64,000 nucleotides of DNA, taken from assembly GCA_046537845.1 (NCBI GenBank), contig JBKHKA010000002.1, forward strand, positions 67,152 through 131,151. Direction: 5' to 3'. Made by a program: the position numbers and the translations under genes. The notes under the pieces were generated by a model. The model did no database searches. It saw only the letters and a program-made list of their open reading frames with translations, and was not told the origin of the DNA. Each line of letters opens with the position of its first letter. Positions within the stretch are counted from its first letter, which is position 1. Positions 1-64,000 of the stretch are shown here, piece after piece. This DNA is from Candidatus Aenigmatarchaeota archaeon. Its GTDB lineage: Archaea > Thermoplasmatota > Thermoplasmata > Halarchaeoplasmatales > Halarchaeoplasmataceae.

Positions 1-3000
1 GAGTCGTAGACCATGATGTAGATTTCGCCCTCGACGAACCCCATACAGGCCGCTCGTACGAGATAGAAGTGGATATACAGAATATAGGATATAGAGGAAC
101 TTCTACTCTGGTAAGGATCAAAGAGGGAGAGGATTATATAGGCTCAGAGACGCTTTTCGTCGAAGGGTCTGAGAGAGTTTCTGAGGATGGCAGCACTTAC
201 TTCGATATCGAACCCGGAACCGCCACTTTGGAGATCACATGGAGACCATCTAATGCCGGCGAACGGGACATACGTGTCAGAGTGGATCCTCTCCGAAGGG
301 TTAGAGAGATCGCCGAGGATGGAGAGGAGGACGAAGAGAACAAGCTGATGGAATTCAACAATCAAGCTGCCGTGGAACAACCAGTTTACTTCTTCTACGA
401 TGATATGGAAGATGATACCGGCTATTGGAGACACGATTCCACCGTGGTGAACATCGACGGTACCGGTCCTCTAGATTTCGTGGATAGAGAGGACGTGGAC
501 ACCAAGGTTGCGGGTGATTGGGATGCCGATCATTCAGGTCTAACATACAATGATGGCAGCGCAGAGTTCGGTGAAGGCTATTACGAGACCGATGAGGAGG
601 ACGTAGAAGAGTTCACCGATAGTGCTCATTATACTTCACCGAGGTCCTATTGGATGCCTGAGACACCCGGTGCAGGGGAAGAGAGGAAACCGATGGATCT
701 GTACCTGGTTATAGATGAGTCAGGAAGTATGGGGAATACAGATGACGATTCCACCACTAGAATGGAATATGCTATAGACGCGGCTAAAGCGGCGGTGGGG
801 ATGCTCAGGGAAGGTGATAGGGTCACTGTGTATGGTTTTGACAGTTCCGTCACTAAAATCGTAGACCGTGCATGGACGAATACCTCTACTGATCGTGCTA
901 ACATAAACAGCACTATAGAAGATCTAGAGGCTGGGGGAGGCACCTCATTGTTCGATGCGACCGCTGCCGCAGTGAGAGACATGGACGGAATCGATAGAGA
1001 CAGCGTGATGGGTTTGGTCACTTTGACTGACGGTGTGAGCAACAGTGATGACAACGATAATTACCTCTATGCCCCTGGTGGTGGTGATGGAAATGAACCT
1101 GATGAACCTGCCCCAGCTGAATATTACCAGAAAGGACAAGAAAGCGGACTCCTCGGGATACCATACAATGTATTCACTGTGACTATAGGAAATGCTCCTG
1201 ATGCACGTATGCACTCTATACCTGCAACCTCTACAGCTGATATCGCTTATGGGGTTTATGAATCGGATGCCGCAAAACTCCAAGGTCTATTCGAGATGTT
1301 TATATCAGAATTGATGAAGGAGTCCCAAGGAGGGCTAAAATCGGTACAAGACAGATTAGAGCGAGATAAATATAATAATAATATTATCCAAAATACGGTA
1401 GAAGATACAGAGTTCATGGTTTTCTCCGACGGTTTCAGAACGAAAGATTGGACCGCTCCTGGTTATGGTGCCTGGTCTTCCTCTGGTTTTGAGTATAATG
1501 ATAGGGAGCTGGAGTGGGATGGAGATAGGACGTGTATAAAAGCGGATTCAAATGGGGAATCAGTTAGTCAAACGATAGATCCAAGTGTAATGTTAAACGA
1601 AATGAGCGGCAGTTATAGTATTAAAGGTGCGTATGTTTCGTTCCTTTTAGAAACAGAGGAGGTTGGTTGGTGGGACCCAGATCAATCATCTCTTAATATG
1701 AGGATAGATGGATCTGATGTCTTCACGGGCATGGAAGATGATTGGGGAGATTATCATAAAGAGGACATATCATCCTATGTCTCGGGAGAAGACTCGTTCG
1801 ATCTTGAATTTATCCATGACGGTGATCCTGGAGCTGATCTGTGGCTCGACGATGTCAGCGTCACATACGAGCTCGACTACGATCCAGAAGAAAAGGAGGA
1901 AAGTGACTACGAACAGGCTGTCGGTACCGATGCGAACTACAGATACACGACCACACCAGAGATAGACGTGAGAGACACCGCATCAGAAAAGCTGAGGTTC
2001 CGGACGAGATACAGCATGACGGAAGGGACCAACGGTGGGATGATGTATCTCTGGGGCAACAACGGCGGTGACTGGGAATGGAAAAAGAATAGTAGACGCT
2101 ACATCAGACCTGAGCAGTCTTATACGGGTAACTTAGATTTCGATGAAGTTGAGAATCACAGTTCCACCGGAGGACCGGATCTGACCGGTGACGGAGGTAC
2201 TGGTTTGATCGATAGAGAAGATGATCTGCCCTACTGGTGTTTCAACGGTAAAAGTGGAAGCGGTGCTTTCGACTGGCAGTTTGTGAGCGTAGACCTGAGC
2301 GATTATGAAAACTTTATGGGTGACTTCGACGAGGTCCGTGTCGTTTTCGTCATGGCCCAGATGGGTGGGATCTCCCCGGAAAGTGGTTGGAACGAGGACA
2401 TGGGCTGGTATATCGATAACGTAAATCTGAGAGTGACTAGAACGGCGGAAGGTGAAATACCTCAAGACGGTAACGGATACTGGATGAGGGTCAACAAGAC
2501 CGAACTAGAGGATGAAAAAGGGTTCAATATCCCAGTGGGTGAAGAAGATAAGTATTATGACCATACTTTAGGTGACGAAAACGGCCACTATTGGCTCTAT
2601 ACGAGAAATGATAACGACGAGACGGCGCTTCCTCAAGGAGTGGATTCGAGCCTCTATACTTCGATGATATCACTCGACAACGCTGAGCAGCCCGAATTGA
2701 TCGCCTATATGAAGTTCAATCTCGATAATACTTCTGCAGTTCCACCTGACGGTCTGAGGATAGAAGTCTCTGAAAACGATGGAAGGTCGTGGGATTCACT
2801 CACCTACGGTATCAGATCAGGATGGGGGGCCAGCGGAGATACTGAGCATGGAAAATATTCGGGTGAGACCGATGACGGCGAATATGGTTGGGTAAACGCT
2901 TCAAGCTTAGCTAGGGTGAGTACCGATCTCTCGGGATACAGAGGAGAGAACATAATCCTCAGGTTCAGAGTGTTCACGAACTTGACCGATTCCTACGAAG

Positions 3001-3323
3001 TCGATGATCTACCCAAGGGTATCTTCATAGACGACGTGATGGTGGTCGAAAGCGATATGGATATCTCGGCGGTGGATACAGAAAACCCCTTGGAAGATGA
3101 CCTTGGGCCCATGAAGGAAAACAGAGTTCAAACCGGATTCGCGACGCCCTCGCTGTTGAGTCAGAACCATCTACAGTTCGTCTTTAAGGAGATCAACAAA
3201 GAGCCTTTGGGTCAACTAGAGATATTCAGATCCAACATCTTCACCTCGACATATGGTCTTGATCATGAGGTTGTAGATATGAAAACTAATCCTGTTTTGG
3301 ATGAAAGGAGGGGTAAACTATGA
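1..3323 (+). CDS. Giant acidic secreted/surface protein with vWA domain, 5'-truncated by the window edge (tandem paralog of the next gene)
   Basis: The frame is open from nt 3. Nt 3-68 translate to VVDHDVDFALDEPHTGRSYEIEV, which aligns with VVDYDIEVSTDHPETGRSYEVTV inside the downstream gene, so the GTG at 69 is not the true start. vWA domain with intact MIDAS (DLYLVIDESGSMG, GGGTSL, LTDG; nt ~690-1060). CARDB-like segment at the N-terminal end. Very D/E-rich. Confidence 0.85.
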   Translation, partial: VVDHDVDFALDEPHTGRSYEIEVDIQNIGYRGTSTLVRIKEGEDYIGSETLFVEGSERVSEDGSTYFDIEPGTATLEITWRPSNAGERDIRVRVDPLRRVREIAEDGEEDEENKLMEFNNQAAVEQPVYFFYDDMEDDTGYWRHDSTVVNIDGTGPLDFVDREDVDTKVAGDWDADHSGLTYNDGSAEFGEGYYETDEEDVEEFTDSAHYTSPRSYWMPETPGAGEERKPMDLYLVIDESGSMGNTDDDSTTRMEYAIDAAKAAVGMLREGDRVTVYGFDSSVTKIVDRAWTNTSTDRANINSTIEDLEAGGGTSLFDATAAAVRDMDGIDRDSVMGLVTLTDGVSNSDDNDNYLYAPGGGDGNEPDEPAPAEYYQKGQESGLLGIPYNVFTVTIGNAPDARMHSIPATSTADIAYGVYESDAAKLQGLFEMFISELMKESQGGLKSVQDRLERDKYNNNIIQNTVEDTEFMVFSDGFRTKDWTAPGYGAWSSSGFEYNDRELEWDGDRTCIKADSNGESVSQTIDPSVMLNEMSGSYSIKGAYVSFLLETEEVGWWDPDQSSLNMRIDGSDVFTGMEDDWGDYHKEDISSYVSGEDSFDLEFIHDGDPGADLWLDDVSVTYELDYDPEEKEESDYEQAVGTDANYRYTTTPEIDVRDTASEKLRFRTRYSMTEGTNGGMMYLWGNNGGDWEWKKNSRRYIRPEQSYTGNLDFDEVENHSSTGGPDLTGDGGTGLIDREDDLPYWCFNGKSGSGAFDWQFVSVDLSDYENFMGDFDEVRVVFVMAQMGGISPESGWNEDMGWYIDNVNLRVTRTAEGEIPQDGNGYWMRVNKTELEDEKGFNIPVGEEDKYYDHTLGDENGHYWLYTRNDNDETALPQGVDSSLYTSMISLDNAEQPELIAYMKFNLDNTSAVPPDGLRIEVSENDGRSWDSLTYGIRSGWGASGDTEHGKYSGETDDGEYGWVNASSLARVSTDLSGYRGENIILRFRVFTNLTDSYEVDDLPKGIFIDDVMVVESDMDISAVDTENPLEDDLGPMKENRVQTGFATPSLLSQNHLQFVFKEINKEPLGQLEIFRSNIFTSTYGLDHEVVDMKTNPVLDERRGKL

Positions 3324-6300
3324 AAAACCAAGCTAGAAAGATGAAAAAAGGTATCAAAAGTATCAGGAAGCGAACTCATAGTAGAGACAGACCCGATGAC
3401 GAAGAAGGTATATCAGAGGTAGTGGGAAGCATCTTGACGTTGACGATAACGGTGGTTATCTTCACCAGCGTTTTCGCCTCTGTAACACAATTGGAGGGAC
3501 CTGAAGAACAACCTCATGTGGATTTCTCCACAGAATATGAGTACACCGCCCAAGCGGACTATATCAACATCACACACGAAGGCGGAAAGAATTTAGATCT
3601 AGATGACCACTCATTCATAGTTGTAGTGGATGACACCGGCGGTGAAGATTCTAGAAGCTACAGCATCGATGACGATGAGATGACCACTACGGGTGATGAA
3701 TCTTCCTTCATAATAGGGGATGAGATATGCATCAAGATCGAAGATGAATTAGATATCTCTCCTGACTCTAGGATGGAACTCATGGTCCGGCAGGACAGCA
3801 ATTCCCAGATCATCTATAGAACGATCCTGTTGGAAGAGGACCGGGAGCTTTTGGACATAAGGAACGCCCGTATAGAGTATAAATTCATATGGAGAGAACA
3901 TGCAGAACCCGGCGAGGAGATCTCCATAAAGGCTGAAGTCCTCGCTCCGATCTATCTAAGACAGGACGATTTCCGTCCTGAAGAACTCAACGTGACCGCC
4001 TCTACTCTCCAAGATGGCATCCTCTACCACGAGGAGAAGGAGGAAGAGGTGAAGGAAGTCGAGCTTGAACACTATCACAAAGGAGAATTCAGGAGTGAAA
4101 ACATAAGTGTTGTTGATGATGTGGATCATACCAGTTACAGCGTGAAGATAAACGCTGTCCACGAAGCTGAAGGTCTTGAAGCCACTCCAGAATACATATC
4201 CCTTCACGTGGGCAAGCCGGCGGTGAGGCGGTACCAGGCGGACTTGGTCATAGGAAATATAGATTACGAGCCCGGTTCACCGAGCCATAATGAAGAATTC
4301 AGGGTAAAGATCCAAATATTCAACAGGGGCGCTCAAAATTACACCGCGGACTGGAAGTTGAAAGATAACGATGTGCTAAAACATGAAGATACCACCACTT
4401 TTATCAAGGGACCTGATCCAACAGTAGTGACAGCAGAGTATGACATAATGGGTGTAGATTATCACAAGATCGAAGTCAGTGTGAACACCTCTTTCGAGGA
4501 CGAAGACGGCAGTACGGTGGAGGATGCAAATCCAGAGAACAACAGGAAGACCTTTGACGTATATGTGGACCCAAATATGCTCATCGTGAAGGACATGACC
4601 GCCGACGACGATCATGAAGATGGTCTGATGGAGAATGCTCTTACCGATCTGGATTTCGATTATGGAGTTCACAGCGTCGAATCGGAAGATGAATATCCTG
4701 AGAGCGATCACTTGAATCAATACAGCATATGTATATGGGTCACCGGTAGTGGGACAGACGATGAAGACATAGCACCTCTGCCGCCGTCGGCTCAAGATGA
4801 GTTGATTAAATTCATCGAAGAAGATAACGGGAGATTATGGCTGTTGGGCTCGAACCTTAACGAAGTCGATTTTCAAAACGATTTTAGAGCACTGCTGGGT
4901 ATAAGCAGCGGGATCGGAGATACGGATGAAACCACTCTTCATGGCGAATTGGAAAACCCTGAAGATGATGAAGACGGGACTTACGGGGATCACACTTATC
5001 CCGTATATTCAGATACCACAGCTCACGAACTGAGCTTGAAGAGCGGTGTGGAAGACGAAAATACACTACAACACGATCAAGGAAATAATGAGATCGTTGG
5101 GGTAGGGTACGACAGCGATACCGATGAAAATAAAAGGACGGCCTTGAACTCTTTCCTCTTCGAATCTGTTTCACATCCCGCAGCTAGAGGAAACATGGCT
5201 CAGGAAGTCATCAAATGGCTGTCCAACTTGACCGTGAGAACGGGAACAGATGTTTCGGTCTCTTCTCAAATGATAGAGCCCACTGCACCGATGTTCATGG
5301 ATAACGTTACTATAAACGCAACTTTGAGAAACAACGGTGCTGAAGACGTGAACGTGACTGTCAGAGCGCTCAGGAACCAGGGGGAAGAAGTGTTGGAGCC
5401 AGTGTTGGACGAACCTTGGCTTCACATCCCAGGTCGAGGAGGAACCGCAAATGTGGAGTTCTTTTGGGAAGCTGACGAATTAGGTACTCACGAATTCTTG
5501 GTCGTGGCGGATTATTACAACGAGCTCGACGAAAACACCCGAGAGAACAACGACATCACCTACAAGAACTTAGAGATAACTGAGGACGTGGTAGAAGTCA
5601 ACGTGCAGTACTCGACTCTGGTGGTCGATGCCGATGTGTCGGAGGATACAAATGTTGACTATGAAAACGTGACCAAACATGTTACAGATTCGCTAGACCG
5701 GTTGGGCCAAGAGAGAGGAGAAACCTATGATTACTATTATGTTGAAGATCCTGCTAACGATAATGGACCCACTGCCAGCTACATGCGCAATTACAATGCG
5801 ATAATCTGGGTGACCGGGGAGAGAGGCAGCGACGTGGGACAGGATATAGTCTTCACAGAAGAGGATGCGGAACGATTACTCGATTACTTTGAAGTGGAGG
5901 AGCGCGGGAATGTGATATTTATCGGTGAAAATATCTTGAGTTACCTGTATGATAATGATGAGATAGATCCTAATGACGCTCAGGCCTTGATCGAGTATAT
6001 GGGCGTTGATCCTTCCTCCATAGAAGATGATGATGCTTCTCCCACTCACATCATAGGTGAAAACGACAGCCAGCTCGGGCGGAACCTCAGGTACAGGCTC
6101 AGTGGCGCCTCAGATATCGACACTTTCGACGATACTTCCTCGAACGGAGACGTGCTTTTCACAGACGGTGTTGACAATCTAGCCTCCGTATATGATGACG
6201 GTTCTATACGGAACGTGTATATGGGCATAAACCCCAACAGATTTCAGGGGCCTCTCTTGACCGGAGAAGATTTCGAGACATGGCCTGGAGGAGACGTTAA

Positions 6301-9300
6301 CCTTTCTTATGAGAACGTGAGAGATGAGTTCTTTTACACCAACTTATGGTACCTCGGGATGAACGATGAAAGAGCTGACCTGAGAGTGGTCGATTACGAT
6401 ATAGAGGTATCTACCGACCATCCAGAAACGGGTCGATCATACGAAGTGACGGTGGAGATCGAGAACTTTGGTTATAAAGGCGCCTCTACAATGGTCAGAG
6501 TGAAGGAAGGAGATGACCATATCGGGACTAGAACGGTCTTCGTCGAAGGGTCTAGAAGAGACTCACCGGACAGCAGTTCTTACTTCAACGTTGAGCCCGG
6601 CAGCGTTACGGTGGAATTCACATGGGACCCGATGTTCGCTGGAAATAGACCGCTCCGGGTCAAGATCGATCCGCTGCGGTTAGTAGATGAGATAGAACCT
6701 TATGGGGAAGAGGGAACGGAAGACAAGATAATGGAGTTCGACAATCAAGCTGTAGTGACGAATCCGGTGCACTACTTCTACGATGATATGGAGAGGGGTC
6801 CTGGAAAATGGGAGCACGACGCCACCCTGATGAATATCGACGGTCTATCACCCCTAAATTTCATAGGAAGGAGAGACTTAAATACGAACGTTGAAGGTGA
6901 ATGGGACTGGGATATGAGCGGAACTACCAGTGTACGGGAAGAAGGAGAATTGGGCAAGGGCGCAGGCGTTTATGAAACTGACGACCCGGCTGTACACAAC
7001 TTCACAAATAACGCTTCTCACACACCACCTCGTTCTTTCTGGTTGCCTGAAAGTGAAGGAGATCCGGAGATGAGGGGCAGACAGCCGTTGGACATAGTAA
7101 TGGTATTTGATCGTGGGATAGAATCTGAACAAGATTATAACGATGCGGTAGATGCAGCTGAGGCTTTGATCGATTTCTTGAAAATTGACGATGGCGATGA
7201 TAGAGTTGCGATATATTCTAGTCAAGGAGCGGCGATTAATGATGATTTAACTTTAGAGCAGAGTGAAGGTATGAGTGAAGATGATATCAAAGATAAAATT
7301 CCTGATTGGAAAAAACACAATCCTCAAAAAGCGATCCTAGACTCTACATCTATAGCCATTGAAGAATTAGATGATGTAGATGATGAGAGAGCAAATAAAT
7401 CGACTAGTGGTATTATTACCTTTACAGATGGGCTCAGTACTCAGGACCAAGGTGAGAAATACACCCCAGCTAAAGGACAGGGTGGTGAACCAAATCAGCG
7501 GGGACCTGCCCAATGGTATCATAGAGATGCCGATGATGAAAAAGGTTTACTTGGGATTCCATACAATATAATGACATTGACTATAAGCGATAAGGTAGAA
7601 GGAAGACATCATTGGATCTCAGCAGCTTCCGATGCTAATGTCAGTTATGGTATATTGGAAAGGGAGACTGAAAAATTAAAAGCTCTTTACAAAATGTTTG
7701 TTATGGATTTGATCCAATCTGAGCGGGGTGAATTGAGGTCAATCCCGAAAGAAGAATTAGATACGAGAAACAGCAAAATGACATCAGGTGATTCTCTTCT
7801 TAATAATCCACCTGTGATAGAAAATACAGAGTTCTTTGTTTATACAGATGCTTTTACCACTGGTCACCTTGACGATGAGGTCGATTATTATGATTGGAAA
7901 GGTGGAAAGAGAATTCCAGCCTACAGTGATTACGATAAATTGGAGTTTGATATTGTTACGGGTAAAGGGAAAGTTGGAACAGGCACTGATAATTGGGTTT
8001 GGGCTGAATCCGACACCGCTGGAGAAAAAATTGCAAATACAGTATACCCAAGAGACACTCTAGATGAATTAGAAGGCGATTACGGAGTGAAAGGAGCATA
8101 CGCTAAGATGTATGTTGAAACTGATGGGTCCAGTTTGGAATTACGAATAAATGATAATCTTGTAGAAACAGATATTACAGGAAATGGAGAATACATTAAC
8201 ATCCCTCTTGATTTTATATCTAATCCGGAACCATTTGATTTCGTAATTGAACATAAAGATGGAGGTGACGTTATCCTGGATGATCTCTCCTTCACATACG
8301 ATATAGATTATATCCCAGAAGGCGAATACGGGCAAGAAATCGGTACAGATAATAAGTACCGATTCTTAACCACCCCCTCAGTGGATATTGGAAGCATAGA
8401 GGACCTAAGGGACGCAGAACTTGAGTTCCAGAACAAATATTGGTTGGAGGAAGGTACCACTGGGGGCTTCATCTATCTCTGGGGCAAGAATGAGAATGAA
8501 AATTGGGACTGGGCACAGGAGAACAGACTTTACGTTGAACCTCAACAATCCTATACTGGCAATCTGAACTTGGAAAGGGTCGAGGAAGAAAGTGACGAAG
8601 GGGGTTTGGGTATCACCGATCTAGATGGTGAGCCAGGAGATGGTCTGAGAGATGCAAAAGGTGAGCTCCCGCAGTGGGTCTTCAACGGTAAAAGCCAGGA
8701 TGGAACCTTTGATTGGAGACACATATCTGTGGATGTGGGTCAGTATGACGAGTTTATAGAGGATCATGATGAGATCAGAGCAGTTTTCACTCTAGCACAA
8801 TTTGGAGGTGTTACAAAAGAAGACGGTTGGGAATCCAAAAAAGGTTGGTACCTTGATAACATAAGATTTAAAGTATCTTCAGGATGGAGCAGCGACGGAC
8901 CGGGTTATTGGAATCTGACCAGCGCTTCTCAGCTCAACGAGATGGGTATATCTATAAATGAGGATGATGAAAATTACCACGATCACACTCATGGCGACGA
9001 AGACGGCCATTACTGGATGTTCACGGCAGAAGAAGGCGGTGAAGACAGACTTCCCCAGGGTATAGATTCAAGCCTTTATACCCGACCGATCTATCTAGAT
9101 ACTGCAGATCAACCGGTCCTTACTGCACACATGAAGTTCAACATCGATGATGGTTCTGGATTACCTCCAGATGGACTGAGGGTCGAAGTCTCCGACGACG
9201 ATGGAAAGACTTGGGACTCCATCACTTACGGTGTAAGATCAGGATGGGGTGCTAGCGGCGATTCGGCAAACGGAGAGTACTCCGGTGAAAGCGAAGATGG

Positions 9301-10264
9301 TGGATACGGCTGGGTAGAGAGCGACTCTTTAGTCAGACTGCAATCCGATCTTTCTGGTTGGAGAGGAGAGAGGATAATACTTCGATTCAGGGTCTTCACC
9401 AACACCACTGAGAAGTATTCTGACGATAATCTTCCCAAAGCCATCTTCATAGACGATGTCTGGATAACAGAAGGCGGTCTAGCAATGGATCAAGAACCTC
9501 ACTCGCTGGAATTCGACGGGGACGACGATTATGTTGACCTAGAGACTGACTTTTATGACCCTCAAACATTTTCGTGGGCGTTCTGGGTAAATCCAGATGA
9601 GCTTGATGAAGATGGAGACAATAATTATAGAAGGATTATCACATCATCGGATTCTGCTGCAAACATCATCCTTATTGAAGAAAATGGAGATGTTTCATTT
9701 AGGGTTCCTGGAGTTGAGACAGACAATTTCAAAGCAGGAAATGTGCCCTTAAACGATTGGGCTCATGTAGTATGTGTTTATGACCAATCTGATAGAATAA
9801 TCTATGTAAATGGAAATGAGGACGATAGAGAGAATATCGGCAGTGGGACAGTTGATTTTCCTCCAATTCAGTTAGTTCACCCGGGTTCTCAGACCTTTGA
9901 TGGAAACATAGACGACGTCCGCCTATACGACCGGGCTCTCACTCCGAGCGAGATAAGCGGTCTCTTCGGCGGACAGGATATCATGGACGGCTTAGTGGGC
10001 TGGTGGCCTATGGATGAAGGAGAGGGGGATCTGGCCTACGATTACTCCGGCAACAGGAACCACGGCACCATCTACGGGGCCTCGTGGAGTACGGATACGC
10101 CTTTTGCATATCTACCCACTGGAGGATCCGAGGCTGAGATATCATGGTCAGAAGGATCAGATCTAGCTCCGTTCGACATAGAACCCGTAGATATCGATGA
10201 GAAACCGATGGCGATAGACTCACAGATCGTTCCTCCAACGAAGGAAACAGATCGAGATAATTAA
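3320..10264 (+). CDS. Giant (2314 aa) surface protein with archaeal type IV pilin-like (class III) signal peptide, CARDB-like repeats, degenerate vWA-like module and C-terminal LamG/ConA-like lectin domain
   Basis: ATGA start/stop overlap with the upstream gene, with GGAGGGG a few nt upstream. The N-terminus (basic stretch, then EEG-ISEVVGSILTLTITVVIFTSVF) matches the archaeal pilin/DUF1628-type pattern. Nt ~6386-9480 are paralogous to gene 1. LamG signature HSLEFDGDDDYVDL...FDGNIDDVRLYDRALTPSEI at nt ~9490-9990. Confidence 0.9.
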   Translation: MKNQARKMKKGIKSIRKRTHSRDRPDDEEGISEVVGSILTLTITVVIFTSVFASVTQLEGPEEQPHVDFSTEYEYTAQADYINITHEGGKNLDLDDHSFIVVVDDTGGEDSRSYSIDDDEMTTTGDESSFIIGDEICIKIEDELDISPDSRMELMVRQDSNSQIIYRTILLEEDRELLDIRNARIEYKFIWREHAEPGEEISIKAEVLAPIYLRQDDFRPEELNVTASTLQDGILYHEEKEEEVKEVELEHYHKGEFRSENISVVDDVDHTSYSVKINAVHEAEGLEATPEYISLHVGKPAVRRYQADLVIGNIDYEPGSPSHNEEFRVKIQIFNRGAQNYTADWKLKDNDVLKHEDTTTFIKGPDPTVVTAEYDIMGVDYHKIEVSVNTSFEDEDGSTVEDANPENNRKTFDVYVDPNMLIVKDMTADDDHEDGLMENALTDLDFDYGVHSVESEDEYPESDHLNQYSICIWVTGSGTDDEDIAPLPPSAQDELIKFIEEDNGRLWLLGSNLNEVDFQNDFRALLGISSGIGDTDETTLHGELENPEDDEDGTYGDHTYPVYSDTTAHELSLKSGVEDENTLQHDQGNNEIVGVGYDSDTDENKRTALNSFLFESVSHPAARGNMAQEVIKWLSNLTVRTGTDVSVSSQMIEPTAPMFMDNVTINATLRNNGAEDVNVTVRALRNQGEEVLEPVLDEPWLHIPGRGGTANVEFFWEADELGTHEFLVVADYYNELDENTRENNDITYKNLEITEDVVEVNVQYSTLVVDADVSEDTNVDYENVTKHVTDSLDRLGQERGETYDYYYVEDPANDNGPTASYMRNYNAIIWVTGERGSDVGQDIVFTEEDAERLLDYFEVEERGNVIFIGENILSYLYDNDEIDPNDAQALIEYMGVDPSSIEDDDASPTHIIGENDSQLGRNLRYRLSGASDIDTFDDTSSNGDVLFTDGVDNLASVYDDGSIRNVYMGINPNRFQGPLLTGEDFETWPGGDVNLSYENVRDEFFYTNLWYLGMNDERADLRVVDYDIEVSTDHPETGRSYEVTVEIENFGYKGASTMVRVKEGDDHIGTRTVFVEGSRRDSPDSSSYFNVEPGSVTVEFTWDPMFAGNRPLRVKIDPLRLVDEIEPYGEEGTEDKIMEFDNQAVVTNPVHYFYDDMERGPGKWEHDATLMNIDGLSPLNFIGRRDLNTNVEGEWDWDMSGTTSVREEGELGKGAGVYETDDPAVHNFTNNASHTPPRSFWLPESEGDPEMRGRQPLDIVMVFDRGIESEQDYNDAVDAAEALIDFLKIDDGDDRVAIYSSQGAAINDDLTLEQSEGMSEDDIKDKIPDWKKHNPQKAILDSTSIAIEELDDVDDERANKSTSGIITFTDGLSTQDQGEKYTPAKGQGGEPNQRGPAQWYHRDADDEKGLLGIPYNIMTLTISDKVEGRHHWISAASDANVSYGILERETEKLKALYKMFVMDLIQSERGELRSIPKEELDTRNSKMTSGDSLLNNPPVIENTEFFVYTDAFTTGHLDDEVDYYDWKGGKRIPAYSDYDKLEFDIVTGKGKVGTGTDNWVWAESDTAGEKIANTVYPRDTLDELEGDYGVKGAYAKMYVETDGSSLELRINDNLVETDITGNGEYINIPLDFISNPEPFDFVIEHKDGGDVILDDLSFTYDIDYIPEGEYGQEIGTDNKYRFLTTPSVDIGSIEDLRDAELEFQNKYWLEEGTTGGFIYLWGKNENENWDWAQENRLYVEPQQSYTGNLNLERVEEESDEGGLGITDLDGEPGDGLRDAKGELPQWVFNGKSQDGTFDWRHISVDVGQYDEFIEDHDEIRAVFTLAQFGGVTKEDGWESKKGWYLDNIRFKVSSGWSSDGPGYWNLTSASQLNEMGISINEDDENYHDHTHGDEDGHYWMFTAEEGGEDRLPQGIDSSLYTRPIYLDTADQPVLTAHMKFNIDDGSGLPPDGLRVEVSDDDGKTWDSITYGVRSGWGASGDSANGEYSGESEDGGYGWVESDSLVRLQSDLSGWRGERIILRFRVFTNTTEKYSDDNLPKAIFIDDVWITEGGLAMDQEPHSLEFDGDDDYVDLETDFYDPQTFSWAFWVNPDELDEDGDNNYRRIITSSDSAANIILIEENGDVSFRVPGVETDNFKAGNVPLNDWAHVVCVYDQSDRIIYVNGNEDDRENIGSGTVDFPPIQLVHPGSQTFDGNIDDVRLYDRALTPSEISGLFGGQDIMDGLVGWWPMDEGEGDLAYDYSGNRNHGTIYGASWSTDTPFAYLPTGGSEAEISWSEGSDLAPFDIEPVDIDEKPMAIDSQIVPPTKETDRDN

Positions 10265-10327
10265 ACAACCGATTGATATTTCAAAACACATATTTATATA
10301 GGCCTTTACCGGTATCTTGTGGTAGAG

Positions 10328-11530
10328 ATGTCTCCCGATCGCGATGACGACCTCAAAAAGATAAAGGGCGTTGGCCCCTCCATGGAGGAAAGGTTAAAGG
10401 AGACTCTGGAGATAGAAGGGATAAAAGATTTGCTGGAGCTCTCTAAAGAAGACCTGACCAAAGTTAAAGGTATAGGAGAAAAGACCGCCGAGAAGATGCT
10501 GAGTGATGCGGAAGACCTGATCAAAACATGCAGTGGATGTGGAAAGGAACTTATCGGGGACGAAACATGTGAGGAATGCCTTGAAGAACTAGAAGATGAT
10601 CTTGAGGGTTTGAAGGAAGAAGTGAAAGACCTAAACCCGCCTGAAGAAGTAGAAAAGAGGTTGGAAACAACTCTTTCAGATATAGAATCATATATAGATG
10701 AGAGAAACGTAGAGACAGGATTAGAGGCTATAGATTCTTTAAAAGAGGACATCAAAGGAACTATAATATTGTCAGAGCTTCTGGAAGAGATCGAAAAAAA
10801 GATAGATGAGAACTCCAGCTTCATAGATTTTTCCATATATAACAAAAAACTAGAGACCGTAGAAAATCTGTTTAAAAAAGGAAAGTATGAGAGAGCAAAG
10901 AAAAGAGCAGATAGGATCTTAGAGTATATAGAGGATGAAAAAGAACTATCCCTGTTGGATAGGAAGGAATTGAAGGACAAAGATATAACTGATTTCTGTA
11001 GAAGTGTTGCCGGAGTGAAATCTCTCACTGGAGAGAAGTTATACAAACAGGGTTACCACACGGTGAAAGAGGTCGGTAGTGCAGGTCAGATCTACTTGGT
11101 AGAGGATACAGGGATAGACGGTGAAGAGGCAGATGCACTCATCAAAAGGATAAAAGACTTTGCAGGAGACCTAGATTTCGATGTAGATAGAGAGGATCTA
11201 GGGAGAAAGGAAACCCCTGAAGAAGAGGGTGAAGCAGAAGAGGAAGAAGTATTCCTCGAGATCGAATCTCCAGAACAACTAAAAGAAAAAACAAAAGAGC
11301 AGGAAAAAAAGGAGAGAGGAAAACGGAGGGGTGATAGGCCCGACAAGATCCCTAAATCCAAACCTCAGTTACAGGTCGTCAAGCAGGAAGGGCTAACACA
11401 AAAGAAAAAGATGATCACAAAAGAAGAAGAGGGAGAAGAGAAACATAGAGTAGATAAAATATATTGGCTGCCTGCGGTTGTTTTGCCCCTTCTGTTCTTC
11501 TTAATCGCTCTCGTACTTTTTTTCCTTTGA
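10328..11530 (+). CDS. Hypothetical helix-hairpin-helix protein with Cys4 zinc ribbon and C-terminal membrane anchor
   Basis: Two HhH-like motifs (LKKIKGVGPSMEERL, LTKVKGIGEKTAEKML). CSGCG...CEEC zinc ribbon. E/K-rich linker. C-terminal TM segment WLPAVVLPLLFFLIALVLFFL. TATA-like atttatata at 10292-10300 sits ~28 nt before ATG 10328, suggesting a leaderless start rather than GTG 10319. Confidence 0.7.
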   Translation: MSPDRDDDLKKIKGVGPSMEERLKETLEIEGIKDLLELSKEDLTKVKGIGEKTAEKMLSDAEDLIKTCSGCGKELIGDETCEECLEELEDDLEGLKEEVKDLNPPEEVEKRLETTLSDIESYIDERNVETGLEAIDSLKEDIKGTIILSELLEEIEKKIDENSSFIDFSIYNKKLETVENLFKKGKYERAKKRADRILEYIEDEKELSLLDRKELKDKDITDFCRSVAGVKSLTGEKLYKQGYHTVKEVGSAGQIYLVEDTGIDGEEADALIKRIKDFAGDLDFDVDREDLGRKETPEEEGEAEEEEVFLEIESPEQLKEKTKEQEKKERGKRRGDRPDKIPKSKPQLQVVKQEGLTQKKKMITKEEEGEEKHRVDKIYWLPAVVLPLLFFLIALVLFFL

Positions 11531-11535
11531 CTTAC

Positions 11536-12471
11536 TCATAGTTCCCTTTCTATCTTGCCTCGGGCAGCGTTTATGACCACTATTCCATCCGTGCCTTCGA
11601 CCGCCCACATCGGTACATAGATCATGCCCCTCTTTTGTATCTTGATATCTTCTTCCGAAGGCTGTACATATTCTTTTTCAACTATGGTTGTACCGTCTTC
11701 TTCCCATCTTTTTTCTTTCTTTTCAGCGAACTGATTTTTGATAGAACTGAGAGCTCTCTTGAGGCTCTCCTTCTGCGAGATGTTGGGCTCCAGTTTGACA
11801 TGAGATCTCTTTATCTCGTGTATGCTCTCGAAAGGCTGTTCCCAAAAATTAGCTTCGCCTGACACCGCATTGAGATATATCTTACCATCGACGGTTTCAC
11901 TTTCTTTCTTTACCTCGTAATCAAAAAGGTAGTGTGGAACGAGTTCTAATGTGTATTTGAAACCCTTCGCCAGTTTTTCACCTAATTCCGAAACCTCTTC
12001 GAAATCGATTATCGGAGCCAATATCCTCTCTCCCCCACGGTGCTCTATATCGAAATCGAATTCTTCTGCAGGTCCCTTTATACCTCCTTCTCCCTCGCTC
12101 ACTCCCTCTAAAAAAGATTTTTCTAGCATCATATCGCCAAATCTGTTGGTTAACTCCTTTCGATCCCATATCTCCACATCGTCTGGGATCGAACTCAATA
12201 CGCTTTTGGAGGGCTCCTCGGTAACCACCAACACAGTCTTTTCTTCCGATTCTTCGAGATTGAGAAGATTATCTTCATTGACCACTGCGCCGGCCACCAC
12301 TAGGGTGATCCTTTCAGTCTTCTTTTCCTGTAGTTCTACCTGTTCCTCGGATTCTGAGCCGTATTCACTTCCTACCTCTCTTTCTACTACTATCTTTCCC
12401 TCCTGACTCTGGACCGGTTCGTAGCCGTCGTATCTAAGGTATTCTATCAAGAGTTCGTAGAAGTCTTTCAC
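11536..12471 (-). CDS. Hypothetical acidic protein
   Basis: 311-codon ORF with composition like neighbouring genes. The antisense ORFs are low-complexity. No motif I can name. Confidence 0.6.
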   Translation of the reverse strand: MKDFYELLIEYLRYDGYEPVQSQEGKIVVEREVGSEYGSESEEQVELQEKKTERITLVVAGAVVNEDNLLNLEESEEKTVLVVTEEPSKSVLSSIPDDVEIWDRKELTNRFGDMMLEKSFLEGVSEGEGGIKGPAEEFDFDIEHRGGERILAPIIDFEEVSELGEKLAKGFKYTLELVPHYLFDYEVKKESETVDGKIYLNAVSGEANFWEQPFESIHEIKRSHVKLEPNISQKESLKRALSSIKNQFAEKKEKRWEEDGTTIVEKEYVQPSEEDIKIQKRGMIYVPMWAVEGTDGIVVINAARGKIEREL

Positions 12472-12545
12472 AGTGCATCATCTCAAGCTTTTCTCTTAGA
12501 TTTCCAAGATATTTCTTCCATTTAAATCTATTTATTGGGCTATTT

Positions 12546-13373
12546 TCACCTTTCCAAAACCGCCTGAGCCATGTTTCTGTTATCTGCAGAAGCTACGCCG
12601 CGTTCGTTGACCGCGATAAGACCGAGAGAATGTTCTTCTGGGAAATCGTTTACAGGTATCTGGCACGCATCTTCTAAACTGTGTTCAGCGATAAGGTCGT
12701 GGCATCTTTTTGAAGAGAGCCGCTTTATTATCTCTTCGCCTTTGCCAGTGGCTACCACGGCTCCGTATTCTCCGACGTAAAGTCCACTGCCCAGCAGAGG
12801 GCTGTCTCCAATACGACCTCTGATGCAGTAGCTGGCACCGCCTGTAGAAACCGCTGCAGCGACCTTTCCGTTCTCGTATGCTACACAGCCCACTGTCCCA
12901 CTCTGGATCTTGTCGTAGAATTCTCTGATCTCTTTTATCTTCCTTTCGTCCTCCACTTTCAATCTTTCTCTCTTCTTTTCCAGCTCTTCTTCTCTTTTTT
13001 CGGTTTTTAGCTCTGCAGTTTTCAGCCCGTGCTTTTTCGCTATATCGGTTGCGGGTTTTCCCGCTAAAAGCATATAAGGAGAATCGTGGACTATCTCCGC
13101 CGCTCGGATCGGATTAGCGATCTCTTCTACGCACGCTACAGCCCCGAAGTCCTCTTCGGACTGTACTGCGGCATCCATCTGTATAGAACCGTCCAATCTC
13201 AACTTAGAACCGGTACCCGCGTTGAACTTCGGATCATTCTCAAGCTCTTCTACCACAGCTATCACGGCTTCAAAGGCCGACATCCCGTTCTCATAACCTC
13301 TTTCGACCGCTGCCTGTACCCTTTCATCTTTCTCTCTAGGACTCCCAACACCACCATGTGCTATCAATCTCAT
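12546..13373 (-). CDS. Isoaspartyl peptidase / plant-type L-asparaginase (Ntn hydrolase, Asparaginase_2 family)
   Basis: HGGVGSP N-terminus. Autoprocessing-site context SGTVGCVA. STGGASYCIRGRIGDSPLLGSGLY and ATGKGEEI blocks are typical of the family. Confidence 0.8.
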   Translation of the reverse strand: MRLIAHGGVGSPREKDERVQAAVERGYENGMSAFEAVIAVVEELENDPKFNAGTGSKLRLDGSIQMDAAVQSEEDFGAVACVEEIANPIRAAEIVHDSPYMLLAGKPATDIAKKHGLKTAELKTEKREEELEKKRERLKVEDERKIKEIREFYDKIQSGTVGCVAYENGKVAAAVSTGGASYCIRGRIGDSPLLGSGLYVGEYGAVVATGKGEEIIKRLSSKRCHDLIAEHSLEDACQIPVNDFPEEHSLGLIAVNERGVASADNRNMAQAVLER

Positions 13374-13466
13374 AGTGCTCCATCATCACGTGGTTAATTA
13401 TTGTTTTGGAGTTTTTTGAATTCTGATAAGAAAAGATTTATATGGCCCCAAAATAAAACCTTCATC

Positions 13467-13853
13467 ATGCATGAATACTCGGTGATGAGCCAGTTGATGT
13501 CCGCTCTTCTCGATGAATTGGAGGATGAGAAGGAGAATATAGGAGATATAAAAGAGGTGCGTATCGAAGTGGGAGAACTCACTTTCCTGGGGGAGATGCA
13601 GTTGAAGTTCGCCTTCGAAGCGCTCAGTAAAGAAACCATCGTGGAAGGTGCAGAGCTGAAAGTCATGAAGATAGAGTCAAAGGTCAGATGTGATGAATGC
13701 GGATACGAAGGCGGTATAGACTACACCGAGGATCCCGCTTTTCACTACAACGTTCCGGTGATCTCCTGCCCTGAGTGTGGTTCAAAACCGGAGATTATAA
13801 AAGGAAGAGAAACAAAAATAGTGGGAGTGACCGCCGTAGAGAAGGAGGAATAA
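13467..13853 (+). CDS. hypA: Hydrogenase nickel-insertion protein HypA
   Basis: Canonical MHEYS N-terminus at ATG 13467; the ORF-track start at 13401 is an upstream extension. Zn site CDECG...CPECG. Confidence 0.85.
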   Translation: MHEYSVMSQLMSALLDELEDEKENIGDIKEVRIEVGELTFLGEMQLKFAFEALSKETIVEGAELKVMKIESKVRCDECGYEGGIDYTEDPAFHYNVPVISCPECGSKPEIIKGRETKIVGVTAVEKEE

Positions 13854-13854
13854 G

Positions 13855-14946
13855 ATGGAACCAGATCTAGAACAATTCAAGTTCAGGGATGAGGAAAAAG
13901 CTAGAAAGATACTCGATAAGATCGAAGCAGCCAATAGAGAAATAAAGCTTATGCACGTCTGTGGAACACACCAAGATACTCTTGTGAGGCACGGTTTAGA
14001 GCCTCTGCTAGAAGAAGTGGGGGTGGAGATAGTTCAGGGACCGGGCTGCCCTGTCTGCGTCACCACCCAGAGGGAGATAGAAGAGATGATAAAGCTCGCG
14101 GAAGAGGGAGTGACTGTAGCCATCTTTGGTGATATGATGAACGTACCCGGGGAGAAAAGGAAGCTCTCGGATGTTAGAACGGAAGGAGGTGAGGTGAAGA
14201 TCGTTTACAGCGTGGATGATGCGGTAAAGATGGCAGAAAATAGGGATGACGAAGTGGTGTTCATCTCGGTTGGATTCGAAACCACGGTCCCTTCCACCGC
14301 CAACGTGGTAGCCAATGAACCTCCTTCTAATTTCAGTATACTCACCTGCAATCGCGTCATACCTCCCGCCCTTGAAGCCGTGATGGAGATGGGAGAAGTG
14401 GACCTTGACGGGTTGATAGAACCGGGACATGTAAGCACTATCATCGGCACTGAACCTTATCAGTTCTTATCGGAGCGGTACAACATACCTCAGGTGGTCG
14501 CCGGTTTCGAACCTCTCGATCTTTTGCTCGCGGTTTGGATGCTCCTAAAACAGGTCCGGGAAGGCAGGAGCGAGGTGGAAAATGAATATGGTAGGGTCGT
14601 GAAAGAAGAAGGTAATCTCAAAGCACAGAAGATCATAGAAGATGTCTTCAAGCCCAAGGACGTGAAGTGGAGAGGGTTTCCCGAGATACCGAAGTCCGGC
14701 TTGAAGCTGAGAAAAAAATACGGAAATTACGAAGCTAGGGAGAAATTTTCTGATATATTGGAACCTTTGGCGAACAGAGAGTTCGAGGAGCCCGAAGGAT
14801 GCCTGTGCGGCGAGGTCCTTCGAGGGATAATAAAGTCCACAGAGTGCCCTCTCTTTGGCGAGGAATGCGTCCCCAGTAATCCTGTCGGGCCTTGTATGGT
14901 CAGCAGAGAAGGGGCCTGTAATATCGAGTACAGGTACTCTGATTGA
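13855..14946 (+). CDS. hypD: Hydrogenase maturation protein HypD
   Basis: MHVCGTHQDT and GPGCPVCVT motifs. C-terminal Cys cluster CLCGEVL...CPLFGEEC...GPCMVSREGAC. Starts 2 nt after the hypA stop. Confidence 0.9.
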   Translation: MEPDLEQFKFRDEEKARKILDKIEAANREIKLMHVCGTHQDTLVRHGLEPLLEEVGVEIVQGPGCPVCVTTQREIEEMIKLAEEGVTVAIFGDMMNVPGEKRKLSDVRTEGGEVKIVYSVDDAVKMAENRDDEVVFISVGFETTVPSTANVVANEPPSNFSILTCNRVIPPALEAVMEMGEVDLDGLIEPGHVSTIIGTEPYQFLSERYNIPQVVAGFEPLDLLLAVWMLLKQVREGRSEVENEYGRVVKEEGNLKAQKIIEDVFKPKDVKWRGFPEIPKSGLKLRKKYGNYEAREKFSDILEPLANREFEEPEGCLCGEVLRGIIKSTECPLFGEECVPSNPVGPCMVSREGACNIEYRYSD

Positions 14947-15020
14947 ATCGACCGTGAGTGGACTGCTCTCTAACTTTCCGAGACCTAAGATTTAATAGAG
15001 CCCCCCCTCTACCTTTCGCC

Positions 15021-15917
15021 GTGGGACGAATCAGAGCTTTTCTAGAGATAAGCAGATGGAGGATACAACTGGTCTCTTTAGCCACTATACTATTGGGCCC
15101 TCTTTACGCAGCAGAAACCATCTCCCCTTTACTAAACGTCGACCTATTACTCTTCGGTACCTTGTTCTTCCTCACGGTCACCTTTGCCTGCAACATAAAC
15201 TGCTATCATGATAGAGATGTGGACGCGCTCAAGAAGAAGCATCTGGCCAGGTCCATAGACACTTTAGGGACTTCTACGGTAAAAAACCTGATGATCCTAG
15301 AGAGTTTGGTCGTTTTCGCCTTGATCCTATATTTCTTACTCAAAGGACACTTTACCGTAGCTCTATTATCTTCCATAGGATGGGCCTTCGGTTACCTCTA
15401 TTCCGCGCCGCCTATCCGCTTAAAGAATAAAGGTCTCTTGGGGCCTATACCGGTCAATCTAGGAGTTTACGTACTTCCTATACTAGCGGGTCATCTTCTC
15501 ATAGATCTAGACATCTCTGCAACATTTCTTCTGTTCATAGTCGGATACGTCCTGCTAAACCTCGGGATAAATCTGGTAAACGTGGCCGAAGACTACGAAG
15601 TCGATAGGAGGAGTAAGATCACCACTGCGGCACATAAATTGGGCTTGAAGAGAACGATAGGGGCCGCATCATCGACTTCTTCGATAGGTGGTGCCGTTGT
15701 TCTTATCACTCTATATACTCATGTAAAAGACTTCTATACAGGTTTATTTTTCCTGATGGCTCTGATCGCCGTCCTCTTCACCGTTGTAGACGTAACTTCT
15801 ATACTCTTTTCCAACGATCTGCACAAAGAGGCGCAAAAGAAAGGCAAAAGACTACCTATCTATTTCATCTCCACTCGATATCCGATGGTCTTTCTATTAC
15901 TTTTCGCTCTCTTGTGA
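15021..15917 (+). CDS. UbiA-family prenyltransferase, specificity unknown (paralog of the DGGGP synthase at 42692)
   Basis: Polytopic membrane protein with Asp-rich motifs NINCYHDRDVDALKK and VAEDYEVDRRSK. Start is uncertain: GTG 15021 lies ~25 nt after TATA-like tttaatag (14991-14998), and the ORF track begins at GTG 14958. Confidence 0.65.
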   Translation: MGRIRAFLEISRWRIQLVSLATILLGPLYAAETISPLLNVDLLLFGTLFFLTVTFACNINCYHDRDVDALKKKHLARSIDTLGTSTVKNLMILESLVVFALILYFLLKGHFTVALLSSIGWAFGYLYSAPPIRLKNKGLLGPIPVNLGVYVLPILAGHLLIDLDISATFLLFIVGYVLLNLGINLVNVAEDYEVDRRSKITTAAHKLGLKRTIGAASSTSSIGGAVVLITLYTHVKDFYTGLFFLMALIAVLFTVVDVTSILFSNDLHKEAQKKGKRLPIYFISTRYPMVFLLLFALL

Positions 15918-15921
15918 TCGG

Positions 15922-17004
15922 TCATTTTCGGATCAATTTTCTGTAATAATCCGGTAACTTATCCTCCGTATTGTTCAAAGCGAGGCATCCGCAGATGGGT
16001 TCTGAATATTCGGAATTCATCTCATTCCATATCTCTTTTATATCATCCTCATAGATGTTGCCCCACTCTTCACGAAGCATGTCGCAGGGAAAAACTTCTC
16101 CTCTCTCTGAGATATGTATCCTGTTGTATCCAGCGGTACAGCCCATGAACTCTTCACTGTCCATGAAAGGTCCGGATATTATCCTCGGATAATCTTTCCT
16201 CTTCCTGGCGACTTTTTGTATCTCTTTAAGATACTCCCTTTCGTCTTCCTCCAACATCTTGTCTTTCTCACTCAAGATAGGTTCGAATATCGCCACGTCG
16301 GTCACACCTTTCTTTTTAACGTATCTGAGATATCGGTCCAGATCGGATATCTTCTCGGATGTCACTACGATCCATGACCCGGTCAGCATGCCCGCCTCAC
16401 GAACATTTTCGATGCTCTTCAGACTTCGTCTATGAGCTCCTTCACATCCCATCGTCCTATCGTTCTTTTCCTCCCCATGATGCTCCAAAGCTACAAGGAC
16501 GCCCTGGCATCCGGCTTCTTTCAAGCTTTTCGCTCTTTCTTCATCCACTAGCCCCGGAGTCGACACTAGAGCTATAGAAGGATCTCCGGTAGCTCTTATC
16601 AATTCTTCAAGGTCGTCTCTAAGAAGAGGATTTCCACCGGTGAATAGGAACTGAAAGGTCCCTAATTCTTTCAGTCCTTCTATAGCGTCTAAAACCACTT
16701 CTGTATCAAGATCTTCTCTTTCTCCCGGAGTATTGCAGTGCCAGCAGTTGTTCTCGCATCCGCTGGTCAACGATATATTGACTATCTCCGGTACTGGTTT
16801 ACCCTTAGAAGCTTTTATCTGTGCGTCTAAAAAGGTATCGAATGCCTCAGAAGGAAAGAGTGGAAGGTAAATAGACAATACTTTTTTACCCTCTATCTTT
16901 TGAAGATTGTCCGACCTACCCAGACTGAAGTAATGTCTGAAGATGAAGAGCTTGAATCGGAATGGAAGAGCTCTCACTTTTTTATTCAGGAGCAGTTTAA
17001 ACAT
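15922..17004 (-). CDS. Radical SAM enzyme with SPASM/twitch-like C-terminal Cys cluster
   Basis: CxxxCxxC as SGCENNCWHCN. GGNPLL glycine-rich SAM motif. C-terminal CTAGYNRIHISERGEVFPCDML...EPICGCLAL. Last gene of the minus-strand operon, 4-nt gap from the upstream gene. Confidence 0.85.
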   Translation of the reverse strand: MFKLLLNKKVRALPFRFKLFIFRHYFSLGRSDNLQKIEGKKVLSIYLPLFPSEAFDTFLDAQIKASKGKPVPEIVNISLTSGCENNCWHCNTPGEREDLDTEVVLDAIEGLKELGTFQFLFTGGNPLLRDDLEELIRATGDPSIALVSTPGLVDEERAKSLKEAGCQGVLVALEHHGEEKNDRTMGCEGAHRRSLKSIENVREAGMLTGSWIVVTSEKISDLDRYLRYVKKKGVTDVAIFEPILSEKDKMLEEDEREYLKEIQKVARKRKDYPRIISGPFMDSEEFMGCTAGYNRIHISERGEVFPCDMLREEWGNIYEDDIKEIWNEMNSEYSEPICGCLALNNTEDKLPDYYRKLIRK

Positions 17005-17008
17005 GATC

Positions 17009-18178
17009 TTAGACCTCTAAAGTAAGATCCTTTCCATGGATCAACTTTTCTATTGTTGCGTCTACATCACCCAATTCTTCTCTTATCTCTCCCAAGGTGT
17101 GTTCTCCGTCACATAGTTGAAGTAAACTTACATTTCTCTCGCTGTACTCCAGTTCACATTCTCTGAAGACGATCTTACCATCTTCGATCTCGTAATCGGC
17201 CAGCAGCTTTGGACGATAATGGTCTTCTAACTCGGGGATCTCGAAATAAGTGGGTTCTCCATCCTGATGTATCGGATAGAACGCAAACACCGGAGCCTCT
17301 TGGCCGAACTTTTTACTGTAAACGTACCTGTAACTCTCCAAACCGGCGGTGGTACCTTCTCCTACCGCCTTGGCGATGGAAAACGGCGGTCCCGCGACAT
17401 CTCCCGCTGCGAACAGTCCTTCCTTCACTCTACAGCGTTTATCCGTCTTTATGAAACCTCTCTCGTCTTTTTCACAGTCCACTAGGTCTGCGGTGATAGC
17501 GCCTAACTGGTAAGATTCGAAGTCGATCAAGACGTGATCTCCGTGGATCTCATCATCTTCAGTAACTACAACGATCCCATCGTCTTTCTCTTCATAGCCT
17601 CGTATATTCTTTCCGTGGTCGATGACTTTTTTGATCTCCATACGTCCTTGATTTATCTTCTCAAAGAGCTCCAAAGTCCTATCTAACTTTTCCGTGCCCA
17701 CGAATATGATGGTTTTACCCTCTTCCGTTTCACACAGCTCTTCAAAATGATCTTCCATGAACCGGTATCCCTTCAAGGTGCCGAACAATTTACCTCCAAA
17801 ATGATCACTTTCGTTCCAAGTCATCTTCATCCCCGTGGCGATGATCACCGCTAGAGAGGTATATTCTCCTTTATCCGTTACCACGGTGAAGGTTTCGCCA
17901 TCATCTTTAACCTTCAACACTTTTTCTTTTTTGACCGGTATAGAGTAATCTTCTATGTCGCTCATCAGTTTGTCTATGATCTCACCCTTTTCATGACTCC
18001 AGCCGTCTCCGGTCATCCTCACCTTCGTCCAATCCGCAAGGCCGCCGGGAGACGTGTTCGTTATCATCATAACGCTGGAAGAGTGCAGATTATAGGTACG
18101 TACTCTTCTCGCTCTCACCGCGGCCGAGAGGCCTGCTGGTCCTCCTCCTACAACGATAACGTCGCTATCGTACATCAT
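17009..18178 (-). CDS. TrxR-fold FAD-dependent oxidoreductase fused to a C-terminal PqqD-like (RRE-type) domain
   Basis: N-terminal dinucleotide motif DVIVVGGGPAGLSAA. C-terminal FAD motif GLFAAGDVAG. No CxxC redox pair and no second GxGxxG by eye. The last ~60 aa, ...NVSLLQLCDGEHTLGEIREELG...IEKLIHGKDL, resemble the PqqD consensus. Confidence 0.75.
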   Translation of the reverse strand: MMYDSDVIVVGGGPAGLSAAVRARRVRTYNLHSSSVMMITNTSPGGLADWTKVRMTGDGWSHEKGEIIDKLMSDIEDYSIPVKKEKVLKVKDDGETFTVVTDKGEYTSLAVIIATGMKMTWNESDHFGGKLFGTLKGYRFMEDHFEELCETEEGKTIIFVGTEKLDRTLELFEKINQGRMEIKKVIDHGKNIRGYEEKDDGIVVVTEDDEIHGDHVLIDFESYQLGAITADLVDCEKDERGFIKTDKRCRVKEGLFAAGDVAGPPFSIAKAVGEGTTAGLESYRYVYSKKFGQEAPVFAFYPIHQDGEPTYFEIPELEDHYRPKLLADYEIEDGKIVFRECELEYSERNVSLLQLCDGEHTLGEIREELGDVDATIEKLIHGKDLTLEV

Positions 18179-18638
18179 TTTCCCCTGAACTGATGTTGGA
18201 CTTTATTATATTTACCATCCGTGGAGGAAAAGCCTCGGAAGAAAGTTCTTCCCCGTCCTCTAAAACTACTAAACCTTTCTTCGGATACACCTCTAACGTA
18301 TCTTTCTCACTCACTTTATCTATTACACCTTCAACTTCCAAAGGCCAGATACCTCTGTTAACGCAGTTCCTGAACATGTAGCGGGAAAAACTTTCTGCTA
18401 TGACCACTCTTATACCGGACAACTGGATCGCCCATGCACCGCTCTCTCTACCGGATCCCATACCAATGTATCTTCCAGCGACTATGACGTCATCTTCTTC
18501 AACGGTCTCGTAAAACCCAGGCTCAATACCGGCCATCAGTCCTTTAACCACTCTCTCAGGGTCTAGTGAAAAATACTTCCCGGGATGTATCTCATCCAAG
18601 GTGATATCGTCCCCAAAGACTCTAGCTCTACATCTCAT
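18165..18638 (-). CDS. Aconitase-family small subunit (LeuD/HacB-like)
   Basis: GMGSGRESGAWAIQLSGIRVVIAESFSRYMFRNCVNRGIWPLE matches the LeuD-type swivel-domain pattern. ATGA overlap with the upstream large subunit. Confidence 0.8.
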   Translation of the reverse strand: MRCRARVFGDDITLDEIHPGKYFSLDPERVVKGLMAGIEPGFYETVEEDDVIVAGRYIGMGSGRESGAWAIQLSGIRVVIAESFSRYMFRNCVNRGIWPLEVEGVIDKVSEKDTLEVYPKKGLVVLEDGEELSSEAFPPRMVNIIKSNISSGENDVR

Positions 18639-19819
18639 CTTCCCACCTCCTGTGGGATAACACCCTCAAGAGCGGAAAGAGCACACACCTCTGCACCTGC
18701 AAGATACACTTCGCCTTCGCCCATCCTTCCGGGATAATTTCTGTTCTGAGTGGTAATACAGGTTTCCCCTTCAGCGAGTAAACCCTTGTCTATGCCGGGA
18801 CAGGGCCCGCAGCTCGGGTTCAACATAACAGCGCCAGCTTTCACCAAAGTCTCTATGATCCCTTCTTTCAGAGCTTTCTCATGTATGCGTTTAGAAGCCG
18901 GAGTTACAAGGAGCCTTACGTCTGGGTGTACCTTTTCATCTTCCAATATTTCAGCTGTCTTTCTCAGATCGCTCAACCTCCCGCTGGCACAGGAACCGAT
19001 GAAGATTTGATCTATGCTTTTACCCGAGACTTTAGAAAGCGTTTTTACGTTATACGGTTTGTGTGGTACCGCTACCAATGGTTCTTTGACCGATATATCT
19101 ACTCTTTCCACGCACTGTTCTTCTTCCGTTAAAGGTATATCTACATCACTCTTCATACCGAAATTTTCAAGATATCTTCTCGTTATCTCGTCCGGCGGAA
19201 AAAAAGCAACTTTTGCTCCACTTTCGGCGGCCATGTTGGCTATTGTTAACCTATCATCCATATCTAAACCGACTTTATCTACGAACTCTATTGTCTTATA
19301 ATTGGCATCGTATCTTATCTTCTTCAACATCGAGAGAGCTATGTCAGTTCCGTCTTTTCCTTCTGAGATCTCAACACGAACGGTCTCCGGGACTCTGAAC
19401 CACGTCTTTCCCCTCTTAAGGATCTCAACCGTATCACTGGAACCGAAGCCTATACCGAAAGATCCAAGGGCACCATAGGTGGTTGAATGACTATCTATCC
19501 CCGCTACAAGTTCTCCAGGTAACGCTCTACCTTCACACATCACCTGGTGACAGATCCCTTGGAATTCGACGTGATCCATGATACCTTTCTCATCCACGAA
19601 CTCTCTCAACTGCTTGACAAAATTTGCTCTTTCTACAGTACTCGGAGGACAAAAATGATCGACCACGCTTGTCACTTTATCTGGATCCCATATCTCTTCT
19701 CCTTCCATATCGTCGAAGATCAAAGGAGCGTTACCGTCGTGGAGCATCACCCTGTCCACTTCTCTTACCACGTACTCTCCTTCCTCTCCTCCGAAAAAAC
19801 GTTCCGATACAGTGGTCAT
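18635..19819 (-). CDS. Aconitase-family large subunit (LeuC/HacA-like)
   Basis: GIDSHSTTYGALG, IGSCASGRLSDL and NPSCGPCPG motifs, supplying three Fe-S Cys ligands. ATGA overlap with the upstream synthase. Confidence 0.85.
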   Translation of the reverse strand: MTTVSERFFGGEEGEYVVREVDRVMLHDGNAPLIFDDMEGEEIWDPDKVTSVVDHFCPPSTVERANFVKQLREFVDEKGIMDHVEFQGICHQVMCEGRALPGELVAGIDSHSTTYGALGSFGIGFGSSDTVEILKRGKTWFRVPETVRVEISEGKDGTDIALSMLKKIRYDANYKTIEFVDKVGLDMDDRLTIANMAAESGAKVAFFPPDEITRRYLENFGMKSDVDIPLTEEEQCVERVDISVKEPLVAVPHKPYNVKTLSKVSGKSIDQIFIGSCASGRLSDLRKTAEILEDEKVHPDVRLLVTPASKRIHEKALKEGIIETLVKAGAVMLNPSCGPCPGIDKGLLAEGETCITTQNRNYPGRMGEGEVYLAGAEVCALSALEGVIPQEVGR

Positions 19820-21051
19820 CCTTCACCTTTTACCTCAGAGACTAACTCCCAAAACCTGTCTTCAGAAAAGCCGAGCATCTCTTTGTTATACTCGTCCTTC
19901 TTTTCTAGGAATTCGTCTATCCGACGCTGTCTATGGATGGTCTTCTCTTCTTCTATCCTTTCAAGGACTTCCTCTATCTGATCGTCAGTCAAAGAGACAT
20001 CTTTCGAGTCCAAGAGTTCCTTAACGTTTGTAGGACCGGAATGTTTTCCAAGCACGAACTCGCGCTCTCTGCCCACCTCTTCGGGGGATATAGGCTCATA
20101 GGACTCAGTATGTGAAAGGACGCCGGAAACGTGGACTTCGCTTTCGTGTCTATAAGAATTGTATCCCGAAATAGGTTTCTGTGGGGAGAGATAGAGGCCG
20201 GACTTCCTTTCCACCATCTTCGAGAGTTCGTAAAGCAGCGTGGTATCCACACCCGTATCGGTATCGAACAACTTTTCTATTATCATCACTATCTCCTCTA
20301 AAGCAGGGTTGCCCGAACTATCTCCAAGAGAATTTACGGTCACTGTAGGATAATTTACACCCGCTTGGACAGCTGCGACAGTATTCGCTACCGCCAGACC
20401 GAAATCGTTGTGACAGTGAACGCCCCATCCTTTTCCTCCCACTTCATCTATGATTTTAGAGGTGAAAGAATACATAGCCTCTGGAGTGATGGAACTTGCG
20501 GTATCGCATATTATCAAACGGTCGGCACCTCTATCTCTCACTTCGGTCAGTAATTCGATGACGAAATCTAGATCCGAACGAGTGGTATCTTCGCTTATGA
20601 AGTCGAAGTTTACTCCTCGCTCGTTCACATGATCTACGGCTTCGAGGACCTCTTCGAAACATTCTTCTTCGGTCATGTCCTGTTTGTAGTGAAGGTGAAA
20701 TTTACTTGTAGTAGAAAACATGTAGAGGTTTTTCACCCCGAGATCAATAGCTGCGTCTATATCTTCTTTTTTACACCTTACCGTAGCTCCCACCTCGGCA
20801 TCTAAACCACAGGAAACTAGCGCTTCTATGGCATCTCTTTCCTTTTGGGACATCATCGGAAAACCGGCGTCTATGACTGAAATACCGGCCTTGTCCATCA
20901 ATTCGGCCAGCTCCATCTTGTCTTCTAGATCGAATATAACACCAGGACTCTGTTCTCCGCCTCTCAGCGTTTCGTCCCATATGTGTACCTTTTCGGGGAT
21001 GCGTTCTTTCTTCATGAAGTCGGTGTTGTTGTCTTCCATCAATCGATGCAT
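19816..21051 (-). CDS. 2-isopropylmalate / citramalate / homocitrate synthase family enzyme (HMGL-like domain, no LeuA regulatory domain evident)
   Basis: IWDETLRGGEQSPG (variant of DTTLRDGEQ) and HCHNDFGLAVANTVAAVQAG. I place the start at ATG 21051 (MHRLMEDNN), ~29 nt after TATA-like tttttatattt. The ORF track extends to 21168. Confidence 0.8.
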   Translation of the reverse strand: MHRLMEDNNTDFMKKERIPEKVHIWDETLRGGEQSPGVIFDLEDKMELAELMDKAGISVIDAGFPMMSQKERDAIEALVSCGLDAEVGATVRCKKEDIDAAIDLGVKNLYMFSTTSKFHLHYKQDMTEEECFEEVLEAVDHVNERGVNFDFISEDTTRSDLDFVIELLTEVRDRGADRLIICDTASSITPEAMYSFTSKIIDEVGGKGWGVHCHNDFGLAVANTVAAVQAGVNYPTVTVNSLGDSSGNPALEEIVMIIEKLFDTDTGVDTTLLYELSKMVERKSGLYLSPQKPISGYNSYRHESEVHVSGVLSHTESYEPISPEEVGREREFVLGKHSGPTNVKELLDSKDVSLTDDQIEEVLERIEEEKTIHRQRRIDEFLEKKDEYNKEMLGFSEDRFWELVSEVKGEG

Positions 21052-21195
21052 ACTCACACCGATTGAGCATCTGAGATGAAATATAAAAAGGTTGCTGGAT
21101 TTTGTCAGATTGGTCGCTTTCTTGACTTGAGAAGAAAACAACATGTTTTTATATCCTTTAGTTTTCAATCCATACGGAGTTCAATTTAGATAACC

Positions 21196-22293
21196 ATGGC
21201 TGACGACATAGACGAGCAGATAAAAAAGATAGAGGAGGAGATCAGAGAAACTCCTTATAACAAATCGACGGAACAGCATATCGGCCGTTTGAAAGCCAAG
21301 ATAGCGAAGTTGAAAGAAAAGAAGGAGAAGATGGGAGAGAGCACGGCGGAGGGTGGGGGTTACGATATAAAAAAGGAAGGTGACGCTACGGTAGGTCTCG
21401 TTGGATTACCGAGCGTAGGTAAGAGTACACTTCTCAATAAGTTGACCAATGCGGAGAGCGAAGTCGCAGGATATCATTTCACCACATTGGAGGTCATACC
21501 TGGCATAATGGAGTACAACGGAGCAAAGATCCAACTCTTGGATCTTCCAGGCCTGGTGGAAGGTGCTTCGGAAGGAAAAGGGAGGGGGAAAGAGATACTG
21601 TCCGTGGTGAGAAATGTCGATCTCGTCATGATGTTGGGGGATGTTTACAGGAAGAACATAAAGAAGATCGTTGACGAACTCTATTCTCACGGTATCAGGC
21701 TGAATCGTTCACCTCCAGATATAAGGATAGATGAGAAGGACAGCGGCGGTATCAAAGTGAACAGCACCGTAGAGCAGCCAGATATCGAAAAAGGGACCGT
21801 CATCGATATCCTCCGTGAATTCGGTTACGTCAATGCCGATATCGTGCTCAGAGAACAAGTTACACCGGAGGATCTAATCGACTTTTTGAGTAAAAACAGA
21901 GTTTACCTCTCTGCTTTTCCAGTGATAAACAAGATAGATCTTTTCGATGATAAAAAGATAAAAAGCATAGAGGAAGAGGTAGAAGATTTCGATCCTCTGA
22001 TGATCTCCGCTGAAGAAAGTATAGGGATCGAAGAAGTCAAAAAAAGGATATTCGACGAGCTCAACTTCATCCGTATATTCTTAAGACCCCAGGGGACAAA
22101 AGCCGATGACGAGCCTATGATATTGAAAAAGGGCGCTACGGTAAAAGATGTCTGTAAAAGATTGCATTCAGATTTCATCGAAAATTTCCGTTATGCGAGG
22201 ATATGGGGCCCCAGCGCTAAATTTCCGAAACAGAGAGTGGGGATGGACCACGTGCTGAAAGAGAACGACACTGTACGGATACTCACCAAATGA
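21196..22293 (+). CDS. DRG/Obg-family GTPase with C-terminal TGS domain
   Basis: G1 GLPSVGKSTLLN, G2 TT, G3 DLPGL, NKID, and a C-terminal TGS-like segment (GATVKDVCKRLHSDF). Confidence 0.85.
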   Translation: MADDIDEQIKKIEEEIRETPYNKSTEQHIGRLKAKIAKLKEKKEKMGESTAEGGGYDIKKEGDATVGLVGLPSVGKSTLLNKLTNAESEVAGYHFTTLEVIPGIMEYNGAKIQLLDLPGLVEGASEGKGRGKEILSVVRNVDLVMMLGDVYRKNIKKIVDELYSHGIRLNRSPPDIRIDEKDSGGIKVNSTVEQPDIEKGTVIDILREFGYVNADIVLREQVTPEDLIDFLSKNRVYLSAFPVINKIDLFDDKKIKSIEEEVEDFDPLMISAEESIGIEEVKKRIFDELNFIRIFLRPQGTKADDEPMILKKGATVKDVCKRLHSDFIENFRYARIWGPSAKFPKQRVGMDHVLKENDTVRILTK

Positions 22294-22327
22294 GTTAAAT
22301 CGGACCTCTTCTTTTCTTTAAACATCT

Positions 22328-22867
22328 ATGAAAGAAATAATCTCAAAAGCGATGAGTTCAGGGCTGGACTTCTCACAGAAGGGCGTCTTAAAATCATTTT
22401 TATACAAGATGGACCTGGACGAGGAGACCTACGATCGAGTTTACGTGAATCTAAAAAATAACTCTCTAGAGGATAAAGTTTCGAAGGTGGATTTTGAAGA
22501 CAGGATCGTTCTACTGCCTCAATGCTTGAGAGATCCAGATAACTGTGAAGCGGAGATGGAGGAATTCGGGTACAAGTGTAAAAATTGTGGTAATTGTGTT
22601 ATCGATGATATAAAATCTAAAGCCGAGGACCTTAATTATGAGAAGGTCTACATAGTTCCGGGGTCTAGCATGGCAAAGAACGTCTTGAAGAAAAAGGATC
22701 CCAGTGCCGTTATAGCCGTGGCATGTCATTCTGAATTGGTGGAGGGGTTCGAGGCCAGCCATGTTTACAGTATACCTATCCAGGGAGTACCCTTATTAAG
22801 ATCAGGATGTGTGAACACTGAGGTCGATCTTGAAAAAGTCGAAGAAAAACTACAGATGAAGAATTGA
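22328..22867 (+). CDS. DUF116-family protein
   Basis: LLPQCLRDPDNCEAE...YKCKNCGNCVIDD...VIAVACHSELVEG pattern characteristic of DUF116. Confidence 0.65.
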   Translation: MKEIISKAMSSGLDFSQKGVLKSFLYKMDLDEETYDRVYVNLKNNSLEDKVSKVDFEDRIVLLPQCLRDPDNCEAEMEEFGYKCKNCGNCVIDDIKSKAEDLNYEKVYIVPGSSMAKNVLKKKDPSAVIAVACHSELVEGFEASHVYSIPIQGVPLLRSGCVNTEVDLEKVEEKLQMKN

Positions 22868-22887
22868 GTCTTATTTTGGGTGAATAT

Positions 22888-23583
22888 ATGAGCGATGAGA
22901 TAGCTATATTTGGCATCGGCGGAGGATCAGATACTGGAAAAACGGAGATGATATGTGAATTGGTGGAAGAGCTTTCTAAACGAGGCTATAAACCAGCTAC
23001 GATCAAGCATACGCAGGGAGATTTCAGCATCGATGAAGAAGGAAAAGATACCTGGAGACATTCTGAAGCCGGCGCGAAGCTTGTAGTTTTTTCTACCCCC
23101 GCTGAGACTGATTTTCTTGTGCAGAGACCTATGAGTATGGAAGAGACCTTGATGAAGATAGGCGCTTTAGATAGATACGATGTTGTTTTGGTTGAGGGGA
23201 TGAAAAATGAAGATATTCCCAAGATCGTTCTAGATGAAGAAAAAAGTGAAGATGGAAAACTGTTGAGGGAATCCTTAGAGCGGATCGAGGAAGAGATGAT
23301 CTTAAAGGAGCTTCCCGGGATCGATTGTCGACGATGTGGATTCGAAAGCTGTGAGGAGATGGCAGGTGCGATAGTTAAGGGAGAAAAGGCTATAGACGAT
23401 TGTGAAGTGATGGGGACAGAAAAAAGAGAGGGTGTCGAGCTATCAGTGAACGGAGAAAAGCTTCCGCTGACCAAGTTTCCTTCAAAACTTCTCAAAAATA
23501 CGATAAAAGGCATGGTAACTTCCCTGAAGGGAGTGGAAGATGAAGAAGAGATAGATGAGATCGAAATTAAAATTTCAGAGTGA
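22888..23583 (+). CDS. mobB: MobB-like molybdopterin-guanine dinucleotide biosynthesis adapter fused to a Cys-rich putative Fe-S domain
   Basis: P-loop GIGGGSDTGKTEM and PATIKHTQGDF...DTWRHSEAGA (MobB). C-terminal GIDCRRCGFESCEEMAGAIVKGEKAIDDC resembles the RnfB-type Fe-S domain. An alternative TTG start at 22864 overlaps the upstream stop. Confidence 0.7.
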   Translation: MSDEIAIFGIGGGSDTGKTEMICELVEELSKRGYKPATIKHTQGDFSIDEEGKDTWRHSEAGAKLVVFSTPAETDFLVQRPMSMEETLMKIGALDRYDVVLVEGMKNEDIPKIVLDEEKSEDGKLLRESLERIEEEMILKELPGIDCRRCGFESCEEMAGAIVKGEKAIDDCEVMGTEKREGVELSVNGEKLPLTKFPSKLLKNTIKGMVTSLKGVEDEEEIDEIEIKISE

Positions 23584-23588
23584 TCGGG

Positions 23589-24068
23589 ATGCAGGTCATA
23601 GGAGTGAAGACAAGCGTATCGACAAGTTCTGATGAGATATTGGAGGATATAGAAGAATACCGGAGAAAGAAAGAAGTCTTTATCCAGATCTTTGACTCGG
23701 ATAAAGTCATAGGAAAAGAGCACCTTCAATGGGCCTATCAGAAGGCTAAAGAATGTTTTGAAAACGGAACTAACAGAGCTGACTCCTTAGAGATCGAAAC
23801 TCTTCTGTGGGCTTCAGCAGAATGGCAGATCAAAGACGCTCTGGATAAGATGGGAGTCAAGGATCACGACGAAGAGGCTGTGGTATTGATAGAGGACGAA
23901 GTCAGTCTCGAAAACTTATTAGACTTCATGGGATGGACCAGAGACGATGATCTGTTGAAACTAGATAAAAAAAAGCTGAAAGATTTTGGGATCCAAGAAG
24001 AAGAGATCGAAGCCGTCGATGATCCTTACGAACTCGTCTTCGAGAAGATGGCTACTTCTATATTATGA
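23589..24068 (+). CDS. cgi121: KEOPS complex subunit Cgi121-like
   Basis: Size and the block FDSDKVIGKEHLQWAYQKAKECFENGTNRADSLEIETLLWASAEWQIKDALDKMGV resemble archaeal Cgi121. Confidence 0.55.
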   Translation: MQVIGVKTSVSTSSDEILEDIEEYRRKKEVFIQIFDSDKVIGKEHLQWAYQKAKECFENGTNRADSLEIETLLWASAEWQIKDALDKMGVKDHDEEAVVLIEDEVSLENLLDFMGWTRDDDLLKLDKKKLKDFGIQEEEIEAVDDPYELVFEKMATSIL

Positions 24069-24180
24069 TCTCAGGAACCACTGGGATGGGATCAACGGAA
24101 CATTTATTAGGTCCTAAAGTATGTGAAATCCAAAATTATTGAAGCAAAAGAATTTCTAGAATAAAATGGAGGAAAAGAAT

Positions 24181-26064
24181 ATGGCTAGCTCAGGACATTG
24201 GGGAAAATTATTGAGAGTAAATCTGAACGATGGCAGTGCAGAAACGGAGAGTTTATCCGAAGAGTTCCTACGAAAATTTATCGGTGGAGCAGGATTCACC
24301 ACAAAGATCCTTTACGACGAAGTAGGAAAAGATGTGGACCCTCTCTCGGAAGATAACAAACTGATCATATCTCCTGGCCTTCTTCTAGGGCTCAAAGTGC
24401 CAACTGGTTCAAAGACTTCTTTTGGATTCAAGAGCCCCCAAACAGGAGGATACGGAAAGTCACTTGTAGGTGGGAAGATCGGCGATCAATTGAAGAAAGC
24501 CGGATATGACGTTTTGATTATAGAAGGTAAGGCAGAAGAACCCTCAGTACTGGTCATCGAAGATGAGGATGTGAGAGTAGAAAAAGCTGATGATATCTGG
24601 GGAAAAGACACCCATAAAGCGGGAGAGATGATCAAAGAAAAGTACGGCGAGGTAGAGACCGCTGTTATCGGCCCTGCTGGAGAAAAACTTTCCAAGATAT
24701 CGATAATAGAATGTAATGAGAGACAGGCAGCTAGAGGCGGTATAGGCGCTGTGTTAGGGTCTAAAAACTTGAAAGGGATCGGTATAAAAGGATCAAAGGA
24801 TTATCCCATACACGATAAAGAAAGATTGGACGACTTGATCTCCAAGTTCAGAAAGGAGAGTCAGGAACAAGGTAAAACCGACATGGAGTACGGTTCCGGC
24901 GAAGCTCTGCATCCGTTGAACGTGGAGATAGGCGCATTCCCTGTGAAGAATTGGGAAGCGGGCTATTTCAAAGACGCCTATGAAAAGTTAGAAGATCCTA
25001 TGGAAGGCCGCATAGATATCGATCCAAGAAGATGGACCTCTGAATATAGAGATGGTAGGAGGCCGTGTCCTTATTGTACGAAGCCTTGCAGCCAGTATTT
25101 TGTGGCGGAAGACACTCCTTATGGAGACATAGGCATAGATGGACCGGAGTACGAAACACAGTATTCCTTTGGCGGCTGTACAGGTGTTGACGATGTAGAA
25201 GCTGTAGCCAAGGCCAATGAGATCTGCGATAAGTTGGGCCTAGATACTATCTCTGCAGGAGTCACGGTTGCATGGGCTATGGAAGCTTACGAGAAAGGAC
25301 TACTAGAATCCGACATAGATCTAGAGTTCGGTAACGCCGAAGCGATGATAGAAGCCGTTGAAATGATGGGCAAAAAAGAAGGAGAACTCGGCGAGATGTT
25401 GAGCAACGGTGTTGTAGAGGCCGCTGAAAAACTCGGAAAAGGATCCGAAAAATTTGCGATCCACGTAAAAGGTATGGAGCCCCCGGGATACGAAGCTAGA
25501 GGGATGTTCGGTATGGGCTTGGCTCTGGCGGTGGCGCCGAGAGGTGCCGACCACTTGACATCATGCGCTTACGCTTTGGACTACGGTGGATCATTCTGGT
25601 ACTTTGATGATTACAAGAGAAGAGAAGTGGTTTCTAAGGGCTTCCCGCTTAAGATGATGGAAGACCTGATGATGGTCTTCGATATGACCGGGATCTGTAA
25701 ATTCTCTAGAGGTATATATCTTGATAAAAACCAGATCGGCCTGGTACAAGCAGTGACAGGTTGGGATGTGAGCAACGGCGAACTATTAGAAGCCGGGGAA
25801 AGAGCTCACAACGTTGCGAAGGCATACAATGTGAGAGAAGGATTCACCAGAGAAGACGATATACTGCCGGAAAGGATGTACCGAGAAGAAGTCCCCTACG
25901 GTCCGAACGAAGGTGCGAAGATACCAAGAAGAGAATTCGAGGAGGCGCTGGATAGGTATTATACCGCTAGAGGATGGAGTTTAGAAGGAGTCCCTACGAA
26001 GGGTAAATTGGAAAATCTAGACCTGCCTAAGGTGTCAGAGGAGATCGGAGTTCTCAAGCAATAA
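24181..26064 (+). CDS. aor: Tungsten-type aldehyde:ferredoxin oxidoreductase (AOR family), paralog 1
   Basis: Full-length AOR architecture with RRPCPYCTKPCSQYFVAED (4Fe-4S Cys), DGPEYET, NEICDKLGLDTISAG, GADHLTS and GICKFSRG. GGAGGA lies 7 nt before ATG 24181, and the N-terminus then aligns with paralog 2. Confidence 0.9.
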   Translation: MASSGHWGKLLRVNLNDGSAETESLSEEFLRKFIGGAGFTTKILYDEVGKDVDPLSEDNKLIISPGLLLGLKVPTGSKTSFGFKSPQTGGYGKSLVGGKIGDQLKKAGYDVLIIEGKAEEPSVLVIEDEDVRVEKADDIWGKDTHKAGEMIKEKYGEVETAVIGPAGEKLSKISIIECNERQAARGGIGAVLGSKNLKGIGIKGSKDYPIHDKERLDDLISKFRKESQEQGKTDMEYGSGEALHPLNVEIGAFPVKNWEAGYFKDAYEKLEDPMEGRIDIDPRRWTSEYRDGRRPCPYCTKPCSQYFVAEDTPYGDIGIDGPEYETQYSFGGCTGVDDVEAVAKANEICDKLGLDTISAGVTVAWAMEAYEKGLLESDIDLEFGNAEAMIEAVEMMGKKEGELGEMLSNGVVEAAEKLGKGSEKFAIHVKGMEPPGYEARGMFGMGLALAVAPRGADHLTSCAYALDYGGSFWYFDDYKRREVVSKGFPLKMMEDLMMVFDMTGICKFSRGIYLDKNQIGLVQAVTGWDVSNGELLEAGERAHNVAKAYNVREGFTREDDILPERMYREEVPYGPNEGAKIPRREFEEALDRYYTARGWSLEGVPTKGKLENLDLPKVSEEIGVLKQ

Positions 26065-26107
26065 TAGGTCTCTCTATAAACACGTGGTATTAGTACTTCC
26101 AACTATA

Positions 26108-26127
26108 GCTATACCCATGGGTATAGC
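26108..26127. terminator. Perfect 20-bp palindrome between convergent genes (possible bidirectional terminator)
   Basis: gctatacccatgggtatagc is its own reverse complement. It lies between the AOR stop (26064) and the stop of the minus-strand gene (26163). Confidence 0.4.
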
Positions 26128-26162
26128 AACTACCAAGTCCAAGACGAGGATTGCATCCATCA

Positions 26163-26813
26163 TCAGGTATTGGTTATCTTCTCCAGTTCCTTCTGCACCT
26201 TATCTCTTAGTCCATCATCCGAGATGTTTATGGCGAGAACATACGCCTTTGCATCTCCATCTCCACCGTTGCCTTTTTTAAAGCTAATTGAAAATTCTTC
26301 AGTATCGAAGTAGCAAGGATTGAATCTCAGCATAAGGCCTTGGTATATCAGTTTCTCCAATTTTCTGATGGATCTTATGGATTCAGCCCCGACTAATCTT
26401 TCGATGTTCTTCGATGCGCGCTTGATCTTCTCGGTAGAGGATCCTTCGTCAGAATCATCTATTTTTACCGTTTCAGCTACGCCTTTCTTTATCTTCTCAC
26501 CAGCCTTTTCTAGTTCTTCTTTGGGCCCGTCATACCCATCTTCTACACCCTTCTTCTCTATGCTAGCTTCTTCTACAGTTTTCTTAGTGATGTCTTTTTC
26601 ATCCTCTTTCTCCCTAGGTCGCCATTTATTGTATTTCTCTACAGCTTCTTCATCTGACGAATTCTCCTCCATCACTGTTTCAAGAGATCTCGCAAAAATA
26701 CAAACCTCGTCCCAGTCTCCCCTAAATTCAACACCAGCGTGGGTATATTCTACCTTCGCTGGGTCGGTACTGCATACCTTTCTATCGGTATTACATACCG
26801 TTGATTTGCTCAT
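26163..26813 (-). CDS. Hypothetical protein, paralog A of a two-member local family
   Basis: Shares GVEFRGDWDEVCIFARS, WRPRE and LMLRFNPCYFDT...INISDD blocks with the gene at 27194-27763. Confidence 0.7.
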   Translation of the reverse strand: MSKSTVCNTDRKVCSTDPAKVEYTHAGVEFRGDWDEVCIFARSLETVMEENSSDEEAVEKYNKWRPREKEDEKDITKKTVEEASIEKKGVEDGYDGPKEELEKAGEKIKKGVAETVKIDDSDEGSSTEKIKRASKNIERLVGAESIRSIRKLEKLIYQGLMLRFNPCYFDTEEFSISFKKGNGGDGDAKAYVLAINISDDGLRDKVQKELEKITNT

Positions 26814-26902
26814 CGGTGTTTATATTTTAAAGAGGATGTATAAATAACTTTCGTTCACACTTCAAATATCTCTTTACACCGATCGAGAGTATAGTGGAAG
26901 TC

Positions 26903-27040
26903 GGAACTTTTAAAACTAAAGTTCCAACATCCACAACTCACTGAGGAATTCACAGGAATTCCTCATGTCGATGGAATTTGCTCGCAAATTCCAGTAGACG
27001 TCAATGACTCTATAAAAGTTCAAAAAGTCGAGTCATTGAC
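26903..27040. repeat. Array of four consecutive inverted repeats/hairpins, three with GGAAY...RTTCC stems
   Basis: H1 26903-26925: ggaacttt/aaagttcc. H2 26942-26965: tgaggaattc/gaattcctca. H3 26973-26992: ggaatttg/caaattcc. H4 27000-27040: gtcaatgactc/gagtcattgac. All stems checked by hand as exact complements. Confidence 0.8.
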
Positions 27041-27193
27041 TATAAATATGAGGGGGATTATAAATAACAGTATCACGATATAAAATGTGCAAATTATGGA
27101 CCATTAGGAAAGAAAAATAGATAATAGGAAAATGGTGATCAATCAGATCGCAAAGAAGGAGGGATTCAATTTCAAAGAACTCGTTGAGAGTAA

Positions 27194-27763
27194 TCAATTA
27201 TTCGCTTTTTTATGAAGCTCTTCCTTCACCCTTTCTCTCAATCTGTCATCAGATATATTGACTGAAAATCTATAATCTTTCTTTTTACCCTCACCACTTT
27301 CTTCTAGATTAACTGAAAAGAAGTCCGTATCGAAGTAACAGGGATTAAATCGCAGCATTATCTGGCTGTATATCATCTTCTCTAATATTCTTATAGTTTT
27401 TATAGAACCAGCCTCGAAGACCCGTTCTAAACTTTTGGAGGCTTTCTTGAAATTTTCAGCAGAATTTTTTGACACACTATTCTTTATCCTTCTTCCAGCT
27501 CTATCGAGCTCTTCTTTCGCACCGTTGTACTCTTTTTCTACCTTCTTTTTCTTTATACATGCCTTTTTAGCGGTTTTTTCTGATAATTCTTCTATGTCCT
27601 CCTCCTCTCTTGGCCTCCAATCCTCATAATCCTGAAGAGATTCTTCGTCTGGTCTACCTTTTTCCATCGCATCCTCTACAGAACGGGCGAAATGGCAGAC
27701 CTCTTTCCAGCCCCCTTTAAACTGCACACCGGAGTTCGTGACTTCTATTTTTTGGTTCTTCAT
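27194..27763 (-). CDS. Hypothetical protein, paralog B of the local family
   Basis: GVQFKGGWKEVCHFARS, WRPREEED and IMLRFNPCYFDT...VNISDD blocks are collinear with paralog A. Confidence 0.7.
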   Translation of the reverse strand: MKNQKIEVTNSGVQFKGGWKEVCHFARSVEDAMEKGRPDEESLQDYEDWRPREEEDIEELSEKTAKKACIKKKKVEKEYNGAKEELDRAGRRIKNSVSKNSAENFKKASKSLERVFEAGSIKTIRILEKMIYSQIMLRFNPCYFDTDFFSVNLEESGEGKKKDYRFSVNISDDRLRERVKEELHKKANN

Positions 27764-27894
27764 TGAGGTTGGAGGTGATAAAGGTGATATAAATAGATTG
27801 TGCTACTGTCCTGATTTTTACAGATATATGATTTAGTGGGTATTTATTCCATAAAAATTAAGTACTTTTAGCTGTATATGGAAGCGGTGGAGAT

Positions 27895-28296
27895 ATGAAG
27901 GGGAAAAACGAAAAAATAGGATTTGGACTACTAGCTTTAGGCATAGCCCTGCTCCTGTTGACCTTTTATTTAGCAATGAATGCCTTTCTCAATCCTGGTT
28001 CTATAGCGCAATTCAAAGAACTGGTACCAGGCACTACGGGTGGAGAAGAATTTTCTGAAGCCATGGCTCAATTGGTCAGTGTCTTGGTCTACATCGTGGC
28101 TGCTATTCTACTTTGGGTCATGGGAAGCATCGGCGGAAGGATAACGATGCATGGAATAAAAATGCTCGAAGTTCCAGAGATGAAAAAGAAGGACTCTGAG
28201 ACTTCACCGTCTCCTAAAAGATCGACACAGCCTGAAGAACAGAGCCAGGGAAAAGAAATGAAAGCAAAGTCAGATTCCACTTCTCCTCCAGAATAA
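27895..28296 (+). CDS. Small membrane protein (2 predicted TM helices) with charged tail
   Basis: Hydrophobic segments IGFGLLALGIALLLLTFYLAM and LVSVLVYIVAAILLWVMGSIGG. Hydrophilic C-terminus. Confidence 0.55.
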   Translation: MKGKNEKIGFGLLALGIALLLLTFYLAMNAFLNPGSIAQFKELVPGTTGGEEFSEAMAQLVSVLVYIVAAILLWVMGSIGGRITMHGIKMLEVPEMKKKDSETSPSPKRSTQPEEQSQGKEMKAKSDSTSPPE

Positions 28297-28308
28297 AAGA
28301 TCGGGGAG

Positions 28309-29973
28309 TTAATCCTCTTGTTCCAACTCTTTTTCCTTCTCTTTTACTTTCTCTATTTTTTCTGAGAGTTCCTCTCTCCTCTCCTTCAAGTTCTTTTTTA
28401 TCTTGTCCACTTTTTCTTCTTTCTCTTTAAGTTCGGATTCTTTTTCTTCCAATCCTTCCTCTTTCTCTTCTAGTTCTCCATTTTTTCTTTCATATTCTTC
28501 CTTTATCCTTTTCACTTCCTCCTCATCCTTTTCAAGGGCTTCTTCCCTTTCCGTCAATTCATCTTCTCTTTCTTCCAATTTATCTTCTTTCTCTTGGAGT
28601 TTGGCTTTGGTCTCTTTCAGGTTTTCCTTTCTCTTCTCTAGATTGTCATATTCTTCTTCTAACTCAGATTCCCTAGAATCCAACTTTTTCTTTTTCTCTT
28701 CTATAGATTCTTTTTCTTCCTCTATTTTATCTTCTCGTTCAGCTAACTTTCCTTCTCTCTGGTCCAATCTTTCTTTTTCCTTTTTGAGTTCATCTTCTTT
28801 TTCTGATATCTGCTTTTCTCTCTCCCCTAACTGCTCTTTCTTATTTTCTAATTCCTCTTTTAGGGAGTCCAAACTTTCCCTTTCTTTTTCAACCTTTTCT
28901 TCTCTTTCCTCTAACTCTTCCCTTTCCTGTTTGAGCTCATCTCTTTTTTCTTCAAACTGACGTTCGATTTCCTCTTCTCTTTCATCTAATTTTTTCTCTT
29001 TTTCCTCCAACTCATTTTCTTTCTCGTCGAGCTCTCGGACCTTTTGGTCAAGATCATTTCTTTTTTCATCCAATCTATTCTGCTCCCCTTGAAGCTCTTT
29101 TTCTCTATCTTTTAGTTCAGATCTTTTTTTATCCAGTTCTCCGAGTTCCCGTTCGATCTCTCTTCGCTTTTCTTCCACCTCCTTTTCTCTTTCCTCTAGC
29201 CCAGCTTCCTTCTGTTCCAGCTCTTCTTCCTTTTCCTTCAAATCGATCTTCTTTATATCCAGCCTCTCTTTTTCATCTTGGATCGACTTCTTTTGCTTCT
29301 CAAGTTCCTCCTTTAGTTCAGCTAATCCTCTTTCTTTTTCCTCCAGATTTTTTTCTTGTTTAATCAGGTCTTCTCTTCTTTTTTCGATATCTTTTCTATC
29401 CTCGTCAATTTTTCTCAGCTTATTTTCTATCTCTTTTTCTCTTTCATCCAAGCTCTTTCTTCTTGCTTCCAATCCTTCTTTTTCTGACTCGAGCTCTTCT
29501 CTCTCCTTTTTTAATTCCTCTTCCTTTTTTTCTAGGTCCCGAGTTTTTTGTTCTATCTCCTGTTTATCTTTCTCTACCCTCCTTTTTTCCTTCTCAAACT
29601 CCTTCCGCTCTTCTTCGAGATTTTTTCGTTCTTTTTCGATCCTGTTTTCCTCCTCTTTAACCGCCTGCAACTTTTCTCCCACTTCATCCATCTTTTCAAA
29701 ATATTCTTCTTTCTTATCTTCCACTTCAGCTTCTTTCTCTTCCAACTCAGATCTTTCTTTTTCTAACTCCTCACTTTTTTCTTCAAGCTCTTCTTCCCTT
29801 TGTCTAAGGGCCTTGCTCCACTTTTGAAGGCGTTGCTCTTCCTTATCGAGTTCTTTTTTCCTGTTCTCGATCTTCCTTTTTTCTTCATCTATATTTCGCA
29901 ATTTTTCTTGGAACTTGTCCAGTTCCGATCCTGGCCCTGTATTAGAGCTCTTTTTTTCTTCGTTAGGAACCAA
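28309..29973 (-). CDS. 554-aa E/K-rich continuous coiled-coil / charged-helix protein
   Basis: Essentially the whole ORF is E, K, R, L and D in heptad-like repeats (e.g. EEKEKKLDEREEEIERQFEEKRDELKQEREELEE). No TM segment or globular motif. The antisense ORFs are S/F-rich mirror artefacts. Confidence 0.75.
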   Translation of the reverse strand: MVPNEEKKSSNTGPGSELDKFQEKLRNIDEEKRKIENRKKELDKEEQRLQKWSKALRQREEELEEKSEELEKERSELEEKEAEVEDKKEEYFEKMDEVGEKLQAVKEEENRIEKERKNLEEERKEFEKEKRRVEKDKQEIEQKTRDLEKKEEELKKEREELESEKEGLEARRKSLDEREKEIENKLRKIDEDRKDIEKRREDLIKQEKNLEEKERGLAELKEELEKQKKSIQDEKERLDIKKIDLKEKEEELEQKEAGLEEREKEVEEKRREIERELGELDKKRSELKDREKELQGEQNRLDEKRNDLDQKVRELDEKENELEEKEKKLDEREEEIERQFEEKRDELKQEREELEEREEKVEKERESLDSLKEELENKKEQLGEREKQISEKEDELKKEKERLDQREGKLAEREDKIEEEKESIEEKKKKLDSRESELEEEYDNLEKRKENLKETKAKLQEKEDKLEEREDELTEREEALEKDEEEVKRIKEEYERKNGELEEKEEGLEEKESELKEKEEKVDKIKKNLKERREELSEKIEKVKEKEKELEQED

Positions 29974-30278
29974 TTTTTATATCCTCCGTTTTTGATTAAA
30001 GAAGTTGCCTATTCAATCCTAATGACACGTCTATATTTAATGTTTATCGAGAAGGATATTAATATAATATATAATAATCCTTTTATTTAAACTGAAAAAC
30101 CTATAGTGAAATTTTAAAACCTATTTAAAATGGAAGAGCCACTGGCAAGGATCGAACCCAATATCATACAGCCGTATTAATATATTTTGCGATACCAGTC
30201 GCACTCGTTCTAGGCCTTTTACTTGTTCCTAAAGTATTTGTAGCGGCTTATCGATCTGGTTCTGAAGTTGATGAGTCT

Positions 30279-30629
30279 ATGAAAGGAAGACTTTTGATCT
30301 TCGCTATCATCCTTTCCCTGCTACTCAGCGTAATACTTGTAAAGGCTGGGATAGGAATAGGTATTATAATAGGAATTTTCGTGATCTTGGCAGCGGGTTT
30401 AGCCGGTATAGCTTACCTAATGAAAGGTGGCGAAGAAATCGGATCTGAGACGGAAGAAGAGAAGTTCAGGTATGAAGACCGCAAAGAAGCTCGAACGACC
30501 GCGTTGGGATGTTACGGGCCCGAGGCGGAAGAGGAGAAGTTTGGACATTATGAAGAACCCCCTCCTCAAAAATCCCACCAGCGGGAACGATCGGAACAAA
30601 CCCAACAAGACAATCCGGGCTGTGAGTAG
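30279..30629 (+). CDS. Small membrane protein (2 TM) with charged tail, hypothetical
   Basis: LLIFAIILSLLLSVILV and IGIIIGIFVILAAGLAGIAYL followed by an E-rich tail. Weak support. Confidence 0.4.
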   Translation: MKGRLLIFAIILSLLLSVILVKAGIGIGIIIGIFVILAAGLAGIAYLMKGGEEIGSETEEEKFRYEDRKEARTTALGCYGPEAEEEKFGHYEEPPPQKSHQRERSEQTQQDNPGCE

Positions 30630-30834
30630 CATCTTTTGGGAGCGTTCGTAGCTGCGGTAATCTACTGCTGGAAAAAAGAGAAGACCAACGAGGAAAAGAC
30701 CACTTCTCTAATATCGTTAGAAGTTTACAGCAAGTTTGAAAACCATAGTTTGTATACAAATTTGCGTTAGGTTCCCTTTTAGAATCCAGGGGAATACAAA
30801 TATAAAAGTCGGCTTAAGTGGACGGTAATGATGA

Positions 30835-30908
30835 AGCCACCGGTGGGATTTGAACCCACGACCTGCTGATTACAAGTCAGCCGCTCTGCCGAACTAAGCT
30901 ACGGTGGC
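30835..30908 (-). tRNA. tRNA-Thr (anticodon UGU)
   Basis: Minus strand: GCCACCG TA GCTT AGTTCGGCA GAGC G GCTGA CTTGTAA TCAGC AGGTC GTGGG TTCAAAT CCCAC CGGTGGC T. It folds by hand as a cloverleaf. No intron and no encoded CCA. Confidence 0.9.
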
Positions 30909-30965
30909 GAGTGGAACGAGGCACCTAGCGTGTGAGGCAGCTGTTTGGAACTTTGTTCCGATGGG

Positions 30966-30999
30966 CTGCCGAACTAAGCTACGGTGGCGAATGGAACGA
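30966..30999 (-). repeat. Duplicated copy of the tRNA-Thr leader plus first 23 nt of the tRNA
   Basis: 30966-30999 matches 30886-30919 at 33 of 34 positions (ctgccgaactaagctacggtggcgaRtggaacga). The copy lies 80 bp upstream of the tRNA in its own orientation. Confidence 0.9.
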
Positions 31000-31236
31000 A
31001 ATGAGGAATCTGCTCTCTTTTTAGATGTTGTACATCCACCTATCAACATCTGTAAAATAAACCTTCCGGCGAGCTTTCACCTCCGCCTGAAATATCCCTG
31101 AGTCAAACCAACCACCGAAAGTGATATATGTAAGACGCTAACTAATATGTACTACAACTATAACTTATTCAAAGAAAAAGTATCGAAGATTATAATCCGT
31201 GGAAAATGTTTATATAGTCCCCTTTACGTATATATT

Positions 31237-31289
31237 ATGTCCTACATTCGCCTTAGATATGTGCGACATAATGTCGTAATGTAGGACAT
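31237..31289. promoter_or_regulatory. Three ATGT-N3-ACAT palindromic boxes upstream of the RHH gene (putative autoregulatory operator)
   Basis: atgtcctacat (31237-47), atgtgcgacat (31259-69) and atgtaggacat (31279-89). Boxes 1 and 3 are exact reverse complements. Starts are spaced 22 and 20 bp. TATA-like tttatata lies at 31209-16. Confidence 0.6.
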
Positions 31290-31313
31290 TCGTCTGATTA
31301 AGGTGCTCACACG

Positions 31314-31703
31314 ATGGAAAAGAAAATATCTCTGCGGGTGTCCGACGAGGACCTGGAAGTCATCGACTCCTTCATAGCAAGGCATGACTTCAACAACAGA
31401 TCGGAATTTTTAAGAGAAGCGGCTCTAGATTATATCGAGAGATACAGCGAACCCAAAGGACAGGAAGAAGTACCGGAAAGGATCAAGCTCCCCAAGAGAC
31501 TCAAGAACAACATTTGGTATCTCATCAAGATGGGGCACTACAACGACTGGCAGGACGCTATCCACGAACTCGTTAGAGAAGGGCTTCTAAAAGAAGATAT
31601 GGAAAAACTGGAAAGGCAGTATGATGCAGTCGACTCTCTGAGCAGCAAAGTGGAGACTTTCAAAAGTTTTGCTGAAGAAGAAAATGAATACATGAAAAAG
31701 TGA
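31314..31703 (+). CDS. Ribbon-helix-helix (CopG/Arc-type) DNA-binding protein with helical C-terminal extension
   Basis: N-terminal KKISLRVSDEDLEVIDSFIARHDFNNRSEFLREAALDYI is a typical RHH strand-helix-helix. Sits immediately upstream of an FtsZ-family gene. Confidence 0.75.
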   Translation: MEKKISLRVSDEDLEVIDSFIARHDFNNRSEFLREAALDYIERYSEPKGQEEVPERIKLPKRLKNNIWYLIKMGHYNDWQDAIHELVREGLLKEDMEKLERQYDAVDSLSSKVETFKSFAEEENEYMKK

Positions 31704-31753
31704 TACCCACCTTATATAGGATGAAAAGACCCCCTAACCGGAGGAAAGTATAT

Positions 31754-32629
31754 ATGGATGCAAAAAGCCCCGAATACCCTTCGCCCGAAAGCGAATTCCT
31801 CGATAGTAGAGCTGAGGACATAGTGGATGCACTCCTCTACGAACCGAACCTACACGTGATAGGTGTAGGCGGCTGCGGCTGTAACACCATAGAACACATC
31901 ACCGACAAAGAGATGGACAACGTGAAAACGATAGCCGTGAATACAGATGAAAAAGTACTTGAAGATATGAATGCGGATAGGCAGATGCTGATAGGAAAAG
32001 AATTGACCGACGGAAAAGGAGCCAACGGAGATCCAAAGATAGGAAAAAGAGCGGCACAAAAGAGTGAAGAGCAGTTGTTGAAAACGATAGACGAATCGGA
32101 CATGGTGGTTATAGTTGCTGGATTAGGAGGGGGCACCGGTAGTGGTGCTTCCAAAGTGATCGCGGACCTAGCAAGAAGGAACGGCAAGATGGTCTTCACC
32201 TATGCGGTGATGCCCTTCTCTGTAGAAGGAGAAAAGAGGCAAAACAGAGCTGAAAAAATGCTAGACCAGTTGTCAAAATTGAGCCATGCAACTACCGTCT
32301 TCGACAATGACAAAACATTGAGCAATGGTAGCCGATCGATGAAAGATGCCTTCGCCATGGCGGACAAAATGCTCTATAAAGTGGTCCAAAACTTGCGGAT
32401 GGATTATATCACGGAATTCTTTGGGGAGATAGGGCTAGATGCGATGGACTTGTCTGAAACCATTTCTGAAGTTGAATATGAAGAAGAAGGAAAGAAAGTA
32501 AATGAGCCTCCCGTCCTCGAGGCATTGAAATTTGTAGAGGCGAATGCAGACCAGGAAGAGGATGAACAAGTCGAGGAAAACATGGAAGAACCCAAGTTAG
32601 ATGATTTCCTTGAAAATTATATGCACTGA
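31754..32629 (+). CDS. Short FtsZ/tubulin-superfamily GTPase lacking the C-terminal subdomain, with acidic tail
   Basis: T1 GVGGCGCN. Tubulin signature GLGGGTGSG. VFDNDK. H7-like MKDAFAMADKMLYKVV. T7-like GEIGLDAMDL. The protein then ends in an acidic tail finishing KLDDFLENYMH. GGAGGA lies 9 nt before ATG 31754. An alternative GTG at 31700 overlaps the RHH stop. Confidence 0.8.
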   Translation: MDAKSPEYPSPESEFLDSRAEDIVDALLYEPNLHVIGVGGCGCNTIEHITDKEMDNVKTIAVNTDEKVLEDMNADRQMLIGKELTDGKGANGDPKIGKRAAQKSEEQLLKTIDESDMVVIVAGLGGGTGSGASKVIADLARRNGKMVFTYAVMPFSVEGEKRQNRAEKMLDQLSKLSHATTVFDNDKTLSNGSRSMKDAFAMADKMLYKVVQNLRMDYITEFFGEIGLDAMDLSETISEVEYEEEGKKVNEPPVLEALKFVEANADQEEDEQVEENMEEPKLDDFLENYMH

Positions 32630-32771
32630 GTTCTCCTGAACCCCCTTCTTCTTCTCTTTTTATTACTTTTATTTTTTGAAAATATTAGTTTTACTGTAGT
32701 CGTTTGTTTAGAAGCTTGTTTTTCACTATCGATCTTTTGAGGAAATTTTCACCTGTAAGGTTGTTAGAGCA

Positions 32772-33182
32772 TCATCTGCTCCTACTTATAGGAGTATGCT
32801 CGCTGATCTTCACCTCTACCTCTTCGGGATCTCGATCCCAACTTTCTTTCGCATATTCGGTTTCGACGATAGTCGTAATCCCACCCCTTATGTTCCAATC
32901 GCCTCTGACCCTCATAAAATTAGGTTTGACCTTCTCAACGAGGTCCTTCAATATCTTGTTGGTCGCGGTTTCATGATAGATCTCCTTATCTCTATAATCC
33001 ACGAAATAATATTTCAGGGATTTCAATTCGATGAGCTTTTCATCCGGCACATAAATTATAGATATGGTGGCAAAATCTGGCTGGTCGGGTTTCCCGGGAC
33101 ATAAACAGGTGAACTCAGGACAGATTATCCTTATCTTATATTCTTCATCTGTATACTCATTTTCTATGGTCTCTAACTCCAT
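32772..33182 (-). CDS. queF: QueF-family (T-fold) protein: preQ0 reductase or archaeal QueF-like archaeosine enzyme
   Basis: CPEFTCLCPGKPDQPDFATISIIY and ELKSLKYYFVDYRDKEIYHE motifs. Start moved to ATG 33182 (MELETIENEY); the ORF track extends to 33257. Confidence 0.7.
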   Translation of the reverse strand: MELETIENEYTDEEYKIRIICPEFTCLCPGKPDQPDFATISIIYVPDEKLIELKSLKYYFVDYRDKEIYHETATNKILKDLVEKVKPNFMRVRGDWNIRGGITTIVETEYAKESWDRDPEEVEVKISEHTPISRSR

Positions 33183-33335
33183 GATATCATCCTGTAAAAG
33201 TAAATTCTTCGATAATAACTCTTTCCGTATACATGGGCAATATGGTCGTTTCTTCAATAAAAATTTAAATAGTGCTGGTAGTCATATGGTAGTCCTCAGA
33301 TCATATCGAGAGCTATAGAATGAAAAGTGATAATC

Positions 33336-34283
33336 ATGAAAACCGCTACAGTAGCTTTGGGTGGCAATTCCTTGATCAGACCTGAAGATCGAGGCACTGC
33401 AGAAGAACAGTTCAAAAGGATCAAAAGGACCTGTGAGAAGTTGGGGGACATGATATCTGAGGGCTATGAACTCGTCCTGACCCACGGGAACGGTCCCCAA
33501 GTGGGAAATATCCTTCTTCAAAACGAGCTCGCTTCTGCTGAAGTCCCTGCTCTCCCTCTAGACGTGTGTGGGGCGGAATCTCAGGGCCAGATAGGCTATA
33601 TGTTTCAGCAAACTTTAGGTAATGAACTGAGCCGTCGTGGGATAGATAAGGTCATATCCAGTATAATAACTCAGGTGGTAGTGGATAAAGGTGATCCTGC
33701 CTTTGCCAATCCAACAAAATTCATCGGGCCGTATTATTCAGAAGAAGAAGCGGAAAAGAAAAAAAAAGAGAGAAACTGGATCATAAAGGAAACTTCAAAT
33801 GGTAAATACAGGAGAGTCGTTCCCTCTCCAGAACCACAAAGGATAGTAGAATCTGATATCATCCAGGACCTGATATTCGCCGAAAAAAATGATTATATCG
33901 TCATCGGTGCTGGTGGGGGCGGCGTGCCCGTTGTCGAAGAGGATGGAAATTTGAAAGGAGTCGAAGGCGTTATCGATAAAGACAAAGCTACGGCGGTCTT
34001 AGCCTCCCAGATCCAAGAATCATTCTTGATACTCCTCACCAATGTGGAAAGAGTGTATCTCAATTTTGGGGAAGAAAACGAAGAGTCCATCCAAGAGATG
34101 ACTGCTGAAGAAGCCGAAAGGTATCTGAACGAAGGCCATTTTCCCGCCGGAAGTATGGGTCCAAAGATAAAAGCCTCCATCGACTTTTTGGAAAAAGGTG
34201 GGGAAAAGGTATTGATAACTGCACCAGAACGACTCCTAAAAGCATTAGATGGAAAGACTGGCACCTATATATATTCGAGGTGA
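33336..34283 (+). CDS. arcC: Carbamate kinase
   Basis: ALGGNSL...LTHGNGPQVGNILLQ, GQIGYM and GAGGGGVPV blocks. Confidence 0.85.
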   Translation: MKTATVALGGNSLIRPEDRGTAEEQFKRIKRTCEKLGDMISEGYELVLTHGNGPQVGNILLQNELASAEVPALPLDVCGAESQGQIGYMFQQTLGNELSRRGIDKVISSIITQVVVDKGDPAFANPTKFIGPYYSEEEAEKKKKERNWIIKETSNGKYRRVVPSPEPQRIVESDIIQDLIFAEKNDYIVIGAGGGGVPVVEEDGNLKGVEGVIDKDKATAVLASQIQESFLILLTNVERVYLNFGEENEESIQEMTAEEAERYLNEGHFPAGSMGPKIKASIDFLEKGGEKVLITAPERLLKALDGKTGTYIYSR

Positions 34284-34287
34284 TAGG

Positions 34288-35418
34288 GTGAAAGGAACTG
34301 AAAGGGTAGAAGGACTCAGCGAGTCTGTGATAAGAGAGATGACCAGAAAGGCGAAAAGACACGATGCTATCAACCTTTCCCAAGGATATCCCGATTTTCC
34401 AACACACAAGAAAGTTTTAGATGCGGCGAAAGAAGCTATCGATTCCGGATACAATCAATATTCCATAACATGGGGCAGAGAAGAACTCAGAAAGAATATC
34501 GGGAAAAAATTAGCCGATTTTAACGAGCTGGATTATGATCCAAAATTTGAGATAACTATCACTTGTGGTTCCAGTGAAGCTATAATGGCGACCATGCTCG
34601 GCCTTATAGAACCCGGAGACGAGGTATTGATATTTCAGCCTTTCTATGAAAACTATGTTCCAGCGATTTCGATGGCTTCTGGAAAGCCCGTATTTTCCAC
34701 CATAAGTAGGGATCAAGAGTTCGATCGGGAAGATGTGAAGGGAAAAGTGGGAAAAGATACCAAAGCTATACTGGTTAACACTCCACATAATCCAACGGGC
34801 AAGGTTTTTACTCAAAGCGATCTCAGATTTTTGAGAGACCTCTGTGTAGATCACGATGTTTATGCATTTACAGATGAGATGTATGAAAGGATGATATATG
34901 ATGGAAAACACATCTCACTCGCCTCGTTAGATGATATGTGGGAAAGAACAGTGACCATCGGCGGATTCTCCAAGGTCTACTCCATAACTGGATGGAGAGT
35001 GGGATATGCCGCCGCTCCAAAACAGTTGATGAAGCCCATAAGGAAAGTGCACGATTACACCACTGTGTGTGCACCTACGCCCTTCCAGTATGGAGCCATC
35101 CAGGCTTTAGATTTGCCCGAAAATTATTACGAAGAGATGCTGAGGTATTACCGAAGAGCTCGTGATTTTGTTTACGCGGCTTTGGAAAAAACAAAGATGG
35201 AACCATCCAACCCCCAGGGTGCTTATTACATGTTGGCGGACATAAGCGAGTATGGGATGGATGACAAAGAATTCTCGGATCACCTGGTGAAAGAAAAAGG
35301 TGTCGCGGTAGTCCCCGGCTCATCTTTTTATGAGGAAGGCGGTAAAAATTTGGTCAGATTCTGCTTCTCCCAAGATATGGACCTGCTAAAAGAGGCGATG
35401 GAGAGGATCAAAGAATGA
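34288..35418 (+). CDS. Class I/II PLP-dependent aminotransferase (aspartate/kynurenine aminotransferase-like)
   Basis: INLSQGYPDFP, NTPHNPTGKVF and FSKVYSITGWRVGY (Lys for PLP). GAGGTGAT SD lies directly upstream of GTG 34288, just after the carbamate kinase stop. The ORF-track ATG 34249 would overlap that gene by 35 nt. Confidence 0.8.
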   Translation: MKGTERVEGLSESVIREMTRKAKRHDAINLSQGYPDFPTHKKVLDAAKEAIDSGYNQYSITWGREELRKNIGKKLADFNELDYDPKFEITITCGSSEAIMATMLGLIEPGDEVLIFQPFYENYVPAISMASGKPVFSTISRDQEFDREDVKGKVGKDTKAILVNTPHNPTGKVFTQSDLRFLRDLCVDHDVYAFTDEMYERMIYDGKHISLASLDDMWERTVTIGGFSKVYSITGWRVGYAAAPKQLMKPIRKVHDYTTVCAPTPFQYGAIQALDLPENYYEEMLRYYRRARDFVYAALEKTKMEPSNPQGAYYMLADISEYGMDDKEFSDHLVKEKGVAVVPGSSFYEEGGKNLVRFCFSQDMDLLKEAMERIKE

Positions 35419-35424
35419 TACCGA

Positions 35425-35946
35425 TCATTCCAAAAGGTCGCCAGGTTCTCTGAACTCCCCTCCCCAATAAAGTATCGACTTTTCTCTTTGAAAATCTTCT
35501 GACTTTTTTGCGTTCATCACTTCTCCCACGAACCAGTGATGATCTCCTGTTTCGATCTGCTTTTTCACCTTACATTCCAATATCAAGGGAAATTCCTTCA
35601 CCCCTGGAACTTCGATGGTTTCACATCGTTCCTTCGTCAGATCGAATCTTTTGAATTTATCAATGTCTCTTCCTGAAGTACTTCCACATCCTTTTATCTC
35701 CTCCAGCATGCCGCTGTGGGGAACATTGACCGTGAACTCTTCGTATTCTTCTAGTAAGCCGAAGGAATGCCTTTTGGGTGAGATGCCTGTGCCGACCATC
35801 GGCGGATCTATAGAAAAAACATGGATCATCGCAGCGGTGATGAGATTGGCTTCTTCTCCCTTTCCAGTTCCGATAAGTACCGTAGGGAAATGAGGTAAAA
35901 ATTTGATCCCATCTTTTGGTGACAATGTTTCTTTCATAATCTTCAA
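35425..35946 (-). CDS. Flavin reductase-like FMN-binding (split-barrel) protein
   Basis: FPTVLIGTGKGEEANLITAAMIHVFSIDPPMVGTGISPKRHSFGLL is typical of the Flavin_Reduct domain. Confidence 0.7.
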   Translation of the reverse strand: MKIMKETLSPKDGIKFLPHFPTVLIGTGKGEEANLITAAMIHVFSIDPPMVGTGISPKRHSFGLLEEYEEFTVNVPHSGMLEEIKGCGSTSGRDIDKFKRFDLTKERCETIEVPGVKEFPLILECKVKKQIETGDHHWFVGEVMNAKKSEDFQREKSILYWGGEFREPGDLLE

Positions 35947-36014
35947 TCTTCCACCTGATTTAATAATGTTTTGAGGTCTAAGAACTTATATATCATATCT
36001 TCATAAGCCCAAGT

Positions 36015-37259
36015 ATGATAGAGAGACCACGTGGTACAAGAGACCTTGAGCCGGATCAGATGGAATCGAGGAGGAAGTTGGAAACCCTTCTTAGAAGGGA
36101 AGCTGAAAGTTTCGGATATAGAGAGGTTCTGACCCCGACCTTTGAACATGTAGACCTTTTTTTAGAAAAATCCGGTCCGTCCATAGTTGAGGAGATCTAT
36201 TCCTTTGAAGACAAGGGTGGAAGGGAATTAGCCTTGAGGCCCGAGTTCACAGCTTCTGTTATGAGGATGTATGCGGGAAGTCTGAAGGGAGAACCAAAAC
36301 CTCTAAAATTGTACTATTTCGGTCCGGCTTTTAGATACGAGAGACCGCAGTCCGGAAGATACCGCGAATTCTGGCATTTCGGTACGGAACTGATAGGTGC
36401 GGAAACCCCTCAAGCCGATGCCGAAAATATAGCTTTAGCTTACAACTGCATCAAAAAGACGGGTCTGGATGAAGTGAGCGTCAGGATTTCTAATCTTCAG
36501 ATATTGGAAGGATACCTGAAAGAGAAAGGTATAGGCAGGGATGAAAGAGAGGAACTATACCATCTCATCGATAAAGAGGAAGAGACAGAAGATATCTTGG
36601 GGCAGTTCGAACTAGAGGGCGAATTCATCGACCTCTTAGATGCCTCTTTCGAAAACATACCACAGTATCTTGAAAATCCTGAGCATCATTCCTACCTTAA
36701 AGAAGTGACCGAGTATCTTTCTTTTTATGGTATCGACGAAGAAGATTACGTGGTGGATCTCCGGACAGTGAGGGGTCTAGATTATTATAAAGGGGTGGTC
36801 TTCGAGATAGATGCTGAAAAACTCGGCGCTGAGAAACAGATATGTGGCGGAGGTGATTATGATCTAGGGGATGTTTTCAACACCGAGGTGTCTTCTAAGG
36901 GATTCGCCATCGGTTTCGACAGGCTGCACCTAGCGATGGAACAGGAAGGAAAAGGTTTTGAAAGAGAGAGAAAAGGCTGCTTTATTATACCAATCGGAGA
37001 AGAGATGAAAAAACCCGCCTACGAAGTACTTTCTACCCTTAGAGAGAACGATGTCAGGACCGACATCGATCTGAAAGAAAGGAACATCGGTAAAGCGTTG
37101 GGTTACGCGGACAAAAGTGACTTCAGATATTGTATATTGGTAGGTGAAGAAGAGATAGAAAAAAGTGAACTGGCCTTAAAAGATATGAAAACAGGTGGTC
37201 AGAAGAATATAAAAAAGGGTAACATATTGAAGGTGTTGAATGATGGACCTGAAATTTGA
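36015..37259 (+). CDS. hisS: Histidyl-tRNA synthetase
   Basis: RPRGTRD, ALRPEFTASVMR, FRYERPQSGRYREFWHFGTELIG and GGGDYD (class II motifs plus His-specific blocks). Confidence 0.9.
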   Translation: MIERPRGTRDLEPDQMESRRKLETLLRREAESFGYREVLTPTFEHVDLFLEKSGPSIVEEIYSFEDKGGRELALRPEFTASVMRMYAGSLKGEPKPLKLYYFGPAFRYERPQSGRYREFWHFGTELIGAETPQADAENIALAYNCIKKTGLDEVSVRISNLQILEGYLKEKGIGRDEREELYHLIDKEEETEDILGQFELEGEFIDLLDASFENIPQYLENPEHHSYLKEVTEYLSFYGIDEEDYVVDLRTVRGLDYYKGVVFEIDAEKLGAEKQICGGGDYDLGDVFNTEVSSKGFAIGFDRLHLAMEQEGKGFERERKGCFIIPIGEEMKKPAYEVLSTLRENDVRTDIDLKERNIGKALGYADKSDFRYCILVGEEEIEKSELALKDMKTGGQKNIKKGNILKVLNDGPEI

Positions 37260-37860
37260 ACACCTAGAAGGGAACATAAACAAGACGATCCTTGTGTTGT
37301 TCATCGTGGTTCTATTTTACACTATAAGCCTGTTCATAGCCCCTCTAACTCTGGAGCCTGGAACTGTAGAAGGGCTAGACGGAGCCGCTAATCAGGTAGA
37401 CTATGAAGAAAAATGGGAGGAATTACCTCTCTATCACAGGCTGGTTTATCACTTCAGCGATTTCAATTGCCATCAGAGACATTACAGGTCTTATTATCTG
37501 AACGGTAATCAGATGCCGGTCTGCGCAAGAGACGTGGGTATCTTTATCGGTTTCTCCGCCGGCTTTCTGTTGATGACCTTCGTGAGAGGCGGAAAAGAAT
37601 TCAAGGATCAGATCCTCGGATTGATCAATATCGACCCCAAAATTTCTGAAATGAAGAAGAGAGCCATCCTGCTCGCTTTGGGAGCCGTATTCGTTCTGCC
37701 CATCGCATTGGATGGAGGGATCCAATTAGTGACTGATTACGAAAGTTTCAATGAATTGAGAACCGTAACGGGTTTGATCTTCGGATTTGGATTTTCTATC
37801 TTCGTCTCGGCTTTGTTGCTCTCGGTAGCTCCCGTATGGGAGTATGAAAGTTCGAATTAA
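37240..37860 (+). CDS. DUF2085-family membrane protein
   Basis: NCHQRHYRSYYLNGNQMPVCARDVGIFIG motif with flanking TM helices. Overlaps the hisS 3' end by 20 nt. Confidence 0.6.
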   Translation: MMDLKFEHLEGNINKTILVLFIVVLFYTISLFIAPLTLEPGTVEGLDGAANQVDYEEKWEELPLYHRLVYHFSDFNCHQRHYRSYYLNGNQMPVCARDVGIFIGFSAGFLLMTFVRGGKEFKDQILGLINIDPKISEMKKRAILLALGAVFVLPIALDGGIQLVTDYESFNELRTVTGLIFGFGFSIFVSALLLSVAPVWEYESSN

Positions 37861-37922
37861 AAAAGAGATAATAAAAAAGAAGAAATGGTTTTTCACGTGA
37901 CGGACTTATCGAGTTGTTTTAC

Positions 37923-38354
37923 CTACTCTTCACTTCCGCTCCAAGTTCCGGATCCAAGGTCGTCGACTGTTTTCCAAGTCCCTGAGACCTCTGATCCATC
38001 AGAATTGAATTCACCACTCCATTCAACGCTTCCAAAACCTGCATCTCCTGACGCTTCTATTTCACCTTCAGAAACGGATCCAGTGATGTCACCACTACCG
38101 CCGTCATCGACTTCGAACGACCCTGTCACTGTTTCTTCATCGAAATCTACCTCGAATTCCCAAGTGCCGCTATAATCATCACCTGCGTAACTGCCTTCCC
38201 AGGTTCCGGAATATGTAGCGGTTCCTTCAAGGCCATCACCGTTTCCATCGTCTTCTCCATCGTCGCTGCCTATACAACCAGAAAAAGTTGCGACGACTAA
38301 GATCAGTGCGATCACCAACACGCCGAGCATTAATTTAGATCCTTTTTTGTCCAT
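37923..38354 (-). CDS. Small acidic lipoprotein with SGTW repeats
   Basis: MDKKGSKLMLGVLVIALILVVATFSGC lipobox-like signal. Repeated SGTWEGS / SGTWEFE / SGTWKT / SGTWSGS. Start set at ATG 38354 so that the gene does not overlap the eS8 gene. Confidence 0.65.
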   Translation of the reverse strand: MDKKGSKLMLGVLVIALILVVATFSGCIGSDDGEDDGNGDGLEGTATYSGTWEGSYAGDDYSGTWEFEVDFDEETVTGSFEVDDGGSGDITGSVSEGEIEASGDAGFGSVEWSGEFNSDGSEVSGTWKTVDDLGSGTWSGSEE

Positions 38355-38487
38355 GTTTTTTTCCTCTTTTATCATCCCCATATGAATAATCTTAGATTTA
38401 ACACTTTTGCCCATAATAACAAATAGTCTGAGAGGGAAGGCAAAGCTTAAATACGATACCTCCACTGAGTGCTGATGAGGATTTACG

Positions 38488-38868
38488 ATGACTCTCTGGC
38501 AAGGCAAATCAAATAGGAAAATAACAGGCGGCAAGAGGTTCTATCACCGAAAGAAAAGAAAGTTCGAGATCAGTAGAGACTATGAACTGCCAATGGTAGC
38601 TGCTGATAAGAGAAAGATCGTGAACAGCAGAGGAAACAATCGAAAAGTGAGAGTAGTAGGGGCAGAGGAAGTGAATCTGTCGGACAGCGAAGGGAACATT
38701 ACAAGAGTCGAGATGAAGAACGTCGTTGAAAATCCAGCAAATCCCAACTACGTTCAGAGGAATATACTGAACAAGGGAGCCATAATAGAAACGGAAAAAG
38801 GCAGAGCCAAGATCACCTCTAGGCCGGGACAAGATGGTGTCATCAACGCTGTCTTGATCGAGGAATAG
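38488..38868 (+). CDS. rps8e: Ribosomal protein eS8 (S8e)
   Basis: N-terminus WQGKSNRKITGGKRFYHRKKRKFE and size are typical of archaeal S8e. Confidence 0.85.
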   Translation: MTLWQGKSNRKITGGKRFYHRKKRKFEISRDYELPMVAADKRKIVNSRGNNRKVRVVGAEEVNLSDSEGNITRVEMKNVVENPANPNYVQRNILNKGAIIETEKGRAKITSRPGQDGVINAVLIEE

Positions 38869-38869
38869 G

Positions 38870-39169
38870 ATGGTAAGAAAAAAGAGAAAAACCTGGATCA
38901 TCTATCCCGAATATTTTGACAAAAATCTTTCTAGGTCAGAGGGGAGAAGGGTTCCTTCTAAACTGGCCATATCGAAACCAAATATCGAAGAGATAGGAAA
39001 GATACTCGATTCTTGGAACATCCCTAATCGGTTGGAAGAACACGAACATTACCCTGCAACTTGGTACAAAAGGAACGGTAGGATATTCATCCCAAAACAA
39101 AAGGGAAGCAAACAGGAAATCCTTAAAAAGATAGGCAAGAAATTGAAAGAGCGGAGAAAAACCTCTTAA
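38870..39169 (+). CDS. srp19: Signal recognition particle protein SRP19
   Basis: IIYPEYFDKNLSRSEGRRVP motif. 99 aa. Confidence 0.85.
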   Translation: MVRKKRKTWIIYPEYFDKNLSRSEGRRVPSKLAISKPNIEEIGKILDSWNIPNRLEEHEHYPATWYKRNGRIFIPKQKGSKQEILKKIGKKLKERRKTS

Positions 39170-40224
39170 GGCGTCTCACGTTTTATCTTCAGATAAGAGA
39201 CTTTACCATCTTCTGGTATGCCAAAGATGAAATCTTTTCTCACACTGTGAGCTACTCTCACTGCCCTACTCACTTCGTACCATCTACTTTTATGTTCTTT
39301 TTCCACTGGCTGCACTATATATTCAGCATGGATCTCGTCTGGATCTCCAGCATAGGCTCTGAATTCCGTTCCATATTTGAAGCCGGTTTTGGGGATCAAT
39401 CCTCTCTCCCTCAAGTCCTTGTAGACCTTGTTCATCAATTCAAATCCTTCTTTTTTAGTGTGTTCAGATTCTAATTCTTCCCAAGAAAGGGTTGCATCGT
39501 TATCAGTTTTTTCAATCTCTAAAATACCTCTTTCTCTCAGATACAGTATCTCATAAAAAGATAGGTTTAGGTTCCCGTCTTCTCTAGAACCATAAAAATT
39601 GTTTTCGTAGAGGTCTTTGAAACCCTCTTTTATTATACACTTATCCCCATATATAATCCCCTTTACGCTCTCGCCGTCGTACTTTTCGACCCTTCCTTTT
39701 AAGTCAATCGTCGAAAATATGTAGTATGTCACGTCACCTTCTTCATCTACTAAAGCTGTGAGCATCGCCTTGCCGAGATTGGATATCTTCCTATTCGCTT
39801 CTAAAATCTCCTTCAGATAGAAGTTCTCTTTCTCTCTAGCCGTGCAGATCCAATATTTGGTGGGTGTCTGTCCCGGTCCACCTCCTCTTGGAAATACCCG
39901 GAAAGAAGCGGGGTCTGAAGCTTCCTTAAGCACGTACCCTCTCGATCTCATATCCTTATATACTGGGTATTCTCTCATAAATTTCCTTCTAGGTACTCTT
40001 TCCAGTACGTCTTCTTTTTTGATTGATTTGCCATTTTCACCTACTATCTCGAGCCTATCAGCTTCTAGGAGATAGATCCCTTCGTAAAAAGAGAGTTCCA
40101 GATAGTTACCCGACTGCGGCTGGCCAAAGTAACCTTTATTGTAGAGCCTGTTAGCTTCCTTTTCATCCTCGACAACGATCCTATCTTCTTTGAGTATACC
40201 AGCCATTTGGATCGATGGACTCAA
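39166..40224 (-). CDS. endA: tRNA-splicing endonuclease, two-unit (tandem-repeat) form
   Basis: Two EndA-like halves. The C-terminal half keeps catalytic-type residues (FRAYAGDPDEIHAEYIV, VAHSVRKDFIFG). The N-terminal half (FRVFPRGGGPG) is degenerate, as in homodimeric alpha-prime-type enzymes. Confidence 0.85.
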   Translation of the reverse strand: MSPSIQMAGILKEDRIVVEDEKEANRLYNKGYFGQPQSGNYLELSFYEGIYLLEADRLEIVGENGKSIKKEDVLERVPRRKFMREYPVYKDMRSRGYVLKEASDPASFRVFPRGGGPGQTPTKYWICTAREKENFYLKEILEANRKISNLGKAMLTALVDEEGDVTYYIFSTIDLKGRVEKYDGESVKGIIYGDKCIIKEGFKDLYENNFYGSREDGNLNLSFYEILYLRERGILEIEKTDNDATLSWEELESEHTKKEGFELMNKVYKDLRERGLIPKTGFKYGTEFRAYAGDPDEIHAEYIVQPVEKEHKSRWYEVSRAVRVAHSVRKDFIFGIPEDGKVSYLKIKRETP

Positions 40225-40279
40225 GGGAAAGGAATTATAAAAGTGTGTTCTTTTGACTCAAAAAGTGTGTGAAAAGCAT

Positions 40280-40888
40280 ATGGCCTGCAAAATCCTGGTG
40301 ATATCGGATATCCACGGGTCAATGAGATGTTTGAATAGAATAAAAGCGGCCTACCATAAATATGGTTTTAATTTTGGTGTGGTATGCGGCGACATAACTC
40401 ATTTTGGAAGAAAAGAAGATGCGGTGGAGATACTAGAAAAGATGCCTACGGAAGTCATAGGTGTCCTTGGAAATTGTGACCCTCCAATTGTGGAAGAAGC
40501 TTATGAAGAAACCGGGAACGAGTATATCGAATTAAAGATGACGGAAAGAAAGGGTATAGACTTTATCGGTCTGTCTGGATCAAAATACTCTGGTGAGAAA
40601 GTAGAAGCTTTTAAGGAGAGAGCTGATGGTGCTGACGTCTATGTATTCCATCAACCGCCTTACGGATACCTTGATGAAGCTTCAAGGGGTAAACATATCG
40701 GGAGTAAAAGGTTGGTGCCAGTGGTGACTGAGAATTCACCTCGGTTAGTCCTGAGTGGACACGTTCATGAGGACAGAGGCGTGTTGGAACAGGATGGTAC
40801 CGTTTTCATGAACCCCGGCCCTGCAGGGTCTGACAATTTAGGTCTAGTTGAGATCGACGAGGAAAATATAGAAACATGGTTGATCTAA
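40280..40888 (+). CDS. Calcineurin-like metallophosphoesterase (YfcE/MJ0936-type)
   Basis: ILVISDIHGS, CGDITHFG, GNCD and SGHVHE motifs. Start at ATG 40280. Confidence 0.8.
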   Translation: MACKILVISDIHGSMRCLNRIKAAYHKYGFNFGVVCGDITHFGRKEDAVEILEKMPTEVIGVLGNCDPPIVEEAYEETGNEYIELKMTERKGIDFIGLSGSKYSGEKVEAFKERADGADVYVFHQPPYGYLDEASRGKHIGSKRLVPVVTENSPRLVLSGHVHEDRGVLEQDGTVFMNPGPAGSDNLGLVEIDEENIETWLI

Positions 40889-41663
40889 ATTATTTAATGT
40901 GTTTACGTTGTATGATTACTTTTATTGAATTATAGCATATCTGCTTATTATTAGATGTATTTAAAAATGACTAAATTTTTTAAGGTATTAAATTATTCTT
41001 ACTTATTCAAATTAGCTGCAAAACCATGATAAGCGAGGTTAATTTATTGATAAACAAATAACCAAATTAGCGTTATTAATTTAGCTTAAACAAAAATCAT
41101 TGTTTTGCAAAGATTTGAAAAACCGAGGGACCGTTAGGAAAGAGGAATATTTCTCGGTCGATATAGATATTATAAATTCCGACGTCTTTTCTTTTCATAT
41201 TTAAAATTAACGTCGTATTAGTTATGTTTTCCGACATCCTCGGTTTTGCATATTTAAAGGTAACGTTTTTTCCCCTTGCTCTTTTGAAAGAGGTCGATCT
41301 TTTACTATTTTTCTTCTAAAGAGGGTATCCCCCGCGTCCTAAAATAGGTATTTTATCGAGTCTTCCGTTTTTTCGGTGGTTTTGTAGATAATATGAAAAA
41401 TAATTGGTTAATTAAGTTCTATAATTAGTAAAACATTAACGACCTTTTCAAAATTTATTAATGAAATACCGAAAATATGTTTTTTCAATAAATAAGAAAA
41501 ACCGTGTATTTAGTATATTTGTTAATGATAAAGAATTTACGGATTATGCTAAATTAATAAATAAAAATCGATAAGCCGCTCATTTTTCTGCTACAATGAC
41601 TAACCTATCCGCTTTTTCGTCATAGGGTTCTCCGCTGTAATTACCATTGAAGAAATCGATGGA
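40889..41663. other. 775-bp very AT-rich non-coding block with internal direct and inverted repeats
   Basis: No ORF of 60 aa or more in any frame. Some 60-nt lines hold only ~10 G+C (e.g. 40921-40980). A ~38-nt direct repeat occurs at 41177-41215 and 41229-41266 (ttccgacNtc...catatttaaaNNtaacgt). Inverted pair aaaaaccgagg (41118-28) / cctcggtttt (41238-47). Confidence 0.7.
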
Positions 41664-41736
41664 TAGCCCGGGGCGGATTCGAACCGCCGTAACAGGCTCC
41701 AAAGGCCTGTATGATTGACCACTACACCACCGGGCT
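41664..41736 (-). tRNA. tRNA-Gln (anticodon UUG)
   Basis: Minus strand: AGCCCGG TG GTGT AGTGGTCAA TCAT A CAGGC CTTTGGA GCCTG TTAC GGCGG TTCGAAT CCGCC CCGGGCT A. Hand-folded cloverleaf. No intron. Confidence 0.9.
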
Positions 41737-41757
41737 TCTACGAAGTGCGGTGGAGGA

Positions 41758-41843
41758 AGGAATCTCCGATTCCTACGCACCACCGGGCTAGCTTGCTAGG
41801 CCGAGGAAAGTAGGAATTTCTAATTCCTACGCACCACCGGGCT
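41758..41843 (-). repeat. Two tandem units, each a GGAAT...ATTCC hairpin plus a copy of the first 12 nt of tRNA-Gln
   Basis: caccaccgggct occurs at 41725-36 (true tRNA 5' end), 41778-89 and 41832-43. The two upstream units share attcctacgcaccaccgggct (21 nt) and carry hairpins aggaatc-tcc-gattcct and gtaggaatt-tct-aattcctac. Confidence 0.9.
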
Positions 41844-41954
41844 GTTATGAAGCAAGAGTGTGCAGAGATAGTTGGAATCTCTGACAGTAAGTATTTTACC
41901 TATAATCACAGCTCACCAAAATATATAACTGTTTTCACAGAACAAGGCCCTATT

Positions 41955-42695
41955 TTACACTTGCTTTATGGCACTTATCATCTTTTCCAACTTATTCTTC
42001 ACATCTGTAGACTCTTCTAGCACCGTGCCGGTAACGATCACGTCAGCTCCAGCCTTAGTTAGCTCTCTTGCCTGCTCAGGCTCTCTTATCCCACCTCCCA
42101 CGATCAACGGGATGTCTATATTCTCCTTACACAACTCGATCATCTCTGTAGGAACGGGCTCAGGAGCACCAGAACCAGCTTCTAGGTAAAATAGTTCCAT
42201 CCCTAGATATTGTGCAGCTAGGCCAAAATTAACTGCCTTTCGGGGTTCACCTCGGGGGATCGGATCCGCGTCACCAACTTCCCCTACGGTCATGCCGGGT
42301 TCCACAACCACGTAACCCATGGGCAGAGGTTGTATGCCAGTTTTCTTTATATATGGAGCACCTAGGACCTGCTCTCCTATCACCTTATTGAGATCTTTGG
42401 AATTCAGCATGCTCATGAAATATATCGCATCAACGTGTGGTGAGATCGCACCGGCCTCTGTGGGAAAATGGATAACAGGGGATTCTATCTTGTTCTTCAT
42501 AGCTTTGACGGTTTTATCGAGTTTTTCTTGAGTTATCCCAGTTGAACCTCCCACCATGACAGCATCACTTCCCATCTCTTCTAAAGCCAGTGCTAATCTT
42601 CCAGCTTCCTCAGCACTCTGCTCATCCGGATCTATTAGCCCCATGTGAAGCGTTTCTTTGTCTATCTTCCTCAGCAAGTAATCCATGACTTTCAT
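41955..42695 (-). CDS. pcrB: Geranylgeranylglyceryl phosphate (GGGP) synthase
   Basis: GLIDPD, MVGGSTG, YLEAGSGA and IVGGGIR motifs of the PcrB/GGGPS TIM-barrel family. Confidence 0.9.
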   Translation of the reverse strand: MKVMDYLLRKIDKETLHMGLIDPDEQSAEEAGRLALALEEMGSDAVMVGGSTGITQEKLDKTVKAMKNKIESPVIHFPTEAGAISPHVDAIYFMSMLNSKDLNKVIGEQVLGAPYIKKTGIQPLPMGYVVVEPGMTVGEVGDADPIPRGEPRKAVNFGLAAQYLGMELFYLEAGSGAPEPVPTEMIELCKENIDIPLIVGGGIREPEQARELTKAGADVIVTGTVLEESTDVKNKLEKMISAIKQV

Positions 42696-43522
42696 GTTAA
42701 GCCTCCGACTAGGAAAGCTACGAGAGCGACCACCATCGCCAATTTTATGTATTTTTGAGTCCTCTCGGCTGATTTTAGTAATAGGAGGGAATATATAAAG
42801 ATTATATCTGCGACGATAACCATCAAGATATACGAAACCGGTAAAAGCCCCAGGATGTACGGAAAAGGTGATAGACAGACTGCGAAGACAACGAACAATA
42901 GAGCTGTTCTCTTGGCAGTTTCTGGCCCCACTTTCATCGGGAAAGTCTTTCTGTCCAAGTCACCTTTAAGGTCCTGTATATCTTTCATTATCTCCCTTCC
43001 AACGGTGGATAAGAACGCCAATACTCCCAGGATCGTGGGAAGAAAAAGCTTTCCATAGATGGCCCCTCCAAATATGAAGAGCAACCCGGTCAAGCCTGAG
43101 ATCACTAAATTACCCGTGAATCCCTTTTTTTTGAAGCGAAGCTCATATCCTACCAACAAAGCCACCGCTGAGATGACGATTATCTGCGGTAAATAAAGAG
43201 GGAGCAAAAATGACAATACGATACCGACACCGAACATGACTTCAGAAAATATCAAAGCTGTTTTAGGGCTAAGCTCCCCTGAAGGTATGGGCCTTTCGGG
43301 ATGGTTGATCTCATCCACATCTCTATCCATGTAATCATTGAGCACGTTACCTCCAGCGGTGAAAAAGAAGACTATGAGCATACCGATGACGGTGACCAAC
43401 AACCTGTCTAAAGATGCTATATCCGTTCCGAAAAGGGTTATCATCACTATCGGTATGCTCAATGTGGAGATCGAGCAGTTTACCGGTCTCATCAATTTTA
43501 TCATGGAGTGCATGTTTGGCAC
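42692..43522 (-). CDS. Digeranylgeranylglyceryl phosphate (DGGGP) synthase, UbiA family
   Basis: NDYMDRDVDEINHPERPIPSG and DIQDLKGD motifs. Polytopic membrane protein. ATGA-type overlap with the GGGPS gene. Confidence 0.85.
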   Translation of the reverse strand: MPNMHSMIKLMRPVNCSISTLSIPIVMITLFGTDIASLDRLLVTVIGMLIVFFFTAGGNVLNDYMDRDVDEINHPERPIPSGELSPKTALIFSEVMFGVGIVLSFLLPLYLPQIIVISAVALLVGYELRFKKKGFTGNLVISGLTGLLFIFGGAIYGKLFLPTILGVLAFLSTVGREIMKDIQDLKGDLDRKTFPMKVGPETAKRTALLFVVFAVCLSPFPYILGLLPVSYILMVIVADIIFIYSLLLLKSAERTQKYIKLAMVVALVAFLVGGLT

Positions 43523-43616
43523 GATAGGTAAAGAGATAGTTTTATATTTTTGGAGGGTTTTATGGGAGATGAACAGTAAGACTTTAATACAAAATCCTGT
43601 TTAGTAGGCCCGAATT

Positions 43617-43689
<73 letters not shown>

Positions 43690-43926
43690 TTTTTTCTTTC
43701 TAATTTTATATATTATCTTATTATTGATTTCCTGATGATTATTAATATTTTAAAATTTTAGTATTTATTGTATGTATCTTATATAGATTATATAGCGATC
43801 CGGCATGATCTTTACCGGATCCTTCGAAAAAACTATCCCGAAAGAAAAGATAGGTACGAATATAAAATCATATAACTAAGATGTATTATCATCTCTTAAG
43901 AGTAAGCGTCGGAGATATGGTGAAAT

Positions 43927-44676
43927 ATGAGAATCAAAGAGTGGATAACGGCTTCAAAAAAGCGTACAGTGATCGTTGTGGTTTTAGTGGTCATATCGCT
44001 GATCGTAGGTGGATTTCTTGGTTGGGCTTTAACACCTTTAGGGCCCATGGATGAAGCACTCGATGCATTGGAATCGGACGATGAGGTGGAAGTAAAGGTT
44101 TCATCAGATAGGGTAACTTTCACGCCCGCAGATAGGGAGGTAAAGACTGGCTTAGTTATATACCCCGGCGGACGGGTAGATCACCGATCATATGCACCAG
44201 TAGCAAGACAGATATCTGAAGAGGGATTCCTGGTGGTCATAACAAAGATGCCCCTGAATTTGGCTTTCTTCGATCAAGATGAGGCTGAAGAAGTGATCAA
44301 CGATCATCCTGAAGTGGAAAGTTGGGCGGTGGGAGGCCATTCTTTGGGTGGTGTGATGGCTGCAAGGTTTGCCGACGAAGAAAAAGTTATCGGTCTCGTC
44401 CTTTGGGCGTCTTATCCTGATGAAGACCTCTCAGACAAAGATATCTCTGTACTATCCCTGTACGGCACTCGGGACGGTGTTACGACCGTTGAGGACGTGA
44501 AGAGCAGAGAGGACAAATTACCGCCAGATGCTGAACTAGTAGCGATCGAAGGTGGTAATCACGCTCAATTCGGCTGGTATGGGGATCAAAGAGGAGACAA
44601 TGAAGCAACCATAACCAGAGTAAAACAGCAGCGCATCATCGTGGATAAGACAGCTGGGTTCTTGGTCGGTTTATAA
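43927..44676 (+). CDS. Membrane-anchored alpha/beta hydrolase
   Basis: N-terminal TM segment VIVVVLVVISLIVGGFLGWAL. Nucleophile elbow GGHSLGG. GGNHAQF near the C-terminus. Confidence 0.7.
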   Translation: MRIKEWITASKKRTVIVVVLVVISLIVGGFLGWALTPLGPMDEALDALESDDEVEVKVSSDRVTFTPADREVKTGLVIYPGGRVDHRSYAPVARQISEEGFLVVITKMPLNLAFFDQDEAEEVINDHPEVESWAVGGHSLGGVMAARFADEEKVIGLVLWASYPDEDLSDKDISVLSLYGTRDGVTTVEDVKSREDKLPPDAELVAIEGGNHAQFGWYGDQRGDNEATITRVKQQRIIVDKTAGFLVGL

Positions 44677-44685
44677 AAAGGCGGA

Positions 44686-45441
44686 TCAAGGAGTTTTCCT
44701 TCCCACAGCCACGTAACCAGTGTGACCCAACATGTCGAAGGAAGGCCTCACACCTTTCTCTCCTACCACCATGTCCCGTTCTAAACTTTCAAAGGATTTT
44801 ATATCTATATAGCCGTTCTGACGCATACCTTTCACGGTCTTCTCCAATTGGTTGGTTGAAGGGATGTAGCCTGCAAAGAACCCCCCGTTTTTTAGCACTT
44901 TATCAGCCATATCCAATGCTTCCCATGGTTCGGGGATATCTACTACGAACGCATCGACGCCTTTTTCCTCCACATCCTCGGTGACGTCGCCCTTCACGAT
45001 CCTCCAGTTCGTGTCCACTCCCAATCTTTCCAGATTGGACCGAGCGGTTTTGACGGAGTCCTCCCGCAGTTCATACGTGACCAGTTCTCCCTCAGAACCC
45101 ACCATCTCGGCAAGAACAGCGCTGAGCATGCCAGAGCCGGCACCACCTTCCACGACTCTCTTGCCGCTGGTGATATCGCAGTAGAGGACTATCTGGGCGG
45201 CCATACGTGGTAACACGATCTGGGCCTTTCGATCGATGAGTCTGGGTCCGTCTTTCAGAGCGGGCTGCAGCAGTCGGTATCTTTTCCTTCCTAGGTCTAT
45301 CTCTGCACCCCATTCTTTTCCCACAAACCTTTCAGTATCTATAACTCCCAAGCTGGAGATCTTCTTCGTCTCTCCGTCGACCTCTATCACTCTTGCCCAG
45401 TCTGGTGACCACAGAACAATTTTTTCTCCCTTCTCTATCAT
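44686..45441 (-). CDS. trmI: tRNA (adenine-57/58-N1)-methyltransferase TrmI
   Basis: RKAQIVLPRMAAQIVLYCDITSGKRVVEGGAGSGMLSAVLAEMVGSEGELVTYELRED matches the TrmI/Gcd14 pattern. Confidence 0.8.
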   Translation of the reverse strand: MIEKGEKIVLWSPDWARVIEVDGETKKISSLGVIDTERFVGKEWGAEIDLGRKRYRLLQPALKDGPRLIDRKAQIVLPRMAAQIVLYCDITSGKRVVEGGAGSGMLSAVLAEMVGSEGELVTYELREDSVKTARSNLERLGVDTNWRIVKGDVTEDVEEKGVDAFVVDIPEPWEALDMADKVLKNGGFFAGYIPSTNQLEKTVKGMRQNGYIDIKSFESLERDMVVGEKGVRPSFDMLGHTGYVAVGRKTP

Positions 45442-45479
45442 GTTTAGAACTCAAAAGTAGCGCAGGTTATATAAGTTTA

Positions 45480-46604
45480 TTACACTTCTTGACCGTTTAT
45501 GAACACTTTCTCTATCCTCGATTTCAATTCAAGAGGGTCCCCTTCCACTACTACAAGGTCGGCGTCTTTTCCCTTCTCTATCGATCCGACCCTGTCATCG
45601 ATACCACAGATCTCCGCAGCGTTGATGGTTATCGCTTTCAAAGCTTCTTTTCGATCCATACCTTCTCTTACGGAATAAGCCGCCATCAGAGGGAGGTATT
45701 TTATGGGTATGACTGGTGAATCAGTCATTATCGCGACTTTCACCCCTTTCTCGGCAAGTATGCCTGGAGTTTTGAAGTTTCTTTCCCTGTTCTCTCTCTT
45801 CGTTTTGGCGGCGAGTCCCGGACCGAAAACCACGGGTACATCTTTTTCTGCCAGATAATCCGCTATCTTGTGTCCCTCTGTGCAGTGTTCCAAGACCAAA
45901 TCCAAGTCGAACTCTTCAGCGATCCTTATAGCAGAGGCCATGTCGTCCGCTCTATGGGCATGTATCCTGGCGGGCAGTTCTTTTTTCAGGAGAGGGACCA
46001 GTGCCTCCAGTTTGAAATCTTTCTCATTTTCTTCCTCCTTATTCATGTATTCCTTAGCTTCGAAAAGTTTTTCTCTTATAAGGCCCGCGGTGCTCATCCT
46101 CGTTGAAGGGACCTTGTTTTGCTCTTTGTACACCCGCTTTGGATTTTCTCCAGTTGCCATCTTCAGACCGATCGGTTCCCGGATCAGAAGGGCGTCTATG
46201 ACGTTAGCTCCCGCGGTTTTCACCGCCGCAAATTTTCCCCCGATGGGATTGGCTGATCCAGGTCCCACTCCGACGGTCGTAACACCGGCCATCGCAGCTT
46301 CTTTTAGAGCGATCCCCTCTGGATTTATCCCGTCTAATGCTCTAAGATGAGGTGTAACCGGATCATAGGTTTCATTCACATCATCTCCTTCCCAGCCTTC
46401 GCCTTCTTCTACGATGCCGACATGGCAGTGGGCGTCGATAAAACCTGGCACGACTGTTTTACCCCCCACATCGATGATATCCGCTTCTTCCGGTATGTCT
46501 ATGTCGGGACCCATCTCAGCTATCTTTCCGTCTTCTATCAAAATTGAGCCTCTGAATTTAGAGGATGTGATCGGGTCTACTTCTCCATTGATAAGAGCTT
46601 TCAT
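45480..46604 (-). CDS. Metal-dependent amidohydrolase
   Basis: PGFIDAHCHVG metal-binding motif. The C-terminal GSIEKGKDADLVV is typical of the superfamily. Start at ATG 46604. Confidence 0.75.
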   Translation of the reverse strand: MKALINGEVDPITSSKFRGSILIEDGKIAEMGPDIDIPEEADIIDVGGKTVVPGFIDAHCHVGIVEEGEGWEGDDVNETYDPVTPHLRALDGINPEGIALKEAAMAGVTTVGVGPGSANPIGGKFAAVKTAGANVIDALLIREPIGLKMATGENPKRVYKEQNKVPSTRMSTAGLIREKLFEAKEYMNKEEENEKDFKLEALVPLLKKELPARIHAHRADDMASAIRIAEEFDLDLVLEHCTEGHKIADYLAEKDVPVVFGPGLAAKTKRENRERNFKTPGILAEKGVKVAIMTDSPVIPIKYLPLMAAYSVREGMDRKEALKAITINAAEICGIDDRVGSIEKGKDADLVVVEGDPLELKSRIEKVFINGQEV

Positions 46605-46696
46605 GTTATCAACACCTGAAATGAGATATCGCATAAAAATATTCGCTCGAGGTATCGAAGGGAAAAACTTTAGTCGATATAACCTTATTATATAAC

Positions 46697-47392
46697 ATGA
46701 AAACGATCGGCTTGATAGGAGGGATGAGTTGGGGATCCACTCTAGAGTACTACAGGATAATAAATGAAGAGTCTAAAAAAAGATTGGGTGAAGATCATTC
46801 TGGAGAATTGGTCATCTATTCTTTCGATTTTTATGACATTGTGGGACTGCAGGAGCAGAGCGAGTGGGATGAATTGGAAGACATGATGGTCGAAGCCGGC
46901 AACGGTTTGAAAGGAGCAGGAGCGGAACTGCTCTTGATATGTGCCAACACCATGAACAAGTTGGCTGAAGACGTGGAAAAAAGAGTAGGGCTTCCTCTAC
47001 TGCATATAGGAGATGCTACCGCCGAAGCTATAAAGGAAAGAAAAGTAGAGAAAGTAGCGCTTTTGGGCACGAAATACGTGATGGAGGAAGACTTCTATAG
47101 GGAAAAGCTTGAAGGCGAGTACGGTTTGGAGCTGATGATCCCCGCTGGAGAGCAGAGGGAGAAAGTGCATGATATCATATACAAGGAATTGTGTAAAGGG
47201 ATCGTGAAGAAAGACTCGAAAGAAACTCTCTTGGATATGATCGATGATCTCATCCAGGAAGGAGCTGAAGGAATAATTTTGGGATGCACTGAACTTCCGA
47301 TGCATCTCGACCAAGAGGAGATAGAGGTACCTCTCTTCAACACTACAAAGATACATTCTGAAGCAGCAGTAGACCGAGCACTTTCGGACTAA
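46697..47392 (+). CDS. Aspartate/glutamate racemase family protein
   Basis: IGLIGGMSWGST, LICANTMN and ILGCTELP (two catalytic Cys contexts). Confidence 0.8.
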   Translation: MKTIGLIGGMSWGSTLEYYRIINEESKKRLGEDHSGELVIYSFDFYDIVGLQEQSEWDELEDMMVEAGNGLKGAGAELLLICANTMNKLAEDVEKRVGLPLLHIGDATAEAIKERKVEKVALLGTKYVMEEDFYREKLEGEYGLELMIPAGEQREKVHDIIYKELCKGIVKKDSKETLLDMIDDLIQEGAEGIILGCTELPMHLDQEEIEVPLFNTTKIHSEAAVDRALSD

Positions 47393-47416
47393 AAGATTTT
47401 TGATCTGCTGTCCTAG

Positions 47417-48805
47417 CTATTTCTTTCGGCCTTCTCTCTCTACCAGATCTACATGGTCAAAAAAATCCATCTTTGGAACCCTTTCAGCCTTGGACTTAAC
47501 TATCTTCACCACGCCTCCGTCATCTTCTAGACTTTTGATCGTTGCATCTTCAGGTTTTATACCGTAATTTTTCATCCTTTTCTCTATGTCCCATCTACTC
47601 ATCGATCTGCCGTTCAATGAAAATTTGAATGAAACCATCCCGAAGAGATCAGCTTGATGGTCGTAGTCAACCCTGTGTTTAACTCTACCTTCTTCCTCTA
47701 TCTCAAGCTCCTTAAGCTCGGATTCCACGAAATCTTCTATCCTCCCTAGAAATTCTACTTCATCTCTGCTGACGAACGTAACAGCTTTTCCTTCTTTTCC
47801 CAGCCTTCCAGTTCGTCCTATGCGGTGTACATAGTCTTTCTCGTACTTCGGTATGTCATAATTCACCACGTGGGTTATATCATCCACGTCGATACCCCTA
47901 GATGCAACATCGGTTGAGACCAAGATATCGATCTTACCTTCTTTGAACTTGTTCATCGTTTTCGTCCTGGCCGACTGGCTCATATCACCGTGAAGCGAAT
48001 GTGCTTTGTACCCATAGTTTCTCAGTCTATCCGCCAAAATCTGTGTATACTTCCTGGTGTTGCAGAATATCAGGTATCGGCCGGGTTCGTTGTCGAGAAG
48101 CGAAGATAGGGCGGACAGTTTGTTCTTTCTTCCCACCGAGATATAATACTGACTCACGCCTTTTGCGGATATCTCGTCCTCGCTCAATTTCAATTCAACC
48201 GGGGCGTCCATGTATTGATTAGCCAGCTTGACTATCTTCTTTGGCATGGTAGCCGAGTAGAGCATGGTCTGTTTTTCTTTTGAAGTCCTAGACATGATCC
48301 ACTTGATGTCCTCTAAGAAACCCATCTCAAGCATTCGGTCCGCTTCGTCAAGGACGAAGAAAGAGATATCATCGAGTTTTAGCTTGCCTCTCCTCATCAG
48401 GTCCATAACCCTACCAGGAGTTCCAGCTACGAATGATGTTTCCGGTAAGTGATCGATCTGAAATTTAATACTCGAACCGCCGTAGATAGCCAAAGTGTTG
48501 ATATCGTGATGTTCTCCAATCTTCCTCGCTTCTTTTTCGACCTGCTGAGCCAATTCTCTTGTCGGCGTCAAAATGATAGCCTCTACTCCATTATCCCCTT
48601 CGATATTTTCAAATATCGGTATCAAAAAAGAATGAGTCTTTCCTGAACCCGTTCGAGCTTGGACTATCATGTCGTTCCCTTTCATAGCAGGTTCGATAGA
48701 TTCCCTCTGCACTTCCGTCGCTTTTTCGAAGTCGATGGCTTCAAGGGCAGAAAGTGTGTTCCTGTCCAAAGGCATCTCTTCAAATTTTTGTTCATCGTCT
48801 TTCAT
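47417..48805 (-). CDS. DEAD-box ATP-dependent RNA helicase
   Basis: Q-motif region, ARTGSGKT, PTRELA, VLDEADRM, SAT and HRIGRTGRLG. ATG 48805 is preferred over TTG 48826. Confidence 0.9.
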   Translation of the reverse strand: MKDDEQKFEEMPLDRNTLSALEAIDFEKATEVQRESIEPAMKGNDMIVQARTGSGKTHSFLIPIFENIEGDNGVEAIILTPTRELAQQVEKEARKIGEHHDINTLAIYGGSSIKFQIDHLPETSFVAGTPGRVMDLMRRGKLKLDDISFFVLDEADRMLEMGFLEDIKWIMSRTSKEKQTMLYSATMPKKIVKLANQYMDAPVELKLSEDEISAKGVSQYYISVGRKNKLSALSSLLDNEPGRYLIFCNTRKYTQILADRLRNYGYKAHSLHGDMSQSARTKTMNKFKEGKIDILVSTDVASRGIDVDDITHVVNYDIPKYEKDYVHRIGRTGRLGKEGKAVTFVSRDEVEFLGRIEDFVESELKELEIEEEGRVKHRVDYDHQADLFGMVSFKFSLNGRSMSRWDIEKRMKNYGIKPEDATIKSLEDDGGVVKIVKSKAERVPKMDFFDHVDLVEREGRKK

Positions 48806-48942
48806 ATTACTAATTCCTCTCTTCAAGATTTACCAGAGCGGGGGTTATTTATATAGTTTCACCTTCTCACTTTTTCCAATACCTCTTTCTACTGTTCCGT
48901 TGGCTTTAAATAACTGGTATCCGATTCAAGGGCGGCGATAAG

Positions 48943-50847
48943 ATGAAGGGATATTGGAAAAAACTGCTGGAGATCGATCTTACTGAAGGTGAAGTCAGCG
49001 AGAAAGATCTATCCGAAGAACTTTTACAGAAATATCTGGGCGGGGCGGGGCTCACGACCAAGATACTTTACGACGAAGTCGGACCTGAAGTCGATCCATT
49101 AGATCCTGAAAATCTTCTCATCTGTGCACCAGGCATATTACTCGGTCCGAAGATCCCAACCGCTTCAAAGACCACCTTCGGCTTCAAGGCTCCACAAACA
49201 GGGGGATACGGAAAGAGCATAGTCGGAGCTAAAGCTGGAGACCAGTTGAAGAAAGCTGGATACGACGCTTTGGTAGTGGAAGGTAGAGCGGACAGGCCGA
49301 GCATTGTGGTCATCGAAGACGATGAAGTGAAGATCGAAAACGCTGAGGACATATGGGGCCTAGATACCAGAGAAGCGGACAATAAGATCAAGGAAAAATA
49401 TGACGGCTTTGCCACTGCTGTGATCGGTCCGGCAGGAGAGAACCTTTCTAAGATCGCCATGATAGAGTGTGAAGACCGACAAGCGGGAAAAGGGGGTGGA
49501 GGAGCTGTGATGGGATCAAAAAATCTGAAAGCTATCGCAGTGAAAGGTACTAAAGAGATTCCCATAGCAGACGAAGATAGATTGGGTGAATTGAACAGTA
49601 AATGGAGAAGGATAAGCACCGGAAAAGGGGGGACCGAAGATGAGAGCTTCTCACCCGAAGACCAGATTGAGTACGGTACGGGGGAAGCTGTCGAAGCTAA
49701 AAACAAAGTCTTGGGCTGCTTTCCCACGAAGAATTGGCAGGCAGGATACTTCAAGAGGGCCTACGATAAGCTTGAGGATGATGAAAGGATAGAACTTGAC
49801 CCCCGGTATTGGACCGCGGTTTACAGAGAGGGTAGAAGACCCTGTCCTTATTGTACTAAGCCGTGCAGCCAGTATTTTGTTGCGGAAGATTCGCCCTATG
49901 GAGACATAGCCGTTGACGGACCAGAATACGAGACCCAGTACGCTCTAGGAGGCGCCTGCGAAATAGACGATATAGAGGCGGTAGCGAAGGGGAATGAGAT
50001 CTGCGATAAGTTGGGGCTGGATACGATCTCCGCAGGGATCACCATATCATGGGCTATGGAGGCTTACGAGAAAGGGTTGATCGAGTCCGACTTGGACCTT
50101 GAGTTCGGTAACGCCGAAGCGATGCTCGAGGCTCTAAAGATGATAGCCCATAAAAAGGGCAAACTGGGAAAGCTCTTGGGAGACGGTGTCTATGAAGCCG
50201 CTAAAAAAGTCGGACGGGGCTCTGAAAAATTCGCTATACATGTCAAAGGGATGCCGCCAGCTGGATTCGAAGTGAGAGGTGTGAGAGGCATGGCTCTAGC
50301 TTTCGCTGTAGCTCCTAGAGGTGCAGATCATCTTACCTCCTGCCTTTACGCCCTAGAGATGGCAGGTGATTACTGGGATTTCGAGGATTACGATCCTAAA
50401 AAGTTAGAAGGCAAAGCTTTCGCTCTGAAGTCCATGGAGGACCTGATGATGCTTTACGACATAACAGGGGTGTGCAAATTTTCTCGAGGACTGATGGTCG
50501 ACGAAGGCTTGCTCGAACTGGTGAACGCGGTGACCGGTTTGGATATGGACTTAGATGAATTCCTGACCGTCGGTGAAAGGGTTTACAATCTTTCAAAGGC
50601 TTTCAATCTTCGCAACGGCTTCACCAGGGAAGACGACAGACTTCCAGATAGATTCTTTAAGGATGAGGTCCTGTACGGGCCCACCGAAGGAGAAACAATC
50701 TCTCGAAGAAAATTCGAAGAAGAACTCGATCGCTATTATGATGTGAGAGGTTGGGACGAAAAAGGTGTCCCGTTGAAGACGACATTGAAGAGATTGGGGC
50801 TGCCGAGAGTTGCTGAGGATTTCGGCTCTTCTAAAGAAAAGGAATGA
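48943..50847 (+). CDS. aor: Tungsten-type aldehyde:ferredoxin oxidoreductase (AOR family), paralog 2
   Basis: Collinear with paralog 1, with long identical blocks (RRPCPYCTKPCSQYFVAED, NEICDKLGLDTISAG, GSEKFAIHVKGM, PRGADHLTS). Confidence 0.9.
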   Translation: MKGYWKKLLEIDLTEGEVSEKDLSEELLQKYLGGAGLTTKILYDEVGPEVDPLDPENLLICAPGILLGPKIPTASKTTFGFKAPQTGGYGKSIVGAKAGDQLKKAGYDALVVEGRADRPSIVVIEDDEVKIENAEDIWGLDTREADNKIKEKYDGFATAVIGPAGENLSKIAMIECEDRQAGKGGGGAVMGSKNLKAIAVKGTKEIPIADEDRLGELNSKWRRISTGKGGTEDESFSPEDQIEYGTGEAVEAKNKVLGCFPTKNWQAGYFKRAYDKLEDDERIELDPRYWTAVYREGRRPCPYCTKPCSQYFVAEDSPYGDIAVDGPEYETQYALGGACEIDDIEAVAKGNEICDKLGLDTISAGITISWAMEAYEKGLIESDLDLEFGNAEAMLEALKMIAHKKGKLGKLLGDGVYEAAKKVGRGSEKFAIHVKGMPPAGFEVRGVRGMALAFAVAPRGADHLTSCLYALEMAGDYWDFEDYDPKKLEGKAFALKSMEDLMMLYDITGVCKFSRGLMVDEGLLELVNAVTGLDMDLDEFLTVGERVYNLSKAFNLRNGFTREDDRLPDRFFKDEVLYGPTEGETISRRKFEEELDRYYDVRGWDEKGVPLKTTLKRLGLPRVAEDFGSSKEKE

Positions 50848-50904
50848 CCGCGAGAAGGACACGCGTAATATTTCCATCCGAAATCCTAGGTATTAGTTGA
50901 TTCT

Positions 50905-51210
50905 CGATATATTTCGGACGAAAACGAGGAAAAGTAAGATTATCCTGCAGGAAAATATATATTATAAATAATTTAAAGAACTCGTTTTTCCTATATAAGA
51001 GTTTAAATAGTGTCATAGGAGTGTCAGACGAAAACCTTTTATTGTAAAGGGGTTTCTGCACCAGGGGATGTCTGACGAAACCTTTTAGTATTATTTCTAT
51101 TATCCTTTTATCCCTCACGGCGAACCCGGATAGACCGGAAATTAAGATTAGAAGGTATTCTATCTTCGGTCTGTATCTCCACATGAAATAAAGGGGTCTG
51201 CAGAGGGAAG
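50905..51210. promoter_or_regulatory. oriC: Putative replication origin: ORB-like repeats flanking an AT-rich unwinding element, directly upstream of orc1/cdc6
   Basis: Direct repeats: tttcggacgaaaacgagg (50912-29), gtgtcagacgaaaacctttt (51021-40) and atgtctgacgaaacctttt (51068-86). Inverted partial copy ctcgtttttcc (50981-91). G-string copies taaaggggtttctgca (~51045) and taaaggggtctgca (~51189). AT tract gaaaatatatattataaataatttaaa (50951-77). Confidence 0.65.
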
Positions 51211-51232
51211 GAAAAACGAGAAGTGATAAGAT

Positions 51233-52525
51233 ATGATAGGTCAGGATAATATATTCAAACCCCATATGGATACAAGTTCCGTATTCAAAGGAGACAGGGA
51301 CATTCTGAGACCTTCTTATATACCAGAACAACTGCCTCATCGGGAGGAGCAGATCCAGGACCTCGCTTCGATAATGGTTACAGCTCTTCGAGGCAACAGA
51401 CCATCTAATGTCTTGATATTTGGAAAAACGGGGACGGGAAAGACCGCTGTTGTCCGATTTTTGGAAAGGGAAGTAAATCGTTTGAAAAGGGAGAATTCGG
51501 AAACAGCCGAATTGGACGAGGAGTTCAAAGATTATGATATCAACAAAGTCGAATACGTTTATGTGAATTGTGAAGTCGTGGATACCCATTACGGCGTGAT
51601 GAAAAATATCGGCAATAAATTCGTTGAAGAATGGAGTGACCAGATACCCTTCACAGGATGGCCTATGGATAAAGTTTATGAATCTCTTCGAGAAAAAATA
51701 GACGAAGAATCAAGAGTGGTTGTCATAATACTGGACGAGCTGGATAAACTGGTGACTAAAAGCGGTGACAGCGTTCTATACCATCTCTCAAAGATCAATT
51801 CAGAATTGGATAAGAGTAAAGTTAGTCTGATAGGCATATCTAACAATCTGAAGTTCACGGAATTTTTGGACCCTCGAGTGAGAAGCAGGTTAGGAGAAGA
51901 AAAGATGATCTTCCCGCCCTACGATGCAGAACAATTGAAAGATATCTTGGCCGATAGAGCGGGGAAGGCTTTCGAACCTGAGATTTTGGGGAACGATGTT
52001 ATCTCCCTCTGTGCTGCGTTGGCTGCCCAGGAGCACGGCGACGCGAGAAGAGCTTTAGACCTCCTAAGGGTCTCCGCCGAAATAGCGGAGCGGGAAAGAG
52101 ACGAAACAGTTACCACGGATCATGTTTACAGAGCTAAAAACAAGATCGAGCAGGACTGCGTTAGAGAGGCGGTCAACACTCTGCCGACACATTCTAAATT
52201 AGTCCTTTACTCAATCCTCTTGATGGAAGAAAACGGAGGTGACAAATTGACCACTGGTGAAGTCTACTCTGCATACAGCGAACTGAGCAAAAGATCGGGT
52301 ATGGATCCCTTGACGCAGAGAAGGATCACTGATCTGATCTCAGAGTTGGATATGCTTGGATTGATAAATGCCCGGGTGAAATCGTTTGGGAGAAGAGGAC
52401 GTACGAAGGAGATACAGGCCTCGGTGCCAAAACGAGATATAATCGATCTGATCGAAGGAGACGAAGGCATCGAACCTGTGAAAGACCTGAACATCCGGGG
52501 CGGAAAACAGACCACTCTACTTTAA
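51233..52525 (+). CDS. cdc6: Orc1/Cdc6 replication initiator
   Basis: YIPEQLPHREEQI. Walker A GKTGTGKT. Walker B IILDELD. Sensor regions. C-terminal winged helix. Confidence 0.9.
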   Translation: MIGQDNIFKPHMDTSSVFKGDRDILRPSYIPEQLPHREEQIQDLASIMVTALRGNRPSNVLIFGKTGTGKTAVVRFLEREVNRLKRENSETAELDEEFKDYDINKVEYVYVNCEVVDTHYGVMKNIGNKFVEEWSDQIPFTGWPMDKVYESLREKIDEESRVVVIILDELDKLVTKSGDSVLYHLSKINSELDKSKVSLIGISNNLKFTEFLDPRVRSRLGEEKMIFPPYDAEQLKDILADRAGKAFEPEILGNDVISLCAALAAQEHGDARRALDLLRVSAEIAERERDETVTTDHVYRAKNKIEQDCVREAVNTLPTHSKLVLYSILLMEENGGDKLTTGEVYSAYSELSKRSGMDPLTQRRITDLISELDMLGLINARVKSFGRRGRTKEIQASVPKRDIIDLIEGDEGIEPVKDLNIRGGKQTTLL

Positions 52526-52671
52526 ATAAGATATATAGTATTATATTTAAGTATAAAATATTATTCTATTCCATATGTCTCTATATAGTGGCAGCTTTTT
52601 CTCATAGCAAAATACATATAGGAATAATCAGAGATATAATAATGTTGATGATAAAAAGGGGGGGAGGTAGA

Positions 52672-52711
52672 GGTGGGCAGTCCTTACTGGGGCTACCCAC
52701 CCACTTTTTTT
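52672..52711. terminator. Hairpin plus T7 run between convergent cdc6 and aminotransferase genes
   Basis: ggtggg (52672-77) pairs with cccacc (52696-701), followed by ttttttt (52705-11). Confidence 0.45.
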
Positions 52712-52738
52712 AGCGGATTCCAAAAACCAGGAGTTGGT

Positions 52739-53971
52739 TCACAATACCTTTTTTATCCTTTCAAGGGCCCAATCGATCTCGTCTTTCGTTATGACCAATG
52801 GAGGAGCAAAACGAAGTACGGTTTTCTTCGTATCTTTGACTAAAATCCCTTCTTTTTTCAACTTCTCCGCATAGGGTCTAGCATCTTCTTTTAATTCTAC
52901 CCCGATGAAAAGACCTCTTCCTCTCACCTCTTTTATGAGCGGATTATCGATCTTTTTCAATTCACTCCTGAAATATCTGCCCATCTCTCTTGAGTTTTCG
53001 ACAAAATTTTCTTCTTCTATAACTTCTATAGCCCTGACCGCTGCAGCCGCGCCTAGTGGGTTGCCCCCAAAGGTAGAACCGTGTGAACCTGGATTGAACA
53101 CTTTCATCACTTCTTCGTCCGCAGCGATAGCCGAAACGGGGTAGACACCGGCGCTAAGAGCCTTGCCAAGGATGTATATATCCGGTTCGACCTCTTCCCA
53201 GTCACAGGCGAACATCTGCCCCGTTCTTCCAAGCCCAGTCTGGATCTCGTCCGCTATGAATAGCACCTTTTCCTTTTCACAGAGTTCCTTCGCCTCGCTC
53301 AGATAGCCTGTAGGGGGTAGTATTATCCCTCCTTCGCCCTGCATGGGCTCGACCAAAAATCCCACTGTGTTGGGCCCTATAGCTTCTTCCAAGGCTTCGA
53401 TATCACCGAACGGCACGACTTCAAAACCGGGTGTAAATGGACCGTATCCCTCCCTGTATTTATCTCTAGTACTGAAAGAGATTACGGTGATAGAACGTCC
53501 ATGAAAGTTGTTGGCACACACGACGATCTCAGCTTTTCCTTCCTCCACTCCCTTTTCAAAATACCCCCATCTTCGGGCCGCTTTCAAGGCGGTCTCAACT
53601 GCTTCCGTCCCTGAATTCATGGGGAGCACCTTTTCTTTCCCCGTTATCTCCGCTACTTTTTTGTAGAATCGCCCGAGCTGGTCGTTCATGAAAGCTCGAG
53701 ATGTCAATGTAACATCATCCGCCTGATCTTTCAACGCTTCGACCACTTCAGGATGACAATGACCGTGGCTGACAGCTGAATAAGCGCTCAACATATCCAT
53801 GTATCTGTTCCCATCGACATCTTCTACCCAAACACCCTCCGCATCAGATATGACGACCGGCAAAGGATCATAATTTTTTGCTCCGTACCTACGAGTCAAT
53901 TCTATGATTGCTTCACTGTCTGTCAATTCTTTCCCTTCATTTTCGGTATTTTCAACTTTTTCCGATCCCAT
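52739..53971 (-). CDS. rocD: Ornithine aminotransferase (class III PLP aminotransferase)
   Basis: [39 protein letters not shown] and [12 protein letters not shown] blocks. Confidence 0.85.
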
Positions 53972-54093
53972 ATTATCAGCGGTTATCCTGAAAGTATAGT
54001 CGTATTAAAATCTTTGTTAGACCTCTGAATTTTTATTCATGGCTCGTATCGGATACGCTGCGGCTGTACATCTTCTGGTATCTCAAAGACCAG

Positions 54094-54435
54094 CTAGAAA
54101 TCTTCTGACTTTCCCGGCTCGATGGTATCTGACATACCTTCCTCTTGAGGTTTCACGTATTCCTCGCCTTCAACGGTTTCAAGGATAAAATATCTCTCAT
54201 CGGGATGCAGTTCATGACTGTCCCCTTCGTTCTTCAGTTCTACGTGTATCCAGTAAAAACGATGACCTGTCTCAGGCGAAGAACCCTCGGTGTCCTCGTC
54301 ACGATATTCCTCTTCCAATATGACCAGCTCCGTCTGAGGTTCTTCCTCCTCATCTATACACCCTGTTAGTGCTGCACTCACACTGATGAGGAGGACCAAA
54401 GAGAGCAGTAGGCCGGTCTTTACTTTCATATCCAT
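54094..54435 (-). CDS. Small acidic lipoprotein
   Basis: Signal plus lipobox-like LLISVSAALTGC. 113 aa. Confidence 0.6.
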   Translation of the reverse strand: MDMKVKTGLLLSLVLLISVSAALTGCIDEEEEPQTELVILEEEYRDEDTEGSSPETGHRFYWIHVELKNEGDSHELHPDERYFILETVEGEEYVKPQEEGMSDTIEPGKSEDF

Positions 54436-54652
54436 CTGAACATCCTCTCCTTTGATTTAGTTATGCCATCTTCAGCGAAGTATAAAAACTTCATGTATCA
54501 GATATTAATGCCTTCTCTTCAATAGTGATCGGAACCTTACTTTATTTGTTTATCTTTTTCTGTTGAGAGGGGTATAAGGGTAAATATCTATATATCAAAA
54601 AGTTATAGGTGCTTTCATAGAAAACGATAGTTATCCTGTCTAGGTGGAGAAG

Positions 54653-56101
54653 ATGATCAAGTGCGATAAGTGCGGCACAAAAAATTTTTCTGATGCGAAG
54701 TCATGTAAAAAATGCGGGAGTGACCTTCCAGATGATGATAATTCAGGCAACGATAAGGAACATCTAGAGATCGAAGGAAACACGGGGACCAGCATCTGCG
54801 AATCACGAGAAGAGATCTCCGAAAAAGTGGAAGAACATTTCGAGAAAGGTGTAAGAGAACTCGAAAGAGGTAGTTACAAGAAAGCCGTTGATGAATTCGA
54901 TGAAGTGACTTCTATCGAGCCAGATTCAGCTGGAACCTGGTCCAATAAGGGACTTGCATATGCTGAAAAGGGAGAGTACGAGAAGGCTATCGAGAGCTAC
55001 GAAAGAGCTCTCGATATAGATCCTGAGCTGGTAGAAGCGTGGTCCAACAAAGGTGTGGCGTTCTATGAAAAGAGAGAATATGATGAAGCTATAAAGTGTT
55101 TCGACAAGGTCACGGATTATGATGAAGAAGATGCTGAGGCTTGGGCTGTAAAAGGATGTGCATACCGGGAGAAGGGAGAACATGCCGAGGCCATAAAGTG
55201 CTTCGATAAAGCTCTCTCTATCGATTCAGATTACGCAGAAGCATGGAACAATAAAGGTATCACCCTTAAGAGGGATGGCGAATACGATGAAGCATTGAAT
55301 TGCTTTGACAAAGCCACTTCCCTCGATGCCAAGTACAGCAGGGCTTGGGCCATTAAGGGCATCGCTCATTATGAGAAAGAAGAGCATGATGAGGCAATGA
55401 AGTGCTTTGATAAAGTTACTTCCATCGACCCGGACGACCCTAGGGTTTGGACATTGAAGGCCTCTCTTTTTAGAGAGAAAGGAGACGATGAAGAAGCTTT
55501 AAGGTGTTTCGAGAAAGCGACCTCTCTGGACCCTGAGGATACGGAAGCATGGAACAACAAAGGAGCGGTCCACGCCGAAAGAGGAGAATATGGGAAGGCT
55601 ATAGAGTGTTACGAAAAAGCTACCTCTATCGATCCCGAACTACCTCAAGCTTGGTACAACAAGGGAAACGCTTACTACAACAGGGAAGAGTATGACGAAG
55701 CACTGACCTGTTATCAAAAAGCCACTTCCTTAGATCCAGAAACTGCCCAAACTTGGAACAATAGGGGCGCTTCCCATGCCGAGAAAGAAGAATACCAAGA
55801 GGCGATAAACTGTTATGAGAAAGCTACGTCTTTGAATCCTGAACTCGTTCAAGCGTGGTACAATAAAGGTTATGCCTATTATCACCGAGGAGAAGAAGAA
55901 CGGGCTATAGATTGTTTTGACAGAGCTACGAATATAGATCCAAATGATGCCGAGGCATGGTCAAACAAAGGGATGCTTTTGAAAGAAAAAGGCGATCTTC
56001 AAAGAGCTAAAGACTGCTTCAAGAAAGCACTAGATATAGAACCGGGTATAGACCCCATAAGAGATGAATTATCAGAAGTTAAAGAAGAACTCTTTGAATG
56101 A
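54653..56101 (+). CDS. Zinc-ribbon plus multi-TPR repeat protein
   Basis: N-terminal CDKCG...CKKCG, then about a dozen 34-aa TPR units (AEAWNNKGxxxxxxGEYDEAIKCFDKATSIDP). Confidence 0.85.
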   Translation: MIKCDKCGTKNFSDAKSCKKCGSDLPDDDNSGNDKEHLEIEGNTGTSICESREEISEKVEEHFEKGVRELERGSYKKAVDEFDEVTSIEPDSAGTWSNKGLAYAEKGEYEKAIESYERALDIDPELVEAWSNKGVAFYEKREYDEAIKCFDKVTDYDEEDAEAWAVKGCAYREKGEHAEAIKCFDKALSIDSDYAEAWNNKGITLKRDGEYDEALNCFDKATSLDAKYSRAWAIKGIAHYEKEEHDEAMKCFDKVTSIDPDDPRVWTLKASLFREKGDDEEALRCFEKATSLDPEDTEAWNNKGAVHAERGEYGKAIECYEKATSIDPELPQAWYNKGNAYYNREEYDEALTCYQKATSLDPETAQTWNNRGASHAEKEEYQEAINCYEKATSLNPELVQAWYNKGYAYYHRGEEERAIDCFDRATNIDPNDAEAWSNKGMLLKEKGDLQRAKDCFKKALDIEPGIDPIRDELSEVKEELFE

Positions 56102-56167
56102 AGTTTCTTCTTTTAAACGGACTTTAAAGAATAATTATTTAAATCAAGGTTTGAATAACCGGACCCC

Positions 56168-56872
56168 ATGCTTCTATCACGGCTAGAAATCGGCGTTCTG
56201 CTGTATGCGGCGTTACTCAGCAGTCTTCATCTTTTATGTGACAAAATATTCTCCAGTATCTCTCGCTCCCACAGCACTATCTTAAGCTACGGTGGTGGTT
56301 CTCTTTTGGCGATAATTTTTTTGGTCTTTCTTCCTGAAGCCCTGCATTCTACACCGACCACTGCCGTTTATCCGCTGATGCTGATCGGATTTGTGGTTTT
56401 CTTTATCTCAGAAAAATACCTCTATCAGCATGTTAAGGACCCAAAGGTTTTGGATGAAGAGATGTATCATCTTCACGTGGGAGGATTCTTCACAGATCAC
56501 TTCATCAAAGGGTTCATCTTGGTCACTATAATAGTTCGTCAACCTATTCTAGGATTTCTGACCGCTATACCATTCTTTATACATACCCTTTCCTCATCGA
56601 TCGTTCTGAAGGAGATCCACGAATATTCCGGAAGAAAGATAGACAGGATCATCTTATCTAGTTCTATCGTTTTGGGCACCTCGTTCGGAATCTTCTTCGA
56701 CGTTAACCCGGCTCTAGAGAAAATTATCATGGCCTTTATTTCAGGCATGATGTTGTTCATGGTGAGCAGAGATATCCTGCCTAAAGCTAAAGAAGGAAAA
56801 CCGTCCTCTTTTATCCTGGGAGTCTTCACAATACTTCTCGTCTGGCTGATGATAGACTATCTTTTTATGTAG
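56168..56872 (+). CDS. Polytopic membrane protein, possibly a ZIP-family metal transporter
   Basis: Six or more hydrophobic segments. His-containing segments (HLHVGGFFTDHF, FFIHTLSS) loosely resemble ZIP motifs. The assignment is weak. Confidence 0.45.
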   Translation: MLLSRLEIGVLLYAALLSSLHLLCDKIFSSISRSHSTILSYGGGSLLAIIFLVFLPEALHSTPTTAVYPLMLIGFVVFFISEKYLYQHVKDPKVLDEEMYHLHVGGFFTDHFIKGFILVTIIVRQPILGFLTAIPFFIHTLSSSIVLKEIHEYSGRKIDRIILSSSIVLGTSFGIFFDVNPALEKIIMAFISGMMLFMVSRDILPKAKEGKPSSFILGVFTILLVWLMIDYLFM

Positions 56873-56887
56873 GACGTGACCAAAAAG

Positions 56888-57373
56888 TCAGTTTTCGATC
56901 CGTCCACTGACCTCTTCGTCGGAGGTTTTTATCCCATCCTCTAGTTCAGTCTGATATTCGGCGATCTTTTTTCCTACTTCAGCGTCCTTCAAACCGAATA
57001 TCTTCGCTGCGGCTAGAGCTGCATTTTTCGGCTCTATGACCACCATGGGGGCGACACCAGAAGGCATCCTGAGAGATGAATAGATGTCTTTCCCTGCGAA
57101 AGTACTAGATGTGGGTGGACAGGTGATGACAGGATTTTCCGTGTTACCGTCAACGACTCCACAGAGTGCGTTGGATCTACCCGCTACTGCGATATAGACC
57201 ACGTCTTCATCTTTTGAATCATATTCTTCAAGCACCTCCAAAGCGAACTCTGGTGCCTTGTGAGCTGAAGCGACCCTGTACTCGTAATCTATACCGAACT
57301 TCTCTAGATACTCTCCTATACCGCTGGCGAAGTCTTTATCCTTCTCAGATCCCATTATTATAGGCACGATCAT
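56888..57373 (-). CDS. purE: PurE (AIR carboxylase / N5-CAIR mutase family)
   Basis: IIMGSEKD, RVASAHKAP, AVAGRSNAL and GVAPMV blocks. Confidence 0.85.
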   Translation of the reverse strand: MIVPIIMGSEKDKDFASGIGEYLEKFGIDYEYRVASAHKAPEFALEVLEEYDSKDEDVVYIAVAGRSNALCGVVDGNTENPVITCPPTSSTFAGKDIYSSLRMPSGVAPMVVIEPKNAALAAAKIFGLKDAEVGKKIAEYQTELEDGIKTSDEEVSGRIEN

Positions 57374-57388
57374 CTTTTTTCCTCCTTT

Positions 57389-58354
57389 TTATTTGATGAA
57401 TCCTTTTTCTTTCAATTCTTCATAATCCTTCTCAAGCAACTCATCTAGTCCCTTAACGTCAAAATGTTCTTTGCCCGTCCATTCGTTGCACGCCGCTTTG
57501 TACATATCGGAAACGAACGTGATCAGTTCTTTGGGGAGTTTAGGCGGCTCGGGCCATTTATTTTTTGGTAGATCCTTTTCTTTAGCTTCCTCTATCTTTT
57601 CAGCCCATTCCGTTCCCCTATAATAATTCCTCAACATCTGCTTGCTGAGTTTTATCCCCTTGTACTCGAATCGGTCCTCGTCTAAAGTTCCCAGAACGTC
57701 CGCCAACATGAGGTCTCCGTTCCTATCCAAGGCGGTCTCCATCTTTCCATCTAGATGTTTCCATCCCAGCCGCTTGGCTCTTCGGTTTATGAATTCGTTG
57801 ACTTCGAGTGCTTTTTTCTTTATCTGGTCTATCCTTTCATCGTCGAATCCAGTATGGTCTTTTACTTCTTCTAGGTTTTTGAAATATCTATCGAATTTTT
57901 CATACTTGGTACTGAAGTCGATAATAGGGGGGTCGAGTTTAGTGTTCACTTCAGGATAGCTCTCTAGACCTAAATCATTTGGTTCGATCTTGCCCTTATC
58001 TAGCCTTCTAAATACCGAGCTCCCTTCTCCCAGGTAATCACGGTAGATTATCTCTAAGGGGACCATCATATTCTTTGGATCTTCAGGCAAGTCGTCGGTG
58101 ATCACGTTGACCACTTTCACCTTCATCTTGTCCCTACCTTCCAACCCCTCAAAATGCGTTTTGATACCTTTTTTTTCTAGTTCCTTGAAGTTGTAGGCTC
58201 CCATCAGACACAGCGCTTCGCCTTTACCCTCTATCTCGTCGGGCATCTTTCCATAGTCGAAAACGCTGTACCTGTCGCTGAATTCAAAAACACCTATACC
58301 CTCTTCACCTTGCGTAGGTTCTTCTATGACCTCCAAGTCTTTTACTGAACCCAT
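57389..58354 (-). CDS. purC: SAICAR synthetase PurC (long form)
   Basis: GSVKDL...FEFSDRYSVFDYGKMPDEIEGKGEAL. Start at ATG 58354. Confidence 0.8.
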   Translation of the reverse strand: MGSVKDLEVIEEPTQGEEGIGVFEFSDRYSVFDYGKMPDEIEGKGEALCLMGAYNFKELEKKGIKTHFEGLEGRDKMKVKVVNVITDDLPEDPKNMMVPLEIIYRDYLGEGSSVFRRLDKGKIEPNDLGLESYPEVNTKLDPPIIDFSTKYEKFDRYFKNLEEVKDHTGFDDERIDQIKKKALEVNEFINRRAKRLGWKHLDGKMETALDRNGDLMLADVLGTLDEDRFEYKGIKLSKQMLRNYYRGTEWAEKIEEAKEKDLPKNKWPEPPKLPKELITFVSDMYKAACNEWTGKEHFDVKGLDELLEKDYEELKEKGFIK

Positions 58355-58458
58355 ATTATCACATTGTTTTCCCATAATGTGAGCAGGTATTAACATTTTG
58401 TGCTAGGGTGGAAAAAACTAAACTCTAGGACCCTTCTGTCTTCTTGAGGTATAACATC

Positions 58459-59184
58459 ATGACAAAGATGCTGTATATGGATGATATCGAGAGCAATTAT
58501 GTGAAAGAATTCCACGCAGAAGTAAAAAAGGCGGGGAACGACTTCGTAGTGTTGGATAGAACCGTCTTTTATCCCGAGGGAGGCGGACAACCTTCCGATA
58601 CCGGTCGGTTGATCTGGGATGGAAATTCCTCCGAAGTAGTCAAGGTGGAGAAAAAAGGAGACGTGATCCATCGTTTGAAAGACGACATCCCGGAAGAAGG
58701 GACCCGCGTCGAAGGAGAGTTGAACTGGGAGGAAAGGTTTGCACATATGAAGCTCCACACGGCTCAACATATCTTTTCTGCAGCGGTATTCGAGAGGTTC
58801 GGTGCCTCTACCGTGGGTAATCAGATCTACACAGAGTATTCTCGAGTGGATTTCGAACCGCTAGATATCGGTGATAAAGAGTTGAAAATGATAGAGGAAG
58901 AGGTGAATAGAGTCATAGAGGAGGGCCTATCTGTGAAGGTCTACGAAGAGAAGAGAGATGTTTTAGAGGATAAGATAGAAGGTGAAAGAGTGAATTTAGA
59001 CCTTCTACCCGATTCGATCGAAGTGCTTCGGGTGATAGATATTGATGGATATGATATATGTCCCTGCGCTGGGACTCACGTGAGGAATACTGAAGAAATA
59101 GGCGGTATCAGGATAAAAGGTTTAGAAAACAAGGGTAAAAAGAGGCAGCGGATCTATTATGAATTGGAAGATCAGAGGGGTTGA
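58459..59184 (+). CDS. alaX: Alanyl-tRNA editing protein AlaX (AlaX-M type)
   Basis: HTAQHIFS (HxxxH) and CPCAGTHV (CxxxH) zinc motifs of the tRNA_SAD editing domain. Confidence 0.8.
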   Translation: MTKMLYMDDIESNYVKEFHAEVKKAGNDFVVLDRTVFYPEGGGQPSDTGRLIWDGNSSEVVKVEKKGDVIHRLKDDIPEEGTRVEGELNWEERFAHMKLHTAQHIFSAAVFERFGASTVGNQIYTEYSRVDFEPLDIGDKELKMIEEEVNRVIEEGLSVKVYEEKRDVLEDKIEGERVNLDLLPDSIEVLRVIDIDGYDICPCAGTHVRNTEEIGGIRIKGLENKGKKRQRIYYELEDQRG

Positions 59185-59208
59185 TAAGGTTCCAAAAAAC
59201 TTTTAAAT

Positions 59209-59228
59209 CTGACTGACTAGTCAGTCAG
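59209..59228. promoter_or_regulatory. Perfect 20-bp palindrome (putative TetR operator) next to a TATA-like box
   Basis: ctgactgactagtcagtcag is self-complementary. It is preceded by ttttaaat (59201-08) and ends 3 nt before the TetR-family gene start. Confidence 0.65.
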
Positions 59229-59231
59229 TTT

Positions 59232-59831
59232 ATGGTGTCGAAAGATGATATACCTCCAGATGTCAGGAAAGACATCATGAAAGCGACCCTTAAGGCCATA
59301 CGGAAACATGGATATGCCGACCTGACCATGGAAAAAATCTCCGATGAATTTGGAAAGTGTAAATCTACACTCCACTATCACTACGGCACCAAAGAAGAGC
59401 TCATAGTAGAGTTCATCCGATTTTTACAGGAAGGTTTCAAGAAACACATAATGCCTGAAAGCGACGATCCTTTGAAAAAACTCGAAGGGATCATAGACAG
59501 GATGATGTTCGGAACAAAAGATGGGAAGGTACCAGAAAGATTTCATACCGTTCTTTTAGAATTGAGAGCTCAGGCCCATCACAATGATAGGTATCGAGAG
59601 CAGATAACGGAGAACGATAGATTCATACATGGAAAGGTAACAGAGGTCATAGAAGAAGGCATCGAAAAAGATGTATTCAAAAATGTAGACCCTTCTCTTT
59701 TCGCTACTATCATCCTTTCGTCCATAGACGGGGCGAGAGCCCGTCAGATCTCCACGGATCGTGATGCCATCCAAAAAGCTAGAGGTTCTTTAGACCATAT
59801 CCTCGATGAAATGCTTTTGAAGGAGAAGTAG
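59232..59831 (+). CDS. TetR-family transcriptional regulator
   Basis: N-terminal HTH IMKATLKAIRKHGYADLTMEKISDEFGKCKSTLHYHYGTKEELI. Confidence 0.8.
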   Translation: MVSKDDIPPDVRKDIMKATLKAIRKHGYADLTMEKISDEFGKCKSTLHYHYGTKEELIVEFIRFLQEGFKKHIMPESDDPLKKLEGIIDRMMFGTKDGKVPERFHTVLLELRAQAHHNDRYREQITENDRFIHGKVTEVIEEGIEKDVFKNVDPSLFATIILSSIDGARARQISTDRDAIQKARGSLDHILDEMLLKEK

Positions 59832-59838
59832 ATAATGG

Positions 59839-61308
59839 ATGAAATCCGTAGAAGATAGGAGAGAAGAGATCTTAGAAGGACCTATCATAAAAACTCTACT
59901 CGTCTTATCTTGGCCTATAGTCATAGGGAGCATGCTGCAGACCGGTTACAATATGGCAGATACCTTTTGGCTTGGCAGGGTGAGTGAACAAGCTCTAGCA
60001 GCACCGAGCGTGGCTTTTCCTCTTGTCATGGTCCTCCTTTCTTTGGGTATGGGATTGGCCACTGCGGGCATCTCTCTGGTGTCGCAGCATACAGGCAAAG
60101 GTGGAAGTGAGAAAGCTAACGAATCTGCGGGGCAGGTTTTTGGGCTCCTGTTGGTGATCAGCATAATAGTAGGCGCTGTTGGATTTGTTTCTGCTGGATG
60201 GGTATTTAGAAATATAATCGGGGTGCCCGAAGAAGTATATCCACTTGCTCTTTCATATATCAGGATAATCTTTCTAGGGGCCCCGATAACCTACGCTTTT
60301 ACCTCCTTCAGATTCATACTGAGAGGAGTGGGGGATATGAAAACAGCGATGTATTTGAGAGCTGTAGGAGTCGTCTTGAACATCGTGTTGGATCCCTTAT
60401 TGATATTGGGGATAGGACCTTTTCCTGCGTTGGGGGTCACCGGTGCGGCTATAGCTACAGTCACCACAAGAGGGGTTGCCTCCGCGGTGGGCATATACCT
60501 CCTCTTCACTGGAAAGGTGGGCATAAAACTGAAGCTCTACCATCTGAAGTTGAAGATGAGATGGGTGAAGAAGATATTCGATATCGGTCTTCCAGCATCT
60601 GGTGCGAGAGCTGGGAGCGCCCTTGGTTTCGTGGGTTTGATAACTATCGTCTCGGTCTTCGGGACAATACCTCTCAGCGCTTACAGCATCGGCAGAAGGG
60701 TGATACAGCTGGTCAATCTCGGCATCTGGGGCTTCGCTAGTGCCACCATGACCATGGTCGGTCAAAACATAGGTGCAGGGAAAACTGCTAGAGCAGAGAA
60801 GATCGTGAAAAAGACGATCATGGTCTCCATAGTGTTGATGGTAGCACTATCTATAATCATCTATATCTTCCGGGCACCACTCGTAGGTATATTCGCCGAT
60901 GAAGCCGCCCTTGAGAATTATACTAAGGTGATGAACGAAACCGCTAGGTTCGTGGCGATATTCGTATTTGCGATACCCTTCTATGGATTGTTCAGAATAT
61001 TCGATTCTACTTACAGAGGTACTGGACATACAAAACCAGCCATGGTGCTTTCGTTGACGAGGATAATGGTGTTGAGGATCTGTCTATCTTATGTGTTGGC
61101 CTTTTCTTCCATCCCGCTCGGTTTTGCCACATTGGATATCGGCGCTGGTCTGGGCATCGTCGGGGTCTGGTACGGTATGTCGCTGAGCAATATAATCATA
61201 GCTTTCTTCTCATACGGCTATTTCCGCACAGGGAAGTGGAAAGAGAAAACCATCGAGGACGAAAAAAAGCAGGATGAAGAAGAGGGAGGGCCCGACGACG
61301 ATGTGTGA
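59839..61308 (+). CDS. MATE-family multidrug/toxin efflux transporter
   Basis: 12-TM architecture. N-terminal GPIIKTLLVLSWPIVIGSMLQTGYNMADTFWLG is typical of MATE. Lies downstream of the TetR gene. Confidence 0.85.
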   Translation: MKSVEDRREEILEGPIIKTLLVLSWPIVIGSMLQTGYNMADTFWLGRVSEQALAAPSVAFPLVMVLLSLGMGLATAGISLVSQHTGKGGSEKANESAGQVFGLLLVISIIVGAVGFVSAGWVFRNIIGVPEEVYPLALSYIRIIFLGAPITYAFTSFRFILRGVGDMKTAMYLRAVGVVLNIVLDPLLILGIGPFPALGVTGAAIATVTTRGVASAVGIYLLFTGKVGIKLKLYHLKLKMRWVKKIFDIGLPASGARAGSALGFVGLITIVSVFGTIPLSAYSIGRRVIQLVNLGIWGFASATMTMVGQNIGAGKTARAEKIVKKTIMVSIVLMVALSIIIYIFRAPLVGIFADEAALENYTKVMNETARFVAIFVFAIPFYGLFRIFDSTYRGTGHTKPAMVLSLTRIMVLRICLSYVLAFSSIPLGFATLDIGAGLGIVGVWYGMSLSNIIIAFFSYGYFRTGKWKEKTIEDEKKQDEEEGGPDDDV

Positions 61309-61365
61309 TCCTTTAAGACCTAGCGTCCCAGAAAGTTTATATTTTTTAACTTTTGTTAAAGATTT

Positions 61366-61797
61366 ATGACTCACGAATATACTTCTATCGTCCGCTGGAG
61401 CGATGAAGAAGATCGGCACGGCAGTATAAGTATGGATTGTGGTTACAGCTGTGATTTTCATAAACCGATGGAATTTGGCGGGACCGAAGGCGTGTTAAAT
61501 CCTGAGGACACTTTCGTAGGTTCACTAGCGATGTGTTATTCTATAACTCTTAAATCCACTCTTGAGAAGATGAGGATGAATATAGAGGACTTTGAACTGG
61601 AGACTCGGGGCGTACTAGAAGATACCGACGAGGGGAGTATGATCACCGAGATAGAGATCATCCCCCGAGTGAAGTTGAAGGAGAAGGATGACAGAAAAAA
61701 ACTCGAAAGGGCTTTGGAACTAGCAAAGAAAAACTGTCTCATCTCAAACAGCATGAAGTCTGAGATCAGATTGAAACCAGAGATCTCTAACGGATGA
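61366..61797 (+). CDS. OsmC/Ohr-family peroxiredoxin-like protein
   Basis: NPEDTFVGSLAMCYSITL and AKKNCLISNSM supply the two conserved Cys contexts. Confidence 0.75.
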   Translation: MTHEYTSIVRWSDEEDRHGSISMDCGYSCDFHKPMEFGGTEGVLNPEDTFVGSLAMCYSITLKSTLEKMRMNIEDFELETRGVLEDTDEGSMITEIEIIPRVKLKEKDDRKKLERALELAKKNCLISNSMKSEIRLKPEISNG

Positions 61798-62495
61798 AGT
61801 AAATCGAAGGTATTGAAGCCGCAAATCCCATCACATATCTTCGGTATAATCCTGGATAGAGTATCCACAGTATTCATAATAACCGGAATCGTCGATCCCT
61901 ACTTTCATCTTTTTTTCGCCGCACTCCGGACAAATTCACGATATTAGCCCTTTTGAATAGCCTATATGGACATCACTCTTATCGGAAGAATTCTTTTTTT
62001 CTTTCTCGCGCCTCCAAATCCTGTGACAGATATATAGCGATCCGAGTCCGACGAGTATGAGGATCACCGATAGATTAGTCCGCTCTCTTCGCCGTGCTTT
62101 ATCGAAAACCCTCCGATCACTGCTACCTCTATCAGTCACCACAAGCCGCTGATGAGGAATTTGAAGAATATATAACATTTATGAAGGTTTTCAAATAATC
62201 CTACCCGCTATCGAGGGCGACACAAAAGTGCTAATCAACACCAGTACCCATATCCTTCCTTTCAGTATATTGTAATCCGCCAGTAGAGCACTCCAAGAGT
62301 TCCTCATCACGAAATGGCCGAAAAGGAATTCAAAGGAGATGTCAACATGACCATAGACCACGCTTTACCTATGCCCTAGAACATGAGTATGACCCGATCA
62401 TCACTAAGAATCAATGAATTTATATGATTTATAATTTATCAATATCTTTATAAACAAGAGCTACATAATAGATACCGGAATTGAGGGATCATAAT

Positions 62496-63230
62496 ATGAA
62501 AAAGAAAACATATCTGATGGTATTGGTACTTCTTTCTTCTCTAATCCTTACCCCGGTTGTAGCCAGCGCTCAATACACTGACTCGGTCTCGGATCCGGAA
62601 GGGGATGTCTTCTACTGGAAAGAAACCGAAGATGGATACCGCTGGAGAGAAAACGTCGAGAGACCAAATATAGACATAACGAGTGTTAATATCGAGGAGA
62701 GCGGAGGAGGTATCGAAGTCTCACTGGAAGTGAAAGGAGTCATCCACGATGACCCTGGATTTCATTACCAAATGTCTTTGGAAGACGGAGATGGAGGATC
62801 TTATGGTATCTCGTTCAACAACGGCGACTGCTATCTAGAATGGCCTAACGGATTCAAAACCCTGGAATATTCTGGCGTCAGCACGAGCACTTTCCAGACG
62901 AGCTTTTCTTTAGACGAGGTCGATAACCCAAGCCACCTCGAGATAAGCGAGACGATCACTCATAATTGGCTCGAAGAAGAAGGCGAAGGAGAATATTACC
63001 AAGATACTGCAGGTCCCGATGCTGAAGATCCGGACGGCAGTGGATCGGATGGAGAAACAGAGACGGACGAAGAATTCATTGATAAGATATGGACCGGTGG
63101 GCTGTTGTGTCTAGCTGTAGCCATCATCGTACCTTTATTGATCGTGGTTATTATCGTGGTAATTCTGATCAAGGTCGTTAAAAGCGAAGATGAAAAAGAA
63201 AAGCGACCACCGCAACAACAGTATCAATGA
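62496..63230 (+). CDS. Secreted acidic protein with C-terminal membrane anchor
   Basis: Signal peptide MKKKTYLMVLVLLSSLILTPVVASA. Acidic body. C-terminal TM LLCLAVAIIVPLLIVVIIVVILI. Confidence 0.7.
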   Translation: MKKKTYLMVLVLLSSLILTPVVASAQYTDSVSDPEGDVFYWKETEDGYRWRENVERPNIDITSVNIEESGGGIEVSLEVKGVIHDDPGFHYQMSLEDGDGGSYGISFNNGDCYLEWPNGFKTLEYSGVSTSTFQTSFSLDEVDNPSHLEISETITHNWLEEEGEGEYYQDTAGPDAEDPDGSGSDGETETDEEFIDKIWTGGLLCLAVAIIVPLLIVVIIVVILIKVVKSEDEKEKRPPQQQYQ

Positions 63231-63281
63231 GGATCGGTCAGAATTAATTAGACAGGTTCATCTCTTTCCCATTTACTTCCA

Positions 63282-63773
63282 TCAGCGATACGCATCCGGT
63301 ATTGAGACAACTTCTCCTACGCCGATCCCGTTCTCTTGGAAGAATCCTTGGTTCACTTCCAAAGCATAACGGTAGGTTTCTTCGGGTCGATGGATATCTG
63401 TGGTTTCGGGCTCCATCTGCTGGATCTCCATTATCGTCCCGTCTTCGGAGATGAACGCTATCGATAAAGGTATCTGCGTATCTTTCATCCAGAAGCCATG
63501 GCGCACGTCTTCTTCATAAACGAAGAGCATTCCGCAGTACTTGCAGAGTGAATCTTGATTCATCAGCCCCTGCTTCCTTTCCTCCTCATCTTCCGCTATC
63601 ATCACGGTCATCTCGATCTCTTCGTCAGAAGAATTTATCAAAATGATCTCGTCTTCTTCGAACTCGACATCCTCATCGCTGGTGTTACCGAAAAGGAACC
63701 AGACCACTAGTATAGATATGATCAATATCACTAGGAATCCGGCTATTTTCTTCTCTTTCGATTTTGCCCCCAT
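63282..63773 (-). CDS. DUF192-family protein with N-terminal signal anchor
   Basis: GMLFVYEEDVRHGFWMKDTQIPLSIAFISEDGTI matches the DUF192 (COG1430) pattern. Confidence 0.7.
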   Translation of the reverse strand: MGAKSKEKKIAGFLVILIISILVVWFLFGNTSDEDVEFEEDEIILINSSDEEIEMTVMIAEDEEERKQGLMNQDSLCKYCGMLFVYEEDVRHGFWMKDTQIPLSIAFISEDGTIMEIQQMEPETTDIHRPEETYRYALEVNQGFFQENGIGVGEVVSIPDAYR

Positions 63774-63811
63774 TTTCTCAACTCTGATCCTGTTGATGCT
63801 GCCAACGGGGC

Positions 63812-64000
63812 CTATTTATTTTTGACCACGACCACAGTACATCCCGCATTTTTTAGCACCCTCTGAGTGGTGCTCCCTAACAGTACCTCTTTAAGGCCAG
63901 AAGCACCGTGGCTACTCATGTAGATCACGTCGTTCTTTCCAGCTTTTTGTACGATACGTTCATAGGGTTTCCCTATGACCATCTCAGTAGTGATATCCGC
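63812..64000 (-). CDS. Universal stress protein (UspA family), C-terminal part; gene runs off the window
   Basis: The minus-strand frame is open from nt 64000. It translates to ...GKPYERIVQKAGKNDVIYMSSHGASGLKEVLLGSTTQRVLKNAGCTVVVVKNK-stop, a typical USP C-terminus. Not in the ORF track because no start codon lies inside the window. Confidence 0.65.
   Translation of the reverse strand, partial: ADITTEMVIGKPYERIVQKAGKNDVIYMSSHGASGLKEVLLGSTTQRVLKNAGCTVVVVKNK

What the first reader, a model, noticed from the sequence alone, without database searches (positions are those of the whole stretch)
15922..21051. Operon coupling a LeuA/LeuC/LeuD-like module to a PqqD-fused flavoprotein and a radical SAM/SPASM enzyme
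Five minus-strand genes are packed with start/stop overlaps or a 4-nt gap, which argues for co-translation. The junctions are 19816-19819, 18635-18638, 18165-18178 and the gap 17005-17008. The first three genes are a 2-oxoacid chain-elongation set: an HMGL-type synthase plus aconitase-type large and small subunits. No LeuB-type dehydrogenase is present. The last two are a TrxR-fold FAD protein with a C-terminal PqqD-like domain and a radical SAM enzyme with a SPASM/twitch Cys cluster. PqqD-like domains with SPASM radical SAM enzymes normally mark peptide (RiPP) or peptide-derived cofactor maturation. I see no short precursor ORF in or beside the operon. I do not recognise this combination as a described pathway. 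It could make a modified 2-oxoacid-derived cofactor, or the peptide substrate may be encoded elsewhere.
Basis: partly seen in the sequence, partly recalled or inferred. Interest (0 to 1): 0.72.

Follow-up and report, generated by a model that had tools for sequence, protein, structure and literature searches.

The report
Uncharacterised oxoacid, radical-SAM, prenyltransferase gene cluster
A tightly packed, widely conserved but undescribed archaeal gene cluster joins a leucine-type carbon-chain-building module to an unusual flavoprotein, a radical SAM enzyme and a neighbouring prenyltransferase, so it most likely makes an unknown membrane-anchored metabolite, not a modified peptide.

Summary
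The five overlapping minus-strand genes are real, and every domain call holds except one. The PqqD-like label rests only on weak, concordant evidence.

A divergent UbiA-family prenyltransferase (15021-15917, +) converges on the radical SAM gene. It does so in 13 listed loci (about 11 distinct contigs), down to 35% identity. In another lineage a geranylgeranyl-reductase-family gene takes that place.

Anaerobic bacteria carry a sister cluster: B12-rSAM, HMGL, LeuC, LeuD, the same flavoprotein, LuxE, LuxC and a U32 protein.

The radical SAM enzyme has four C-terminal cysteines, enough for one auxiliary cluster (twitch-like) and not a full SPASM. The flavoprotein has a thioredoxin-reductase fold but lacks the CxxC and the NAD(P)H-binding loop. 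No precursor peptide is conserved in or beside any locus. No equivalog model or paper covers the set.

Best reading (confidence about 0.4): a 2-oxoacid-derived acid is tailored by the flavoprotein/rSAM pair and attached to a polyprenyl chain. The RiPP reading is unlikely. The product is unknown.

The parts
19816..21051 (-). HMGL-type 2-oxoacid:acetyl-CoA Claisen synthase (LeuA/CimA/HCS family, short form without a regulatory domain). It is atypical: the usual metal-ligand Asp/Glu in LR[DE]GEQ is Gly (LRGGEQ), with a compensating DETLRGG versus the bacterial DGTLREG.
   Evidence: Pfam HMGL-like 214 bits plus HCS_D2. NCBIfam matches are subfamily-level only and below cut-off (TIGR02090 384.6 vs 484.75). 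PDB alignments to 6ktq and 3rmj show the substitution. Orthologue alignment.
18635..19819 (-). Aconitase-family dehydratase/isomerase, large subunit (LeuC/HacA type). The three Fe-S cysteines are present (GSCASGR, SCGPC).
   Evidence: Pfam Aconitase 241 bits. TIGR02086 scores 416.5 against a cut-off of 410.15; no equivalog is reached. Sequence.
18165..18638 (-). Aconitase-family small subunit (LeuD type). Its substrate-recognition loop is YFS(L), unlike YLVY (IPMI) or YLRT (homoaconitase).
   Evidence: Aconitase_C. TIGR02087 scores 119.6 against a cut-off of 108.95. Alignments to 3vba and 2pkp. Orthologue alignment.
17303..18178 (-). FAD-binding thioredoxin-reductase-fold portion of the flavoprotein. 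The GGGPAG and AAGD FAD motifs are kept. There is no CxxC, and the second Rossmann P-loop is degenerate (VGTEKL).
   Evidence: Pfam Pyr_redox_2. AF2 model pLDDT 90. Foldseek matches TrxR/FFTR at E 1e-17 and about 21% identity. Family alignment.
17009..17302 (-). [quoted passage not shown] Includes the stop codon.
   Evidence: AF2 model pLDDT 84. Weak Foldseek list enriched in RRE proteins. Best PDB sequence match is PqqD 5sxy at E 0.44. Family fragment P0250 passes Pfam PqqD. Only 27 representative hits among 1.84 billion proteins.
15922..17004 (-). Radical SAM enzyme with CxxxCxxC (C83/C87/C90), a conserved basic N-terminal extension of about 70 aa, and a truncated SPASM/twitch-like C-terminus (C289, C307, C340, C342).
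   Evidence: Pfam Radical_SAM and SPASM. The best NCBIfam matches (AhbD, GeoRSP, NirJ) are far below cut-off. Cysteine conservation.
15021..15917 (+). Divergent UbiA-superfamily prenyltransferase, convergent with the rSAM gene and 4 nt from its stop. Asp-rich motifs are NCYHDRDVD and EDYEVD. The probable start is the GTG at 15021 (298 aa, as in the homologues); the longest ORF starts at 14958.
   Evidence: Pfam UbiA. The best NCBIfam matches (PRK12875, ChlG/BchG) are all below cut-off. Narrow family found on the same contigs as the rSAM and FAD genes. Synteny. Sequence.
21081..21087 (-). TTTATAT, an archaeal TATA-box-like element about 30 nt upstream of the first start codon. It is the candidate operon promoter.
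   Evidence: Read directly from the sequence. Not tested experimentally.

Best explanation
This is a biosynthetic cassette for an unknown small, membrane-anchored metabolite (a lipid head-group or lipid-soluble cofactor). It is not a peptide pathway.

Proposed steps:
1. The HMGL-type synthase condenses acetyl-CoA with an unidentified 2-oxoacid to give a 2-substituted malate.
2. The LeuC/LeuD-type Fe-S enzyme dehydrates or isomerises that product.
3. The FAD protein and the one-auxiliary-cluster radical SAM enzyme tailor the acid by oxidation/reduction and a radical step. The FAD protein has a TrxR fold but no dithiol and no NAD(P)H site. Its RRE-like winged-helix domain is proposed to dock it to a protein partner, plausibly the conserved N-terminal extension of the rSAM.
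4. The convergent ChlG/DGGGPS-like UbiA enzyme attaches a polyprenyl chain through O-prenylation of a hydroxyl or carboxylate.

The bacterial sister cluster would make the analogous compound. There a B12-rSAM replaces the twitch rSAM, and LuxE/LuxC (acyl activation and reduction) plus a U32 protein replace the prenyl branch.

Shown: gene content, domain identities, the missing catalytic motifs and the conserved synteny.
Inferred: every chemical step, the order of steps, the substrate and the product.
For: - The order HMGL-LeuC-LeuD-FAD-rSAM is conserved with overlapping stops and starts in about 10 independent archaeal contigs, down to 35-40% identity.
- UbiA sits convergent directly after the rSAM gene in 13 listed loci, about 11 distinct contigs. 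The UbiA family is narrow and shares at least 14 contig lengths with the rSAM/FAD hits.
- In the L092 lineage the FAD-rSAM pair is followed by a geranylgeranyl-reductase-family gene (TIGR02032 195.6 bits; cut-off 158.8). L100 has a GGR-like ORF nearby.
- The bacterial sister clusters keep the core and add LuxE/LuxC/U32/B12-rSAM.
- The leu-like proteins reach only subfamily models. They carry non-canonical active-site or specificity motifs: LRGGEQ, GDSSGN and HESEVHVSG in the synthase, and a YFS loop in the small subunit. This argues for a dedicated substrate, not Leu/Ile/Lys synthesis.
- The UbiA Asp-rich motif N-C-Y-H-D-R-D-V-D resembles the N-D-Y/W-x-D-R-E-I-D of DGGGP and chlorophyll synthases (own knowledge), and the best NCBIfam matches are ChlG/BchG.
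- No conserved small ORF is present.
- The rSAM has only one auxiliary-cluster cysteine set, as in small-molecule twitch enzymes such as BtrN (own knowledge).
Against: - No product, substrate or transcript data exist, so every step is guilt by association.
- UbiA is on the opposite strand and is therefore not co-transcribed. In one complete Thermoplasmata chromosome (L094) the 41%-identical UbiA is not next to the cluster.
- The bacterial clusters contain no isoprenoid gene, so the 'lipid anchor' parallel (LuxE/LuxC as tail supplier) is speculation.
- An RRE-like domain is a recognised hallmark of peptide pathways.
- The role of the flavoprotein without an obvious electron donor is unexplained.
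- A LeuB-type enzyme encoded elsewhere could complete ordinary chain elongation.
Confidence: 0.4

Rival explanations
1. This is a RiPP or peptide-derived cofactor pathway. The RRE/PqqD-like domain presents a precursor peptide, encoded elsewhere in the genome, to the radical SAM enzyme. The leu-like enzymes supply or modify a side-chain building block.
For: [quoted passage not shown]
- Its best PDB sequence match is PqqD.
- The weak Foldseek list includes McbB, PqqD, NisB/MibB/MadB and ThcOx.
- One family fragment passes the Pfam PqqD threshold.
- The rSAM gives weak PqqE and sactipeptide-maturase-type matches.
Against: - No conserved small ORF lies in or next to any of the independent loci.
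- The window protein itself gives no PqqD hit at E<=10. Most family members hit generic winged-helix families equally weakly.
- No Foldseek match reaches E<=1e-3.
- The rSAM lacks the seven-Cys SPASM set typical of PqqE, MftC and the sactisynthases.
- The conserved neighbours are prenyl enzymes or LuxE/LuxC. None is a peptidase, transporter or leader-processing gene.
Confidence: 0.12
2. This is an isoprenoid-lipid tailoring system. The FAD protein and the radical SAM enzyme act directly on prenyl or phytanyl chains of membrane lipids, in the manner of GGR, Tes, Grs or GMGT synthase. The leu-like enzymes make an unusual branched precursor or head group.
For: - UbiA and GGR-family genes are the conserved neighbours.
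- The rSAM has a conserved, basic, amphipathic-looking N-terminal extension that could sit on a membrane.
- There are weak matches to the tetraether synthase Tes model (34-56 bits).
Against: - The Tes matches cover only the generic rSAM core and lie far below the cut-off of 450 bits.
- The bacterial sister clusters have no isoprenoid genes.
- This reading gives no role to a 2-oxoacid module that is translationally coupled to the FAD gene.
Confidence: 0.2
3. These are ordinary amino-acid biosynthesis genes (a leuA/cimA-leuC-leuD set for Leu/Ile, or an AAA-type Lys route) that merely sit next to an unrelated FAD/rSAM pair. LeuB is encoded elsewhere.
For: - LeuC and LeuD pass the archaeal subfamily models.
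- Archaeal 2-oxoacid elongation genes are often scattered, with the dehydrogenase encoded apart, as for aksA/D/E/F in Methanocaldococcus (own knowledge).
- L091 and L092 show that the FAD gene can occur without leu-like neighbours.
Against: - The same five-gene order, with start/stop overlaps, is kept in archaea and in bacteria at 35-40% identity.
- The synthase falls below every equivalog and even below its subfamily cut-off, and it has an altered metal-ligand motif.
- The small-subunit specificity loop matches neither the IPMI nor the HACN type.
Confidence: 0.08
4. The flavoprotein is not a substrate-modifying enzyme. It is a dedicated redox partner, tethered by its winged-helix domain, that delivers electrons to or removes them from the Fe-S clusters of the partner radical SAM enzyme.
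For: - The closest structures include ferredoxin-dependent flavin thioredoxin reductase and TrxR-type ferredoxin-NADP reductases (6gna, 3ab1, 2zbw, 8c3m).
- The flavoprotein always co-occurs with an rSAM enzyme, of twitch type in archaea and B12 type in bacteria.
- PqqD is known to bind PqqE as well as PqqA (PMC10906245 abstract).
Against: - The NAD(P)H-binding loop is lost, which leaves no obvious electron source.
- In bacteria its immediate, overlapping neighbour is LuxE and not the rSAM gene.
- A set of invariant polar residues (N122, E123, T134, S222, K290) suggests a substrate pocket.
Confidence: 0.15

Closest known systems
LeuA/LeuCD(/LeuB) and AksA/AksD/AksE(/AksF) 2-oxoacid chain-elongation modules (leucine, coenzyme B, homocitrate/lysine, homophenylalanine HphA/CD)
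   Same: It has an HMGL-type synthase followed by a two-subunit aconitase-family isomerase. The order and translational coupling match leu operons.
   Different: - No beta-decarboxylating dehydrogenase is in the operon or anywhere in the 64 kb.
- The synthase has LRGGEQ in place of LR[DE]GEQ.
- The small-subunit loop is YFS and not YLVY or YLRT.
- No equivalog model is reached.
- The module is fused operonically to FAD and rSAM genes.
PqqD/PqqE (PQQ) and MftB/MftC (mycofactocin): an RRE protein plus a SPASM radical SAM enzyme
   Same: A small beta3-alpha3 winged-helix domain is encoded next to a radical SAM enzyme of the MoaA/NifB/PqqE class. PqqD is the best, though non-significant, PDB sequence match.
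   Different: - No precursor peptide gene is present.
- The domain is fused to a TrxR-fold flavoprotein and not to the rSAM or PqqC.
- The rSAM has four, not seven, C-terminal cysteines.
- Pfam PqqD is not matched by the window protein.
Twitch-domain radical SAM enzymes acting on small molecules (BtrN, MoaA)
   Same: It has one rSAM cluster plus one auxiliary-cluster cysteine set on a beta-hairpin (Cx17C with GxxxxC) and a later Cys pair. Archaeal MoaA is among the NCBIfam matches (69-86 bits).
   Different: Sequence similarity is low and far below all cut-offs. It has a family-specific N-terminal extension of about 70 aa. Its chemistry is unknown.
Low-molecular-weight thioredoxin reductase and ferredoxin-dependent flavin thioredoxin reductase (FFTR)
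   Same: It has the two-domain TrxR fold with conserved FAD motifs. The best structural matches are 2q7v and 6gna.
   Different: - There is no redox-active CxxC.
- The NADPH P-loop is degenerate.
- It carries an extra C-terminal winged-helix domain.
- TIGR01292 scores 74.9 bits against a cut-off of 343.
ChlG/BchG chlorophyll synthases and DGGGP synthase (the O-prenylating branch of the UbiA superfamily)
   Same: It has the UbiA fold with both Asp-rich motifs. The best NCBIfam matches are ChlG/BchG and PRK12875. The motif is N-x-Y-x-D-R-x-x-D.
   Different: Scores of 66-97 bits fall well short of cut-offs of 205-313. It forms a narrow separate clade of about 49 clusters. The acceptor substrate is unknown.

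Membership tests
LeuA/LeuCD/LeuB-type 2-oxoacid chain-elongation pathway | HMGL-type acetyl-CoA:2-oxoacid synthase with the post-HMGL (HCS_D2) domain | tested here: met
   PF00682 scores 214 bits and PF22617 scores 64 bits.
LeuA/LeuCD/LeuB-type 2-oxoacid chain-elongation pathway | Canonical divalent-metal ligand set (Asp/Glu of LR[DE]GEQ plus the HxH motif) | tested here: not met
   HxH (HCHND) is present. The acidic ligand is Gly in the window protein and in all archaeal orthologues (LRGGEQ/LRGGDQ). The bacterial orthologues keep LREGEQ.
LeuA/LeuCD/LeuB-type 2-oxoacid chain-elongation pathway | Aconitase-family large and small subunits | tested here: met
   TIGR02086 scores 416.5 (cut-off 410.15) and TIGR02087 scores 119.6 (cut-off 108.95). 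Three cluster cysteines are present.
LeuA/LeuCD/LeuB-type 2-oxoacid chain-elongation pathway | Beta-decarboxylating dehydrogenase (LeuB/AksF, Iso_dh) that completes each elongation round | tested here: not met
   None is present in the operon or its flanks. The PROSITE-type Iso_dh signature is absent from all six frames of the window. None is found in the related loci. One could still be encoded elsewhere in the genome.
PqqD / RiPP recognition element (RRE) | Match to Pfam PF05402 at the gathering threshold | tested here: not met
   The window C-terminus gives 0 families at E<=10. Two of 27 family members hit at E about 0.01. One family fragment, P0250, does pass (26.8 bits against 23.4).
PqqD / RiPP recognition element (RRE) | [quoted passage not shown] | tested here: met
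   AF2 models give E322-325, E330-332, E335-337, E342-344, H347-355, H362-369 and H373-381. These are predicted structures, not solved ones.
PqqD / RiPP recognition element (RRE) | Significant structural similarity to solved RRE domains | tested here: inconclusive
   No Foldseek PDB match reaches E<=1e-3. McbB, PqqD (E 0.65), MadB/NisB/MibB and ThcOx appear among the weak matches.
PqqD / RiPP recognition element (RRE) | A cognate precursor peptide gene | tested here: not met
   No conserved small ORF lies in or beside six independent loci. A remote gene cannot be excluded.
SPASM-domain radical SAM enzymes | CxxxCxxC radical SAM motif and a PF13186 match | tested here: met
   C83/C87/C90 are invariant. 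PF13186 scores 30.7 bits against a cut-off of 21.5.
SPASM-domain radical SAM enzymes | Seven-cysteine motif that binds two auxiliary [4Fe-4S] clusters | tested here: not met
   Only C289, C307, C340 and C342 are present. The first three are invariant across the family. This fits a single auxiliary cluster (twitch-like).
Thioredoxin reductase (low-Mr TrxR) | TrxR two-domain FAD fold | tested here: met
   Foldseek finds 2q7v, 6gna and 3cty at E about 1e-17. The model has pLDDT 90.
Thioredoxin reductase (low-Mr TrxR) | Redox-active CxxC and an NADPH-binding GxGxxA/G loop | tested here: not met
   The sequence has no CxxC. The second Rossmann loop reads VGTEKL, with family consensus VGSxKL. TIGR01292 scores 74.9 bits against a cut-off of 343.
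UbiA prenyltransferase superfamily | PF01040 match and two Asp-rich motifs | tested here: met
   PF01040 scores 73 bits. The motifs are NCYHDRDVD and EDYEVD.
UbiA prenyltransferase superfamily | Assignment to a characterised subfamily (DGGGPS, ChlG, MenA, UbiA, CtaB) | tested here: not met
   All NCBIfam matches are far below their cut-offs in four orthologues.

The most novel reading that the evidence does not exclude
The cluster encodes a previously unknown class of lipid-anchored metabolite derived from an organic acid. It would be a new membrane cofactor or lipid head group made in two parallel versions across the lipid divide. In Thermoplasmatota-like archaea the tail would be isoprenoid, supplied by UbiA and GGR. 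In anaerobic bacteria it would be derived from a fatty acyl or aldehyde group, supplied by LuxE/LuxC. An RRE-type domain would be recruited outside peptide biosynthesis to couple a dithiol-less TrxR-fold flavoenzyme to a radical SAM partner.
Probability: 0.25. Interest if true: 0.8.

Novelty: new variant of a known kind. Interest (0 to 1): 0.62.

Why it matters
Every enzyme here belongs to a well-known superfamily, but the combination is conserved, confined to uncultured lineages, and covered by no curated model or paper I could find.

If the product is a new prenylated cofactor or lipid, it would add a pathway to archaeal membrane biochemistry. It would also give a biosynthetic marker for unexplained lipids in hypersaline and anoxic sediments.

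It would further show three enzymological points:
- An RRE/PqqD-type domain can work outside RiPP pathways.
- A TrxR scaffold can be stripped of both its dithiol and its NADPH site and take on a new job.
- An IPMS-type synthase can relocate its metal ligand.

The archaeal and bacterial sister clusters provide a natural comparison for dissecting which genes make the core and which make the anchor.

Tried and rejected
1. The genome-contig scan with the whole flavoprotein alignment was swamped by generic thioredoxin reductases.
I repeated it with the rSAM alignment.
3. The all-against-all small-ORF comparison was dominated by shadow ORFs inside the conserved genes. Direct inspection of the intergenic regions found nothing conserved. 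The 60-aa ORF upstream of the B12-rSAM in L003 has no counterpart in L004 or L006.
4. A phosphonate pathway (FrbC/Pms-type synthase plus a PhpK-type B12-rSAM) was considered. I rejected it because no PEP mutase lies in any flank and the PhpK matches are generic.
5. A tetrapyrrole pathway was considered, since AhbD/NirJ and ChlG are the best matches. I rejected it as a reading because these are the usual nearest models for any SPASM-class rSAM or divergent UbiA, and they score 5-10 times below their cut-offs.
6. A link to the adjacent HypA/HypD, AFOR or MobB genes was rejected. None of these recurs in the other loci.
7. More distant rSAM homologues of about 30% identity (Promethearchaeota and others) are not in such clusters, so I excluded them from the family.
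8. Sigma-70 promoter and intrinsic-terminator scans showed no excess over shuffled sequence. These scans are of little value for an archaeon.
9. Five literature searches found no description of the cluster.

Full report
**Observation.** Their junctions are two ATGA overlaps (19816-19819, 18635-18638), a 14-nt overlap (18165-18178) and a 4-nt gap (17005-17008). GGTGA/GGAGG-type motifs lie ahead of the internal starts. The longest ORF of the first gene reaches a TTG at 21168. Bacterial-style promoter and terminator scans show nothing above shuffled background inside the unit. This test is weak for an archaeon.

**Domains.** Pfam confirms HMGL-like plus HCS_D2, Aconitase, Aconitase_C, Pyr_redox_2, Radical_SAM and SPASM. 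NCBIfam places LeuC and LeuD only in the broad archaeal subfamilies. The synthase falls below even its subfamily cut-off. The rSAM's best matches (AhbD 93 bits against 500; GeoRSP; NirJ) and the flavoprotein's best match (TrxR 75 bits against 343) lie far below threshold. None of the five proteins is therefore an orthologue of a characterised enzyme.

**The leu-like half is atypical.**
- Alignments to solved homocitrate and isopropylmalate synthases show that the acidic metal ligand of LR[D/E]GEQ is glycine here (LRGGEQ).
- All archaeal orthologues share this. They carry DETLRGG where the bacterial orthologues have DGTLREG, which looks like a relocation of the carboxylate.
- Two further signature motifs also differ: GDSSGN instead of GERAGN, and HESEVHVSG instead of HESGIHVDG.
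- The small-subunit substrate-recognition loop is YFS(L). It is YLVY in the Methanocaldococcus isopropylmalate/citramalate isomerase (3vba) and YLRT in its homoaconitase (2pkp).
- No LeuB-type gene lies in the operon, its flanks or any frame of the 64-kb window.

**The flavoprotein.** An AlphaFold model built on 50 family members is confident (pLDDT 90). It matches thioredoxin reductases and the ferredoxin-dependent FFTR at E about 1e-17 and about 21% identity. The FAD motifs are invariant. There is no CxxC, and the second Rossmann loop reads VGTEKL (family consensus VGSxKL), so NAD(P)H binding is unlikely. A set of invariant polar residues (N122, E123, T134, S222, K290) suggests a new substrate site.

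**The C-terminal domain.** Pfam gives nothing for the last 96 residues, even at E<=10.
1. The modelled domain (pLDDT 84) has beta-strands followed by three helices. [quoted passage not shown]
2. Foldseek against the PDB finds nothing at E<=1e-3. Its weak list contains McbB, PqqD itself, NisB/MibB/MadB and ThcOx, all of which are RRE-bearing proteins.
3. A profile of the domain ranks PqqD (5sxy) first among 177,635 PDB sequences, although at E 0.44. One family fragment (P0250) passes the Pfam PqqD gathering score.

Other family members hit generic winged-helix families just as weakly. The domain is rare. A full HMMER pass over 1.84 billion representatives returns only 27 proteins at E<=1e-3, nearly all of them C-termini of this same flavoprotein family.

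**The radical SAM enzyme.** It has the canonical CxxxCxxC. Only four cysteines lie in the C-terminal region (C289, C307, C340, C342), and the first three are invariant in the family. This fits one auxiliary cluster, as in twitch enzymes, and not the seven-cysteine SPASM set of PqqE or MftC. A basic N-terminal extension of about 70 residues is conserved and specific to the family.

**Context, the main new result.** Immediately beyond the rSAM stop, and converging on it, lies a UbiA-family prenyltransferase. Neighbourhoods of flavoprotein and rSAM homologues, plus a metagenome scan with an rSAM profile, were compared by tblastn.
- HMGL-LeuC-LeuD-FAD-rSAM recurs in the same order in about 10 independent archaeal contigs, at 35-93% identity.
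- UbiA converges on the rSAM gene in 13 listed loci, about 11 distinct contigs, often with overlapping stop codons. Twice a small MBL-fold gene lies in between.
- The UbiA family is narrow, with about 49 clusters. It shares at least 14 contig lengths with the rSAM and flavoprotein hits.
- Its best models are ChlG/BchG and an uncharacterised archaeal prenyltransferase, all well below cut-off.
- In one lineage (L092/L102) the FAD-rSAM pair lacks leu-like neighbours. In L092 it is followed instead by a geranylgeranyl-reductase-family gene that passes its model cut-off. L100 has a GGR-like ORF nearby.
- In one complete Thermoplasmata chromosome a 41%-identical UbiA is unlinked, so linkage is frequent but not universal.

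**The bacterial sister cluster.** At 31-37% identity the flavoprotein occurs in anaerobic bacteria, including a Thermodesulfobacteriota MAG. The arrangement there is B12-rSAM, HMGL, LeuC, LeuD, flavoprotein, LuxE, LuxC and a U32 protein. In L091 the flavoprotein, LuxE, LuxC, two U32 genes and a B12-rSAM occur without leu-like genes. The B12-rSAM is nearest to the uncharacterised Ta0216 family. The flavoprotein therefore belongs to the tailoring half. The leu-like module is a frequent but separable feeder.

**No peptide.** The only non-coding space by the window's operon is 144 nt upstream of the first gene. Six-frame inspection of the equivalent regions in six independent loci shows no conserved small ORF.

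**Interpretation.** The best-supported reading is a small-molecule pathway. A dedicated 2-oxoacid is condensed with acetyl-CoA and then dehydrated or isomerised. The product is tailored by the flavoprotein and the single-auxiliary-cluster rSAM. In archaea it is then joined to a polyprenyl chain by the UbiA enzyme, probably through oxygen, given that enzyme's affinity with the ChlG/DGGGPS branch. Only the gene content, motifs and synteny are shown; all the chemistry is inferred. I put this at about 0.4.

The rivals are:
- direct modification of isoprenoid chains (0.2)
- the flavoprotein as a tethered redox partner of the rSAM (0.15)
- fortuitous adjacency of ordinary amino-acid genes (0.08)

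**Organism.** The 100%-identical proteins come from a MAG labelled Aenigmatarchaeota, while 57-74%-identical relatives are labelled Thermoplasmata or Thermoplasmatota. The proteins are acidic, with pI 4.6-5.3. Several metagenome contigs carry SL_*KL_010_SED names, which I read as soda-lake sediment but could not verify. The window is clearly archaeal (pilin N-terminal domain, AFORs, HypA/D).

**Novelty.** All parts belong to known superfamilies. The conserved combination, the RRE-fused TrxR-fold protein without a dithiol, and the altered synthase are undescribed in the curated models and in the literature I could search. I rate it a new variant of a known kind, namely a 2-oxoacid-fed, radical-SAM-tailored biosynthetic cluster. 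It has a real chance of encoding a new class of membrane metabolite.

Noticed in passing
window 69-3323 (+) and 3320-10264 (+): Two very large overlapping ORFs. One is a 1084-aa VWA-domain protein. The other is a 2314-aa protein with an archaeal type IV pilin N-terminal domain, CARDB and Laminin_G_3. They are probably a surface or adhesion pair.
   Followed up: partly
window 28001-30000; ORF 28309-29973 (-): This stretch has extreme strand composition (GC skew -0.43, AT skew -0.48). It encodes a 554-aa protein with only weak coiled-coil-type Pfam matches (RNase_Y_N, FBF1). It is likely a low-complexity charged repeat protein.
   Followed up: partly
window 24166-26064 (+) and 48943-50847 (+): Two aldehyde:ferredoxin oxidoreductase (tungsten/molybdopterin) paralogues lie in one 64-kb window. 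A MobB plus Fe-S fusion (22864-23583) and DUF116 lie nearby.
   Followed up: no
window 13401-14946 (+): HypA and HypD hydrogenase-maturation genes sit directly upstream of the UbiA gene on the same strand. This adjacency is not seen in any related locus, so it is probably incidental.
   Followed up: yes
window 19816-21051; L001, L087, L003, L004 orthologues: There is an apparent compensatory swap in the synthase active-site motif. The archaeal form is D-E-T-L-R-G-G-E-Q and the bacterial form is D-G-T-L-R-E-G-E-Q, so the acidic residue and the glycine exchange positions.
   Followed up: partly
L099 4955-5521 (-) and L104 569-1135 (-): A 188-aa metallo-beta-lactamase-fold gene (HEHDDH motif) is inserted between the rSAM and UbiA genes in two related loci, on the UbiA strand.
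   Followed up: no
L091 16970-21212: In the bacterial variant without leu-like genes, the flavoprotein-LuxE-LuxC-U32-U32-B12-rSAM run is followed by two DUF2229 genes and a BcrAD_BadFG activator-type gene. That gene set resembles 2-hydroxyacyl-CoA-dehydratase or PlsA-type systems (the resemblance is from memory).
   Followed up: no
L100 5500-5661 (+): A 53-aa Cys-rich (CxxC...CxxC) ORF lies just after the rSAM gene. It occurs in this locus only and is not conserved elsewhere.
   Followed up: partly
window-wide / P0001, P0121, P0265: The source MAG is labelled Candidatus Aenigmatarchaeota at NCBI. Its closest relatives for three different proteins are labelled Thermoplasmata or Thermoplasmatota, so the label may be wrong.
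   Followed up: no

What the first reader, a model, noticed from the sequence alone, without database searches (positions are those of the whole stretch)
31314..32629. RHH regulator coupled to a minimal FtsZ-family protein that lacks the C-terminal subdomain
The FtsZ-like ORF has all the N-terminal GTPase landmarks: GVGGCGCN, GLGGGTGSG, an H7-like helix and a T7-like GLDAMD. About 55 acidic residues later it stops, ending in KLDDFLENYMH. The ~100-aa C-terminal beta-rich subdomain of FtsZ/CetZ is absent. The 140 bp downstream is non-coding, so this is not an obvious frameshift. The terminal LDDFL peptide is reminiscent of the short C-terminal peptides that tether FtsZ to membrane anchors; that comparison is my inference. 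The upstream gene is a ribbon-helix-helix protein whose stop overlaps a possible GTG start. This echoes the RHH (CdrS-type)-ftsZ2 arrangement reported in Euryarchaeota, but with an unusually truncated tubulin-fold partner.
Basis: partly seen in the sequence, partly recalled or inferred. Interest (0 to 1): 0.6.

Follow-up and report, generated by a model that had tools for sequence, protein, structure and literature searches.

The report
Half-FtsZ gene with RHH regulator
A salt-loving archaeon carries a conserved two-gene unit: a DNA-binding regulator followed by a cell-division protein FtsZ that naturally lacks the half needed to build filaments. The same pair occurs across the class Thermoplasmata, I found no paper describing it, and how it works is open.

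Summary
Window 31314-31703 encodes a 129-aa tandem ribbon-helix-helix (RHH) protein. Window 31754-32629 encodes a 291-aa FtsZ paralog. It has the GTP-binding N-terminal domain and core helix H7, then a 55-residue acidic tail. It has no FtsZ C-terminal subdomain by Pfam, NCBIfam, PDB alignment, or AlphaFold plus Foldseek.

It is not an assembly error. About 60 homologs of 270-295 aa have the same architecture, and 23 of 25 genomes of the same GTDB family carry it. An oligo-T tract and a convergent QueF gene follow the stop.

The true start is ATG 31754, preceded by GGAGG, not the GTG that overlaps the RHH stop.

The RHH + half-FtsZ pair recurs in at least seven Thermoplasmata families. In Methanomethylophilaceae the short form is the only strong FtsZ.

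This genome also has FtsZ1-type genes and a separate canonical CdrS-like RHH + full-length FtsZ pair. The window therefore holds a second, diverged module, not the cdrS-ftsZ2 locus itself.

The most likely function is inferred, not shown: a GTP-binding, one-faced FtsZ subunit that modulates or caps division filaments, under an autoregulating RHH. The tail peptide is lineage-specific and is not the archaeal SepF-binding 'GID' motif. I found no published description.

The parts
31209..31216 (+). TATA-like box (TTTATATA) of the module's promoter
   Evidence: Read from the sequence. An equivalent tttatata precedes the RHH gene in the orthologous loci L007, L009, L011 and L013; L050 has tttaaata. 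Promoter function is inferred.
31237..31289 (+). Three ATGT-N3-ACAT palindromic boxes at 31237-31247, 31259-31269 and 31279-31289, spaced 22 and 20 bp apart. Candidate RHH operator.
   Evidence: Only 17 such boxes occur in the 1.70-Mb genome, and three of them lie within these 53 bp. Orthologs keep a (T)GTCCTAC(A)-type box shortly after the TATA box. L007, L009 and L050 also carry TGTAGGAC boxes in the RHH-FtsZ spacer. Binding has not been tested.
31314..31703 (+). 129-aa tandem ribbon-helix-helix protein, a CdrS-like regulator, with a long C-terminal helix
   Evidence: Pfam RHH_1 at E 2.7e-6. NCBIfam NikR/ParD-type RHH hits fall at residues 4-40 and 57-103, and the CdrS model gives 28 bits against a cut-off of 100. 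It is 30% identical, E 3e-10, to the genome's CdrS-like RHH. The low-confidence AF2 model shows two helix-helix units plus helix 79-128. The gene is conserved upstream of every half-FtsZ examined.
31740..31744 (+). GGAGG ribosome-binding site, 9 nt before the ATG
   Evidence: Read from the sequence. A GGAGG (or GGAGA) occupies the same position in orthologs.
31754..32629 (+). 291-aa half-FtsZ coding sequence, stop codon included
31841..32431 (+). FtsZ N-terminal GTP-binding domain plus core helix H7 (residues 30-226), with T1 GVGGCGCN, NTD, T3 GKGANGDP, T4 GLGGGTGSG, PF..EG and NDK
   Evidence: PF00091 at E 1e-42. AF2 pLDDT is 86-95 over residues 30-180. Foldseek matches FtsZ at rmsd 1.4 A. 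These motifs are invariant across the family.
32432..32449 (+). GLDAMD, the remnant at the position of the FtsZ T7 loop (residues 227-232)
   Evidence: It aligns to NLDFAD of FtsZ. pLDDT is below 50. The second Asp is not conserved in the family, and the motif is missing in other lineages.
32462..32626 (+). 55-residue acidic tail (residues 237-291, 36% D+E) with two conserved short motifs: EPPVLEALKFVE (32504-32539) and LDDFLENYMH (32597-32626)
   Evidence: Both motifs are conserved among the 30 aligned family members while the linkers between them vary in length. AF2 confidence is low.
32646..32677 (+). Oligo-T tract, a likely archaeal transcription terminator
   Evidence: Read from the sequence. 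All orthologous loci of the same GTDB family have a T-run directly after the stop. Function is inferred.

Best explanation
**What it is (shown).** A chromosomal, vertically inherited two-gene module of Thermoplasmata. A tandem-RHH DNA-binding protein related to CdrS is followed by a 'half-FtsZ'. This FtsZ paralog keeps the complete nucleotide-binding N-terminal domain and helix H7. It has lost the C-terminal subdomain and, across the family, the catalytic T7 loop. It ends in a disordered acidic tail with lineage-specific short motifs.

**How it most likely works (inferred).**
- The RHH protein binds the three ATGT-N3-ACAT boxes that overlap the promoter and so controls the pair.
- The half-FtsZ binds GTP and offers only the 'top' (nucleotide) face of an FtsZ subunit.
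- It can therefore accept the T7 face of a full-length FtsZ, and this genome has four full-length FtsZs. It cannot pass a filament on.
- It would thus act as a built-in end-cap or modulator of division filaments.
- Its tail motifs would recruit a partner that is still unknown.
For: **Architecture and reality of the gene.** Searches give the domain structure. About 60 homologs of 270-295 aa carry PF00091 only. 23 of 25 genomes of the same GTDB family carry it.

**Pairing with the RHH gene.** The RHH gene lies immediately upstream in all loci examined, in seven GTDB families.

**GTP-binding motifs.** They are invariant family-wide.

**No C domain supplied in trans.** PF12327 hits in the genome fall only inside the five full-length paralogs.

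**Link to cell division.**
- The RHH is homologous to the CdrS-like RHH that precedes a full-length FtsZ elsewhere in the genome.
- cdrS-ftsZ2 is a known division operon (PMC7439475).
- Pende et al. report ftsZ2 'frequently with parD' (PMC8178401).

**Operator.** Three of the genome's 17 ATGT-N3-ACAT boxes lie in 53 bp between the TATA box and the RHH start, and a related box is conserved in orthologs.

**Precedent.** Truncated FtsZ paralogs of Hyphomicrobiales co-polymerise with the main FtsZ and block division when over-produced (PMC13732431).

**One-faced logic.** This rests on established FtsZ filament structure, in which the T7 loop of one subunit completes the GTP site of the next. That is my knowledge, not tested here.
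Against: - Methanomethylophilaceae carry the half-FtsZ, but no full-length FtsZ and no detectable FtsZ_C domain. There it has no canonical filament to cap, so capping cannot be the only function, and perhaps not the ancestral one.
- No binding, GTPase, localisation or expression data exist.
- The tail motifs differ between lineages, so no common partner can be named.
- The N-domain tree places the family outside the FtsZ1+FtsZ2 clade (95/97 support). Derivation from FtsZ2 is allowed but not favoured (AU p 0.13).
Confidence: 0.4

Rival explanations
1. Autonomous minimal division or nucleotide-switch protein. The half-FtsZ does not work through canonical FtsZ filaments. It acts as a GTP-dependent switch or as a non-canonical self-assembling scaffold, and it organises division through partners bound by helix H7 or the tail. 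It would be the principal FtsZ-type protein where full-length FtsZ is absent.
For: - About 35 sampled Methanomethylophilaceae genomes each have exactly one strong hit, and it is the short form.
- Genome G061 has only the short form plus a very divergent 311-aa relative.
- No FtsZ_C domain was found in three such genomes.
- The family is retained in small genomes of 1.2-2 Mb.
- The T7 loop is not conserved.
Against: - To my knowledge, isolated FtsZ N-domains bind nucleotide but neither polymerise nor hydrolyse GTP. This was not tested here.
- In this genome four full-length FtsZs coexist with it.
- The tails are not conserved across lineages, and Methanomethylophilaceae have almost none.
Confidence: 0.25
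2. GTP-sensing partner of the RHH regulator. The half-FtsZ binds the RHH protein and tunes its DNA binding according to GTP level or FtsZ pool. Alternatively, the RHH supplies the missing activating residue in trans, as ParG does for ParF.
For: - The only invariant companion of the half-FtsZ in all lineages is the RHH gene.
- The RHH has a long extra C-terminal helix not needed for DNA binding.
- Operator-like boxes lie at the promoter.
Against:
- In the cdrS-ftsZ2 precedent the pairing reflects co-transcription, not a known complex.
Confidence: 0.12
3. TubR/TubZ-like DNA segregation cassette. A DNA-binding adaptor on iterated sites is moved by a tubulin-family filament through the GTPase's C-terminal tail.
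For: - The gene order is DNA-binding protein first, then tubulin-fold GTPase with a conserved tail peptide.
- Three phased repeats lie upstream.
Against: - The protein is far closer to FtsZ (E 1e-38) than to RepX/TubZ (E 2.6e-4) or PhuZ.
- It lacks the C-terminal domain that tubulin-family filaments need.
- The locus is chromosomal, with conserved housekeeping neighbours (QueF, carbamate kinase, aminotransferase, HisRS), and is vertically inherited across a class.
- The RHH is related to CdrS.
Confidence: 0.06
4. Artefact or pseudogene: a frameshift, an assembly error, or a decaying FtsZ copy.
For: None, beyond the unusual length.
Against: - About 60 homologs from independent assemblies have the same length and domain content, at 43-100% identity.
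- GTP motifs and tail motifs are conserved.
- A terminator-like T tract and a convergent gene follow 142 bp downstream, and no FtsZ_C remnant is seen in any frame.
Confidence: 0.01

Closest known systems
cdrS-ftsZ2 operon of Halobacteria and other Euryarchaeota (Darnell 2020, PMC7439475; Liao 2021, PMC8406309; called 'parD'-ftsZ2 in Pende 2021, PMC8178401)
   Same: - A small RHH gene lies immediately upstream of an FtsZ-family gene on the same strand.
- The window RHH is homologous to the genome's CdrS-like RHH (E 3e-10) and weakly matches the CdrS model.
   Different: - The FtsZ partner lacks the C-terminal subdomain, a conserved T7 loop and the GID tail.
- The RHH is a 129-aa tandem RHH that scores 28 bits against a cut-off of 100.
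- The genome has a separate, better cdrS-ftsZ2 pair at C32.
- The tree does not nest the short protein inside FtsZ2.
Canonical archaeal FtsZ1/FtsZ2 (e.g. M. jannaschii FtsZ, PDB 1FSZ)
   Same: - The N-terminal GTPase domain is 36-40% identical and superposes at rmsd 1.4-3.5 A.
- All nucleotide-binding loops T1-T6 and helix H7 are present.
   Different: - There is no C-terminal subdomain (PF12327).
- The T7 loop is degenerate.
- There is no GID tail peptide.
- It scores below the TIGR00065 cut-off.
Truncated FtsZ paralogs of Hyphomicrobiales (Agrobacterium FtsZ1/FtsZ3; PMC13732431)
   Same: Extra, shortened FtsZ copies are kept beside the canonical FtsZ and are proposed to tune or inhibit division. 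FtsZ1 co-polymerises and blocks division when over-produced.
   Different: - As described in that paper, FtsZ1 and most such duplicates lose C-terminal motifs (linker, anchoring peptide) and keep the GTPase domain. How far FtsZ3 is truncated I did not check.
- They are bacterial, and no RHH partner is described in what I read.
- Here the C-terminal globular subdomain itself is gone.
TubR-TubZ type III plasmid partition
   Same: The gene order and logic match: a DNA-binding protein, a tubulin-fold GTPase with a tail, and upstream repeats.
   Different: - Sequence similarity to TubZ/RepX is very distant (E 2.6e-4).
- The locus is chromosomal and vertically inherited.
- The adaptor is an RHH protein, not a winged-helix protein.
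- There is no C-terminal domain.
FtsZl1 family (Makarova & Koonin 2010, PMC2875224)
   Same: It is an FtsZ-superfamily protein lacking a recognisable FtsZ/tubulin C-terminal domain, and its ability to form filaments has been questioned.
   Different: FtsZl1 has a Tubulin_2-type N-domain lacking T6-H7, a coiled coil and an alpha-helical C-domain. Here PF13809 scores only 16 bits (cut-off 27), and T6 and H7 are intact.

Membership tests
FtsZ sensu stricto (TIGR00065 / PF00091+PF12327) | N-terminal GTP-binding domain with the tubulin signature GGGTG[ST]G and loops T1-T6 | tested here: met
   PF00091 at E 1e-42. GLGGGTGSG, GVGGCGCN, NTD and NDK are present and invariant in the family.
FtsZ sensu stricto (TIGR00065 / PF00091+PF12327) | C-terminal subdomain (FtsZ_C, PF12327) | tested here: not met
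   There is no PF12327 hit. The whole-genome PF12327 search finds it only in the other five paralogs. AF2 and Foldseek cover the N-domain only.
FtsZ sensu stricto (TIGR00065 / PF00091+PF12327) | T7 synergy loop (N-x-D-x-x-D) that activates GTP hydrolysis in the neighbouring subunit | tested here: not met
   The window protein has GLDAMD, but the Asn is replaced, the second Asp varies within the family, and the motif is absent in other lineages. pLDDT is below 50.
FtsZ sensu stricto (TIGR00065 / PF00091+PF12327) | Score above the curated equivalog cut-off | tested here: not met
   198.7 bits against 295.2. Four of the genome's five other paralogs score 346-417; the degenerate one scores 121.
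FtsZ sensu stricto (TIGR00065 / PF00091+PF12327) | Archaeal C-terminal 'GID' peptide that binds SepF (PMC8178401) | tested here: not met
   The tail ends in LDDFLENYMH. GID-like ends occur in the genome's full-length FtsZs.
cdrS-ftsZ2 module | RHH gene immediately upstream of the FtsZ-family gene on the same strand | tested here: met
   There is a 50-nt spacer here. The arrangement is conserved in all orthologous loci.
cdrS-ftsZ2 module | RHH is a CdrS ortholog (NF058555) | tested here: not met
   28.1 bits against a cut-off of 100. The RHH at C32:24879-25247 scores 77.1. It is homologous to CdrS but not an equivalog.
cdrS-ftsZ2 module | FtsZ partner belongs to the FtsZ2 clade | tested here: inconclusive
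   The N-domain tree puts the short family outside FtsZ1+FtsZ2 (95/97). The AU test of short+FtsZ2 as one clade gives p 0.13. No outgroup or named FtsZ2 references were available.
cdrS-ftsZ2 module | Co-transcription of the two genes | not testable with these tools
Only the shared strand, the short spacer and a terminator-like tract after the second gene are seen.
TubZ/TubR type III partition | TubZ-type GTPase carried on a plasmid or phage | tested here: not met
   RepX scores E 2.6e-4 against FtsZ at 1e-38. The chromosomal synteny is conserved.
CetZ | CetZ-type sequence with a tubulin-like C-terminal domain | tested here: not met
   CetZ chains 4b45 and 4b46 score E 2e-13 and 6.5e-10 against FtsZ at 1e-38, and there is no C-domain.
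FtsZl1 (Tubulin_2, PF13809) | Tubulin_2 domain plus coiled coil plus alpha-helical C-domain | tested here: not met
   PF13809 scores 16.4 bits against a cut-off of 27. The architecture differs.
Thermoplasmata 'half-FtsZ' family (no published name found) | 230-310 aa; PF00091 only; intact GTP motifs and H7; tandem-RHH gene directly upstream | tested here: met

The most novel reading that the evidence does not exclude
Thermoplasmata encode a natural 'one-faced' FtsZ that has been kept since early in the class. In lineages that have lost all full-length FtsZ, such as the gut methanogens Methanomethylophilaceae, this GTPase-domain-only protein with its RHH partner would be the core of a division or membrane-remodelling mechanism. 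That mechanism would work without the canonical head-to-tail, T7-activated tubulin or FtsZ polymer.
Probability: 0.2. Interest if true: 0.85.

Novelty: new variant of a known kind. Interest (0 to 1): 0.62.

Why it matters
**Challenge to the standard picture.** FtsZ and tubulin are thought to work only as two-domain subunits, in which the T7 loop (between the two domains) and the C-terminal domain of one subunit complete the GTPase site of the next. A half-molecule conserved across a class and under clear purifying selection is therefore one of two things:
- a genetically encoded filament cap or brake, which would be a new kind of archaeal division regulator; or
- evidence that the GTP-binding half can do useful work alone.

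**An open question it raises.** The family includes human- and animal-gut methanogens (Methanomethylophilaceae, Methanomassiliicoccaceae). There it is annotated simply as 'cell division protein FtsZ' and appears to be the only strong FtsZ homolog. How those cells divide is therefore open.

**What this genome adds.** Here the half-FtsZ coexists with FtsZ1-type genes and a canonical CdrS-like + FtsZ pair. That shows it to be an additional module, not a replacement. It also offers a natural set of cognate partners for biochemical tests.

Tried and rejected
1. **Assembly error or frameshift.** Rejected by about 60 same-length homologs and by the downstream anatomy.
2. **GTG start overlapping the RHH stop.** Rejected by orthologs.
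3. **Split FtsZ with a separately encoded C-domain.** The PF12327 genome search found none outside the five full-length paralogs, and none at all in three Methanomethylophilaceae genomes.
4. **Alpha/beta-tubulin-like complementation with the genome's degenerate 309-aa FtsZ (C32:50408-51337).** That family has a five-residue deletion of T7 and a degenerate GGETGS motif, so it cannot supply the missing catalytic loop.
5. **A third gene for a tiny membrane protein**, reported by earlier notes for soil relatives. No convincing conserved small hydrophobic ORF lies downstream here or in the 19 other loci I checked.
6. **Tail as the archaeal SepF-binding peptide.** The motif differs from GID.
7. **Rfam scan of spacer elements in related loci.** No family matched.
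8. **AF2 of the RHH protein.** Confidence was too low (pLDDT 65, five sequences) for a fold search.
10. **Long 'double' hits in the representative library (P0241-P0243, P0251).** These are tandem full-length FtsZ fusions and are not relevant.
11. **A second ATGTCCTACAT box at C14:47961.** It lies at the start of a gene I did not identify; the isolated occurrence was not pursued.
Full report
**1. The observation**

ORF listing and sequence confirm two same-strand ORFs. One is a 129-aa ORF at 31314-31703. The other is an FtsZ-like ORF ending at 32629.

The first is an RHH protein. It matches Pfam RHH_1 at E 2.7e-6, above the cut-off. NCBIfam RHH-type models hit residues 4-40 and again 57-103, so it is a tandem RHH. 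The haloarchaeal CdrS model gives 28 bits against a cut-off of 100.

The second protein has only the Tubulin/FtsZ GTPase domain (PF00091, residues 34-189, E 1e-42).
- The FtsZ equivalog TIGR00065 scores 198.7 bits, below its 295.2 cut-off, and aligns only to model positions 17-224 of 353.
- Solved FtsZ structures match at E about 1e-38, but only over query residues 29-238.
- An AlphaFold2 model built on 30 family members is confident for residues 30-190. It shows H7 as a long helix (196-226) and leaves the rest as low-confidence short helices.
- Foldseek aligns 185-190 columns to FtsZ at rmsd 1.4 A and covers about 58% of the targets.

The C-terminal subdomain is therefore truly absent. The tail (residues 237-291) is 36% Asp+Glu.

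**2. It is a real gene, with a corrected start**

About 60 homologs at 43-100% identity are all 270-295 aa and carry PF00091 only. Their alignment shows three things:
- invariant GTP-binding motifs;
- a conserved EPPVLEALKYVE motif;
- a conserved terminal LD[SD]FLENY, with the linkers between these motifs variable in length.

In eight independent contigs the RHH gene (129-145 aa) precedes the short FtsZ by 53-70 nt. QueF (convergent), carbamate kinase, an aminotransferase (absent from two of the eight) and HisRS follow, while the upstream flank varies.

Orthologs start at an ATG behind GGAGG. The window equivalent is ATG 31754, with GGAGG at 31740-31744. The GTG at 31700 that overlaps the RHH stop is not conserved.

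An oligo-T tract follows the stop here and in every locus of the same GTDB family. The next gene is the convergent QueF, 142 bp away. No frame downstream holds an FtsZ_C remnant.

**3. Distribution**

*Within the GTDB family.* A profile of the close family finds full-length matches (400-475 bits) in 23 of 25 genomes of the same GTDB family, spanning nine genera.

*Across the class.* Other families of the class also have short FtsZ-like frames. I fetched these loci and found that each 235-312-aa short FtsZ has a 111-186-aa RHH gene of the same type directly upstream (GTDB families f1, f3, f4, f6, f14, f26, f30).

*Methanomethylophilaceae.* Source names identify f6 as Methanomethylophilaceae, with relatives in Methanomassiliicoccaceae. 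There the protein is annotated 'cell division protein FtsZ' at 227-257 aa.

*Across the phylum.* In a sample of 301 genomes, short high-scoring frames occur almost only in the window's own class. Two borderline short frames in other classes (G427, 299 aa; G409, 223 aa) were not examined. About 35 Methanomethylophilaceae genomes each have exactly one strong hit, and it is the short form.

*Detail for three f6 genomes.* G061, a complete 1.67-Mb genome, has only the short form plus a very divergent 311-aa relative. Three such genomes have no FtsZ_C domain at all. SepF is detectable in two of the three f6 genomes tested and in most other genomes. It was not found in the 81%-complete window genome.

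*Family size.* A search of 1.84 billion representatives suggests roughly 25-40 clusters at 50% identity for the short family.

**4. The other FtsZ genes of this genome**

The genome has six tubulin-family genes.
- C9 (374 aa) lies near ribosomal protein L11, the context reported for ftsZ1.
- C30 (364 aa) is its paralog.
- C2 (385 aa) is a third full-length FtsZ.
- C32:23816-24817 (333 aa) is preceded by a 122-aa tandem RHH. That RHH scores 77 bits on the CdrS model and has two RHH_1 stretches. This is the genome's best cdrS-ftsZ2 candidate.
- C32:50408-51337 (309 aa) is a degenerate FtsZ with GGETGS and a deleted T7 loop.

The window RHH and the C32 RHH are homologous (30% identity over 87 aa, E 3e-10) and share the tandem layout. 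In six other genomes the same split holds: CdrS-type RHH genes precede 342-366-aa FtsZs, and window-type RHH genes precede short FtsZs.

**5. Phylogeny**

I built an IQ-TREE tree of 56 Thermoplasmata sequences on N-domain columns only.
- FtsZ1-like plus CdrS-linked FtsZs form a clade with 95/97 support.
- The short proteins fall outside it in three well-supported groups.
- The degenerate family is a separate clade.

Monophyly of the short family is not rejected (AU p 0.42). A clade of short plus FtsZ2 is less likely but also not rejected (p 0.13, delta lnL 10).

I had no outgroup and no named references, so the root and the exact origin stay open. The shared RHH partner argues for an old duplication of a whole RHH-FtsZ cassette. 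That argument is synteny-based inference.

**6. What is conserved and what is not**

Across all lineages T1, NTD, T3, T4, PF.[FV]E, N(D/N) and H7 are kept. After H7 the FtsZ T7 motif is not kept.
- Only the window's family has GLDA.., and even there the second Asp is D, N or G.
- Tails differ by lineage: EPPVLEAL...LDSFLENY in f1, VAPVPLHA...DLLQ in f3, YMMPEMV...PLMQ in f26, LPSILSNPLPQ in f30, and almost nothing in f6.
- The tail is thus a lineage-specific set of short linear motifs. It is not the archaeal GID peptide.

**7. Regulation**

Three ATGT-N3-ACAT palindromes (31237, 31259, 31279) lie between a TTTATATA box (31209) and the RHH start.
- The whole 1.70-Mb genome has only 17 such boxes, against about 33 expected from base composition.
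- Orthologs keep a (T)GTCCTAC(A)-type box shortly after the TATA box.
- Several orthologs carry TGTAGGAC boxes in the RHH-FtsZ spacer.

This fits autoregulation by the RHH protein. No binding data exist.

**8. Mechanism**

*Shown:* the architecture, the conservation, the pairing with an RHH gene, and the coexistence with full-length FtsZs.

*Inferred:* because the nucleotide face is intact and the T7/C-domain face is gone, the protein can only be the terminal subunit of a canonical FtsZ filament. Its most economical role is then a cap or modulator of FtsZ1/FtsZ2 filaments. The precedent is the truncated FtsZ paralogs of Hyphomicrobiales, which co-polymerise and inhibit division.

*Main objection:* in Methanomethylophilaceae there is no full-length FtsZ to cap. 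I therefore give the capping model 0.4 and keep three rivals:
- an autonomous switch or scaffold (0.25);
- a partner of the RHH regulator (0.12);
- a TubRZ-like segregation cassette (0.06). This last is disfavoured by sequence, by chromosomal synteny and by the CdrS relationship.

**9. Literature and earlier notes**

Full-text searches found the cdrS-ftsZ2 work, the SepF work, FtsZl1/2 and the bacterial truncated paralogs. They found no description of a C-domain-less FtsZ in Thermoplasmata. One large FtsZ/tubulin survey removed sequences with under 60% alignment coverage, which would likely drop this family.

Earlier unchecked notes of this scan describe the same family in at least eight other Thermoplasmata genomes. 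I reached the same architecture independently. This genome adds two points. Here the module coexists with a canonical CdrS-like + FtsZ pair, so it has not replaced that pair. And no tiny membrane gene follows it.

**10. Verdict**

I rate it a new variant of a known kind: an FtsZ paralog in a cdrS-ftsZ-type module. Its identity is well supported and its mechanism is open.

Noticed in passing
L015, L017, L018, L019, L021, L022, L024, L051, L054 (spacer between the RHH gene and the half-FtsZ gene): In GTDB families f3, f26 and f6 the 95-276-nt spacer holds a conserved element, AG(A/G)GGGATGGGAtgc. In two of the f6 loci (L020, L023), which carry variant forms of the element, it sits inside a long hairpin whose stem sequence differs between the loci; for the other loci I did not examine the structure. 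It is absent from the 50-nt spacer of the window's family and matches no Rfam family. It may be an undescribed leader RNA for the half-FtsZ.
   Followed up: partly
own genome C32:50408-51337 (-), with relatives in L061-L065 and L040: This is a sixth, degenerate FtsZ paralog family of about 300-310 aa. It keeps the C-terminal subdomain but has GGETGS in place of GGGTG[ST]G, has lost the NTD and T3 motifs, and has a five-residue deletion of the T7 loop. It co-occurs with the half-FtsZ in several families.
   Followed up: partly
own genome C32:23816-25247 (-): A canonical-looking cdrS-ftsZ2 pair: a 122-aa tandem RHH (CdrS model 77 bits) followed 62 nt later by a 333-aa full-length FtsZ ending in ...VPGIR.
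   Followed up: yes
An exact ATGTCCTACAT also overlaps the start codon of a gene at C14:47951 whose product I did not identify. Separately, in orthologous contigs a 2-hydroxyacid-dehydrogenase gene (Pfam 2-Hacid_dh_C) lies just upstream of the RHH module (L011-L013).
   Followed up: partly
window 30835-30908 (-): A tRNA-Thr (TGT) lies upstream of the module. Earlier notes describe duplicated tRNA 5' fragments and GGAAC hairpins in this spacer.
   Followed up: no
window 28309-29973 (-): A 554-aa protein made almost entirely of E/K/R/L-rich coiled coil lies upstream. It is not conserved next to the module in orthologous contigs, where rubrerythrin or gamma-glutamyl transpeptidase take that place.
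   Followed up: no
class-wide genome search: All sampled genomes of one genus (g36 of family f18; complete, 1.4-1.9 Mb) have no FtsZ-family hit at all. Sister genera of the same family have two full-length FtsZs and no half-FtsZ.
   Followed up: no
P0241, P0242, P0243, P0251 (representative library): Proteins of 731-840 aa consist of two complete FtsZ units in tandem joined by a low-complexity linker. They are either true fusions or adjacent genes merged by gene calling.
   Followed up: partly
L017, L018, L024, L054 (downstream of the half-FtsZ stop): A conserved GC-rich hairpin, cggcttccaaac..ggtgcggcgg(a/g)tgtc(a/t)(g/a)ccgccg(c/t)acc, follows the stop in family f26. It is probably a terminator or RNA element.
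   Followed up: no

What the first reader, a model, noticed from the sequence alone, without database searches (positions are those of the whole stretch)
41725..41843. First 12 nt of tRNA-Gln present three times at ~54-bp spacing, each upstream copy paired with a GGAAT hairpin
CACCACCGGGCT (minus strand AGCCCGGTGGTG, tRNA positions 1-12) occurs at the true 5' end and twice more upstream, at 41778-89 and 41832-43. The two upstream units share 21 identical nt and each carries a perfect hairpin. On the transcript strand, the leader between unit B and the tRNA contains CCACCG (41748-53). It can pair with CGGTGG of either the decoy copy or the real acceptor stem, giving mutually exclusive structures around the 5' processing site. 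No TATA-like box lies at -25 of the mature end; candidates (ttatatatttt, ttataggtaaaat) lie ~130-165 nt upstream. This is the same design as the tRNA-Thr locus, and it is absent at tRNA-Asp. That argues for a recurring mechanism rather than chance. The tRNA-splicing endonuclease gene lies 1.4 kb away.
Basis: seen in the sequence. Interest (0 to 1): 0.62.

Follow-up and report, generated by a model that had tools for sequence, protein, structure and literature searches.

The report
Self-copying hairpin modules in tRNA leaders
In a group of salt-loving archaea, several tRNA genes are preceded by one to four conserved hairpin modules that each begin with an exact copy of the tRNA's own first 12-23 bases and end with its complement, an undescribed leader design predicted to compete with the folding and 5' trimming of the tRNA.

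Summary
AGCCCGGTGGTG occurs three times on the minus strand, at 41725-36, 41778-89 and 41832-43; 0 of 100 shuffles gave three matches.

It marks two tandem modules of 53-54 nt in the tRNA-Gln leader. Each module holds:
- a copy of tRNA nt 1-12;
- a hairpin with a GGAA/UUCC stem;
- an "anti" segment complementary to tRNA nt 5-10;
- a pyrimidine-rich tail.

A conserved BRE/TATA lies upstream of the whole array.

Related uncultured halophilic Thermoplasmata (Natronoplasma/Saliniplasma group) carry 0-4 such modules at tRNA-Gln and tRNA-Thr, and a diverged one at tRNA-Leu. Mirror-image modules follow tRNA-Asp and tRNA-Ala.

Copy and anti change together with each genome's tRNA. Module bodies stay 80-100% identical where synonymous sites are saturated, so they are under selection. 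Nothing similar lies away from tRNAs.

No BHB motif, Rfam family, integrase or viral match explains them.

Folding predicts near-isoenergetic competing pairings that depress acceptor-stem formation.

Best reading: a transcribed leader array, expanded by tandem duplication, that gates pre-tRNA folding and maturation. Transcription and function are inferred only; no RNA data exist.

The parts
41918..41938 (-). Conserved archaeal promoter (BRE plus TATA, GTGAAAACAGTTATATATTTT) of the tRNA-Gln transcription unit. Inferred start about 41895-41900.
   Evidence: The same motif lies upstream of tRNA-Gln in nearly all relatives. TATA to tRNA is 35-43 nt where there are no units. TATA to first copy is 40-57 nt in most arrays. 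No transcript data.
41844..41883 (-). 'Unit 0': copy-less leader hairpin CAGAGAT-tccaact-ATCTCTG (41863-41883) plus tail CACACTCTTGCTTCATAAC (41844-41862).
   Evidence: The tail matches tails of full units in relatives (CACTCTTGCTTCGCAAC in L008, L011). Its last 9 nt resemble the 9 nt before the tRNA.
41790..41843 (-). Unit A (54 nt): copy of tRNA nt 1-12 (41832-41843), hairpin GTAGGAAT-TAGAA-ATTCCTAC (41810-41830), anti CCTCGG (41801-41806), tail CCTAGCAAGCT (41790-41800).
   Evidence: Covariance-model hit at 57.9 bits. Orthologous units are L004a and L010a.
41737..41789 (-). Unit B (53 nt): copy of tRNA nt 1-12 (41778-41789), hairpin GGAATC-GGA-GATTCC (within 41758-41776), anti CCACCG (41748-41753), tail CACTTCGTAGA (41737-41747). 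The tail forms CUUC-GUA-GAAG with A+1 and G+2 of the tRNA.
   Evidence: Covariance-model hit at 66.4 bits. The unit body is 93% identical to one in L006.
41664..41736 (-). tRNA-Gln (anticodon UUG), the intact gene whose nt 1-12 are repeated.
   Evidence: ARAGORN and Rfam RF00005 at 63.6 bits.
31050..31063 (-). TATA-like element (GGTTTATTTTACAG) of the tRNA-Thr unit. It is conserved as GGCCGGAARATTTAT in relatives.
   Evidence: Inferred, no transcript data.
30909..30999 (-). tRNA-Thr leader unit: 11 nt leader plus copy of tRNA nt 1-23 (30966-30999); nested hairpin GGCAG..GGAAC-AAA-GTTCC..CTGCC (30936-30970); anti GCTAGGTG (30922-30929); tail CCTCGTTCCACTC (30909-30921).
   Evidence: Homologous units in L083, L084, L081, L095 and L028.
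30835..30908 (-). tRNA-Thr (anticodon UGU).

Best explanation
The three 12-mers are the visible part of a tandem array of roughly 54-nt 'self-mimic' modules that make up an unusually long 5' leader (about 160 nt) of the tRNA-Gln precursor.

Each module has four pieces: (i) a copy of tRNA nt 1-12; (ii) a hairpin whose stem base is the conserved GGAA/UUCC; (iii) an 'anti' segment complementary to tRNA nt 5-10, followed by CU, which pairs with A1 and G2; and (iv) a pyrimidine-rich tail that resembles an ordinary short tRNA leader.

Shown:
- The anatomy.
- Its restriction to tRNA flanks.
- Its presence across a clade of halophilic Thermoplasmata at several tRNA genes.
- Co-variation of copy and anti with the tRNA of each genome.
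- Purifying selection on module bodies.
- Growth by tandem duplication.

Inferred:
- The array is transcribed from the conserved BRE/TATA that lies upstream of all modules.
- In the RNA, each anti can pair with its own upstream copy (module hairpin, leaving the tRNA free), or with the next copy or the true tRNA 5' end (junction hairpin, burying the RNase P site).
- A free copy can also take the tRNA's 3' acceptor strand.
- The leader therefore competes for both strands of the acceptor stem. It acts as a cis-acting gate or delay on pre-tRNA folding and 5' maturation, probably read by a factor that recognises the GGAA/UUCC stem.
- RNase P then removes the leader at the true +1.
- Arrays expand by tandem duplication of [hairpin-anti-tail-tRNA nt 1-12] and shrink by deletion between the direct repeats.
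- The arms stay matched to the tRNA through conversion plus compensatory selection.
For: - The repeats are real and non-random.
- A conserved module alignment exists: 16 units from 10 genomes, with invariant GGAA/UUCC and variable loops. 90.9% of cells are paired, against 27.6-49.2% when partners are slid. Pairs 14-34 (GC, UG, AU, UA) and 21-27 (UA, GC) covary.
- The covariance model finds modules only upstream of tRNA-Gln and in tRNA-Thr leaders across 521 kb.
- GGAA-stem hairpins are 16-fold enriched within 350 nt of tRNAs in the clade, and none lies near a tRNA in the outgroup loci.
- The 3' part of a unit pairs best with its own genome's tRNA variant in 28 of 34 units. Examples: CCACCG for CGGUGG, CCACGG for CCGUGG, CUACGG for CCGUAG.
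- The Thr alpha arm shows the path C:G, then U.G, then U:A across L097, L081 and L084.
- Thr copies also share D-loop differences with their tRNA (L083).
- Synonymous third positions in PcrB are about 41% identical between genomes. Module bodies (copy excluded) reach 93% (window vs L006) and 100% (L027 vs L028).
- TATA to first copy is 40-57 nt, matching TATA to tRNA of 35-43 nt in unit-less relatives. The first element after the promoter lacks a copy, as tandem duplication predicts.
- The last two units of L096 differ by 1 nt, indicating a recent duplication.
- The two pairing registers are isoenergetic within about 3 kcal/mol in 32 units.
- With native leaders the predicted probability of the canonical acceptor stem falls to a mean of 0.25, against 0.97 with an 8-nt leader. 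With anti plus tail alone it is 0.00.
- Established knowledge: pairing that involves the 5' leader at the acceptor stem impairs RNase P (PMC9433436, abstract only).
Against: - No transcript data of any kind exist. The start site, the processing sites and any effect on maturation are inferred.
- The modules are dispensable. L002, L007, L012, L017 and L019 have none at tRNA-Gln, and L093 and L094 have none at tRNA-Thr.
- In silico, shuffling the copies neither rescues nor worsens acceptor-stem formation on average (0.31 vs 0.25). The copy is therefore not simply an 'antidote' to the anti.
- Nearest-neighbour folding ignores tRNA tertiary structure, co-transcriptional order and molar salt.
- Mirror-image 3' units follow oligo-T stretches (tRNA-Asp in L027 and L028). 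This fits a strand-symmetric DNA-level process better than a leader function.
- G.U versus A.C counts in stems (13 vs 9) do not prove RNA-level pairing on the sense strand.
- Oligo-T is not depleted in the leaders.
Confidence: 0.45

Rival explanations
1. Functionless by-product. tRNA gene ends in this lineage are prone to tandem duplication and to palindrome-templated (template-switch) mutation. This creates and homogenises copy/anti arms. The arrays persist because copy and anti neutralise each other.
For: - Unit numbers vary from 0 to 4, and several lineages have lost the units entirely.
- A recent tandem duplication is seen in L096.
- Distal units are degenerate or copy-less.
- Mirror symmetry at the 5' and 3' flanks.
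- No clear strand asymmetry of G.U versus A.C.
- Shuffling copies has no consistent in-silico effect.
Against: - Module bodies, excluding the tRNA copy, are 80-100% identical between genomes whose synonymous sites are saturated.
- The GGAA/UUCC stem is invariant in sequence while neighbouring pairs covary and loops drift. Templated correction preserves pairing, not a particular sequence.
- The same stem and tail motifs recur at different tRNA genes.
Confidence: 0.15
2. The modules are cut out of the precursor and act in trans as stable small RNAs that mimic the tRNA acceptor end. RNase P would cut at every copy, because each module hairpin starts at the copy's +1. The released RNAs would serve as decoys or titrators for a tRNA-binding enzyme or nuclease.
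For: - In more than half of the units the predicted module helix reaches nt 1-2 of the copy, with a single-stranded 5' flank, as in an RNase P substrate.
- Unit A's 3' arm CCUCGGCCUA resembles the tRNA 3' end CCCCGGGCUA, including the discriminator.
- Selection acts on whole module bodies.
Against: - There is no T-loop-like element. The helix of about 20 bp is longer than the 12-bp acceptor/T minihelix.
- Several units have a 2x2 internal loop at nt 3-4.
- No RNA evidence exists.
Confidence: 0.12
3. DNA-level element. The hairpins/palindromes are sites for a DNA-binding or structure-specific protein (recombinase, nickase or regulator) acting at tRNA gene ends. The arms arise from its action.
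For: - The modules are palindromic and mirror-symmetric at 5' and 3' flanks, including beyond oligo-T tracts.
- The GGAA..TTCC core is sequence-conserved.
- tRNA-Asp 3' ends are true integration sites in the clade. A tyrosine recombinase gene at L010 8007-8936 ends 64 nt from tRNA-Asp.
Against: - The spacing between GGAA and TTCC varies from 5 to 14 nt among unit types. This argues against a fixed dimer site.
- 5' units always lie downstream of the promoter and in tRNA sense.
- A G.U intermediate is seen in the Thr arm.
- No transposase or integrase lies beside the 5' arrays.
Confidence: 0.1
4. Scars of integrative elements: att-site duplications left after integration and decay of viruses or plasmids that target tRNA genes.
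For: - Partial tRNA copies in direct orientation next to intact tRNAs are the classic att signature (PMC9897764, PMC3293823).
- An integrase sits next to tRNA-Asp in L004 and L010.
- The window shows deletions on both sides of tRNA-Gln: a methyltransferase remnant and an absent DUF2070 gene.
Against: - Copies are 53-80 nt apart, with no foreign genes between them.
- The 'spacers' are homologous, structured, orthologous across species and under selection.
- The copies are of the tRNA 5' end and lie downstream of the promoter.
- No related sequence was found in 2.9 million viral contigs.
Confidence: 0.05
5. Intron-like insertion after nt 12, or a leader removed by the splicing endonuclease EndA at a bulge-helix-bulge motif.
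For: - The promoter sits at a tRNA-like distance from the first copy, as if the gene body had been displaced by insertions.
- The EndA gene lies nearby.
Against: - No strict hBHBh' motif has a conserved position.
- In 78 copy pairs, no motif would give seamless excision. Only weak helices arise, from the CCGG palindrome or with two G.U pairs.
- This EndA is the two-domain (352 aa) type, which by established knowledge needs canonical BHB motifs.
Confidence: 0.03

Closest known systems
tRNA gene fragments (attL/attR) left by integrative elements in archaea and bacteria (Reiter 1989; Williams 2002; PMC9897764; PMC3293823)
   Same: A partial copy of a tRNA gene lies in direct orientation beside the intact gene. 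Presence and absence vary among relatives. tRNA-Asp in this clade really is an integration site.
   Different: The repeats are 53-80 nt apart instead of kilobases, and no integrase or cargo lies between them. The copy is the 5' end and sits downstream of the promoter. The intervening DNA is a conserved hairpin carrying the complement of the copy. Units are tandem, orthologous across species and under selection.
Overlapping alternative hairpins of transcription attenuators and T-box leaders (trp leader 1:2 / 2:3 / 3:4)
   Same: A chain of segments in which each can pair with either neighbour, giving mutually exclusive structures of similar energy.
   Different: The host is archaeal. There is no leader peptide, no specifier, and no terminator hairpin with an oligo-U tract. 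The controlled object would be the folding and processing of a tRNA, not read-through into a gene. No ligand is known.
tRNA-like processing signals and RNase P model substrates (plant mitochondrial t-elements, tRNA-like element before haloarchaeal 5S rRNA, acceptor/T minihelices, pre-4.5S RNA)
   Same: A hairpin that starts at a tRNA-like +1 with a single-stranded 5' flank. The acceptor 5' strand is reproduced exactly.
   Different: There is no T-loop or D/T elbow. The helix is longer and interrupted. The modules lie upstream of a real tRNA rather than flanking another gene. Cleavage has not been tested.
Leader/trailer complementarity with BHB motifs in split and permuted archaeal tRNA genes (PMC3978253) and rRNA processing stems
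   Same: Flanking sequence complementary to a tRNA end; archaeal context; EndA gene nearby.
   Different: No BHB motif was found. The flank pairs with the adjacent end of the same tRNA, not with the opposite flank. The tRNA gene is intact and colinear.
REP/BIME-type or MITE-like intergenic hairpin repeats
   Same: Short conserved imperfect palindromes, sometimes in tandem. Some units have a GTAG...CTAC foot.
   Different: They are not dispersed. 33 of 58 GGAA-stem hairpins lie within 350 nt of a tRNA, and the covariance model finds none elsewhere. The arms are specific for the neighbouring tRNA.

Membership tests
Integrative-element att duplication | Direct repeats flank kilobases of foreign DNA that include a recombinase gene | tested here: not met
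   Repeats are 53-80 nt apart, and only a 41-68-nt hairpin lies between them. A true case for contrast is the L010 integrase at 8007-8936, next to tRNA-Asp.
Integrative-element att duplication | Matching attP in a virus or plasmid | tested here: not met
   Two pattern scans of IMG/VR gave only chance hits in high-GC phage coding sequence for the Gln pattern and none for the Thr pattern. Only exact patterns were searched.
EndA (BHB) substrates: introns, split or permuted tRNA flanks | Two 3-nt bulges separated by a 4-bp helix, flanked by helices, at the cleavage sites | tested here: not met
   A general scan found no conserved position. A seamless-excision scan of 78 copy pairs found no proper motif.
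CRISPR or neo-CRISPR array | Identical repeats separated by unrelated spacers of foreign origin | tested here: not met
   The 'spacers' are homologous to one another and conserved between species. The repeat is only 12 nt at tRNA-Gln.
Any Rfam 15 family | Covariance-model match | tested here: not met
   Only tRNA was found at the gathering threshold. Nothing credible appeared at E<=10 in 41600-41960, in L028 5900-10100 or in 26650-27300.
Attenuator-type alternative-hairpin leader | Mutually exclusive hairpins of similar stability | tested here: met
   Register 1 and register 2 lie within about 3 kcal/mol in 32 units. Canonical -50.9 versus alternative -53.6 kcal/mol. This is a prediction only.
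Attenuator-type alternative-hairpin leader | One alternative is an intrinsic terminator, or a sensed ligand or ribosome decides the outcome | tested here: not met
   No oligo-U follows the hairpins, and there is no leader ORF. T>=5 runs occur at the chance level. The ligand cannot be tested.
tRNA-like minihelix / RNase P model substrate | Helix beginning at +1 with an unpaired 5' flank | tested here: met
   The predicted module helix reaches nt 1-2 of the copy in more than half of the units.
tRNA-like minihelix / RNase P model substrate | T-loop-like apical loop, a coaxial helix of about 12 bp, and cleavage by RNase P | tested here: not met
   Apical loops are variable 3-8-nt loops, and the helix is about 20 bp with internal loops. 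Cleavage itself cannot be tested with these tools.
Dispersed hairpin repeat (REP/MITE) | Many copies scattered through intergenic regions | tested here: not met
   The covariance model found hits only in tRNA leaders within 521 kb. Hairpins are 16-fold enriched near tRNAs. One unexplained cluster lies at window 26890-26990.

The most novel reading that the evidence does not exclude
Halophilic Thermoplasmata possess a general, dedicated system in which tRNA genes carry cis-encoded mimic/anti-mimic modules. These sit on the 5' side for Gln, Thr and Leu, and on the 3' side for Asp and Ala. They hold the precursor in an inactive fold, a 'pro-tRNA'. A clade-specific factor that recognises the GGAA/UUCC stem would resolve or remove the modules. 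tRNA supply would then be gated after transcription, for example in response to salt. Alternatively, the released modules could act as acceptor-end decoys.
Probability: 0.2. Interest if true: 0.85.

Novelty: categorically new. Interest (0 to 1): 0.66.

Why it matters
Pre-tRNA leaders in archaea are usually short and treated as disposable. Here a whole lineage keeps leaders of 100-300 nt, built from modules that reproduce and complement the tRNA's own end. The modules co-evolve with the tRNA and are under purifying selection.

If they gate folding or RNase P access, this would be a new layer of control over tRNA supply. It would also be a natural strand-displacement device built into an RNA precursor.

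If instead they are driven by a mutational mechanism, they show an unusual mode of concerted evolution at tRNA gene ends.

Either way, annotation pipelines should not read these fragments as integration scars or pseudo-tRNAs.

Tried and rejected
1. EndA/BHB processing was rejected. A strict motif scan and a seamless-excision scan both found no proper motif.
2. No known RNA family fits: Rfam at the gathering threshold and at E<=10 found only tRNA.
3. A viral or plasmid att origin found no support. Two IMG/VR pattern scans gave only chance hits.
4. A dispersed repeat family was rejected. The covariance model R1 over 521 kb hit only tRNA leaders. A first, over-strict hairpin scan found only unit B.
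5. Transcript evidence: no RNA runs hold the region. DNA runs confirm the sequence in microbial-mat and hypersaline-lake metagenomes, but show no within-population change in unit number.
6. Strand asymmetry of G.U versus A.C mismatches was inconclusive. Counts were 13 vs 9 on the alignment, and the fold-based count was confounded by refolding of the antisense strand.
7. Depletion of oligo-T terminator signals in the leaders was not seen.
8. The idea that the copy acts as an antidote to the anti was not supported at equilibrium.
9. Walking off the window ends to reach more tRNAs of the same genome yielded little. One side gave 10 kb without tRNAs. The other side failed because the gene products are not on record.
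10. The metagenome scan gave only 5 loci.
11. Literature searches for a prior description found nothing.

Full report
**Observation.** On the minus strand, AGCCCGGTGGTG occurs exactly three times in the window. The sites are 41725-36 (nt 1-12 of tRNA-Gln(UUG), gene 41664-41736), 41778-89 and 41832-43. Chance would give 0.08 matches, and 0 of 100 shuffles reached three. The two upstream copies head units of 53 and 54 nt. These units share 21 identical nt, 91% identity over 32 nt, and a GGAAT...ATTCC hairpin. tRNA-Thr(UGU) (30835-30908) has a 34-nt repeat 80 nt upstream, made of 11 nt of leader plus tRNA nt 1-23 and followed by a nested hairpin. tRNA-Asp has none here.

**Anatomy.** Read in the tRNA sense, each unit has five pieces:
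- copy of nt 1-12;
- 1-5 nt of linker;
- a hairpin whose basal pairs are GGAA/UUCC;
- 2-4 nt, then an "anti" segment (unit B CCACCG, 41748-53; unit A CCTCGG, 41801-06);
- a tail of 11-19 nt.

The anti complements nt 5-10 of the copy. The next CU can pair with A1 and G2, so a unit is one long interrupted hairpin that begins at the copy's first base.

The same anti can instead pair with the next copy or with the real tRNA. That pairing encloses a small tail hairpin whose 3' strand ends at A+1 and G+2. Examples are CUUC-GUA-GAAG before the tRNA and CUAG-CAAG-CUAG between units A and B.

A copy-less "unit 0" (hairpin 41863-83, tail 41844-62) precedes unit A. The only conserved promoter element, GTGAAAACAGTTATATATTTT (41918-38), lies upstream of everything.

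**Organism and relatives.** The neighbouring genes are GGGP synthase (PcrB), a UbiA prenyltransferase, a two-domain EndA, S8e and SRP19. The closest loci in 185,579 species genomes are uncultured halophilic Thermoplasmata: Ca. Natronoplasma, Saliniplasma, Haladaptatiplasma and unnamed MAGs from soda and hypersaline lakes. The best PcrB identity is 81%.

- **tRNA-Gln** in these relatives carries 0-4 units at 53-63-nt spacing. A covariance model built from 16 units finds significant sense-strand matches in 17 loci. All lie directly upstream of tRNA-Gln or at contig ends where the tRNA is cut off. It also hits related hairpins in tRNA-Thr leaders. It finds nothing credible elsewhere in 521 kb.
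- **tRNA-Thr** has 1-4 units in the window, L028, L081, L083, L084, L095 and L097, and none in L093 and L094.
- **tRNA-Leu(UAA)** in L026 has a diverged unit.
- **Mirror-image units** lie downstream of tRNA-Asp (L013, L015, L017, L018, L027, L028) and of tRNA-Ala (L093). Moving away from the tRNA, the order is spacer, complement of the T-loop/T-stem 3' strand, hairpins, then a copy of the tRNA 3' end. The Ala unit has the same GGAATC/GATTCC stem.

GGAA-stem hairpins occur at 70.5 per 100 kb within 350 nt of tRNAs, against 4.4 per 100 kb elsewhere in the clade. None lies near a tRNA in the Methanomassiliicoccales-type loci, although those loci hold very few tRNA genes.

**Co-evolution and selection.** The copies match the tRNA of their own genome:
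- AGCCCGGUGGUG, AGCCCCGUGGUG or AGCCCCGUAGUG for Gln;
- GCCACCG or GCCAUCG for Thr;
- in L083, even the D-loop difference of its tRNA-Thr.

The anti changes in step: CCACCG, CCACGG, CUACGG. The 3' part of a unit pairs best with its own genome's 12-mer in 28 of 34 units. One Thr arm shows the stepwise path C:G (L097), U.G (L081), U:A (L084).

On the 16-unit alignment, 90.9% of cells are paired, against 27.6-49.2% for slid partners. Two stem pairs covary. GGAA/UUCC is invariant while the loops drift.

Synonymous third positions of PcrB are only about 41% identical between these genomes. Unit bodies without the copy are 71% identical on average for the best match, 93% for window vs L006, and 100% for L027 vs L028. 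The best-of-several comparison inflates the mean, but not the top values. The modules are therefore old, orthologous and under purifying selection.

Their number changes by tandem duplication, since the last two units of L096 differ by 1 nt. Units are also lost, since five relatives have none at tRNA-Gln.

**Position relative to the promoter.** Where there are no units, the TATA lies 35-43 nt from the tRNA. Where there are units, it lies 40-57 nt from the FIRST copy in most arrays. The distance is longer only where a copy-less unit 0 intervenes. This fits tandem duplication of [hairpin-anti-tail-tRNA nt 1-12] and places all units in the transcribed leader. That placement is inferred, because no RNA run holds this region. 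DNA runs from microbial-mat and hypersaline-lake metagenomes contain the exact sequence, so it is not an assembly artefact.

**Predicted behaviour of the RNA.**
- In all 32 units the two registers (copy:own anti, or anti:next copy/tRNA) lie within about 3 kcal/mol.
- For unit B plus tRNA, the canonical state (unit hairpin plus cloverleaf) is -50.9 kcal/mol. An alternative is -53.6 kcal/mol; in it the true 5' end sits on the anti and the copy takes the 3' acceptor strand.
- Anti plus tail alone abolishes the predicted acceptor stem (0.00).
- Across 23 native arrays the mean probability of the canonical acceptor stem is 0.25, against 0.97 with an 8-nt leader.
- Shuffling the copies changes this little on average (0.31).

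These numbers ignore tertiary structure, co-transcriptional order and molar salt. They show only that the leader is a serious competitor for both strands of the acceptor stem.

**What it is not.**
- No bulge-helix-bulge motif is conserved or placed for seamless excision, so the nearby EndA gene is coincidental synteny.
- No Rfam family matches.
- No integrase or cargo lies between the repeats, and no viral contig carries the pattern. A genuine integrase does sit beside tRNA-Asp in L010 and offers a contrast.
- It is not a CRISPR-like array, because the "spacers" are homologous.
- It is not a dispersed REP/MITE family.

**Interpretation.** I take the array to be a transcribed, selected, cis-acting leader built from self-mimic modules. 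These modules make the precursor bistable around the acceptor stem and the RNase P site. A factor probably reads the GGAA/UUCC stem. RNase P then removes the leader at the true +1 (confidence 0.45). The rivals are:
- a functionless product of duplication and palindrome-templated mutation (0.15), weakened by the selection signal;
- release of the modules as acceptor-end mimic RNAs (0.12);
- a DNA-level site for a structure-specific protein (0.10), favoured by the mirror-image 3' units beyond oligo-T tracts;
- integration scars (0.05);
- EndA-dependent splicing (0.03).

**Novelty.** Six full-text searches found no description of such leaders, nor any study of tRNA genes in this clade. The nearest known things share single features but fail their defining tests here. 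These are att fragments (PMC9897764, PMC3293823), attenuator-type alternative hairpins, tRNA-like processing signals, and BHB flanks of split tRNAs (PMC3978253). The finding rests on sequence and comparative evidence only. Transcript mapping and an RNase P assay would decide it.

Noticed in passing
window 26890-26990: An intergenic cluster of three GGAA-type hairpins that is not next to any detected tRNA: GTGGAagtcGGAACTTT-taaaac-TAAAGTTCCaacaTCCAC; GAGGAATTC-acag-GAATTCCTC; GGAATTTG-ctcg-CAAATTCC. The first has the same nested design as the tRNA leader units. Rfam and intron-aware ARAGORN find nothing.
   Followed up: partly
window 41580-41654 (minus): Directly 3' of tRNA-Gln lie only the last ~24 codons (GNYSGEPYDEKADRLVIVAEK*) of a SAM-dependent methyltransferase. 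That gene is intact downstream of tRNA-Gln in relatives (L093 14435-15175). The DUF2070 membrane-protein gene that separates PcrB from tRNA-Gln in most relatives is also absent. The locus has therefore suffered deletions on both sides.
   Followed up: partly
L013, L015, L017, L018, L027, L028 downstream of tRNA-Asp; L093 4086-4200 downstream of tRNA-Ala(CGC): Mirror-image 3' units of 100-124 nt, tandem in L027 and L028. The order is T-rich spacer, complement of the T-loop/T-stem 3' strand (CCGGGATTTG), conserved TTTCACGA and GAGCG motifs with two covarying hairpins, then a copy of the tRNA 3' end that includes an encoded CCA. The second hairpin loop, GARC...GYGA, looks like a K-loop. The Ala unit carries GGAATC-tta-GATTCC.
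   Followed up: partly
L010 8007-8936 (+); similar in L004 near 1838-3057: A tyrosine recombinase gene (Pfam Phage_integrase, E=1.6e-19) ends 64 nt from the 3' end of tRNA-Asp. This is an ordinary integrated element at this tRNA in some relatives. No distal att copy lies within the DNA held.
   Followed up: partly
L026 1640-1722: tRNA-Leu(UAA) has a diverged 5' copy (GCGAGTGGTAACC against GCGAGGGTAGCC) about 75 nt upstream, followed by a hairpin. Its tail GCTTACTTCT equals the tail before tRNA-Gln in L024.
   Followed up: no
L011 10735-10822: This tRNA-Gln unit follows the PcrB stop codon with no recognisable TATA. The tRNA may therefore be co-transcribed with PcrB in that genome.
   Followed up: no
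window 31314-32629 (+): A ribbon-helix-helix (CopG/DUF7120) gene and an FtsZ/tubulin-family (CetZ-like) gene diverge from the tRNA-Thr leader. This pairing is conserved in all relatives examined.
   Followed up: no
window 69-10264 (+): Two very large adjacent ORFs (1084 and 2314 aa) open the window. They were not characterised, and their exact products are not on record in the assembly index.
   Followed up: no
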